Shown here piece by piece: positions 1 through 64,000 of a DNA stretch of 64,000 nucleotides. The first letter of the stretch is position 1; each line of letters begins with the position of its first letter. This stretch comes from Cyanophora paradoxa CCMP329. Its lineage: Eukaryota; Plantae; Glaucophyta. The DNA lies in contig QPMI01000402.1 of assembly GCA_004431415.1 (NCBI GenBank), positions 119,735 through 183,734 on the forward strand, written 5' to 3'. The position numbers and the translations under genes are program-made. The notes under the pieces were generated by a model. That model was given only the letters and a program-made list of their open reading frames with translations. It had not been told where the DNA came from and made no database searches.

Positions 1-3000
1 CGTCCATCCTCGTCTCCGGCCTGGCGTGGACCCTCACGCCCGGCCTCTTCAGCACGCCCTCCTACCCGAACCTCACCGTCGCCTGCACGTGGAACGGCGA
101 GACGCGGACGGCCGTGCTACAGGGCATCCCCGACGTGGCCACGTCAGCGCAAGCGATCAACGTCACGGGCTTCACGCCGAGCACGTCGTCGCACCCCGTG
201 AGCTGCAGCGCGACTCTGTACTACTCGACGGGCGGGCCCGCCACGGGTGCCGCGTCAACCATGTCGACGGCCGGTGCGCGTGCCGCGGGCTGACGCGCTC
301 GTGGAATACGCGCTGACGGCTGCGTGCAGCAATGTACTGCGTGGCGAGCAACGTCACGATGGCGTGCCCTGGCCTGACGGGCCTGGCCATCAACACGACC
401 CTCATCCCATCGTCGACCTCGTGGCACACGACCTCGTACGAGTGCATCCCGCCGGCTTTCAAGACCGTCAGCGTGTCCTGCACGGGGCCCAGGGCGGGCT
501 CGGCGACGTACCAGCAGAACAGCACGGCGGGCGCTGTCGCGTCGAACGAGCCGTCGGCGTTCGTGGGTGTGGCCGTGCCGCCACTGGCAGGGAGCGTGGC
601 GTACCAGTGTCGGTCTACGCTGCACTACGTTGGCACGGAGTACAACGCAACTAAAGCGATTGTGGAGCAGCAATCGCCGACTACCTGCGTGGTTCCCGCA
701 GGTTAGCGCTCACTTGCTTGCACTAGCGTTCAATTTCACAGAAATGCTGACGTGCGATGCCGCGCCCTTCCGCACAGCTCGCGCCCGGTTGGTGGCCGAG
801 GACGCTCTAGCCTTCTCAATCATTCCGATCTCGACAACGGCCGTGTCCACATCTTCCATCACGTGGGCGCTCACAAAGCAGGGCGCCATCGACACGCCCG
901 TCTATGGCAAGCTCGAGGTGACCTGCGCAGGGCTCTCCTCCAACGCGTCAGCCGCTATCCTTTCCATTCCGGCGGCGTCCGCATCTGCTGCGCCCGTCAA
1001 CGTGACCGGTCTCCCCGAGAGCTGGAAGGCCTACCGCATCTACTGCACTGCCGTCCTCGCCTACGGCGAGAACCGGACGGCCTCTGGCATCGCCTCGGCG
1101 CTGTCACTGCCCAACGCCACCTTGAAGGACGCATCCAACGGCCAGGCGCTTCCGACGTACACCGCCACGCCCACGCCCAGCCCCAACGCGAATGCGTCGG
1201 CCCCTTCGACAGCCTCCTCCACCATCAGGATCGGCAACCAAACCTACGAGGTGTCGGCTGACGGGAGCAGCGAGAACGCAATCGTGATCAGCATGCAGGA
1301 GCCCGTCGTTCAGATTCCGCAGAACGTGCGGCGCTCCTTGCTTTGCTCTAATTTGCACATCCGAGCTTTGCCCGCAAATCAGACTGACCCCCGGCCTGGC
1401 AGGCGAGCGACGAACTCGTGAGCATCTCTTTGGAAGGACTTGTGGTGCGATATCGATGCGCTCCGCACGTCTGTCGCTATTGCTGCGCCCAGCTCCACTG
1501 ACTACAACGTATGGCACGTGACGCAGACCGCGCGGAGCGGAGAGAACGAGGAGTCCGATGCCGGCGACGTCGAGGTCTACCTGCTGAGCGGGGAGGGCGC
1601 ACTCTCGGACAGCGAGGCGATTATGCTCGACGCCAGGATGCAGAACAACGAAGTCCAATTCCGTGCGCGAATTCCCGCACGCGAGCTGAGCTGTGAGCAT
1701 TACACCCAAAAATTACCCCAATATAATTTGCCCCTTCAAGCAATATCCGCATGATTCCCAGTAACCCAATCCCCAATCTCAGTAAATCTCAGTAAGCCTC
1801 AGTCACAATCTATTTTATTTAATCGAAGTTATATGCATTACACCCAAAAATTACCCCAATATAATTTGCCCCTTCAAGCAATATCCGCATGATTCCCAGT
1901 AACCCAATCCCCAATCTCAGTAAATCTCAGTAAGCCTCAGTCACAATCTATTTTATTTAATCGAAGTTATATGCATTACACCCAAAAATTACCCCAATAT
2001 AATTTGCCCCTTCAAGCAATATCCGCATGATTCCCAGTAACCCAATCCCCAATCTCAGTAAATCTCAGTAAGCCTCAGTCACAATCTATTTTATTTAATC
2101 GAAGTTATATGCATTACACCCAAAAATTACCCCAATATAATTTGCCCCTTCAAGCAATATCCGCATGATTCCCAGTAACCCAATCCCCAATCTCAGTAAA
2201 TCTCAGTAAGCCTCAGTCACAATCTATTTTATTTAATCGAAGTTATATCTAAAATCTAATCAATCGAAGTTATATGCATTACACCCAACTACCTTTTAGT
2301 TAATCCGCTTCTTAATTGATACCTTTTTCTAACAACTTTGCTGCGATTTGGTTTGATTCCCTCTTTTGCAACTTTTCGATTCACTGTGTTTGTTTTCTTT
2401 ACAGCTTGAATCCTCATTTGCTGTGGAATTTTCATTATCTCATCTCGTTTCACTTTCTGTAACTCTTGTTGCTTAAAACGTCTCTTTAATTCCTCTGCAT
2501 CATCTCCATTATCTTCAAGCACCTTGAATCGATTAGCATCTTTCCCAGCTACTTTGTAAATCTTCTGACTGAACCTGGGGCCTTCCTTTGAGAATGCACC
2601 TCTCTCCTCTAAAACTCTTACAGTATCTCCTGGTTTGATTTTATCGGGTTGATTCTCTTTAACATCCATGTTATGCTTGGTGGTTTTTAGGAAAATAAAC
2701 ATTTGCTTCTGTGGACTTGCAAACACTTGGTTTGGGGAATCATTGTTCAGTGATGAATGAGGCGAGTTATTGTAAGCCTTTAGCACATCTGGGATTAATT
2801 CGACCCACTTCGAAGTATTCCTCGAGACCATGAGTTTGTTCATGTATTGTTTGAAGGTTCGAGTGAATCGATCGATTATCCCAAGTTTATTCCCAGCAGA
2901 AATGTGATCTTCTTTCGCAACATCTGTATACAATTCGACACCATTTTCACTGCACCAAGTTCGATAAACCGCACTGGAAAACTCATTATCCCCTGCCAAT

Positions 3001-6000
3001 CCTACAACCTTACCTGCTTCGCCCTTGAATTTATTAAGTATTCCCGGAATCTCTTCGCTGGTCTTGAAAGCATACACAAATGCCTTTCTACTTAGAATGT
3101 CAATGAAACTAAGCGCTTTAATGTATCCATAATTTGCTGTCTTAAACTTTCTGAAAAACATGACATCAACCTGAAATGAGTATGGCTGGGCAACTATTCT
3201 TAAAAACGTAGTCTTTTTCCTAGGCTTCTTGAAAATTTGATGCAGTTCGGAATTCTTATACTTGTTTCTCAGTTCCGCCTCATCAAATTCCTTCCCTTCA
3301 CTAATGAGCTTCTGTTTGTATTTTTGTATGATAGAATATTCTCCATTACTGGGCTGAACAGTTACACCTACAATGTGACAAGAAACAGTTTCGAGAAATG
3401 TGAGCGATAGCATTGTTCTCCCGATCAACAGTGGCTTCTTCGAAATCCATAATATCAAAGCACCTTCTGCATCGCCCCAATTGCTTCCCATACTGCTTTT
3501 TGAACCAGTCCCAATCAACATACTCTGCCAAGGAGAACTCCCGATTGGCTTGTTTGTCTTGGGATTTGTAGGAATCGATTTTCTGAGCTTGATCCTCCTT
3601 CGTTTTCACCATTGTGGCTGCCTCGGATTTATCAACGAAAATCACAGTATCCGAGAGATTCTGGGTTCGAGTTGCTGCAACATAGAACCACTCAGCAGTA
3701 ACATATGGGGACCCAGTCTCGTGAATTACAACACGAGAATCCCTGATTGTGTCACCCTGAATGATGTGACAGGTGAAAGCATGGGTCAATGCGAAATACT
3801 TGATATCTTCGCTTTTTAGAGTATGCACTTCACCCGAATCAATGTCTTTGAGAGTGAGAATTTCCTTGGCTTTGTATTCGACCACTTCGTAAACAAAGCC
3901 CCGCTGAATGATGCCCTCACTTGTTGTCATTCGCACCTTTGCAATCAGCTCCACACCTGTCTTATATACAGGATCCTCTCCATGAATCATTTTATGCATT
4001 TTGTTGTTCACCTCTGCACACTTGCGGTTTGAATTGCATACTGAGATATCACCCTTCTCCAATGTATCAACTACTTTCAAGCCCAATCGTCTGGCAGCAA
4101 TAGAAACTGGTAGTTCAGTCCTGAATAAGTCCTCCCATAACTGGTCTAATTTCTTCTGATCTGCAGCCAGTTTATGACGCTTTCCAACCTGCAGGTAAAC
4201 CTCGTTCTTGAAAAGTCTATCGAAGATCTTGTTGTAGTAATCTCGTTGATTGACTGTTATGAATTGGATGGGTGGGTTCTGGTAGGGGTCGCCTGTTGCG
4301 ATGTAGAGTTTGTCTGGGAACTGCACAGTCATCACATCGCACAGAGATTCCAATTCCCTAATCTCAAACTGGTAGATCTCATCAATAACAAAGCAATCGT
4401 ACTTAGATAATTCCGAAACCTTCTTCCCAACATTTCCCTTCATTCTCTCATCATCAACATTCAAATTCAAGGCTCGATAAATAGTCATCACCTCAGGAGC
4501 ATCCTGCCCCACTCTGCTTTTAGTTCCATTCGCAAATCCTTGCATCTCTTATTAGTAGGCGCAACGAACAAGCATTTCTTACCATACTTCTTGGCCATTG
4601 CCTTTGCCAAAGTAGTCTTACCAGTTCCCGGTTTCACTCCTTTAATCAGCACATTACCTTGCCCATCCAAAGCATTTACGATTGCTGGGAGGTCATACTC
4701 ATCCTGGAACTTGTGAACCTTGTGAACAATCTTTTCAACATTGATGAAAGGTTTGGAACGAGTTTTGAGTCGATCAAATGTGATCATGTGGCTCTTTGGT
4801 TTTTTGGAAGTCCTCTTACTGTGGGTTATCGAGTTCATGTTTGCTGGCTTCACATCAAACTTTCCAGTGTTCTCGAATAGGTTTCGGTCAAACTGCTCGA
4901 ATGGATATGGTCTATCGATTGTCAGCTCATCGGTCTTGATTGCAAGGACTCCCACTCCCTCAGAGAGCAATTTCTTGCATAGGCGATACATGATGCCTCG
5001 CATGGTGGAGTAAATCACGCACTGCATTGGCAGGAAACCATCAATGAAAGCCCGTTCTTGTTCTTCCTGGTTCACATACCAAATCATGGGCGATTTAATG
5101 TCCTTCTCATTCTTAACTGATGTGTGTGTTGGCTTCTCTTGATCGAAACTTATAAACTTCAGGGTCCCTCCATTCTCTTCAATGAAATTCAGAGCATCAT
5201 TTTTATTGAAAAAGGTGTAGGTGGTTGCTTTTCGCTGGGACTTCTTACCAAATAGACCAATGTGATGGTTGGCAATGTCTTTCTTCTCCTTGGTCGAAAG
5301 CTGACTTGCATACAACTGCTTGAAAGCCTGCAAGGTGACATTCTCGGCAATCCGATAAGGTCTTAGAACTGCCTCAATGCTGATGTCATCCTTAATATCC
5401 TCGTAAAACTCTTTCAAAACCTCACCATACATCAGGTTATACTTTGAATCGACGAGAATCCTCTTGTATTGATTCAAGGTATTCGCCTCACCATAATTTC
5501 TGAATGCTTTGAAGTGTTTGGCTTTCACTTTCACGGAATAGAACGAATTGTCTTCGATGTCCGAGCTGCAAGACACTTTGACTTTTTCGAATCTATCAAA
5601 TGAACTGAAAACTGGAAACACCTTAAGCACTTTCGAAACGATGTGTGTGTATGCTTTGGAAATGTCGAGCTTGTGAGTATCAATGGATCCATAGGCAATG
5701 TTCTCTACCATTGTTCGGACCTCAGAGGCAGATCCAAAGAACCCAGTCAATGCACTCTGTTGCCCTTTAGTAAATGCTGCATATGTTTCTGGATTATATT
5801 TGCTCTTGTAGGGTTTGTTGATAAGCGCCCTATACATCATCTGACTCATCTCATCAAACAACTTGCGATGCGCATCATCTGCAAGGTTCACATCAATATT
5901 TTCCATATCCACCATGTTGCCTGGTGGAAGGATAATTACATCTTTATCCTCTATTGTGTAGTGAATGTAGGTTATTGTTCCCTCATCAGTAATGGAAGTG

Positions 6001-9000
6001 TGAACCTCGTGATTAGCCTTTCGGAAGCTTCCCAACAACTCAAGTAGTGGCTTGTTGTATGTGATCTTAATTTTTCAGAACTACTATCTTTCTCTCTGGC
6101 AATGATCTTGATGATATCCTCCTCGCTGTAAGCAAAGAAGCTGTTATCGTTGAACTGTGTTTTGATCTTGTATTTCATGGCTGCTGAACCCATACTCTTC
6201 TTGGTTTCACGGGCGCCAGTTCCATTGAAAGAACGAACCAGTTTACTGAGATCCTTATTTAATACATAAACGTGGTCGTTTGCAATCTGCACATAAACAC
6301 TTGCGGGAACTAAGTGAGAGTTGGTTCGATTCGGTTTGAAGGAAAGAGTATGAATAACCTTGTCATCCTTTCCAATTGCAATGAACCTGATGCGCCACTT
6401 TTTCAAGAAAGGAAGAAGCTCATCAAAACTCACTCCCCAATCGGAATCAGGCTTAGGTTCATATCCCTTGATCTGAGCAAAGAGCCAGTCTTTGGAGTAG
6501 TTGACCTTCTTATACTTCTTGATGCTGCGGGCATACTCAAACCCTTTGCATAGAACCTGATGTAATGCTTCGATTAAACAATCTTTGATGGTAAGTGAAT
6601 CATCGGGACATATTTGGTCCATCACACACTTAGCCTGACCATTGAGGGTGTATTTCACGAAACGAGAAACGATTTTTGGAGCCTGCCCATCTCGCAGAAC
6701 TCGTTCATTCAAAGGGTATACTGTTTTGTTATCGCTGACAATAATCTCCTCGATTGTCATCACCTCTGGATACTTGATGTCTGATCCATTGGGCGCATCA
6801 TTCGTGAAAACCTTAACGAATTGATAGTCTCGATTGCGAGGGTTGCTTTGCCCAATAGAAATCAGGAAGGAAGCAATCTCGTTCAGAGTCCACAATGCAA
6901 GGAAGTTATTAAAGTCCTCTTGCACCTGTTCAAGCAATCTCACCAGCACTTGCTTGGGGCAGGAAAGCATCAATGCGCGTTTTCCGGATTTTTGTGTTTC
7001 AATGTAAGGTGTGTCTTCGTGGATAACAACATCGTAGTTGTTTGGGAGGTTATTGAAGTCTTCAGGAATTCGGTAAAACCTCACACGAAGCGAGACTGTA
7101 TCGCCATCCTGGGCCTCAATATCCCTTATGATTCTCCTTACCAGCGCTTTGAACTGCTTACTTTGCTGCTTTTCCACATTCTTCTGGGAACGAGCGGAAC
7201 GTTTAGCCTTCTTATTCTGCTTGCGATCAAAGCGCTTCCGCTCCTTTGCTTCGGCTGCTTTCTTGTTCTGCTTCTCAACATTCTTAGCGGCTCTCTCAGC
7301 CCTCTTCTCCTTCTTCTCTTGCTTGCGATACAAACGAGGCTCTACGATACCTCTCAGTGTATCTCTGATATCAATCAACTTTGGAATTCTAATTGCTTTG
7401 AAAGTAAATTCTCTCAAGAAATAGATATCCTGCTCTCGGGTCAATTTGTCTTCTACTTTTGCTTGCATGTAGTAACCAAGAATCTCATCCTGCAAATTCT
7501 TCGAAATCCGATTACTTGGTCGAGGCATTTTCACTTTTATATATACTCTATATTTTATTTCCTTAAGTCATTTTATACTCGCGTCAAATTTTACCGGCAA
7601 AACCAAAAGTCTCCAACAAAATAAATTCAGTCGAGGGCATTTATAAAAATAACAAAGGGTTGGCTCGATCATCGAACTCTAAAAATAACAGAAAGATTTA
7701 TAGTTTTGCTTCCAGCGCAGTTTCCGCGGGTTCTCAGAGCAATCGCGCTGAGAAAAACGATTAACAAGCATTAACATACTTTGATGGACGTCCGCGGTTG
7801 GTACGAGGAACGTCAAATAGATACTTTACATAGAGAATGGTGTTATTTACATATTGAGCCTTGCATGAAGTCATTATGTGAGCTTGTCTGAATTCTTCAT
7901 CATTGTTGTAGAGTTCGTTCCATTTTGCATTGCGTTTCTCATTAATCCTAGCAAGCGCTAACATACCCTTTTCTGTTTTACGGTAGCGGTAAGTTGCTTT
8001 CTTTTGGGCTTCTGTGATCGTCATTCTTGTCCTTTCTACTCTCTTAATATATGTTAAGAAATCTTTAAGTAGTTTTTATGTCGTGTATATATTCTTTGTG
8101 AGAACCCAATCAATTTTTGGTCCCGATTGCAGAGCATCCAATTCTGAAAGAAGATGCTGGAAAAATGATAAAGCCACCGATACCCAGAAGGTTCACTTGT
8201 CGGCTGCAAGTTTCTACCACTGAACCCGATAGAACAGGTGATTAAAGTGATTTACCTATGGATATTTCACTTCGCTCTACAACGCCTCCATAAAAATGAA
8301 GAAGTTTTGAGCCTACGGGATAGGATTGGTTACGTAGCGCTAACAATATTCAAGATTTTTTAAATTCGGAAATGATCCTTAACGGCGATAACCGGGTCTA
8401 ATACCAAGCTTGGCAAACCCTGAGACCATTGGGGCAGCATTTGGAATCGAGTTGACTGGATCAGCCTGCGAAGTGGCAACCCGAAGGATCGATTTATTCA
8501 GGACCGGCAAATCCGTTTTGTTGGAGTCTTGATACTCAATGGTCTTCGCAATCAATTCAGTTGGTGAATCTTTTACGGCTTGCACAGGTTCAGGGATGAC
8601 TTCATGGGTTACCTCTGGTTTCTTCTCCACCTTCTCCTTTGTGATTGGCTGTTCCTTGATCTTGTTTTCGTTTTTGGTCTCTGCTGCAATGCCATCAACA
8701 AGACTCTTAGCATACTGGTATGTCACAGATTTCAGTCCACCAGTGGTTGATCGAATAAAGTAGCGGTTGCGATGGTCTTTCTCGGAATAGGTTGAGTAGA
8801 GTCGCTCACCACCATCAAGCAGTTTCAGCAGTGTCGATGATGAGGCAACCTTGTCCTTCGTGGATGATTTGAACTGCCCTTTCTTGATTCCTCGTTTGGC
8901 TCCAGGCATGCGGTTCAGTGGGACTTGGTCAACCAGGGCATTATCATCATTTGAGTTTGAAGTAAGCGCGATTGTGTGAGCATTCATGGTTTGGTGAACA

Positions 9001-12000
9001 TTTTTATCGAGATCACCAGTTCCATATGCAGCGGTTCCTTTTGATTTCTTAAACTGTTTCCGTTCTGGTTCTGCTTGCTCAACTGGTTTGGCTAAGAAAT
9101 TCTTTGGCTGGGTCTTTCGAGTTGCCATTTGTAATATCGAGACAAATTTATTCTACAGTATTTCCTATGACCGTGAGAACGGCAAGTAGAGTCCCTCCAA
9201 CTCTTTAATGACATTCTTCAATGCTTTCTTGGTCAGATCTTTATCATCTTCCGTAATGAGTTCGAGAGTCATCGACCAGTCAGTGGTAATATCCGTTTCA
9301 GCACCATTCCAGTATGTGAGACGAACTTTTAGCGTTTCCACTTCCACTAAACCATTTTGCTCATGCAGGATCATGGAATTATTCGATGAATCGTATTTTA
9401 GCAGACTGCCTACCGTTTGGTCAATCTCGATTTTTGCAAGGGCTTTATCATCGCTGGTGTTCTTGCTTACATAGTTGCCTTTGAGTGGGTCAACATGAAG
9501 AAGGATGTAAGAATTGAACAGAAGATCAAGCGGTATAACACTGTCAATGTAGTAATTATAAGTATAAGCTCCAACTGTTACAGGTGAATCGAGCAGGGCA
9601 GAAGCGTATCCATTTTCAGAACTGTCAGGTCTGCGATCTGGGAAACCAAGGAAGTTCGCTAAGATCCGACTTCCAAAGGTGAGGGTAAATGTTGCATCGC
9701 ACATGAACCGTAGAAACATGGTAACAGGATCATATGTAACGTAGAAATGGCGAGTATATGTAGTTCCCGCTGCTCCGTACACTTGTGAAGCTAGTTTGGC
9801 ATTTAGAAGATTCACCAAACTATCCGAAGTATATGTCCCTTTCGAAATAGTGTTACTCTTGGTCTTAATTACATCCCCAGCATCATAGGTTCCTGTAATC
9901 AAACTTCCATTCTCGCTAAGATTGTAAATGTTATTGAACATCTCAAAGTTAGTCACTCTGCAGGCTCTCACATTTTGGATTGCATGGGGAATTTTGTAAG
10001 TAAAGTTCGTTGGGGTTCCATCATCTCGGTCCCTGGAATCAATATTAAGGTAATGACGCGTCATTCTGTTTAATAAAGCATTTTAAAAATTTCTTTTGGT
10101 ATTTTAAACATAAGAGATGGCACTCACTGGAACTACCCTTAAGGAACTCCTCATTACTCCCGGTTCCGATCAAATTTATCTTTCCCCTGGTCTCCAAATC
10201 GGAACCAACCCCAAGTACAAACCATTCCTCGAGCAAGTTCGTCCCCGAGGCAATACTTTTGGCTTTAAGAATACCGCTTACTTCGATCTTCCTCGCAAAC
10301 AACTCCTTGCTGGTGTTTCGCTCTATTTCAAGATTGCCACTGGTGGTGGTGTAGCCTGCACCCTCCCCAATGGTGGTTCTTCCTTTATTAATGAGGTCCG
10401 CTTTGTTCATGGTGGTTTCAAGTATATCATCCCTGGTGACTGGATTACTGTTAACGCTCTGATTGATAATGATCATGCTACCATGAGCAGCATGTATGCT
10501 TCTCTTGGTTACTTCAAAGAACTTGATCGTGAAAGCACAGATGAGGCTATGGAATACATTGTTAAAATCCCCGCTGCTTTCTGGGATGATGCTTACTTCC
10601 CACTATGCACACTGGCGGATATGCCAACAATTGAGGTTGATTTCCGTGATGCTGGGATAGTCAAAGTTCCTGCTGGTGGATCTGTTACCTTTGCGGATTG
10701 CTCTCTGATCTGCCAATTCGTAAACATCGCTTCGGCTGAGGCTGAGACACTCCTAAAGATGGCGAACGAACAAGGTGGCATTCGCATTCCGATCACAGAG
10801 GTCATCCACAAGAAGACCCGAGCGCTTAAAACCGCTGATGCTGGTGAATCGGTCGAGGTTACACTTGCTAATGTTTCCGGTCTGGTTCATTCGATTCTCA
10901 TGACTGTTCGAGAGGTGAACAAACTCAACACCTACACTCATTCTGATTTCTGTGGTCATGTTTCGGATGTTAAAATCGATCAGTTCCAGATCTTCCACAA
11001 CAATCGCTCCCTTGATATCTCTAACAAACCCATTTCCGGTTTCCTCTCCGCTGTCAATCACATTCCCTCTCATTACAAGGGTGTTACTGTGGGCAATACC
11101 ACCTACGGATTCGAGTCTGGAAATGTTTATGGAATTGTTCTTTCCAAGTCCGGAAAAGATTCGCTCCACAATTCGGTTATGGGTTACCAGGATTTCTTCA
11201 ACAGCAGTTCGAGCTACATGGATCTCACTGTTTCGGGATGCACTGATGCAGCTCCTGTTCAGGTTGACATCTATGCCCTACGACACAATGTTATGGTCCT
11301 CAATGGCTACAACATCTCTACCCTGAAAGTCTCGAACTTTTAAAGTTCTTTTCTTTCGTTAGAGTAGGAAGCGCAAAATTAGTAGGTAAGGGGTTTATTT
11401 TGTTTTTTATCTTATTACTGTAATGGATAACACAGGAATGGATATTGATTTGAATGACATCCAGAGTTTGAGCCTGCAAGAACAGTTAAATTAAGCACGC
11501 GTTTTTTATTATGTGGGCGCAGCAATTCTGGTAAGACAACTTACTGCAAATATCTACTTTATGAACTGAGGGATAAGATCGATCAGATTGTAGTCTTTAG
11601 TTCTACTGCGTTTACTGGTCAATTCAGAGATATAACGCATCCTGATAATATCTATGAGGAATGGGACGATAATGTAGTAGTGAAACTCATTAGCATGCAA
11701 AAGAAACGAATTGAGAATAATGAGAAGCGTAATAATTTGGTTATAATCTTAGACGATATGATAGGTTCTTCTTTGGATATGCATAATTCAGCTGTCCTTT
11801 CTAAATTGATTACGACAGCCCGTCATTATTCGATTACAGTAATTATTAATACTCAACGTTTATGCTCTATTTCTACTACCATTCGTCGAAATGTTGAGTT
11901 CGTAGTATTTTTCAATATTCTTGGGAACGAAAAAGAGTTCAATTGCGCCTTTGATGAGTATAATGGGGGTCTCGATAAGAAGACTTACAAGGAACTTCAT

Positions 12001-21385: not shown

Positions 21386-21497
21386 TGCTCCGTGTAATTT
21401 TCGTCTCGTGTAATTTCGGTGCAAGTGCTAGGCATGTACCTGGTACTTACCCCCAAATTTTATGAAAATTACCCCAAAACGAAAATTACATGGAACA
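21386..21497. mobile_element. MITE-like remnant with ~19-bp imperfect TIRs
   Basis: TGCTCCGTGTAATTTTCGT (21386-21404) versus ACGAAAATTACATGGAACA (21479-21497). Confidence 0.45.
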
Positions 21498-22472
21498 CCG
21501 CGGCATGTACATGTGCGAGGTGCGATGAACGGACCGTCGGACGGTAGCACAAAACAAGCCAGATTGAAACACGGCTCCTCGTAAGCTCGAGAACGCGTAC
21601 GTTAAACGCCGCCGCGCCAACTTCGTTCGCCCGCCCCGTGGCCGCACCGTGGCCGTCCCAAGGGGGTCAAGGTGGGGGGGGGGGGGGGGGGGTGTCGATC
21701 TCCATCGCCGCGGCGCCGCCGCAGGCTTTCTGTGCGAGGGAGGCGGCCAGCAGACATCACGACGGATCTGACGCTGATTTCAACCGCAGCCCCAGGGAGC
21801 ATCAGTGGTTGAGCCAGGTGATTGCAATGTACACTTTATTGTAACGCGGGTTGCTTTGAAATTCAGCATCATGATCAGCATCGATATTGCGATCTTCTGT
21901 GCGAGGGAGGCGGCCAGCGCCCTGTAGCTGGGGGTACATGGCCAGTACCGGTACGTATACGTATACCGGCCCGGCGCGCGGTACGTCGGACAGGGATCCC
22001 GGTACCCGTCGTCGACTTCGAAGCTCTCGCGCATAGACTCGCGTGCTCGCTATATATATAGCTGGTGCTAGCGCTGAGTCTAATTTTGGGGGTAGTTTTC
22101 TAATTTCGAAGTGTATATGTGGAGGCGTAGTATCAATTGCAAGGGTTTTAAGGCTTGAGCTTGTCTCTAAGGTCTTGCTTACGTATACTGCCTAATCAGC
22201 TGCAGTGACGAAGCGGTTTCGAGACTGGAATCGATTCACGACATTACACTCGACATGGGATGCGTTTCCATAACTCGCACTATACATGAACGCGCAATAT
22301 TACCGCATTCCTCGTCAAGATCAGGGCCGGGGGCCGGCGCCGCGGTCGGTCTCGATACGACCGCTACGGGGGAGCCTCCCGGCACCCGCCCCGCCTCGCC
22401 CGGCCCTGGGCCCGGCCCAGGCAGACAGGCGACCGGTCGTCCAGGCGACCGGTCGCCCAGGCGAACGGTTGT

Positions 22473-23891
22473 TCAGCTGAGCAGGGCCTCAATCGCGCTC
22501 TTGAGCTTGTCGGCCGAGGCGCCTGCGGTCGGACGGGGGGCGGGGCGTGAGATGGAAAGGGGGAGGCGCGCCGGGGGGACAGAGGGGGGGGGTGGAGGCG
22601 GGCCGGGGGGGGGTATAGGCAAGAGGGCCCAGAAGCCGCCACGGCGCCGAGCGAACGAAGGTCTCTAGGGGTGCGGGCCGGTCCCGGTACCCGGGGGGCG
22701 AGCGGAGGGCTCCGATCTAGCAGTTGGGCGCCGGCCAAGGGCGGCGGGGGGAGATCGGGCTCAGGTGAGAGCGGAGGAAGCGGGCTCAGGAGCCGGCCAG
22801 CTAGTCGGCCATAGCGCCCAACGCAAAGGCTGGCGGCGGCTTCTGTAGGGACGGAGGGACGAGGCTCTAGAAAGAAAAGGGGCGGTTCTAAGAGTTCCCC
22901 GTTGGGCCAAGGGCGCGCGGCGGGCGGGAGAGCGGTCGAGGGTGGCGGGCTCAGGTGAGCGGGCTCAGGTGAGGCGGCCTCGGGAGAGGCGACCGCGGAG
23001 GCCGCCGCGCCGAGAAGACTGGAGGCGGGGGCTCTAGAGAGGGTGCTTCCAGTGGCTCTCTAGAGGCGGAGGGAAGAGGGCGCCGCGGGGGGGGGGGGGG
23101 GGGGGGGGGGGATGAGGGCGCGGGCTTAGCGCTTCAGGGTATCCCTAGTGCTCGTTCTGAAAGCGCTGCGCACCCGAGAACTCGTCGACCTTCTTGCCGC
23201 CCTTCCAGACTGACAGAAAGCGCCGGAGTCAGTGGGGCGGCGGGCGGGGGGCGGGCGAGGAGCGGGGCGAGGGGCGCGGGCGGCTGCGCACAGTGGAAGG
23301 TGGGCATGCAGCTCACGCCTTGCGCCTGCGCCAGCTCCGCGCACTCGTCGACATCGACCTGCGGCGCGAGGCACGCGTCAGCGCGTGACTAAGAAGGCCA
23401 CTTTTGCTTGGGGTTCAGGGGCGCGAATTGAAAGGATGGGAGAGCGCGTGCCTTCAGGAACACGACATCAGCGAACTGCGCTTCCTCCGAGAACCTCACA
23501 AAGACGGGGCCGATCCGCTGACACGGGCCGCACTGCGGGAGGGACGGATGAGCGACGAACGCCCGTGGCCATCCGCGTTGGTCGCTCTAGCGAACGCACC
23601 CAGGTAGCTGCGAGTGCATCGTTCGAATGCGCGTTCGCGTCAGTCCAACGGACGCCGCGGAAGCCCGGGGCACGTGGGCCGCGCGAGCCCGCCGCAAGGC
23701 CCGGAGCGACTCACCCGTGAAGTCGATGACCCTGCAGCGACAGATGTCAGCCGACCGGCGAACGTCGAATGACGTCGAATGCTCGCGGGGAGCTCGTCCT
23801 CGCGGGGTGCGCACGCGGGCTTCGTGCCATTCGTCGTGTGCGCCTCGAACTCCTGCTGCGACTTGATGTGGATAACGCGGCCGCCGCCCAT
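22473..23891 (-). CDS. Cytosolic thioredoxin (Trx1/h-type), multi-exon
   Basis: Spliced translation: MGGGRVIHIKSQQEFE...VIDFTATW|CGPCQRIGPVF...VVFLK|VDVDECAELAQAQGVSCMPTF...KGGKKVDEFSG|ASADKLKSAIEALLS*. The WCGPC active site is split by an intron. Confidence 0.9.
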
Positions 23892-24253
23892 CGCTGCTTC
23901 GGGTTTGTTTGGGCAACTTCTCGCGTTCCTGTGGGGGGTACGGGCTCGTTATCCGCCTCGCCACCGCGCGCACGCGCTCCGGCCACGCGCACTGCGGTCT
24001 CCTGGATGCGCGAGGTGCCGCAGTAGCGGGGGAAAGACGTGCCCGACGCCCGCAGAGGTCCTCGGGCCAGCTGTTCGCCGCTGATCATGAACGAACGTTC
24101 ACCCGCGCTTATGATTGCATGTAAAAAAAAGGCCGCTCAATTCTCGGGCTCATAAAGAGACACGACAAAACCGAAGCTCGCACCCTCAAACGCCACACTC
24201 CGCTAGCTCGTTCGCAGCAGCTCGTTCGTCGTTCTCCTCCTCTCACAGCAGCC

Positions 24254-25218
24254 ATGTCGTCCGCCCTCGCCCGCCGCTCCGTCGCCGTCGTCCGCTCCGC
24301 CGGTGCCCGCCTGGCGGCCGCTCCGATCCGCTCGAAGATGAGCCCGGCGGTCTCGCCCAAGTCGTCGGCCCCGGCCACCCCCGAGGAGGTGCGCGGCAGC
24401 CGATGAGCCTTTCGATTGCGCGCGCGCGTACGCGCTCCGGCCGCTGACCTGGCTTCTGCGCGCGCCTTCAGGCCGTCAAGGCGCTCCGCGAGGGCAACGC
24501 CCGCTTCATCTCGGGCAAGATTGAGCACCCGAACCGCTGCGAGGAGCGCATTGCCCAGGTCGCTGGCGGCCAGGCCCCGTTCGCTGCCTTCCTCTCCTGC
24601 GGTGCCTTCTAGCCTCTGCGCGCGCAGTCCCGCGACGCTCCGCTGACGGCTCTTCGCGCGCAGCCGACTCTCGCGTCCCGGTCGAGCTTATCTTCGACCA
24701 GGGCTTCGGCGACGTCTTCGTGACCCGCGTCGGTGCGTTGCGCAGGTTCGATTGCGGATTTGATCTTAGGGCTGACCCCGTGCGCGCAGCCGGCAACGTC
24801 GCCACCTCTGAGATCACCGGCTCGCTTGAGTTCGGCACCGCCGTCCTCGGCGCGAAGGTCCTGTACGTCCTCGGCCACACTTCGTGCGGCGCCGTCAAGG
24901 CCACCGCCGCCGCCGGCCCCGTCCCCGGCCAGATCTCCTCCCTCTACGCCCACATCCGCGTGCGTCCCATTTCAAATTCGAAAGCAGATTTGATCCGCGC
25001 GCGTCTGTCTGACCCGGCCGCGCTCTCGCCCGCAGCCGGCGTGCCGCGCGACCCACAACGACGTGGAGAAGGCGACCATCGAGAACGTGCGCTTCCAGGC
25101 CCAGCAGCTGGCCGAGACCTCGCCGGTCATCTCCGGCCTCGTGAAGGAGGGCAAGCTCAAGGTCATGGGCGGCGTCTACGACCTCGCCACCGGCAAGGTC
25201 AACGAGGTCGAGATCTAA
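24254..25218 (+). CDS. Beta-carbonic anhydrase with mitochondrial-type presequence (5 exons)
   Basis: Exons 24254-24388, 24472-24601, 24664-24732, 24790-24959 and 25036-25218. Motifs LREGNARF, CADSRVPVELIFDQG, RVAGN, SLEFG, GHTSCGAV, GGVYDLATG; Arg/Ser/Ala-rich presequence. Confidence 0.95.
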
Positions 25219-26113
25219 ATCTCTTCCTCCTCGTCTTCTCCAACTTGTAGACTTGTGTTTTCTTGTACCATCACCACTTAGACGATAGCTTATTTCACGG
25301 TCTATTCCTCGGTATGTAGGCGGCCGGCCGTTGTGCTAGTGCAGCCACGGCCTCGCGCGCCCCCTTGGAGGGCGGCAACGCCCCAAGTACTTGCTCCGAT
25401 GCTTCGAATTCCGTTCTGCGGCTTCCTCAATTTTGCGACGATCGAGGGTAGTGCTAGCAGTTTGTCCAGAGTGTCTGATTCGGATGAATGCAAAACGTTC
25501 GGACATGCATATGGCTTCAAGGGGCGAGATGGTTGTTGCTCTAGCTTCTGTACATGTGGTGGGAACTCCTACATGACATACATGTACATACTATGGCGCC
25601 TACATAGCTACATGTACATGTGGTGGGAATTCCTACATAGCTAACATGTACATACTATGGGGACAACTGGGAATCGCCGCGGCGCAGGCTGCGCAGCCAC
25701 CGTCGACAGCAGCTGCACTTCGACTCGATCATGAGCTTACTCTCCAGAAGCTAGCGCTACCAGTGCTCAATCATGCACAAGCCGGCCGCGGCGCGCCCCC
25801 GCAGCGGCCGGCGCCTGCCCTCAAGAGCCCCCCCCAGCGCAGATGCGCGCCGCAGATTCGAATAAGTTTGAATATTCACACGCGTACGACTACTAGTTCC
25901 CCGGGCAATCGCTGGTTCAAGAGGGCGGCCGGCGACCGGGCGGCCCCGCCCGGCCGCAGGGCAGCGTCGGGGCGGGGCCGGCGCGCCGGGGCCCGGGCGG
26001 GGCCGCCGAACCGGGGCCCGGGCGGGGCCGGCGGGCGCGCCCGGGGCGGGGCGGGCCGGCCCCCATCCGAGGCTTCCTGGGCGGCTCCCGGCCCGCCCGC
26101 CCGGCGGTCATGA

Positions 26114-29100
26114 TCAGCCCTCGCGCCTCGCCTCCACATCGATGACGGGTCCCTGGCCGGCGTCCGGCCCCCCCCTGCCCGAAGCTAAGAAAATGCTAAA
26201 AGGGCCAATGCTAAGAAAAGAGATGGGGGTACCTCGGGGGGTACGAGGCGCCGACCTCGGCGCCGGCGCCGGGGCGCCCGCCGTACGCGTCCGCGACGGA
26301 ACGGCGTACCCGGGGGTCCGTCAGGGGGTCCAGACGGGGCGCCAGGATCCGCGTGTAGCGATCGAAGTAGAGTGACTGATGAAGGTAAAGATTAGCAAGC
26401 TTAGCAAGCTTCGATTAGAAGTTCAAACAAGGGCGAGCCTGTTTGAAGAGCAGCGCAAAGGAGCGCGGGAACTTCACGCCGTGCCTGTCCCCCACCCGCA
26501 CCAAATCCAGCACCTGGAGGGGGTACGCGGTCACGGGGACGCCGGCCTCGGGGGGGGGTACGGGAAGCAATCTATCGAATAAGCGAGAGGGGTACCAGGC
26601 GGTTGATCTTCGTGTCGTCCACGACGCCTCCGGGGCGGCCTACTCCCAGGCTGCGCAGGGACGGCAGCGTGGGCGGCTCGCCGGGGGTACAGGGCGGGGG
26701 GGGGTACAGCGCACTCCTCGGGGTCCAGGGTACGGATGGACGCGAAGAGATCCTGCGGGGCCGCGGGGCTCTCTGGTCAACGGGGGGCGCGGGCGGGCGG
26801 GCAGGGGTTGAGTAGGGGGATGGGGGCGGGGGCCAAGCGGGTGGCGCGGTGCGGCTCCCCTCTTTCTCCCTGCGATCTAAGCTAGAGAATACGAACGCGC
26901 TAATTATAAAGCCTGCTCTCCGGGCGGGCAGGCGGACGGGCGGGAGGGCGAGAGCTACGTGGGGCGCGGGCGGGAGCCCAGGGGTGGCGCGCGCGGCGCG
27001 GCGCGCAAGCTAGAGAAAGGCAATTACAAGCTAGATCTAAGCTGTCAGTCCCGCCGGCGGGGTTGAAAGGCGGCGGGGTTGAAAGGCGGCGGGGATGCTA
27101 GGCGGCGGGGGCTAGGCCTCTTCATCCATCCAGGCCCTGGCCAAGCTTTAGCCCGCTAAGCCCAATCCGGGCTCGACCGATCCAGGTCCCCGCCATGCTT
27201 GCCAAGCCTAAGCCCGCCCGCCCGCCCGCCTGCCCTCCTCAGGGCCTGCTCCCTGCCCCGGGCAAGCTTTAGAATGCTAAGCCTACGCCCGCCCTCCTGC
27301 TCCCCTCCTCTCGTACCTTGAGGTCGGCGGCGAAGGCGGGTACGTCGACCTCGCGGTCCGCCGCCCCGATCGCCACCAGGCTCTCCGCCACGCCTGAGGG
27401 AGGGGCGTCGGAGGTGGGCGGGGAGGGAGGGAGGGAGGGACGGCGGAGCGAGGGGCGGGGGCGGTGGGGCGGGAGGGGCGCGGAATGTGCGAGCTCCCTG
27501 GCTACAGCTAGACCGGGCCCGGCGAGGCGAGGCGAGCTCCGGCTCCGCCGGCGGGGCGGGAGGGGAGGAGGGGAAGCTACAGCCATAGAGCTCTCGGCTG
27601 GATGGGCGGGCCGGGGCGGGCCCCCAAGCTCGCAGCAGGCGGCCCTCGAGCTCTCGGCTAAAAGGGGCGGGCCGGGGCGGGCGGGGCGGAGCGGGGCGGG
27701 GCGGGCGGGCGCACGGGTCCAGTCCTCGACGGGGATGGCAAGGACCAGCGCGTCGATCGCCGCCCACACCTAGGGAGGGGGGGTACTGGAGATCAGGACG
27801 CGACGGATCGGATAGATAAGATTTGAAGTCGAGGTTAGGCCCTAGGTCGACTGCTGGGGGGAAGAACCTCGGGGGGGATACGCCCGACGATTCCGAAATC
27901 GATAAAACTGCGGGCGGGAAGGGGGGTACCGCGTATGCGAGGGGGTACGGGGTAGGGAAGGCGCGGGGGAGGGGAACGGGGCACGAACCCGACGCGGCCG
28001 TCCTCGAGGACCAGGAGGTTCCCCGCGTGCACTGGGTACACGTTTACAAGGGAGGGTAAGGGTAGGGATAGTTAGGGGGCATACCGTCCGCGTGGAAGAA
28101 ATCGTGGTACGCCACGCTCGCGAACCAGACGTTCATGGCCTGCGGCGGGGGGTACAGATGAGCGGAGGGGCGGGGGTACAGCAGGGTGGCGCGAAGACGG
28201 GCGTACCCGAATGAGCGTGCCCTCCGGATCGCTCGTGTACTTCCTGAGGGGGGTGCACGAATCCATTCAATCGGGTACTGAGGGCGCGGGAGCGGGGTAC
28301 AGCCGAGCCGCACCGGATCGACTCGAGGTCCGTGAGGGGTACGCCGCGCAGCCGTTCCATCGTGAGGACCTTCCTCCGGGTCGCCTCCTGCCGGCGAACG
28401 AAGTGAGGAAAGGGAAAGGGGACCCGGCGGGACTCGGACTCGCCATGTAGACTTTGGGGGCTACCGCGAAGTTGAAGCCCATGCGGTCCAGGAACCCGCG
28501 GAACTCCGTAACGTTTTTGGCCTCCTGAGAGGCGGCGTGAGGGGGTACGGCTTCCCGAATCGGACGAGGGGGGTACCGCACCGCAAGGAAGTCGGTCTCC
28601 TCGGCGACCGCCTGTTGGATGTCGGATATGATCTGTCGGGGTACGTAGGTTAGATAGATCGAGGTGTACACGACGGGGGGGTACAGCGCGCCTCGGTGAG
28701 GGATACGCGCTTCAGCTCCGGGTTTGCAAGCTCCAGCAGCGAGCCGGCGACCTGGAGAAGATGTCAGGGGTACGTGTACGGTGCGGCAGCTTCGGGGTCG
28801 GGGTACGGTACCAGAAGGAAGTTGAGGTCAGTCCGGAGTGTGTCCTCGGCCCCCGGCCGCTGGACCTTCGCGGCGGGGGGTACGTGAGGCCCGTCCATTG
28901 GGAGGCCGTACCCCCTCCCTCTTCACCCTCACTCACCTTGATCACGACCTCCTCCCCCGACCGCAGCCGCGCCGCGTGAACCTGTACCCCTTTCAGTGAG
29001 CGAGGGAGGCGAGGGAGAAGATGGGGGGGGGGGGGAAAGGGGGAAGAAGAAGAGGTACGCGCCTGGGCGATGCTGGCGGAGGCGATGGGCTTGGGATCGA

Positions 29101-30143
29101 CGTAGCTGAAGAACTGCCTGTAGCTGCCGGGGACAAAAGGGGGTAAGTTACGCTCCGAGCTTGCGGGGTACGGGGACGCCGCGCGCACCCGGAGGGGAAC
29201 GACTCGTTGAGGATGCGCTGCAGGGGTACGATTAGCAGGGACCGAGGGGTACGGGGCGGCGCAGGCCGGGGGGTACCTCGATCTCCTTGAAGGGTACGGG
29301 CTCCGTCGCGTCGAGGCAGTACTGGAATTCCGTCACGTACCTGCGGGTGGGGGGTACGCGCTCATGCCGGGCGCATTAATATCCCACGCCAGGGGTACGC
29401 GCTCACTCCTCGGGGAAGATGGTGGGGGCGGACGCGATGAACTGCCCCAGCTTGATGTAAGTGCTCCCGAGCCGCTCGAAAGTCTTCCGGAGGAGCGCGG
29501 GCGTCGACGCGCGCCCGCCGCTCTGAACGAACTCGAGTCCGGTCTCCGCAATGGCCTGAGCGGAGGCGAGGCGCGCGCGCGTGCGTCGGCCCCGAGCGGC
29601 GCTGCGCGGGCGGGCGGGCGGGCGGGCGGGCGGCTGCGGACCTGAGTCGTCTGCGCGACGCGCGTCGCTGCCTTGAAGATGGTCTCGGCGTCCTTAAGCG
29701 GGTTTCCGCTGCGGCGAAGACCTCAGCGGCGCTGCAGGGGAAGGTAATCGCCGGCGGCGGCGCACGTAAGCCGCAGCGCGGCGGGGATGTCCGCCAGCGG
29801 CCATGCGGGCTGCTTCCCTCGGCTGCTCGACGGCTTTGCACCAGTGGACGACCCTGAGGCGCTGGGGCCGGCCCGCCGTGGCTCAAAGGCGTGCGCGCGT
29901 GCCGGCTCTGGCGTAGATGCTCCGGCGGCCCGACGCGTCCGAGGCCGCTCCTCCGCTTGAATCCGAGACAATTTCTTGTGTACCTCCGCGTGCTGCGCTC
30001 GCCGGCTTCGGCGCAGAGCGGGGCGGCTCGCGTCGGCACCGGCGCACCTTCGCCGGCAAGCCAAGACCCAGGAGAGCGGCGCGCGCCTGCTGTAGCTTCG
30101 AAACCGCGCCGGCGGGCGCCGGAACGACGTTGAAGGCGTGCAT
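26114..30143 (-). CDS. ABC1/UbiB atypical kinase (ABC1K9-like), plastid-type presequence, many exons
   Basis: [102 protein letters not shown]; N-terminus MHAFNVVP. Confidence 0.9.
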
Positions 30144-30286
30144 GAGGACGGCGAGACGACGACGAGTGCCCTGTACCCTGACGGCGGCCAGCCGCTCGAA
30201 GACCCGGCAAGCCAGCGTGGCCGTAGCCGCATAAAAGTTTTATCCGGGCGCTATTGGAGTGTTAGCCGCGACAGAGGCGCACGGCG

Positions 30287-33200
30287 ATGTCGCTCGTCTT
30301 CGACAAGAAGCACACCATCCGGGAGGCCTCGCAGCGGCAGGACCCGAGGCAGAAAGTCAGTATCCTTGCTGCCGCGGGCGCGCGATACGGTTTCGGGCGC
30401 CGCGCACGCCACATCGGCTCCGCTGCTTTGCCTTCACCGCCCGCCACCCTGCAGCTCGCTACTGGCCCGGAAAGGCGCCTACATTCGAGGAGGAGGAGGA
30501 CGGTGCTCTTCCGAACCGCGCTCTCGGACCTCCGTCGTTCATGCCAGCGGGCGCAGATGGAGTCGCCTCGTCGCTCTCGGCGATCAAGGCGCAGCTGCCG
30601 CCTCAGTCCGCTGCCCCGAGCGCTCCTGCACAGTGAGCGATGCCCGGCCCCGCCCGCTCCTCGCCCGCGCTTAGCTAATGTCCTCCCGCGCAGCGTGGAC
30701 CGCCGGCTCCAGCGGCTCCAGCAGGCCAGGGACGACGGCGGCGAGAAGGGCGGCAGGAGAGGCGTCGTCGCAGAGGTGATCGAAGGGGACGAGGAGGAGG
30801 AGGACGATGAGGAGGTCGATCGGAGGCGCGCGCGGCGGAGAGCGGTCGCGGTCCGTCCGCAGCGGGCCCGCCGCCGCGCCGTGGCCCACGCCGCTTTGCA
30901 GGAGGTTATGGAGGGCGATGAGGGGGACGCCGATGACCTGGCGGCACGTCAGGACCAAGCCGACCGCGCCCGCGCCGCCGCGATGGGTGCGTGTCGGCTT
31001 CCCAGCCTGCCACGCCCCCCGCGCACGCCGCCGACCGCTCCGCAGCGCAAGAGGATGAGGACGACGACGAGGAGGCGGCGGAGCGACGGCGCCGCATGAT
31101 CCGCGAGAAGCTTAAGATGAAGCAGCAGGCTGAAGTCCTCCCCGAGATGCCCGAGGCTAGCTAGCTCACCCTCCGTGCGCCGCGCGCGTCGCGGATCGCA
31201 TCGCTTAGGCTTGCGCGCAGGACGAGGAAGAGGAGGAGGAGGAAGAGTACGAGGAGGAGGAGGAGGAAGAGGAGGAGTTCGACTTCCGCCCGCTGCTGAA
31301 GCCCGTCTTCGTCCCGAAGGTGACCTGCGTCGCCTCGCCTCGCTCGTCCCGTTCTTGTACCGTCGTTCCTTTCTCTTTCTTACCGTTCCCGCCGTCAGGT
31401 CGCGCGAGAGACCGTCGCGGAGCGCGAGCGGCTCGAGAAGGAGGAGGAGGAAAAGTGCGCGGAACCCATACAAGATGAACTACTTTTCATTTCTAACGCT
31501 CTCTTCTTTCTTTCCTTCTTTATCAGAGCGGAGGAGGAGAAGAAGAAGCGGGACGCGCGGAAGATGGAGAGCCGGGCGATGGTGGAGAGCGAGATCCGCA
31601 AGGACGAGGCCCTCATCGCGCGCGGCCGTGCGTGAGAACATGAAGAGCTTTCTAGAGCGAAACGGAACATTATGAGCTTTCATAACATAATGGAACAGAA
31701 CATAATGAGCTTTCTAGAGCGAAATGCGGCGCTAGAGCTAGGCCCAACATGAGGTAGGCTAGCGATAAAGATCCGATCGCGCGCGGCCGTGCGCCCTAGA
31801 ACAGAACCTCTTCTCTAGCCCATTCGCCCCCTTTCTAGTAGCGAGGGGTAGAGCGTCCCGCCCCCCCTTCCCGCCTTCCCGCCCCCACTTCCGCCCCCAC
31901 TCCCACGCCCCCTCTTATGACCCGCCCCTCCCCCGCAGTGGCCTCGGGTGACCCGGAGGACCGGGAGGCCCTCCCCGACGACTCAGACGACGTCAACGAG
32001 GCGCGTACCCCCCGCCCACGCCCCCTCCTCGCCCCCGCCGCGGCCGCCGGCCGCTACTACGTCTACCTCCATGCTCGCCGGAGCTGGCTAGCTAGCCGGG
32101 AGCCGGGGGCGGGGGCGAGGAGCTAGCGGGGCCACCCCTTCCGCCGGGGCCGCCAGTCGCCGCCCGCTGGGACTTCTGGACCCCTCTCGGAGCCCGCCAG
32201 CTAGCTGACTAGGTCGCTGGGAGCCGGGGGCGAGGAGCTAGTGGGGACTACCCCTCCCCCCGAGGCCGCTGGCCGCAGAGGCGCCCCCTTCCCCCCCCCG
32301 CCCGCCGCCTCCCTGACCCGCCCGCGCACCCGGCAGGCGGCGGAGTACGAGGCGTGGAAGCAGCGCGAGCTCGCCCGCATCAAGCGCGACAGGGAGGACC
32401 GCCAGCGGTGCGCGTACCCCCCGCCCTCCACGGCCTAGTTGCCCCCCGCTAGCTCCCGATGCCGGCCAGCCAGCTAGCCCCCGTCCCGCCCCGCCCCGCC
32501 CCCCCTCCGCCCCTGACGCGGCCCGCCCCGCGGCAGGTACGCCGACGAGATGGCGGACCTCGAGCGTCGCCGCCTCATGACCGACGAGGAGATCAAGCGC
32601 GAGGACGCGTGCGCACTCGCAGCGCAGCGCAGCGTACCCCCCGCCCGCCCGTGGCACACTCTAGCTGGGGGCTTGCGGGCTGGGGCGCGGGCGTGCGGGC
32701 TTGGGCCCCGCCCCTTAGCGCCCCGGGCTGCAGTGCTAGAGCGGGGATTGGCGCCCCCTTCCGTCACGCAGGGCCGCGCGGGCCTTAGAGCGCCGCGCTG
32801 CGCGACACTAGAGCGCGGACTTAGAGGAGGGCGTAGAGCCGCGCGCTCACCCGCCGCCGAAGAGCCGCCCTCCCCTGCTGCCCTCCCATAGGCCCGCCCT
32901 CACCGCCCGCCGGCCGGCAGCATGGTCAAGGGCCCCCCGAAGGAGAAGAAGAAGTGGAAGTTCATGCAGAAGTACTACCACAAGGTGCGAACAAAGGGCC
33001 CCGTACCCCCACGCGCCGCACCGCCGTACCCCGGTCCGACTCCCTCCCCCCCGCAGGGAGCCTTCTTCATGGACGAGGCGGAGGCGAAGCCCGAGTGCGC
33101 CGTACCGCCCTCCTCCAGGGGCCAGGCCCCAGGCGGTTCTGGGTTCTAGGCCGTAGTCTCTAGGCTTCATGATCAGGCGCCCCGGCCCGGCCCGGCCCCT

Positions 33201-34165
33201 CCCCCCTTCCGCTTTGCCCTTCCCCGTCCCACCCCGCCCTCTACACCCCTCTAAGCATCTAGGCTAGCTCCAGGCGGCCGGGGCGGGGCCTGAGGGCCTT
33301 TCCGCCTGGCCCGCCCCGGCTAGCTGGCTAGCTACGGCTCTCTCCAGGCGGCCGGGGTAGAGACCGAGGGCGTTCCCGCCTGGCTCGCCCCGCCGCCCCC
33401 GCCCCCGCTGAGCATCTCCAGGCGGCCGGGGCCTGACCCGCCCCGCCGCCCCCGCTTTCCCCCGCCCCCCTCACCGCCGCCCCCCGCCGCAGGTCTGTGC
33501 TGGCGCGCGACTACGACGAGCCGACGCTGGAGGACCACTACAACAAGGAGGCCATGCCCAAGCCCATGCAGGCCCGTACCCCCCGCCCCCGGCCCCCCTC
33601 CTCCCCCTGAGCTGGGGCGGGGGTACAGGTCAAGAACTTCGGCAAGGCGGGGCGCACGAAGTACACGCATCTCCTCGACCAGGTCCCCGCCCCCCCCGCT
33701 CCGCCCGCCCGCCCCTGCCCACGGAGGGGGGGGGGTACACGCTCGCGTGTCTCCTCCGAGATTTATAGCGGCCGCCGGGATCGGGGCGGGGGCCGGGGCG
33801 AGGCGTCTAGCCCTTTAAAGCTTGCTAGCTCGCTCTGCGCCTTCGGGTGCCCGTTCGGGTCGGCCGGCGCCCGCTGAGCCGCGGCGGCGCGGCGCAGGAC
33901 ACGACGGCGGGCAAGGACGTCCTGTTCTTCCACAACAAGGTACCTCCCTCGATCCGGATCCAGGCTGTACCCCCCCTGGATCCCTGACGCGACCGCGGCG
34001 CCCAGGACCTCAAGACGAAGTACGAGTCCAAGATGGCCGGCGTCGGTGCGACCTTCTTGGATTCGAATTCGCTGAATTTGATCCGGGATTGGCGTTGCAA
34101 TTGAGGCGGGCGAGCGGGGCGCAGGCGGCGTGGCCGAGCGGCAGGCGAAGAAGCCGAAGCTGTGA
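30287..34165 (+). CDS. MFAP1: Microfibrillar-associated protein 1 (spliceosomal B-complex factor)
   Basis: [96 protein letters not shown]. Confidence 0.93.
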
Positions 34166-34517
34166 GTTCTAGGTCCCGCGTGCAGCTGTGCCTCAAATTC
34201 TTCGGTTAGCTTTAGTGTGCACACATATGCATCGATTGATCGCAAGCCTCGGCACTGTGCAAGCATCCTCACGAGGCGCCATGCCTTGAAAAGGATGTAC
34301 TCATGAGGCATGCTGGGGGAGGATGTACGTCTTTCGAATTCTCCCTCGCGATCGCGGAAACGGTGCAGTGGATCACAGAGCACGACTAGGCTACGTTTAC
34401 TACGTGTACGCCCTCACAATATCGGTTGGAATTCCAACTAGCGTCTCAGAAAGCTGCGCAACCTCGATGAGCTGTGCCCACAGAGCGGATGCAGTTCATG
34501 GCGCACCATGGTTTCGA

Positions 34518-35147
34518 CTAGGGCAAAATGCGCACGCCGAGGTGCTGAGCGAGAGCGCGCTGGCGCATGACCTGAGGTATGTTCGGGCCGAAATGCTGCG
34601 CCACGTGTTCGTCGCCGAGGTAGTAAACGAGCCAGCTATTCAGTTGCTGAGGCGTGAGCGCCAGAAGAACTTGCATGCTCGTAATCGGAGGTTGCGGCGG
34701 CTGGCCTCCCTGCTGGTTGAGGACGGCACGGTAGGGCGTCAGGACTCCTTCGGCGCAGGTCGCGTTCCACATCCTGTTAAACTGAGCCCGGCCGCGGCTC
34801 TCGTTAGCGAATGTCCCGAAGCCGCGGCCCGACACTGCCGCGGATACGGCGCACACGATGCGCCGGCGCATACGTACATCTTGCTGCATCTGTTGCAGCA
34901 TCAGCTGCATATCCTCCCAGCGCTGCTGCTCTTCCTGCTGCTGCAGATGAATCTGCTGAAGTTGTTGAGGAACCTGTTAGACACGTTAGCGCCAACGCTC
35001 CACCCAAGCAACAGCGTGTATGCTTACATCCAAGAGCCCGGCTAGTCCAGCGAGTTGGGGGACTTCGTTTGCAAGAACCTGGGAAGCCTGAGCAATCTGA
35101 TTAACGGCAGCTGCGATATTCACAGCAGCGTTTGCGGGATCTGCCAT
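34518..35147 (-). CDS. 159-aa Gln-rich coiled-coil protein with Mug135/DUF1773-like C-terminal domain (3 exons)
   Basis: Exons 35147-35028, 34973-34878 and 34781-34518 join in frame. Introns GTAAGC..GCTAAC..AG and GTACGT..GCTAAC..AG. C-terminus RMWNA...PPQPPITSMQVLLALTPQQLNSWLVYYL...RQRALAQHLGV. Family assignment is from pattern memory. Confidence 0.65.
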
Positions 35148-35645
35148 TGTGAGCGCTGCTTACCTTTCTTCTTTGGGCACAACGCGTTATATATGTGGAC
35201 GGCACATCAGCACGGCGCTTCACGGCGCTCATCAAGTGTCAAACGGTACGTTTTGCAGTGCTGCGGTACCCTAGAGAGACTCTCACCCCGGTCTCAACCA
35301 CGCTACCCCCTCAGCTGGCTCGCGGCTCGCCACTCTCCGCTCGCGCTGGTCGCGGCTCTCCGTTCGCCGTTCGAAACCCACTCGTCAGCCTCGTCTGAGC
35401 CTCTTCAGGAGTTCGAGCAGTCCAAGTCTCGAGAAGGAGTCCTTGCGAGCGAAAGGAACCATCGTTGCGAGCGCTCGCGTTTCTTTCCGAGCGCTGGCGC
35501 GGCTTCGAACCTCATCGTGCTGCGCTCGCTGGGTTTGGTGCAGGGCGGTGCAGGGCGGTGTGGTTGCGGTCGGCTGTGGATCCGAGGACCGGCCTCGTCG
35601 GGACCCCGCCTGCGGCTGCCTCCGTCACGCTCATGCCAACTGCAG

Positions 35646-38600
35646 CCGGCCGCCGCGCATGGAGTCGCCTCGTCGCTCTCGGCGATCAAGGCGCAGCTGC
35701 CGCCTCAGTCCGCTGCCCCGAGCGCTCCAGCGCAGTGAGCGATGACCGGCCCCGCCCGCTCCTCGCCCGCGCTTAGCTAATGTCCTCCCGCGCAGCGTGG
35801 ACCGCCGGCTGCAGCGGCTCCAGCAGGCCAGGGACGACGGCGGCGAGAAAGGCGGCAGGAGAGGCGTCGTCGCAGAGGTGATCGAAGGGGACGAGGAGGA
35901 GGAGGACGATGAGGAGGTCGACCGGAGGCGCGCGCGGCGGAGAGCGGTCGCGGTCCGTCCGCCGCGCGCCCGCTGCCGCGCCGTGGGCCCACGCCGCTTT
36001 GCAGGAGGTCATGGAGGGCGATGAGGGGGACGCCGATGACCTGGCGGCACGTCAGGACCAAGCCGACCGCGCCCGCGCCGCCGCGATGGGTGCGTGTCGG
36101 CTCCCCAGCCTGCCGCGCCCCACGCGCACGCCGCCGACCGCTCTGCAGCGCAAGAGGATGAGGACGACGACGAGGAGGCGGCGGAGCGACGGCGCCGCAT
36201 GATCCGCGAGAAGCTGAAGATGAAGCAGCAGGCTGAACTCCTCCCCGAGATGCCCGAGGCTAGCTAGCTCGCCCTCCGTGCGCCGCGCGCGTCGCGCATC
36301 GCATCGCTCAGGCTTGCGCGCAGGACGAGGAGGAGGAGGAGGAGGAAGAGTACGAGGAGGAGGAGGAGGAAGAGGAGGAGTTCAACTTCCGCCCGCTGCT
36401 GAAGCCCGTCTTCGTTCCCAAGGTGGCCTACGTCGCCTCGCCTCGCCTCGTCCCGTTCTTGTATCGTCATTCCTTTCTCTTTCTCACCGTTCCCGCCCTT
36501 AGGTCGCGCGGGAGACCGTCGCGGAGCGCGAGCGGCTCGAGAAGGAGGAGGAGGAAAAGTGCGCGGAACCCGTACAAGATGAACTACTTTTCATTTCTAA
36601 CGCTCTCTTCTTTCTTTCCTTCTTTATCAGAGCGGAGGAGGAGAAGAAGAAGCGGGACGCGCGGAAGATGGAGAGCCGGGCGATGGTGGAGAGCGAGATC
36701 CGCAAGGACGAGGCCCTCATCGCGCGCGGCCGTGCGTCAGAACATGAAGAGCTTTCTAGAGCGAAACAGAACATTATGAGCTTTCATAACATAATGGAAC
36801 AGAACATAATGAGCTTTCTAGAGCGAAATGCGGCGCTAGAGCTAGGCCCAATGTGTACAGCGAGGGCGAGATCTAATGAAATAGATCCTCTTGTCTAGCC
36901 CAAACGCCCCCTCGTCCCGGCCCCTGGCCCCCTTCTCCCTTCTCCTGGCCCCCTCCCGCGCCCTCCCTTCTGACCCCCTCCCCCCTCCCCCGCAGTGGCC
37001 TCAGGTGACCCGGAGGACCGGGAGGCCCTCCCCGACGACTCAGACGACGTCAACGAGGCCCGTACCCCCCGCCCCCGCCCCGCCCCCTTTCTTCGCCCCG
37101 CTGCGGCCGCCGGCCGCTACGTCTATCTCCCCTCTCGGAGCCAGCTAGCTAGCTAGCTAGCGAGCTAGGTCGCTGGGAGCCGGGGGCGAGGAGCTAGTGG
37201 GGACTACCCCTCCCCCCGAGGCCGCTGGCCGCAGAGACGCCCCCTTCCTCCCCCGCCCGCCGCCTCCCTGACCCGCCCGCGCACCCGGCAGGCGGCGGAG
37301 TACGAGGCGTGGAAACAGCGCGAGCTTGCCCGCATCAAGCGCGACAGGGAGGACCGGCAGCGGTGCGCGTACCCCCCGAGCCCCCCCCCGTGCCCCCCCC
37401 CCCCACGGCCTAGTCGCCCCCCCGCTAGCTCCCGATGCCGGCCAGCCAGCTAGCCCCCGTCCCGCCCCGCCCCGCCCCCCTCCGCCCCTGACGCCGCCCC
37501 GCGGCAGGTACGCCGACGAGATGGCGGACCTCGAGCGGCGCCGCCTCATGACCGACGAGGAGATCAAGCGCGAGGATGCGTGCGCACTCGCAGCGCAGCG
37601 CAGCGTACCCCCCGCCCGCCCGTGGCACACTCTAGCTGCCCCTTAGCGCCGCGGGCTGCAGTACTAGAGCGGGGGTGGGCTTTCCCCTCCCGCCACGCAG
37701 GGCCGCGCGGGCCTCGTCACGCCGCGCTGCGGGGCGCTAGAGCGCGGGGCCCGCGCGGGCCTTAGAGCGCCGCGCTGCGTGGCGCTAGAGCGCGGGCTTA
37801 GACTATAGCATAGAGCCGCCGCCCACCTGCCGCCGAAGCGCCGCCCTCCCCCGCTGCCCTCCCCCAGCGGCCCTCCGCGACCTGAGGCCCGCCCTCACCG
37901 CCCGCCGGCCGGCAGCATGGTCAAGGGCCCCCCGAAGGAGAAGAAGAAGTGGAAGTTCATGCAGAAGTACTACCACAAGGTGCGAACGAAGGGCCCCGTA
38001 CCCCCGCGCGCCGCACCGCCGTACCCCCTGTCCGACTCTCCCCCCTCAGGGAGCTTTCTTCATGGACGAGGCGGAGGCGAAGCCCGAGTGCGCGGTACCC
38101 CCCTCCACCAGGGGCCAGGCCCCGGGCGGCTCTGGGCCCTAGGCCGTAGTCTCTAGGCTCCATGCGCCCCGGCCTAGCCCGCCCCCCCCCCCGCTTCGCC
38201 CTTCTCCGTCCCACCCCGCCCTCTACACCCCTCTAAGCACCTAGGCTAGCTGGCTGGCTAGCTATGGCCTGAGGGCGTCCCTGCCCGGCCCGCCCCGCCG
38301 CCCCCTAGCTCTAGCTAGGGGGCTGCCTAGCGCTAGCTAGCTACGGCTAGCTATTGCCCCCCCGCCCCCGCTTCCCTCCCCCTCCCCTGCTCCCCCCCCG
38401 CCCTCCTCACGCCCCCCTCCGCCCCGCCGCAGGTCGGTGCTGGCGCGCGACTACGACGAGCCGACGCTGGAGGACCACTACAACAAGGAGGCCATGCCCA
38501 AGCCCATGCAGGCCCGTACCCCCCCGCCCCCCCTCCCTCCCTCCTTCCTCAAGGGGGTACGGGGCGCGGGCGCAGGTCAAGAACTTCGGCAAGGCGGGGC

Positions 38601-39106
38601 GCACGAAGTACACGCATCTCCTCGACCAGGTCCCCGCCCCCCCCGCCCCGCCCCTGCCGGGGGGGGACACGCTCGCGTGTCTCCTCCGAGATTTATAGCG
38701 GCCGCCGGGATCGGGGCGGGGGCCGGGGCGAGGCGTCTAGCCCTTTAAAGCTTGCTAGCTCGCTCTGCGCCTTCGGGTGCCCGTTCGGGTCGGCCGGCGC
38801 CCGCTGAGCCGCGGCGGCGCGGCGCAGGACACGACGGCGGGCAAGGACGTCCTGTTCTTCCACAACAAGGTACCCCCCCTCGATCCAGATCCAGGCTGTA
38901 CCCCCCCCCCACCTGGATCCCTGACGCGACCGCGGCGCCCAGGACCTCAAGACGAAGTACGAGTCCAAGATGGCTGGCGTTGGTGCGGCCTTCTTGGATT
39001 CGAATTCGCTGAATTTGATCCGGGATTGGCGTCGCAATTGAGGCGGGCGGGCGGCGCGCGCGCAGGCGGCGTGGCCGAGAGGCAGGCGAAGAAGCCGAAG
39101 CTGTGA
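35646..39106 (+). CDS. MFAP1: Second, tandem MFAP1 copy lacking the original 5' exons (chimeric 5' end or pseudogene)
   Basis: Near-identical exons and introns to ~30560-34165; the segment encoding MSLVFDKK...RYWPGKAP is absent. Confidence 0.8.
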
Positions 39107-39459
39107 TCGCGAGATCCGGCCAAGGCCGCCGGCCGTTCCCCCGGCCTTCGAATTCGTGGAAGAAGATCAAGATTGCATGCGAGTTTTTGCTAGCAGCGCT
39201 GCCAGCTGCAGACTGCCGGTATACGAATACACGTATAAACAGTGCACAACCTTGGCTCTAGGACATAGGGGAGAGAGGGCCGGGGGGGGGGGGGGGGGGG
39301 GGGGGCACCGGTGTACCTGATTTGGGGGGTCACCGGGTGCTTGGACCGGTACCCCCCAATTTGGATAGACCTGGGGGAGGGGGAAAGCCGAGTTCGCAAT
39401 TACCACGCGCCACACTGCATGCGCAGGGCTGGTATTCTTGAAAGCTTAATTCATGATTA

Positions 39460-40105
39460 TAGAGCCGCGCCGCGCCTAGGCCTCCGGTCCCGGAGTCCGG
39501 ATCCCCCCCAGGCCCCGCCCGCCGAGCCGCGCCGCTGCCCGCCGCGCCTCTGCCCCGCCCGGCGAGCTGCGCGCGCTGCCGCCCGCCGCGCCTCCCCCGG
39601 CCCGCCGAGCCGCGCCGCCGCCCGCCGCGCCTCAGGGCCTCCGCGCGCGGCCGCCCCGTCCAGCGAGCCGCGCCGCCGCCCGTCGCGCCTCCGCCCCACC
39701 CGCCGCGCCTCTCCCTGGCCCGCCGAGCCGCGCCGCCGCCCGCCGCGCCTCTGCCGTCGGCGCCCCGCCGCCGAGCCGCGCCGCTGCCCGCCGCGCCTCC
39801 GCCGGGCCGCGCGCGGCCGCCCCGTCCAGCAGGCCGCGCCGCCGCCCGTCGCGCCTCCGCCCCGCCGGGCCGCCCGCCAAGCCGCGCCGCCGCCCGCCGC
39901 GCCTCCGCGCGCGGCCGCCCCGTCCAGCAGGCCGCGCCGCTGCCCGGCGCGCCTCCGTCCGCCCCGCCCGCCGAGCCGCGCCGTCGCCGGCGCGCCGGCG
40001 CGCGCCTGGCCTCCGGGATCCGCGCGAGCGCGCTGCGCAGCCGATCCGGATCCGCGGCCGCCCCGCCGGCGCCCGCCGAGCCGCGCCGGCGCCCGCCGCG
40101 CCTAT
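39460..40105. repeat. Extremely GC-rich degenerate minisatellite (CCGCCGAGCCGCGCCGCYGCCCGCCGCGCCTC-like units)
   Basis: The unit recurs many times; the overlapping ORFs are low-complexity. Confidence 0.75.
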
Positions 40106-40598
40106 AGCTATCGCTAGATATCGATCTAGATCTAGCTCGCATGCATGTATGCCGCGCGCGCCTGCAGCTGCCGCGATCGCGATATAGTCGCGGAGCTCAG
40201 CTGCAGCTAGCTGCAGCTCTGCCTCGCCCGGCGAGCCACGCACTGGCGGCGGCACGTACGCACGTGCACACTGCACACCCGGCCCTGCATGCGCAACTGC
40301 AGTCTGCAGCTGCAGCTGCCTGCAGCTGGCCTGGGGCTCGAGGCGACCCCCCCCCCCCCACAAGTTGCAGCTGGGCTACAGCAAATATTTCTATGCGGAA
40401 GTACCTCTTTCCACATAGCGGAAAGTACCTCTTTCCACATAGAAAGTAGGGTGCTCCCTGGATCACCCTATTTAACTTCACAAAACCGCAGTCAAGCGCG
40501 GCTTGCGCCGGCATTAATTCTTGATCTTGCAAAAATTGCGCGCAGATACGCGATCGCGACCTAGGCCTTAGATTCCCCGTTATTGATCGGCGATCGCG

Positions 40599-43500
40599 AT
40601 GATCCAGACCATCAAAAAATTGTTGGGAGTACCCGCGGCCGAGTGCATCGTGCTGGACAGCGATGAAGAGCAGGAATTCCAGCCCCAGCCGCCCCATGGC
40701 CAGCTGCAGCAGAACGCGAACGTGCATGCGCAGCTGCAGGCGAACGCTTCCACTAGATCTGACTCCGTGGCCGCGTTCGCCGCCGGCGCTCCCCGCGGCC
40801 CGGATCCCGAGGGCGGGCCGGACCAGCAGTTGAGCGACGAGCAGCAAGATGCAGATCTGCAATCCGTCAGCCCCGAGCCCGGCCCCCGCAGTAGCCCGAA
40901 TGTTAACCCTTGACCTGACCACGACCATGACCGCAGGCGAGCGAGCCGCAGCGGTCCGAGGCGACCGGCGCTGGCGATTTCGAGGATGAGCACTCGCTTG
41001 CGCCTCCGGAGGAGCGTCCGCAGACTCCCGAGCCGGAGTCGGCGAGCGTCGGGGAGCACTTCGTGCACACCCTGGGCCAGAACCACCGCGACAGCAAGAT
41101 GGGCGGTGCGAGCGTACCTTACATCGCTTCCTGAGCGCAATCCGCTGACTGCAGTCCCCGCCCCGCAGCGCTGGCGGAGTTCTTCGACAACAGCCGCGAT
41201 GCCTCGGCGAACCTCATCAAGATCGAGCGCGCCACCGTGCCCCGGGCCCGCGCCGAGGCCGAAGAAGGCGAGCAAGAGTCCGCGGGTCAGTCCTGCCACC
41301 CGCCCGCGCTCCCTGTCCCACGCCTGAGCATTCGCCTCGCCGCGCGCTGCAGACGAGGAGGCCATTGCGATCACGGACGACGGCAGCGGCATGACGGAGG
41401 CGGAGCTGAGGACCTGCTTCAACATGGGATCGTCGATCAAGTCGGACGTGCACGTCGGCGGGGTGCGTTCCGGCTGATGCGCAGATTTGATCCCGCCTCG
41501 CCGCCGCTCACGGCCGCCCGCTCTGCCGCGCAGTACGGCATCGGCTTCAAGAGCGGCGTGCTGCGCGTGGCGCGCCGCGTCGCCGTGTTCACAGTGGCGC
41601 GGGACGGGCGCCGCTCGGTGGGGCTCTTCCCGTGGGCCGCGCCCGCGGCGGGCCGCGAGGGCTCGGCCGCGGACGGCGGAAGCCTCAAGTTCATCGTCGG
41701 TGCGACTCGGACCTGCTCCGCGCCGCGCCCCCGCGCGCCGTCCCGCCCGCGCCCGACGTGACCGCCCGCCGCGCGCGCAGCGCCCTGGGACGACGCGGCG
41801 TCGCCGAAGCGGGCGCTGTTCCTGCGCGAGTCGGGCTTCGGGACGGCGGCGGAGGTGGAGGCGCAGTTCGAGGCGGTGGGCGCGTGCGGCGTGGGCCCGA
41901 GCGCCAGCGGGACGCGCGTCGTGCTGTGCGGCCTCAAGAACGAGGAGGACCAGCGGCTCGTCTTCTCCGCGGACGGCGCCGACCTCCAGGTGCTGGACGA
42001 GAAGGGCCGCCCCTTTCGCCTCGCCAGCCGCGTCAAGGCCGTGCTCCCCAACAAACAGATCGAGCTGGTGCGCGGCGCCGGCGCCAGTCGCCGTCAGCTC
42101 CGTTCGTGTCCGAACCTGACCCGAGGGGGCGCAGGACTACAGCGTGCGGGCCTACGCGGCTCTGCTCTTCGACGGCGGCGCGGCGCCGGCCTTCGAGATC
42201 AACGACCGCCCGGTGGACCGCATCGCCCCGGAGGCCTTTCTCGGCCTCGAGGACCGCAGCCCCGTGCTGCCGGTGACCGTCCTCCAGGCCAACGCGCGCC
42301 TCACGCTCGGCTTCAGCCGATACGTCTTCGACGACCGCCTCCCGGGCGGCCTTCTCTACTAGTGCGCCGCCCCGCTAGACCAGAAATCTCTCTCTACGAT
42401 CTGACGCGGCGGCGCTCGCAGCAAGGACCGCCTGATCGAGTCGTTCGTGCAAATCGGCGAGCAGCACTTCGCGAGCACCGTTCAGCAGGGCCTCGCGGCC
42501 GTGCTCCGCGTCGACGCCGCCAACAGCTCCAAAAACGACGTCATCAACACCAAGCAGGTGCCGTCCTGCGTTCGATTCGAACCGTTCCCGGCTGTTATCT
42601 GACGGCGCGCCGCCAGGCCTTCGACTGGAAATTGCGCGTCAAGATCAGCGACGTTCTGGCGGAGCAGGGGCGAGAGTTCTGGGCGGAGCTCGCCACGAAG
42701 GGCGGACCGAGCTTCCTGCGCGACGGCCGCGCGCAGCAGGCGGCGCCCCGGCCCCCCGCGGACCCCAACGGGGAGTTCAACTGGGTGCAGTGCAGCGGTT
42801 GGTGCGCTGCTCTGCTCGGCTCGGCGCCTGTACCCCCTCGAAGGCTGCTCTGACCCCGCCGCCGCCCAGCTCGAAGTGGCGCAGGCTGCACCCGGGCCAC
42901 ACGCCGCCCGGCAAGGACGAGGCCTGGTGCGCGCTCGCCGTACCCCCCCCCGCCCCCCCCCCCCCCCCTTCTTACCTGTACCCTCCCCGCAGGTACTGCG
43001 CGATGGCTCCGGACCGTATGATCACCTGCGAGGAGCCGGAGGACCCTTGGGACAAGGGTGACGTCGCCATTGCCAGCAACGTCGGATCGGCCCAGGTCCG
43101 GATAGACGGAAGCTCTCCAATGATTACGCTGAGTGTACCCCAGAGACTGGCGCGGATTACCGCGATGGAGGCAAGCATCGCCGCCAAGCAGAAGCAGGCG
43201 AGCGGCGTACCCCTCTCCCTGACCGCAGCCGGCGCCGCTTCCGCTGACGCGAAAACAGAAACACATTTTGCACGTCTGGGGCGGCCTCGGAGGCTCTGTT
43301 GAGCCTCCTCGCCCCGCGGACAAGCGCGACGGGAATGGCAAGCGGAGGGGTGCGTACCCCCCGTCGTCTTCTTCCCCCCGCCCGGGCCTTTTTGTCGCGA
43401 GCGCCGACCGGGCTCCGGGTCGCAGGGCCCGAGCCGCTCGAGCAGCCGGCCCCGAAGCAGGCGCGGACCCACGCCTCCGGATCCGGCGCCGCCCAGCGGC

Positions 43501-44124
43501 GGCCGCCGCCGCCCTTCCGTCTGGAGGTCTTCGACACCAAGTACGCGATCTTCAACGAGATGGGCATCTTCACGTCTTCCTGCCCCGCCCCGCTCGACTT
43601 CCCGCCCAGCCGTGACATGTCCGTCCCTTCGCCCCCCCCCCCCCCCCCCCCCCCTCCCCCCTCCTGAAGTATTCCGCCCCAGCGCGCCGCTGACGCACAG
43701 TCTTCGTGCGACGCGCAGAGACCTGAATTGGAAGTGCGACACGGTCAATGCTCCTGTGATCGACCCGGAGCGGGACATCGCCTGCGGCTTCGCTCTGAAA
43801 CAGGAGGGCGCAGTCGACTGCCGCGACCTCTGCAGCTGGCTTCGCAAGCACGGCCGGGTGCGCGCGTCCTTTGGCTTTTTCCGATCGCTCCCGGCTTTCT
43901 GACCGGCGGCCCCGGTGCAGGTGCTGCGGTACCCCCAGAAGGGCACGAGCCTGTGCCAAGACAATCGGAGGCAGGAGTGGGTGATCGTCGGCGCCGGGCA
44001 GGCCCCGCCCAGCCATCGCTACGCCTTCTTCCTCCTGCCTGCGCCCGCCGCGCCCGGCACGGGCTCCAGCCTCGGACGCGGCCTCCCCGCCTTCTCCGTC
44101 TACTTTCTCCGCGACTCTTCCTAG
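40599..44124 (+). CDS. MORC-family GHKL ATPase with S5 domain, CW zinc finger and an unrecognised C-terminal domain (copy 1)
   Basis: ALAEFFDNSRDA, ITDDGSGMT, QYGIGFKSG, GTRVVL, DYSVRAYAALLF, GLLYYKDRLI, NTKQAF; CW finger WVQC...KWRRL...WYCAM...CEEPED. Confidence 0.9.
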
Positions 44125-44739
44125 ATGAGTGTCTGAGTGTGCGATCCCGAGTTCATCTCGTTTGCATGCCGCCCCTTCTTGGCGATTAATTATTCATCTT
44201 TCCGCTTGCGTGAATTTACTTGTATATACGTATATTCGGGGGACGTTTCCTGCGGTTCAAGCTGTAGAATCTTTTCTTAACGCCTTCCAGTGAATTTTGC
44301 AGCTTAAATTGTGCAAATCCTTCTTCAGTGATAGCGGTTTTTTGTTGTTTCGGCTTCAAGGCTTCTCCCTCTACTGAGTCTACATCTACATGTAAAGCGC
44401 TCAGCTGTACTGCAGCGTTATTTGACTTTGTTGCAGCCTAAGCAGTTGTGTTCAAGTTTGAGCTTGATCAAGTACTAGTGTCGCAATTTTGCAGACTTGA
44501 AATGCGATCCAAGTGCAGTGCACGTGTGATTTAAATTAAAGATTTGCAATTGAATCGAGTGCACACTACGAACGGTGCCCGAGCTCAGCGACAGCCGGCG
44601 AGCCGCGCGGCGACAACATTGGAGTTGAGGTCGACGTCGAAGGCCAGAATCGCTTCGACCCCAGTCTCGGGCTCGGGCTCCCGAGTCCTGCGCCGTGGCG
44701 GAGCCGGAGCCGGACGCGGGGCCCAGGTCCGCTGGCCGC

Positions 44740-45889
44740 TCAAGGCGGGATCCGGCCTCTGTGGCCGTCCGCCCCGGCCACCGGCCGCGGCTGCTGGTCA
44801 TGGACAAGGCACTCGCTCGCGATCGCCCGCGGCCGCTTTGCGGTCGGCTGTGGCGCGGGCGGCTTGGCCGCGGCATCTCCGCTCCAAGCGGCCGCGGCGG
44901 CGTACGCGTGCCCGTCGGACACCGCGGCTGATCATGAGGGCCCAGTACGGTCAGCGAGGCGGCGGGCGAGAGGCTCGAGGATATATAAGGGGCGAAGGGC
45001 GCGCACCCGCCAGCTTGAGCTTCGAATTCCGCTTCGGCGGCTCGGGGACCGCGGCTTTCCTCGGGCTCGCGGCGCGGAGGGCCGGCGCGCCGGCGCCGGC
45101 GCCGGCGGCGAGCTCGAGCCGGTCCAGCGCGCCCTTCGCCGAGGGCCGCCTGCCCGCCCCGCCCCGTCGGGAAGGAACGTTAAAGCAGCTTGTCGCGGGC
45201 CGGCGCCCGGGCCCCACGCACCTCGCGGGGTCAGAATCCATGAGGTCGCGGATCAGATCGACGAGCCCGGCGCTGTAGGACGCCTCCCAGCCCCCCGCCT
45301 CGACCTGGAGTGAGAAGAGAGCGGCGTGAGAGGCGTAGGCGGGCGCGGCGCCTGTTAAGAGAAGCGCGCACGTACGGGATCGGCCCCGGCGCAGGCGGCG
45401 GCGCAGAGGGCGCGGGCGACGGCACCCAGGCCGTACACGTCCGCCGCCCGCCAGTCGCACTGGGCGCCTCCGGAGAGGCCTACCTCGAGCTCCGGGGCGA
45501 TGGCGAGGTTGGCCTCGAGTTCCAACGCGGCGGCCGCGGGACTAGACCCGACAGGCCGAGCCTGCGCGGCGAAGCGGTCGGCGGTCAGACGATCGCGAGG
45601 AGGACCGGATGCATGCGGAGGGGCGTGCAGGGGAGGGGGGGGGTACCGGCGAGCCCGCGTCGAGGGTACCGCGGGGCTGGACGCGGGAGGTGCCGAAATC
45701 GCCCAGCTTCACTTCCAGGCGGCCGCCACACTCGATAAAGAAAACGTTGTCCGGCTGCGGGGCGACTCAGGGGTGGGCCGTCAAGGGGAGGCGAACGAAG
45801 GAGGGGGAGGCGGGGGTAAGGGGAGGTTCTGGGGGTGGGCCATCAAGCGGGGGCGAACGAAGGAGGAGGGAAGGGGAGGCGGAGGGTGT

Positions 45890-45920
<31 letters not shown>

Positions 45921-46686
45921 GGGGGGGAGTGCGGGTCTAGGGACAGAGGGGGGGGAGAGGGGGGTCTGTGTGCCTCGGGGGGAGGGGGGGGAGGGGGCTG
46001 GGCTGGGGCCAGGGGGTCGGGGGTACGCGCCTTGAGGTCGCAGTGGGCGAGCGTGCCCTCCTCTCCGAAGACGGCGATGGGCGTGCTGTGGATGTGATGG
46101 AGCTGTGCGTGCACGGCAGGAGCCGTCAGCGCGGGGCACCGAATGCAGGGGCGGCAGGGCCCGACAGCGCACCGCGCTCGCGAGCTGAGCGAGGACCGAT
46201 CGGATCTCGAACTCCGACAGGCGCCGCCTCGACCCGGTCAGGTCGCTCAGCTGCCGAGCGAGGACCGTCGGATACGGTCCTCAAAGCCGGTGGGCCGAGC
46301 TCGAGGGCGCACCGTCCCGTCGCACTTCTCCATCACGATGTACGTCTCGTACAAGGCGCCTGCGGGCGGATCTTGGTCGTGGAAACAGGGGCCCGGTGCC
46401 GGCGCGCGTACCCCGCTTGATGAAGAAGGCGTCGTGCTCTTTGACGACGTTCGAATTCGGGTGGCATTTGATCTGCCGGCGGGGCCCGGCCCCTTACCGC
46501 TTACCCGCTTAACGGCGTAGCGCCGCTCGGGGGCCTCGCCCTGCAGCCGCGCCTCGAGGACTTCGCCCGAGTGCCCCGCGCCGAGCGGCCTCCCGAGGGC
46601 GTACTCGCGGGAGGGCCGCTGGAAGCCTCTAGACCTCTTGAGCTCGTCCCAGCTCGGGCGCAGCTGCGGGCCTGGCTATAGGCCAT
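44740..46686 (-). CDS. Ser/Thr protein kinase (non-RD, HCDLK), multi-exon; ends approximate
   Basis: LGAGHSGEV, YAVKR, YIVMEKC, HCDLK|PDN, VKLGDFG, DLIRDLMDSDPAR. Confidence 0.75.
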
Positions 46687-46694
46687 CCGGGGAT

Positions 46695-47215
46695 CTCCGT
46701 CCGCGGCGCGAGCCGTCGGACGCGTACGAGGGGCGAGCCGTTGATGGGCAGTTTATTTCGGCGCGGCCCACTGCGCGGCGCGGTCGAAGGTCATGTCCGC
46801 GGCGCGAGCCGTCAGACGAGGGGCGAGGGGCGTGTGCCGCGCGTACCGGCGGGCTCTCGCTCGCCTTGTTGTGCCGATAGGGGTCCTCGCTCTTCAGACG
46901 AGGGGCGAGGGGCGAGCCGTTGATGGGCCCGGCAGTTTGTTTATTTCGGTCTTGAAATTAAATTTTGATCATGAGTTTAATTTCCTGTACGTCCACGTGT
47001 AATTTATAGAGCGTGAGTTTCCTGTACGTCCACGTGTAAAGCGTGCAGCTGTAGCCTCGAGCTCATGATCGTTTGATCGAAAGAATGATTAAAGAATATT
47101 TATTGAGCGAAGCCTCGCCCCGCGTCTGCGGCGCGAGCCGTCAGACGAGAAGCGTGCCGTGCGTACCGGCGGGCTCTAGATCTCGCTCGCCTTGTGCCGG
47201 CGCCGATAGGGGTCG
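46695..47215 (+). repeat. Dispersed short direct repeats (GCGGCGCGAGCCGTCAGACGA..., GGGCGAGCCGTTGATGGGC)
   Basis: Copies near 46700, 46798, 46895 and 47126. Confidence 0.55.
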
Positions 47216-47890
47216 CTCGAATTCGAACTTGACGTACGCGGGTCCCTCGAGCGCGGGCGCTGCAAGAGGGTACGAGCGCTCAGCAGGCGTCACGTGCCGC
47301 TGCACCAAACCGAAATGCATCGCGCGTTCGCACCGCTCATCTCGCCTTCGGCCTCCTGGCAGAATGAACTCCGCATAGCGGCGAACCCCTATTTATGCTC
47401 GAGTAGACTTCGAGAGTCCTGAAGTAGGATCCCGAAGTCAGGATGCGGACGCCAGAGCGAGGGCGCTCGCACTCACTCGTATTTATACTACCGAGCGATC
47501 CAGAAACTGGAGTCCAGAAGGTCTGGCGTCCAGAAGATGGATTCCACAAAGTGGAAAGCTGGAGTCCAGAAGATGGAATCCATAAAGTGGAAAGCAAAGT
47601 GGAAAGCTTTTGGATCGCGCGGGAGGTGTAGGCGCCATGCTGATGCTTAGCTACCGCGATCCTATGTTCCGCCCAGGGGCTGTACATGTTCATGCGCCGA
47701 GCGATCCGAGCCGATCCGGAAGTAGGATATCGATCCGACAGCACGAAGTCGGATCCTACCTGTGCGCGGAGGGATCCTGTATCAGGATCGGAGCGATCCT
47801 GAATCAGGATGCGGACGCCGGGGTCTGAAAGCGCTCCCACGCGCACGTAGTCGTACTGCCGAGCGATCCAGAAACTGGAATCCAGAAACG

Positions 47891-48148
47891 CCATCCGCGC
47901 ATACTCCTGGTTCTCCGCGTAGGCGCGCAGCTTCTCTAGGCGCTTCTCGAGCTCCTGATTCTGCGCGGGCGACGCTCAGGGCGCGGCGGCGGCGTAGGAA
48001 GCTCGGACGATGCGGACGGGCCTTCTTCTTCTTCGGAAAGCAGGCGGGGTCAAGGTCGCGCGGGAGGATGACTTCGCTTCCGTTGAGGAGCTCGTGAAGC
48101 CACGGGCCGCGCGCCGCGCCCTTCGACCGCGACGACGCTGCCGCCGCC
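47891..48148 (-). pseudogene. Inverted partial duplicate of VMA12/TMEM199 exon1-intron1-exon2
   Basis: Reverse complement of ~48347-48607 with scattered substitutions, including the intron. Confidence 0.85.
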
Positions 48149-48239
48149 GGACGCGCGGGCGCGGTCTAGCCGGCAGCGGCCGCGCGGGCGCGGTCTAGCC
48201 GTCAGCGGGGTACTTAGTCCGATTCGGCTCCAAGCCGCG

Positions 48240-49207
48240 ATGCCGCTCGTCCGTCCAACGCCGGCGATCCGCGCAGCTCTCGGGGAGCACGAGGCGGGCC
48301 CTTCGGGAGTCGCGGACGAGGATGGCATCGAGCTGCGGCGCGTGGTGGCGGCGGCAGCGTCCTCGCGGTCGAAGGGCGCGGCGCGCGGTCCGTGGCTTCA
48401 CGAGCTGCTCAGCGGAAGCGAAGTCGTTCTCCCCCGCGACCTTGACCCCGCCTGCTTTCCGAAGAAGGAGAAGGCCCGCCCGCACGTCGCCGAAAGCTTC
48501 CTACGCCGCCGCCGCGCCCTGAGCGTCGCCCGCGCAGAATCCGGAGCTCGAGAAGCGCCTGGAGAAGCTGCGCGCCTACGCCGAGAACCAGGAGTATGCC
48601 CGGATGGTCAGCGGCCTGACGGTCGAGCAGCGGCGAGAGGCGGAGCGCGAGAGCATGAGCAGGTACGGGAGCGAGAGCGCGTGCGACGCGGGTGCCCTCT
48701 TTCTCACGCTGTAGTGCCGCGTGCGCCTCCGCAGCTACTTCGACCAGGCAGGCATTGGGATCAACATCCTGGTCAGCCTGATCACGGCCTTCGTCGTCGG
48801 GCACTTCCTCGGCAGGCAGTGGTTCGACGGAGACGTCGCGAAGGTGCGCCCTCTCCCGACGGAGCCGCCGCCCCGCCCCGCCCCGCCGCTCTCCACTGAC
48901 CGCCGACGGCCTCGCTCGCTCGCAGAGCGTCATTGTCGGCCTCGTATTCGCGATCGTCGGGCTCATGATCGAGACGTGGCTCTTCCTGTTCCGCGCATCG
49001 CACATGGATCGCCTCGTCGACCGCCGCGAGCGGAAGGAGCAGCAGCAGGGCGGTGCGCGACGCTCTCGGATCGAATCTTGATCTTTAAATTCGACTGACC
49101 CGCGCCCGCCCGCTCTCGCGCGCGCAGGCCACTTCCCGGATATGTACAGGCCGCTCAGCTGGGAGTCGAAGCCCTGGGAAGCCAGCGGCATGCCGACTAT
49201 GTACTAG
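48240..49207 (+). CDS. VMA12: V-ATPase assembly factor VMA12/TMEM199
   Basis: WLHELLSGSEV, NPELEKRLEKLRAYAENQEYARMV, and two TM helices (GINILVSLITAFVVG; IVGLVFAIVGLMIETWLFL). Confidence 0.85.
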
Positions 49208-49407
49208 CCATGCCATCCGATCCCTTGCTCTACAGCTACATTCTCCTTTCTGCTTTGCTTTCAGTTCTTTCGCTCGATCCGCTGCAGATTAGATACAGAT
49301 AGATGACTAGTTAGCTACACGCAGCTATAGGTTACCTAGGCCTAGATCCTGATAGAATGCAGCTCGCGTTTCATCTTGAAAGAAGCGACGGTCTAGGCCA
49401 GGCTGCG

Positions 49408-52400
49408 CTAGCGGTACAGGGGGGCTACGCGGTCCCGAACGTGCGCGAGGACCGCGGCCCACCGCTCCGCGGGCAGCGACTCGAGGAGTGACGCCCACTC
49501 TTTCCTCAGCGCCTCCCGGGCGCCCTTCTCGTCCGCCGGATTCGAAGCGGCGGAGCCGGCGCCGGCGCGCCCGCCGGCGCCGTTTCCGATGTCGCTGAAA
49601 GGCCGCCGGGATGGCGTCGTCGGCTGGGACGGCTGGGACCCCTCGTCCGTCGCCGGCGTCCTGAAAGTCACCTGCGCGGATTCGAACCGGGGACCAAGGG
49701 GGGTGGGAGGGTCTGGATTTCGGACCTCGGCGCTGCGGTCGCTGCGGAGGCCGTCGCGGAGGGCCTGTACCCGGGCGGCGTACGCGGTGGCCGGGTCAAG
49801 GTGGTTCAGGCGAACGCTCGTCTTGGGCGTCGTGACCTCCTGCCCCGCGAACTTGACGGCGTACGCCGTCGGCGCCGGGCCCGAGGAGGGGGCGCGCCAG
49901 GAGAGGGTACAGGTTCGGCTGGTGAGGGACTCGACTCGGAGCGACTCGGGCGGGCGGGGGGCCTCCAGCGAAGAGGCGGAGGAGGAGGTGGTAGAGGAAG
50001 AAGAAGAGGTGGGGGAGGAGACGGAGACCGAGAGCGGCTCAGAGCGGGGCCCCTCCCCCAGGCCTGCGGATCGAATCAGGGGAATCCCGGGGGTACAAGG
50101 GGCTGAGAAGGGGGTACGCCGCACCGTTGTAGGCGGAGACGGAGAAGGCGAAGCGGCCGGGGGGTACGCCCCGCAGGACGCAGCGGGGACTAGGGCCCTC
50201 CGTTCGGGTCGCGAGGACTTCGGCGTCGCCCGCCGCGGCGCCCGCCGGCCGCCGGTAAATGGCGTACCCCGCCACGGGGCCGTTCTTGGAGGGGGGTACG
50301 GGGTTCCAGGTGAGCTCGAGGTCCGAAGGGGACCCTCCCCACGCCCCCGCGGCGCGCAACTCCGACGGGGCAGCCGACGGCGTCTCTGCGACGGGTTCGG
50401 ATTCAGTGAACGTCCCGTCTGGCGTACCCCGGGTAGTGAGCCGCGTACCCCCCTTGGTCGTGATCTCCTTGTACTCCGACCACTCGCCCTGCCCGGAGGG
50501 GTTCACCGCCGCAACCCGGAACCTGGCCGGGGGGGTACAGCATGAGACGATGGGTTACGGTTAGGTGGGGGGGGGGGGGGTGGAAGATAGGCGGGTACCT
50601 GTGGAAGGTCGCCGGCGTCGTCGGCACGTCCGCCAGCGGCTCGTCCGTCCGCATGACCTGGTAGCCCCCGCCGCGTGAGTCGAGTACCCCGAGATCCGAA
50701 TGAGGGGGATAGGGGGGTACGCGCACCTCCCCGAGGCGCTCCTCGCTGACGACGTACTCCACGTTCTCGCCCTCGACCTGGTACCCGTCCATTTCCATGC
50801 TTAGCATGTACTTTAAGGCTTAGGTAGAGGAGTATATTTAATGACCTTGCTCCAGCGGATCTTGACGACGAGCTTGAAGGCCTGCACCTTGAGCTTCTCG
50901 ACCCGCCCCGGCACCGGCGCTGCGCGAGGGCGCCCGGCTCAGCCGAGGCTCAGCTGAGTTCGAGGTAGAACGTACCCCCCGAGTAGAAGGGCTCCGTGGA
51001 GCACTCCACGAGGCGGATGGGCGAGACGCGGCCCGCCAGCGGCGTCGCGAAGGAGACCTGCGCGGGGGGTACGGTGAGGAACGTGGGTACAGAAGGATTC
51101 TGCCGGGTACGGGACGCGCCTCGAAGACGTAGGGGGTACCGTGCTCGAGGCCGTCGACGGTGATGGGGATACAGTGCCCGTGGCAGTGGACTGGCCCGCC
51201 GCGCGGCGCCCTCGCCCGCTCCTGGGGCGCGACCCGACGGTAGTAAGACATGCTAACCTGGAGATCGTGTCAGACTTTTCAAGAAAAGCACAGCTGTTGA
51301 TTTTCGTTCGCTTCTATAAATAGCGTACCTCGAGGGGCTTGGAGCGCCAGGATTCGCTCGCGTGCGAGATTTCGAGCGTGACGGAGCCCGAGGCGCGGGA
51401 CGCGACCCGCACCTGAGCTCGCGGCGGTTAGTAGCCGCCGCCGTTACTAACGACTGGCGGTTTCTCGTGACTCACCAGGGGGGTCGGAAGCGGGTCCGAA
51501 TCCGTGGCCTTGGTGAGGTACGGGTTGGGCAGCGCGCAGCGCCCGCTCGCCTCGACGATCGCACGAGAGACGGACGCCACGCGCTGTGGGGGAGGGGGGG
51601 TACGGCTCAATCGGGGGCGCGGAGGGTACGACGGCGAGCGGCCGGGGGCACGTGTGGCCCACCCACCTTGAAGCGCGCGGAGATGGTGTAGGACTTGCCA
51701 GCCAGGAGGCCGTCGAGCGCCACCTGCGTACCCCGCATTAGTTAGAAACTCAAAAAAAAGTTGGCGTAGAGTTGCGAGGGCCGGGCGGCGGGCGCCTTCC
51801 AGCGTTATAAGAGGTTATAAGATAAGGCGTCGTAGAGATGTTGTAAGAAGTTATAAGAAAAGGCGGCGTGGAGTTGCGAAGGCCGGGCGGGGTACGCGCC
51901 TTCCAGCGAGTGAAAGAGTTCGCGATGTCAACGGTGAAGTCCTTCGAGACGGCCGGGAGGCCCGCCGCCTCCGCCTGCATCCGATCAAATCAGATCATTG
52001 ACCGGATCAAATTCACAGCGAGTGGGTCTGGGCCCGGGGCCGGACGGTCCCACCGACCCAACCCACCTGGATCTCGACGAGGAGCTCGCAATGGGATCGG
52101 GGTACCGCCTTGACGTACGCCGCGAGGCGCGCGCCGCTCACGATGACCTCCACTGCGCGCGGCGCCGGTCGGCCGGGAGCAACGAGCCAACGAGAGGGCG
52201 AGTCGAGGCAGCGGCCCGTGCGCACCGCGGGCCTCGCTCGGCGCGCCGACCGTAGTGAGGCTCTCCGGCGAGGGGAGAGTGCCCGTGGACGCCCCCCCGC
52301 TGCTGGGCGCCGCCCCCGAGTCGGCGGGCCCCGGGCGCGGCGCGGGCCGCGAGCCGCTCGATCCGGGCATGAAGCCCGCCGAGGGGCAGCGAATGATGTA

Positions 52401-52661
52401 GGCGCGGCGTGCATCCGCGGTCTGCAGCGCCTCGTAGGCCGCCTTCACGACCTTGAAGCAGTCGGCGGCGTGCGGGTGGTCGCCCGTCTTGTCGGGATGC
52501 GTCTGAAGCGAGAGCGCCTTGAAGCGCGAGCGGACCGACTCGTCCGTGGCCGTCACGCGGTCCACGCCCAGCACGGCGAAGTAGTCGACGCGGTCGGGCG
52601 GCAGGCCGATGTAGTACTTCAGCCGCGAGAGCTCCGTTCGGGAGGAATCGAAGGTGCCCAT
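49408..52661 (-). CDS. J-domain (DnaJ) protein with multiple fibronectin type III repeats
   Basis: DYFAVLGV...FKALSLQTHPDK...AAYEAL J-domain. FN3 signatures DGLEHGTPYVF, VAAVNPSGQGEWS, LELTWNPV...GYAIYR, PPESLRVESLTSRTCTLSWRAP...LDPATAYAARVQA. Confidence 0.85.
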
Positions 52662-52748
52662 TGCGGCACGTTGCTGAGCGCTCTACGGCACGGCTGCCAA
52701 GGCTGGAACCGAGGGCCGCGCAATCCGGCCGTTGTTGACTTGGAGAGG

Positions 52749-53025
52749 CTGTACCCGGCAAAGACCGCCCTACGCCCTGCCGCGGCGCCGCCGCGGACCG
52801 CCGGCTTCCATTCTTTCCGATGTCTTCATCGTTGATTCGACCGAATGACCAGCGACCGAGATGGGTCGCGTTGCAATTGGCATCATCTGACCCGTGACGT
52901 CTGTGCTGCGGCCGGCGGCATCAGCTGATAGCGGGTGTGGCGGAGGCAAAGGTTAGCGGTTCGTGGCAAAGGTTAGATCGTCGCTGCGAAGCCTTGCAGC
53001 GGTAGCGACCAGCCTGGCGACTGCA
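52749..53025 (+). repeat. Duplicated intergenic segment (second copy 58748-59052)
   Basis: Shared blocks CTGTACCC(C)GGCAAAGACCGCC, GATTCGACCGAATGACCAGCGACCGAGATGGGTCGCGTTG and GCGGCATCAGCTGATAGCGGGTGTGG. Confidence 0.85.
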
Positions 53026-53228
53026 GCTTTGCGCTTTCAGCACGAGAGCCAATTGCAAGCGACCGACGAGCTCGATCAGCTAGAAGAAGGTGCGCGGAGG
53101 CGCTGTGAGGCACGATAGCTGCCCTGCGGCCGCATAGTTGCGCGCTCGGTCTGCGCGACGGCTGCGTAATTGACGGCTGCTGATCGCGCAGGTGCGGGGA
53201 GATCTAGAGCTAGCTCGAGCAGCGAGCG

Positions 53229-55233
53229 ATGTCGAGAGAGTTCGCAAAGAAGTCGAAGCGGGCCCGCGTCAAAGAGCCCCCGTCAGCGTCTGCGGCAGCA
53301 CTAGTGCCAGCTGCTGCAGCTGCGCATGCGGACGCGGACGCGTACGCGCCTGGGCCGTTCGACGCTCTGCCAGATGTGGTAATGAGCGATGTCTTCAAGG
53401 CGCTCGGGCTGCAGGCGAGCTGGCTCCTTCGCGGCGTGAGCAGGCGCGCACACGGGCCGGGCCGGCCTGCCGCCGACGCCTTCTCTTCGCACACGAAGCT
53501 CACTGTCCAGCGGATCGCAGGCGGTGGCGGCGGGTGGTCGAGGAGACGGAATGGGCGAGCGTCGAGCTGCGGATGAACGGCGGGATAACAAGCTTCAGCT
53601 ACTGGACGGACAGCACAGCGAAGAGGCCGCCGAAGCGCACGCGCAAGCGGCGTGCGCAGGGCGACTCGAGCAAACAGCCGGAGCGGGGCGGCAAGCACGA
53701 CTACGCCGCAGCGACAGCGCTCTTCGAGAGCGGAAAGCTTCGGCTCTGCAGCAGCAGAAGCGTGGCACTGCGAGCGGAGCTCCCGCAGGTCGCGGCTTCC
53801 GAGAGGAGCCGCGACGTGGCTGTAGTCAAGCGAAGCCACCAGCTCGCGGCGGAGGCGGCGTGCAGCCTCCTCAGGGCCGTCGTCCGCAGCCACAGCGGCC
53901 CGGCGCAGCTCCGGGATGTCACAGTCGAGCTGCTTAGGGTGTCGGGCATCCGGGAAGCGACGGAAAGCTTCCTGCGCAGAACCTTGATCGGAGTGCTGCG
54001 GGCTCTGGCGCCGCCCAAGGGAGCGGCGGCCTGCAGCGCTCTGGAGAGCCTCAGCATCGGCATGGCCGGCAAGGAAATCGTGCCGAGCTGGGACGACATG
54101 TGGATGCCGTGGCCCCGGGCCGCCGACCTGCGGGCCGCCCTCGCCCCCTTCGGCCGCCTGCGCTTCCTCGCTCTCTCCTTCAACCGCGCCGACAGGGGCG
54201 TCGGCCCGGAGGCGGCGGCCGCCATCGCCGCCGCGTGCCCCCTCCTCCGCGCCCTCGCGTTCCGGCCGGACTCGCGAGAGTCGCTGGCGGCCCTCGCGCC
54301 CCTGGCTCACCTCGAGGAGCTGCTCGTCGCATGGCCTCCGTCCAAGAGCTCTCTCTACGAGCCCGATGTCCCCGAGGGACTGCCGGCGCTCGCGGACGGC
54401 CCCGCCGGCAGGAGCCTCAGGCGCATTGCCTTCTTCGAAGAGTCCGGGCTCTACACGTTCGCCCTCTCTCTCTCTTTCTTTCTTTTTCTCGCCGCTCTCG
54501 CGCCCGCCCGCGCTTCCTTTCTCGCCGCTGACGAGTCCTGGGCCGGGCGCAGGGGAGGTTCCTTTCCGGCTCGATCCGCCGAAGCGGCCCACGCGCTCCT
54601 CTATAAATTCAGCGAAGCGGCGACGATCGCCCTTAGCCGTATGCCGAAGCTGGAGCGCATCGAACCGCTGCCGGTGCGCCCCTCCTACCCCCTCCGCCCC
54701 TCCCTCCCCTACCCCCCTTCCCCCGCCCCCCCCCTACACCCCTCCTCTACCCCCCTCCCCCCCGCCACCCCCGCCCCGCACTAATCGCCTGTCAGTTCCC
54801 TGCCAAATCGCCGGAGAACGCCAAGGCCCTCGGGCGCATAGAGGGACTTCGCGAGGCTTTCCTGTACGTCTCCGCCGGCTTCCCGCTGCACGCGCTGGCG
54901 GAGGCGCTGGCCGGCCTGCCACGCCTCCAACGGCTCTCGATCAAGTTCGAGGGTGCGCGCGCCTCGGCAGCCTGGGTACCGGTGCAGTGCTTCCGCCCGC
55001 TCACTCGTCGTCGATCGGACAGCACTCTACCCGGGCAGCGCTCGGCCCCCGGACCTCCTTGCGTTCCTGGGAAGCCCCGCCGTGCAGCGTGCCCTCGTGG
55101 ACTTGAATCTGCGCGTGCAGCACCAGATCGACGCATCCGAGACCGAGGCCATCGCACGGCTGCCCCGCCTCGGGAGGCTGCGGCTCAAGTTCAGCGGTGA
55201 GTGAGGACTAGCCCGCGCCCCCCCCCTCCCCCC

Positions 55234-55264
<31 letters not shown>

Positions 55265-55970
55265 TCCTCTCCCTCCTCCCCCCCACGCTGAAGTTTATCG
55301 GTGAGGCCTAAGGCGCCCTCCTCCTTCCCCTCCAACCCCCCCCCCTTCCGCCCCCCCCCTTCCCGCCCCCCCTTCCCGCCCCCCCCTTCCCGCCCCCCCC
55401 CCCCCCCCCCACCACACACACACACACACACACACACGCTGAAGTTTAGCATTGAGGCCTAAGGCGCCCACCCCCCCCTCCCCCCCCCCCCCTCCTCCCA
55501 CCCCCACCCCCCGCCGCTCACGCGATCGCGGCGCAGTCTCTCACTCGGATCCCGCGCCTGTCGTCGCCGCCCTCTCGAGCCCCCCCACGCGGCGCGTCCT
55601 CACGGACCTGGCGCTGGACCTGGCGCGGGAGCTCTCCGGGGCCGAAGCCCGGGCGATCGCGGCCCTGCCGGCCCTCCGCAGCCTCTCGATCGTGTCCAAT
55701 CACCTATCCCTCGACCCGGCATCCTTCCTTCCCTACGAAGTGCGCGCCCCGCCGGCGCCCCGCCCCGCCCCTCCCCGCATGGCCAACCGTGCTCCATGCT
55801 AGCTCCTGCGGGACGGCCTAGGCCCCCGCCCCGACGTCCGAGTGGGCGTATGCTGCTACGCATACGGGGCGTCCGAGGCCAGCCGCGTCCTCCGCCACAT
55901 GCGCCTTTTCAAGGGGCGCTCCGGCCGTAGCGAGGAGGACGAGGACGAGGAGGACGAGGAGGAGTTCTAG
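53229..55970 (+). CDS. F-box protein with RNI-like leucine-rich repeats
   Basis: FDALPDVVMSDVFKALG...LRGVSRR|WRRVV F-box; LRR-like LESLSI, LRFLALSF, CPLLRAL, LAHLEELLV, LPALRSLSI; acidic tail. Confidence 0.8.
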
Positions 55971-56510
55971 ATCTAGCTGTTCGGACGCGGGCCCGGGGCG
56001 CAACCTTAAGCTTCGGCCTCGGCGTGCCCTAGACTCGCAATATCCTAGACCCTAGTGTCAGCTTCAGGATTGTACAGCAGCTCTCGAGTAAAAGAAGGTA
56101 GAATTCGAAACAGCTCTACGCAGGTAGCTATAGAAACTTTAATTTGCGCCTACTTGTAACTTTCAATCAAAGCTTGTAACGTCCGACGAGAAAATCAAAC
56201 GCATAATCGATATCATATATTTAATGAGGCACCCAGTGACCTGTAGCTAATGAGGAGGGACATTGCACAGGAAACTACGTCGGTGTCATCGGATCCCTAC
56301 ATGTACATAACACTTGAAATTCAATCTAGAACCCGACTATATATATGCCGGCACTATGCGGACATCGAAATTCGAAGTTTAAAGGGATATACACGCGATA
56401 TAGAGAATTGAAACAGTAAAGGAAACCAGAGGCAATAAGTTGGTAAGACATATAACGAGTAAATGTTAATGTGAACGCGCTGCACTGTCTAGCTTCGTGC
56501 GCAACTAGAA

Positions 56511-58670
56511 TCAGTCGCGAAGAAAGTAGACGGAAAGGGCGAGGGGGTCGGGGCTCGAGCCCGGAGCGGCCGCGGTGGGCACGGGAAAGAGGAAGTAGGC
56601 GAAGCGCTTCCTCCCGCGTACGGCAGCCGCGTGGACTACGCCCCAGCCGTGCTGCCCGATCGCGTCTTCTTCTTCGCAGATGTAGTGCTCCTTTTGGGGG
56701 TACCGGAGCACCTGCCGCAGCAAGGCGGAGTCAAAGATCTAGACGGTACCAGGTGGTCACTGAGAAACACCGTACCCGATTCTGCTGGATGAGCCAGTCG
56801 CAGAGGTTGCGGCAGTCTCTGTCCCCCTTCTGCACAAGCGTGAAGCCGCATGCGACGTCACGCCGTGCGTCCAGCGCTGGCATCTTGACCGCGTCGCACT
56901 CCCAGGTACGTTCCCTGCATCGCGCAGAATGAACGCTAGCGCTGGCCGGCATAAAGGATGAGCATGAAGACTTGCACTCACAGCTGCGAGCTGGGGGGGA
57001 AGGAGGGTGGGGTAGGAGAGGAGGATGCGAAGATGCCGAAATCGTTGAACAGCGTCTTGTTCGTTTTCTCGTCGATTTTGTGGAACACCTTCAGCCGGAA
57101 AGGCGGCGGCGGTGGCCGCGGCCGCTGTGTGTGCGGGGACATGCTGCTGTAGCCCGCCGCAAGCGATGAAGGGGCTGCCTTCGAGTTTGGCGAGCTCTGG
57201 CTGGCGCTGGGGATCGGCTGCACAGGCTGCAGCTGCAGCCGGCCATCCGGATTGACGGCTGTCGGAGGCGTGCTGGCGCTCGTGTCGACGCCCGTCCGCT
57301 TCGTAAGTGGGTGCTTGTGCCTGGGGGATCCTAGATCTTCCGCGGGGCTCGAGCTCGCCGGAGCGGCGGGGGAGGCGGGGGCTGGGCGCGCCGTGGGGTC
57401 CCCCGGGCTGCTTCCTGGTCGCAAATGGTCAGCAGCCTCCAAAAAGAGCGAAGGGCCGGCAGCGCTGCTCGCACCCGTGCGCTTGGGCGTCTCTGGGGCC
57501 CGAGGAGCGGGGGAGGCGGGGGCTGGGCGCGCCGTGGGGGCCCCGGGGCTGCACCCTGATCGCGAATCGCGTCAGCGGCCTCCAAAAAAGAGTGAGAGGC
57601 CGGCAGCGCTGCACGCACCCGCGCGCTTGGGCGTCTCTGGGGCCCGAGGAGCGGGGGAGGCAGGGGCTGGGCGCGCCGTGGGGGCCCCGGGGCTGCACCC
57701 TGATCGCGAATCGCGTCAGCGGCCTCCAAAAAAGAGTGAGAGGCCGGCAGCGCTGCACGCACCCGCGCGCTTGGGCGTCTCTGGGGCCCGAGGAGCGGGG
57801 GAGGCGGGGGCTGGGCGCGCCGCGGGGGCCCCGGGGCCACTTTCTGCGTTAGCTAAGCTCAGAGGGTAGAAAACTGGAGACGGTTTACGCAGCGGCACGA
57901 ACTCGTGCGCTTGAATACGGCGGGAGGCGAGCTGACGGGAGCCGGATGCGGGGAGACTGGAGCGGCGAGTGCGCCGGCTCCCCGCTGGGTAGACCCTGGG
58001 TTGGAGACCAGCTGGGTGACTGTCGTGGGTCGCGCGGCCTCCGCCGCCGCAGGAGCGCTGGAGCCATGGCCAGTCGACGCCCGTGCCCGCTTCGATAGGG
58101 TTTGCGGCGGCTGTGTCTCCGGAGGCGCTTCCGCCACTTTTCGCTCGTCGAACGTGACGGCTGCGCGGTCCGGGGATCCGTCAATGCGACGAGACTCTTC
58201 GAGGTAGGCGGGAATGAGAGGGTTCACTTTTGCGTTTGAGGATCGACTTAGGCGGCCCTGGAGCAGGCTGCGGGGCGGGCGCGGGCTCGAGGCTCTCTGC
58301 GACGTGTCTGCAAGGATAATCACACCAGATGCGCAGTGCACGTGCGTACCATCTTCGGACTGGGCGAAGTGCGAATCACTCGAGCTCGAGGCAGTGCCGG
58401 CGGAGCTCGGGGCTGATGTGGGCGGAGCTCGGGGCTCCTGGTGGCTCGCTAAGCTGCTCCAGATGCTGGATATATCGATGCTGGAGTCATACCGTAGTGG
58501 CATAGCAAGAAAAGATCGCGCACCGCTGAGGCAGACTGAAGATGGCTAGTGTCAACCTGTTCCATGAACGCATTTGCAAGTGCGGGTAGTAGCTGCCGCA
58601 GTGTATCAAAGTTGTCGCACCCTGATATCCAGCGTCGGTCATTGCGGTCCTGGTTTCCAGGATCGGTCAT
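56511..58670 (-). CDS. Low-complexity protein ending in the same C-terminal domain as the two MORC genes; 5' structure uncertain
   Basis: PPPFRLKVF...FNDFGIFASS...FPPSSQL|..W.C....P.LD..RD.ACGF.L...CRNLCDWL..|VLRYPQK...FAYFLFP...LSVYFLRD*, with the same intron positions as the MORC copies. Confidence 0.75.
57360..57838 (-). repeat. ~144-bp tandem repeat x3.3; each unit is an 81-nt exon plus a 63-nt intron
   Basis: CCTCCAAAAA recurs at 57436, 57579 and 57723. On the minus strand the unit contains GTGCG...GCTGAC...CAG. Confidence 0.8.
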
Positions 58671-59223
58671 CTGGTTCAATCGCGTAGGATAGCGTAGAAG
58701 ACGGCTGCCCGTGAGAATCCGAGGACCTGACTGGGGTCAGCAAACGACTGTACCCCGGCAAAGACCGCCACGGTCCGCCAGCGCCGCCGCCGGTCCGCCG
58801 GCGTCTGCCGCCGGTCGACCCGGCGTCCGCCGCCGCGTCCTAATCTCTTCATCGCTGATTCGACCGAATGACCAGCGACCGAGATGGGTCGCGTTGTCAT
58901 CATCTGACCCGTGACGTCTGTGGTGCAGCCAGCGGCATCAGCTGATAGCGGGTGTGGTGGAGGTTGTAGCAGCTGCTAGAGGCTCGTGGCAAAGGTTATA
59001 TCGTCGCTTATCTCCATCGTCCTGCATCTCCGACCAGCTGCAGCGACTGCAAGGTACCGGTGCTTTCCCGTGCGTTCCGCGCCGACCAGCGGCCGCGAGC
59101 GCGAAGCCGCTGTGCTGTGCACCGATCAGCCTGGCGGAGCACTGACGAGCTCTTGCCCTGCTCGCCTCCCTGCTCGCAGCGCGCACTAGTCCAGCTGCAA
59201 CGCGTACGACCGCGGGCAGAACG

Positions 59224-59911
59224 ATGTCTAAGGCACCGGAACCCGGCGTAAGCGTCTCCGTCATCCTGGGCATGGTGCCTGCAGCCGCCTGCTCTGCCTG
59301 CGCGAAATCGATCCCAGCTCGCTTCGAAAAATTCTAATCGTGGTTACGCGGGGCGCAGAACGTCTACGTGGTCCGGCGGAATCTGGACACGTGCATTGCC
59401 ACCGTCATTCGGGCGGCCGCCTCTGCGACGGGCTGGCTCAAGGGCGAGGGAACGCACAGCGCGCTGCTCCTCCACAACCTCGACACGAACGCGTGGTCCC
59501 TCGTCGAGCTGTACGAATCCAACGGCCGGTCAGTCGACCCGAATCCGATGCGGCAGCGGCCTCGGCTCCGGCCGATAGCGCGCGCGCCTGACGTCTTCCC
59601 GCTGCCGCGGCCGCAGAGCGCTTATCCGGAACGTCGCCGTGTCGGCGAGCGAAGGCAGCGAGGACGTGGGCGGGAGCGGCCCCTTCGCGCGGGGCCCTGG
59701 CTACTTCTTCATCAAGATGCGCGGCTTCATCTGGACGCGCCAGAAGGAGGGCTGCAGGGTGTTCGGCAGGTCGGCGGTGGAGGCGGAGAAGCTCATGGTC
59801 CAGTGGGTCAAAGACAAGGGCGGCGAGTACAGCGTCCTCGGCGGCTGCATCTGCCACCGGGCGCAGGAGTACGTCCGCAAGTGCTGGGGAATATACGGGG
59901 ACGGCCCGTGA
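59224..59911 (+). CDS. Small protein, possibly circularly permuted papain-like (LRAT/PPPDE-type) hydrolase, 3 exons
   Basis: NVYVVRRNL...THSALLL...SLVELY...WTRQKEG...EYSVLGGCICHRAQEYVR: His precedes a Y-x-[VL]-L-x3-4-C motif. Confidence 0.55.
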
Positions 59912-60611
59912 ACGTCATGGCATGCATATGCATATGATGGCATGATCATGAGAACCCGTGAAGATTAAAGTTTCCGCACGTATACGTGCACGTAGATTCG
60001 GAAGTTCAGCTCTCATTGGCTTGTCCGGCGTGGCGGTCACAGTATCATGATCATAGCATATATATGCATTGTGTTTCTTTTTGATTTCATGAAACCCGAT
60101 GCCTTAGCTTGCTCCAGAATAACTTTTAGTAAATCGAATTGCTAGCTATATAGAGAGCTCACGAAAATGCGATAGATCTAGATGCGGCACATGGCCCAAC
60201 GTGCTTAAAACCAAACAACCTGCAGCAGCTGCTGCTAGGATCAGCGCTAGCGCACACTGATCATGAACTTGTGAACTTGAAAGAGCTTATAATTATATAT
60301 AATTAAAGAAATGATCTGCTGGCGACCTATAGCTACGTACACACAAAAGCCTACTGCTGGAACTGTGCATGCAAACAAGATTACAACAAGGGCGCGATGC
60401 AGCGGAAATATATACAGATAATGAATGGAAGCGAAAAGGAACGTGTAAAATACATGAGGCGGCGATACGGGTCCCTGCTCCGTGCAAACGAGACTGCGCT
60501 GTCCAACGGAAACAACTGCCCGTCTAAGCGGCGCCGCGGCGAGGAGGGCCCCCCCTTCGTGCAAACGAGACTGCGCTGTCTACCGAAAAGCACTACCCGA
60601 CCAAGTCACGC

Positions 60612-63600
60612 TCATTTGGGCTGGGGCGAGTCGGGCACGAAGTAGACGGAAAAGGCTACGGTCCCGGACCCGGATCCGGAGCTCGAGCCCGAGCCCGTGC
60701 CGGGCGCGGCGGGCGCGGGCAGGAGGAAGAAGGCGAAGCAGCGGCCAGCGACGGCCTCCGCGGCGCCCACGACCCCCCACTCCTGCCTCTCCCCCCCGTC
60801 GACGCCGCGCGGCTGGAAGAACGTGTCCTTCTGGGGGTACCGCAGCACCTGGCCATGGGGCGAACGAAGGTCAGCGGGACGGGGTAGAGGGGGGGAGGGG
60901 GGGGGAAGGCCGGGGCGTACCCAGTTGTGCCGGAGGAGGTGATCGATGAGGCCGCGCGCCTTGTGTTCCCCCGGCTGGTCCAGCGCGAAGGGGCAGGGCC
61001 GGTCCCGCAGCGGATCGATGACGGGCCTCTTGGTGGCGATGCAGCACTTCCAGTCGCGGGCCCTGGCGAGAGGCCTAGGCGTTAGGAGAAGGCGAGAGAG
61101 ATAGATAAAGTAAGGGGCGGACAGCTGGGAGCTGGGCGGGAAGGCGGCGGGCGCCGGCGCCGAGGAGGCGAAGATGCCGAAGTCGTTGAAGACGCCCTTC
61201 TTGTTGCCGTCGGAGAGCTCCAGCCGGAAGGGCGACGGCGGCAGGCGCTGGGCGGAGGCCGGGGCGGGGGCCGGGGCTGGAGCCGCTGGCGGGGTACGGG
61301 GCTGCTGCCTCTGCTGCTGCGGGGCGCTCGGGCGCGGCCGCTTCGCCGGCGGCTCCAGCGCGTCCTCGGGGCGGCTCCGGGCGACGGCGTTCACATCAAA
61401 GGATGCCCCTGGGCGCCCCTCATCAGCGCCCGTCGCAGGAAGCTGGGAGGGTGCGGGGCAGCCTGGCAGGGGCCGCACCTTTCTTGGTGGGGGTCGACTT
61501 GGGCGGCTGCGGGGCCGGAGCCGGGGCCGGGGAGCGGGCCGCCGGCGGGCGCGGGGCCGAGGAGGAGGACGGGGCGGGGGTATCCCCGGCGAGGCCGCCC
61601 CAGACTTGGGCGATGCGGCTCTCGCGCTCCTTCTGCGCCCGCGCGCGGGTCAGGGAAGCCGGCGGGCCGGACGCCGGGCCGAGGGGTACGCCGCTCGCCT
61701 GCTTCTGCTTGGCGGCGATGCTTGCCTCCATCGCGGTGATCCGCGCCAGGTTCTGGGGTACGCTCGGATCCGGCGCGGCGACGAGGGGGGTACGGAAAAG
61801 CGGACCTGGGCCTCGGGTCCGAGCCAGGCGTCGCCCTTGTCCCAAGGGTCCTCGGGCTCCTCGCAGGTGATCATACGGTCCGGAGCCATTGCGCACCACC
61901 TGCGGGGGGTACAGGTTAGGTGGAGGGGGGGCGGAGAAGGGGTACGGCGAGTGCGCACCAGGCCTCGTCCTTGCCGGGCGGCTCGTGGCCCGGGGGCAGC
62001 TTACGCCACTTGGAGCTGGGCGGCGGCGGGGTACAGGTCAGAGTAGCCTTCAAGGGGGTACACGCGCCGAGCAGAGCAGAGCGGCGCACCAGCCGATGCA
62101 CTGCACCCAGTTGAACTCCCCGTTGGGGTCCGCGGGGGGCCGGGGGGCCGCCTGCTGCGCGCGGCCGTCGCGCAGGAAGCTGGGGCCCCCCTTCTTGGCG
62201 AGCTCCGCCCAGAATTCCCGCCCCTGCTCCGCCAGAGCATCGTTGATCTTGACGCGCATTTTCCAGTCGAAGGCCTGGGGCGCTCCGTCAGATCACAGCC
62301 GGGAAAGGTTCGAATCGAACGCAGGACGGCACCTGCTTGGTGTTGATGACGTCGTTTTTGGAGCTGTTGGCGGCGTCGACGCGGAGCACGGCCGCGAGGC
62401 CCTGCTGCACGCTGCTCGCGAAGTGCTGCTCGCCGACTTGCACGAACGACTCGATCAGGCGGTCCTTGCTGCGAGCGCCGGCGCGTCAGAGCTTAGAAAG
62501 CTTCTGGTCTAGCGGGGCGGCTCACTAGTAGAGCAGGCCGCCCGGGAGGCGGTCGTTGAAGACGTATCGGCTGAAGCCGAGCGTGAGGCGCGCGTTGGCT
62601 TTGAGGACGGTCACCGGCAGCACGGGGCTGCGGTCCTCGAGGCCGAGAAAGGCCTCCGGGGCGATACGGTCCACGGGGCGGCCGTTGATCTCGAAGGCCG
62701 GCGCCGCGCCGCCGTCGAAGAGCAGAGCCGCGTAGGCCCGCACGCTGTAGTCCTGCGCCCCCTCGGGTCAGAGGCGCACGCGAGCGAGGCTTAGGGCGAT
62801 TGGCGCCGGCGCCGGCGCACCAGTTCGATCTGTTTGTTGGGGAGCACGGTCTTGGCGCGGCTGGCGAGGCGGAAAGGCCGGTCCTTCTCGTCCAGCACCT
62901 GGAGGTCGGCGCCGTCCGCGGAGAAGACGAGCCGCTGGTCCTCCTCGTTCTTCAGGCCGCACAGCACGACGCGCGTCCCGCTGGCACCAGAGCCCACGCT
63001 GCACGCGCCCACCGCCTCGAACTGCGCCTCCACCTCCGCCTCCGTCCCGAAGCCCGACTCGCGCAGGAACAGCGCCCGCTTCGGCGACGCCGCGTTGTCC
63101 CAGGGCGCTGCGCGGCGGGCGCTCACGCCGGGCGCGGGCAGGGCGGCACGCGGGGGGGCGGCGCGGAGCAGGCCCGAGACGCACCGACGATGAACTTCAG
63201 GCTGCCGCCGTCCGCGGCCGGGCCCTCCCGACCCACTGCGGGCGCGGCCCACGGGAAGAGCCCCACCGAGCGGCGCCCGTCCCGCGCCACTGTGAACACG
63301 GCGACGCGGTGCGCCACGCGCAGCACGCCGCTCTTGAAGCCGATGCCGTACTGCGAGGCAGAGCGGGCGGCCGTGAGCGGCGGCGAGGCGGGATCAAATC
63401 TGCGCATCAGCGGGAACGCACCCCGCCGACGTGGACGTCCGACTTGATCGACGATCCCATGTTGAAGCAGGTCTTCAGCTCCGCCTCCGTCATGCCGCTG
63501 CCGTCGTCCGTGATCGCAATGGCCTCCTCGTCTGCAGCGCGCGGCGAGGCGAATGCTCAGGCGTGGGACCAGGGAGCGCGGGCGGGCCACAAGACTGACC

Positions 63601-64000
63601 CGCAGACTCTTGCTCGCCTTCTTCGGCCTCGGCGCGGGCCCGGGGCACGGTGGCGCGCTCGATCTTGATGAGGGTCGCGAAGGCATCGCGGCTGTTGTCG
63701 AAGAACTCGGCCAGCGCTGCGGGGCGGGGACAGCAGTGAGCGAACTGCGCTCAAACAGAGATGGAAGGCACGCTCGCACCGCCCATCTTGCTGTCGCGGT
63801 GGTTCTGGCCCAGGGTGTGCACGAAGTTCTCCCCGACGCTCGCCGACTCTGGCTCAGGAGTCTGCGGACGCTCCTCCGGAGGCGCAAGCGAGTGCTCGTC
63901 CTCGAAATCGCCAGCGCCGGTCGCTTCGGACTGCCGGGACGCGCCTGTCTTCGTGTTCATGTCCACGTTCGCTTCGAGGGTTCCGGCTGCTGCGGGGCCG
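60612..64000 (-). CDS. MORC-family GHKL ATPase-CW protein, copy 2 (inverted relative to copy 1; 5' end beyond the window)
   Basis: Exons nearly identical to ~40945-43210 (ATPase, S5, CW), followed by a divergent linker and C-terminal domain. Confidence 0.9.

Follow-up and report, generated by a model that had tools for sequence, protein, structure and literature searches.

A Tlr1-like pPolB-S1H replication gene in an endogenous polinton-like virus of Cyanophora paradoxa

Fusions of a protein-primed family B polymerase with a superfamily 1 (SF1) helicase, known as pPolB-S1H proteins, have been described in polinton-like viruses (PLVs) and related elements. Two papers (PMC5499653, 2016; PMC11161782, 2024) report a vOTU protease domain, no exonuclease, a motif C whose first Asp is missing, and a C-terminal HNH module, in the order TP-vOTU-palm-S1H-HNH (PMC11161782, section 9; PMC5499653). 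In the papers cited here, the polymerase, protease, and nuclease activities of these proteins are predictions only. Tetrahymena Tlr1 carries such a protein together with MCP and mCP genes, and there the protein ends in a GIY-YIG module. Transpovirons encode pPolB-S1H on linear DNA with terminal inverted repeats and have neither a capsid module nor a C-terminal nuclease, whereas mavirus has a separate SF3 helicase. In OmPLV of Oxyrrhis marina (PMC12721341), the fusion has the reverse order, helicase first, and a full exonuclease.

We analyzed a window of 64,000 nucleotides from C. paradoxa CCMP329 (contig QPMI01000402.1, positions 119,735 to 183,734), which contains an integrated polinton-like virus (Table 1). 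The element has the terminal inverted repeats, integrase, A32 ATPase, and GC offset (0.40 vs 0.65 outside) of such viruses, and its empty-site joint, 1677 to 13964, is seen in four of four runs. The stop codon of the replication gene and the ATG of the integrase share bases (TAATG), and a further frame break lies near 3320. Two other ORFs may encode capsid proteins; the 305-aa candidate has no database match, and the 407-aa candidate has none in Pfam, PHROGs, PDB, or viral contigs. As in Tlr1, pPolB-S1H is accompanied by an rve integrase, a packaging ATPase, and inverted repeats, and no stand-alone capsid protease is recognized in either element; unlike Tlr1, this 12.3-kb element has capsid genes only as candidates, and its replication protein ends in HNH. 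It shares pPolB-S1H and linear DNA with terminal inverted repeats with transpovirons but adds the ATPase and the candidate capsid genes, and its helicase is fused to the polymerase, in contrast to that of mavirus. The OmPLV protein is likewise a fusion that is fragmented in assemblies, although the two fusions are independent. Six Pfam matches were found among 136 host ORFs scanned, and none of them points to a particular lineage.

Table 1. Features of the element and of its replication gene (window coordinates)
Feature	Position	Strand	Basis or remark
Endogenous polinton-like element, 12,280 bp	1684..13963		ends AGCTG...CAGCT
6-bp target duplication CACGCG	1678-1683; second copy 13964-13969
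Left terminal inverted repeat, ~605 nt	1684..2288	plus	contains 138-nt tandem units
rve-type integrase, ~352 aa	2289..3346	minus	foamy virus integrase match, E 3.6e-5
pPolB-S1H (Tlr1-like) replication gene	3346..7528	minus	two frame breaks in assembly, near 6070 and 4506
Met; stop	7528; 3346-3348	minus
Three overlapping ORFs	5972-7528; 4488-6074; 3346-4548	minus
Putative Zn-binding HNH-like (beta-beta-alpha-metal) module	3349..3590	minus	conserved motif pattern in relatives
CxxC; DRENN; terminal CRCN	3471-3460; 3426-3412; 3372-3361	minus
SF1B helicase (Pif1/Dda/RecD-like)	3620..4690	minus	profile matches; spans second frame break
Walker A; Walker B; motif VI	4640-4611; 4386-4375; 3684-3667	minus
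Predicted protein-primed PolB core (palm and fingers; motifs A, B, KTD)	4818..5804	minus	structure model
Motif A; motif B; KTDE	5669-5649; 5285-5250; 4937-4926	minus
Putative shrunken exonuclease-like remnant	5805..6175	minus	structure alignment; spans first frame break
Predicted vOTU protease domain, aa 284-430	6239..6679	minus	conservation and structure model
Cys317 codon; His419 codon	6580-6578; 6274-6272	minus
Alpha/beta domain, aa 144-269, at terminal-protein position	6722..7099	minus	structure model
Basic, variable N-terminal region, aa 1-140	7109..7528	minus	composition
Candidate minor capsid protein, 305 aa	9165..10082	minus	size and position
Candidate major capsid protein, ~407 aa	10114..11343	plus	size and place beside ATPase
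A32-like packaging ATPase	11458..12189	plus	Pfam Pox_A32, E 2.9e-14
RING-finger protein	12186..12686	minus	Pfam zf-C3HC4_2, E 5.2e-6
Right terminal inverted repeat	13359..13963	minus

The replication protein, about 1,394 codons once its ORFs are joined, is a Tlr1-like pPolB-S1H protein of the kind set out by Krupovic in 2016 and 2024, and its architecture was already known. It is a single protein in which the palm precedes the SF1 helicase and a vOTU domain adjoins the palm. It resembles the proteins of PLV-Bnat, PLV-SAF5, and TvV-S1, as portrayed in PMC5499653 and PMC11161782, in size class (1,000-1,400 aa), variable N terminus, alpha/beta middle domain, vOTU Cys/His pair, TPR1/TPR2 palm, loss of the first motif C Asp, SF1B helicase, and C-terminal HNH; these named members were compared by description only, and identity to the nearest relatives found is about 30%. 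A canonical Polinton/Maverick pPolB, with a full proofreading exonuclease, a DTD motif, and no fused helicase, does not describe it.

By sequence, the protein is a new, divergent member of the pPolB-S1H family. A phmmer search with the middle ORF against 1.84 billion representatives returned 211 relatives at E ≤ 0.001, of which 67 reached E ≤ 1e-10. Word-based homolog searches with the window proteins gave nothing among proteins, viral contigs, or metagenome contigs, because the relatives that phmmer finds are only about 30% identical. Phage searches gave none and others only Walker A noise (E ≥ 0.4), an exact look-up found none of seven window proteins, and Pfam and PHROGs scans of the window ORFs detected no PolB, OTU, or HNH family. 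Atlas matches, to be taken as leads only, were below 0.9 for the middle ORF and 0.93 and 0.92, to eukaryote-associated clusters, for the OTU part. Conservation was read from an alignment of 101 relatives of 1,100-1,500 aa, the other 49 of the 150 listed falling outside this range and being omitted; this set is biased toward the present query.

The middle region, proposed to be a PolB in a first-pass annotation made from the letters alone, models with a phi29-like palm. The model (pLDDT 84.6, pTM 0.83) has a PolB core in which, judging from the secondary structure, the TPR1 and TPR2 positions carry insertions. In Foldseek, all 9 rows with E ≤ 0.001 were phi29 polymerase (best 5e-8), and nothing else matched significantly; phi29 polymerase aligned with Z 15.4-15.7 over 332-361 residues, compared with at most 247 residues for other PolBs and with Z 9.1 over 160 residues for the best RNA-primed PolB. 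Ahead of the palm, the modeling indicates that an exonuclease-like fold persists, shrunken and without conserved acidic residues: residue 1 of the model aligns to residue 57 of phi29 polymerase and residue 205 of an archaeal PolB, and Asp occurs in no more than 36 of the 101 relatives at any column between the OTU His and motif A. The earlier description of the protein as exonuclease-less is thereby correct for the acidic residues but not for the fold, and the remnant sets this model apart from the accounts in PMC5499653 and PMC11161782, whose text calls the domain lacking. Motif C had been singled out as KTDE rather than DTDS. It is indeed not DTD, but KTD proves to be the family norm (the place of the first Asp holds K in 58 of the 101 relatives, N in 22, R in 10, H in 6, and D in 1). 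What sets this copy apart is solely the Glu that comes next, which occurs in 1 of 101. From the model, we predict that the middle region is a protein-primed DNA polymerase without proofreading.

Toward the N terminus, residues 51-150 are rich in Lys and Arg (32-36%), and the N termini of relatives are basic too, with a median K+R fraction of 0.225 in the first 120 aa vs 0.31 in the window protein. The alpha/beta domain could, from its position, be the terminal protein. Structure searches with the N-terminal model retrieved unrelated best rows (Z ≤ 3.7) and no terminal-protein structure, which is not evidence of absence, and residues 141-270 were matched at E < 0.001 by none of the 150 relatives listed. 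The next domain is predicted to be an OTU protease: its Cys/His pair, on which the first-pass proposal depended, lies in a region that models as an OTU fold, and each of the two residues is kept in all 101 full-length relatives. All 30 structure rows listed were OTU-type or related viral proteases (E 0.15-1.3), the best by Z being yeast Otu2 (Z 6.9, below the tool's threshold of 8; rmsd 3.5; 113 residues aligned). Individually these matches are weak, yet all top rows concur. Beyond the palm, the SF1 helicase can be placed in class SF1B near PIF1/RecD, as a profile of the relatives matches Pif1, Dda, and RecD (E 1e-14 to 2e-11), and the Walker A Gly and Lys are found in 101 of 101.

The conserved motif pattern of the relatives also bears out an HNH-like C-terminal end. 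The module has D-R in place of D-H, with a His seven residues later that we take to be in register with the Tyr of PacI. Its last Zn site is HxxC in the window protein and CxxC in 89 of 101 relatives. Pfam HNH appeared, weakly (E 0.036 and 0.04), among the best five families per protein in 2 of 32 relatives scanned. The profile of the relatives matched PacI with E 1.7, not significant alone, and the match was not repeated with a second alignment or with single sequences. In its residue pattern, the module resembles PacI-type nucleases of the His-Me finger class (group 20, PMC5714182), in which a Zn-binding HNH fold lacks the usual catalytic His and a loop Tyr takes its place. The HNH inserted in nematode and oomycete pPolB2 is said to retain the PacI residues except the Tyr (10.1101/2023.08.22.554363); the present module differs from both in lying C-terminal to a helicase and in having His at the candidate base position. 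A primase tail was rejected because only three residues follow the HNH Asn.

Three other explanations bear on parts of this picture. Both transitions between ORFs are −1 shifts within mononucleotide runs, and if they were real this copy would be a decayed pseudogene or would use programmed frameshifting. As the element appears to be multi-copy and rare variants are lost when contigs are built, the run contigs may derive from other copies, and none of the contigs listed joins the gene to its present host flank. However, contigs from four of four public runs carry one extra base at each break, and the same holds near 3320 and near 11460, two further mononucleotide runs in the element; a 4,612-nt contig covering 2259-6867 shows just one substitution relative to the window in three runs; the used parts of the three frames contain no premature stop; and all three pieces are matched within one protein in 59 of the 150 relatives listed. 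Real breaks are thus very improbable. The breaks are most likely assembly errors in a single, intact gene. A single polyprotein was also what the first-pass annotation proposed, and its ORF coordinates and motif order (Lys-rich N terminus, Cys/His, PolB A/B/C, SF1 helicase, CxxC/nuclease-like end) are correct. Three separate genes were rejected, and programmed frameshifting was rejected as well. No RNA run was listed as carrying the gene, and the RNA-like contigs that bear this species label do not cover it; neither result carries weight either way. A 259-nt contig of depth 2, from a run labeled as another organism (X20), was set aside. A separate doubt concerns the palm, which could be a catalytically dead scaffold in a protein that works as a helicase, binds the origin, and leaves synthesis to a polymerase recruited from the host or a giant virus, a reading given in PMC5499653 for Tlr1-like helicases. 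The first motif C Asp is missing in 100 of 101 relatives, the exonuclease residues are gone, and the model has no ordered thumb after residue 414. Yet at about 30% identity, 101 of 101 relatives keep both the Asp of motif A and the second Asp of motif C, and the motif B Lys, Asn, and Gly are present in 98, 93, and 100; moreover, PMC11161782 cites active PolBs without the same Asp. We consider a dead palm unlikely.

The third explanation touches only the nuclease step. The HNH-like end might stand outside replication, either as a selfish homing endonuclease or as a Zn module that binds DNA but is inactive, and we rate this somewhat below even odds. The usual catalytic His is Arg in 89 of 101 relatives and His in none, the module is missing from 9, and GIY-YIG occupies this place in Tlr1, both modules being termed homing endonucleases in the literature (PMC11161782, PMC5499653). 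On the other hand, 92 of 101 relatives, from a set whose bias toward the query tempers these counts, retain the module with the metal-binding Asp/Asn and Asn and, seven residues past the Arg place, with His in 88 or Tyr in 5, and the PacI group does without the His as well. In addition, no more than 24 residues separate the last Asn column from the C terminus in 99 of 101, too few to accommodate an intein C-extein.

Overall, our main reading, to which we assign a probability of roughly 0.8, is that the gene encodes the Tlr1-like pPolB-S1H of an integrated polinton-like virus and that this protein likely replicates a linear viral genome by protein priming at its ends, lacking proofreading but bringing its own helicase. 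The N-terminal part would bind the terminal inverted repeat and supply the primer hydroxyl, and the vOTU domain would cleave off the primer domain, probably between TP and vOTU, as PMC11161782 argues for pGKL1. The palm would extend using the single motif C Asp, while the SF1B helicase would travel 5' to 3' on the displaced strand, in the polymerase's direction, and supply the unwinding that phi29 polymerase performs alone. The exonuclease remnant would be a structural wall only. The HNH-like module would probably be an active PacI-type nuclease that takes the loop His as its base and would act on ends or on branched intermediates, and the adjoining integrase would insert progeny, giving rise to the 6-bp duplications.

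The architecture itself is ordinary, with at least 211 clusters of relatives. Small additions to the known picture are the modeled remnant of an exonuclease-like fold and, from the alignment, a putative HNH with Arg at the His place and a conserved His seven residues on; these refinements sharpen the choice of residues to mutate. The value lies in the material: the copy is intact, the element around it is compact and has clean ends, its empty site is known, and at least 19 runs contain most of it. Tentatively, and at well below even odds, the C-terminal module, which nine of ten relatives keep, could be a PacI-type nuclease that has been domesticated, with its His base relocated, rather than a passing homing endonuclease. 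It would release the integrated genome or resolve replication intermediates and would form, with a dead exonuclease wall and a fused 5'-3' helicase, a one-gene, self-processing, error-prone replisome. If this were true, the element with its intact gene would be a minimal system for testing it.

The replication gene of this endogenous polinton-like virus (PLV) is real, intact and correctly read by the first-pass annotation: its three ORFs lie on the minus strand where that annotation placed them, from the Met at 7528 to the stop at 3346–3348, and their motifs follow the order that it proposed. A −1 shift inside mononucleotide runs near 6070 and 4506 joins each ORF to the next, giving approximately 1,394 codons combined. 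Of 24 sequencing runs listed as sharing words with the stretch, 19 hold at least half of its words. Both breaks carry one additional base in all four of the sequencing runs whose contigs were compared with the window (one of these samples may be the window's own source, leaving three), as do the integrase and ATPase mononucleotide runs near 3320 and 11460, respectively. Three of the four sequencing runs cover 2259–6867 in one contig of 4,612 nt, with one substitution and three gaps. Independent evidence for one gene comes from relatives, 59 of the 150 listed matching all three pieces. Assembly error is the simpler reading of the frame breaks, and artificial frameshifts in assembled endogenous viruses have been noted (PMC10120064). 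Because run contigs lose rare variants and the element is apparently multi-copy, a copy truly broken at this locus retains some probability, which we consider very small.

Run with the middle ORF against 1.84 billion representatives, phmmer gives 211 relatives at E ≤ 0.001, none below 1e-30, the best at 30% identity. Among the 150 listed, 107 are at least 1,100 aa long, and the first, second and third pieces are matched by 61, 150 and 137, respectively. The domain alignment comprises 101 relatives of 1,100–1,500 aa, with the three window pieces added as separate fragments.

The polymerase model (66 sequences, pLDDT 84.6, pTM 0.83) has phi29 polymerase as its sole significant match (E 5e-8 to 2e-6; Z 15.4–15.7 over 332–361 aligned residues, versus Z 9.1 for polymerase alpha). 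All relatives in the alignment keep the motif A Asp and the second Asp of motif C; at the place of the first motif C Asp, 96 of 101 relatives have Lys, Asn, Arg or His and one has Asp. A catalytically dead palm, which with the broken copy is a chief alternative to the mechanism proposed below, is unlikely. In the structural alignments, model residue 1 pairs with residue 57 of phi29 and residue 205 of archaeal PolB, and alignments from residue 1 gain about 60–70 residues over those from residue 71; by domain limits, this stretch would be the latter half of the exonuclease domain. About 204 aa separate the OTU His from motif A in the window gene (relatives' median, 192), and in this span Asp reaches at most 36 of the 101 relatives in any column. 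Because exonuclease-half residues align and no Asp column is conserved, the exonuclease is probably a dead remnant rather than a clean loss, as judged from residue counts because the alignment output gives range ends only.

Upstream, Cys317 and His419 are conserved in 101/101 relatives. With a model of aa 140–486 (76 sequences, pLDDT 76), all 30 Foldseek rows listed were OTU-type or related viral proteases, none significant singly, and VIA-align also ranked OTU domains at the top (113 residues aligned with Z 6.9 and rmsd 3.5 in the best row). The same searches gave no clear match for the α/β domain N-terminal to the OTU, whose putative terminal-protein role is suggested by position; none of the 150 relatives listed matches aa 1–270.

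The relatives' helicase profile matches Pif1, Dda and RecD (E 1e-14 to 2e-11), placing the helicase in the 5′–3′ SF1B group. The C-terminal HNH-like module is present in 92 of 101 relatives; the window gene carries no primase tail. The usual catalytic His is Arg in 89/101 and His in 0/101; seven residues further on, His occurs in 88 and Tyr in five. A profile match to PacI (E 1.7) was absent from repeat searches; PacI's Tyr presumably lies at the same spacing as the loop His here. PacI-group nucleases lack the usual His and have a loop Tyr instead (PMC5714182; PMC4081073), and nematode and oomycete pPolB2 carry PacI-like HNH modules (10.1101/2023.08.22.554363). For pPolB-S1H proteins, which fuse a protein-primed PolB palm to an SF1 helicase, the text of the literature searched mentions neither a PacI-type site nor an exonuclease remnant; figures and supplements, outside the search, may have either.

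Features of the window
Feature	Position	Strand	Remarks
Element island	1684–13963		12,280 bp; GC 0.40 vs 0.65 outside; inverted repeats ~605 nt, ends AG...CT; 6-bp duplication
Tandem units	1697–2248; 13399–13950		four exact 138-nt units per terminal repeat; candidate replicase/integrase binding sites
Integrase, rve-type	2289–3346	−	element
A32 ATPase			element; Pfam E 2.9e-14
RING-finger protein	12186–12686	−	element, alongside OTU domain
β carbonic anhydrase	24525–25250	+	host
ABC1 kinase	28715–29332	−	host, gene piece
Mug135-like domain	34521–34976	−	host
Diverged copies of a host region	41135–41758; about 63100–64000	+; −	region with a GHKL ATPase stretch (Pfam HATPase_c_3, E 1.5e-5 for the former copy); presumably MORC-like
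Fibronectin type III	50042–50554	−	host
DnaJ	51993–52682	−	host, gene piece

The replicase stop overlaps the integrase start (TAATG, 3344–3348), which suggests coupled translation; in cryptophyte PLVs, helicase genes lie directly upstream of rve integrases (PMC12220804). In the alignment, the last Glu of the foamy virus integrase DDE region is apparently Asp here. The RING-finger product is likely a ubiquitin ligase, and two unmatched ORFs are taken for candidate capsid proteins by size and position. In all four DNA runs, 6970–12300 (capsid and ATPase half) is covered by numerous variant contigs at a greater summed depth, which does not equal copy number, and 2259–6867 (integrase–replicase half) by one near-identical contig. 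A possible reading is that related elements have the capsid module in common and differ in replication modules, as reported generally (10.64898/2026.10.13.758929).

The empty insertion site is present in all four DNA runs, and RNA-like contigs put it in a short intron (about 101 nt without the element) of the GC-rich, intron-bearing host. Position 1662 is joined to 14050 with GT..AG ends in RNA-like contigs of three of four runs (intron 1663–14049); because these come from a diverged strain, perhaps without the insertion, splicing across 12.4 kb is not implied.

The replication gene is a new, divergent member of an already described family. Its proteins, of 1,000–1,400 aa, lack an exonuclease and combine a pPolB palm and an altered motif C with an SF1 helicase, plus a C-terminal HNH in PLV members (PMC5499653). 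A later description adds a vOTU with Cys and His and, where the TP would lie, a variable α/β middle domain; it predicts an active palm and names the C-terminal ends HNH and GIY-YIG (PMC11161782). Two further papers repeat this account and report numerous elements of this kind from eukaryote genomes (PMC12721341; PMC13215967). For the nuclease, a role in replication or excision and one in homing or mere DNA binding are nearly equally likely. Most likely, synthesis would begin at the genome ends with the protein's own N-terminal domain as primer, the vOTU would cut that domain off, the palm would extend without proofreading, and the fused helicase would work on the displaced strand.
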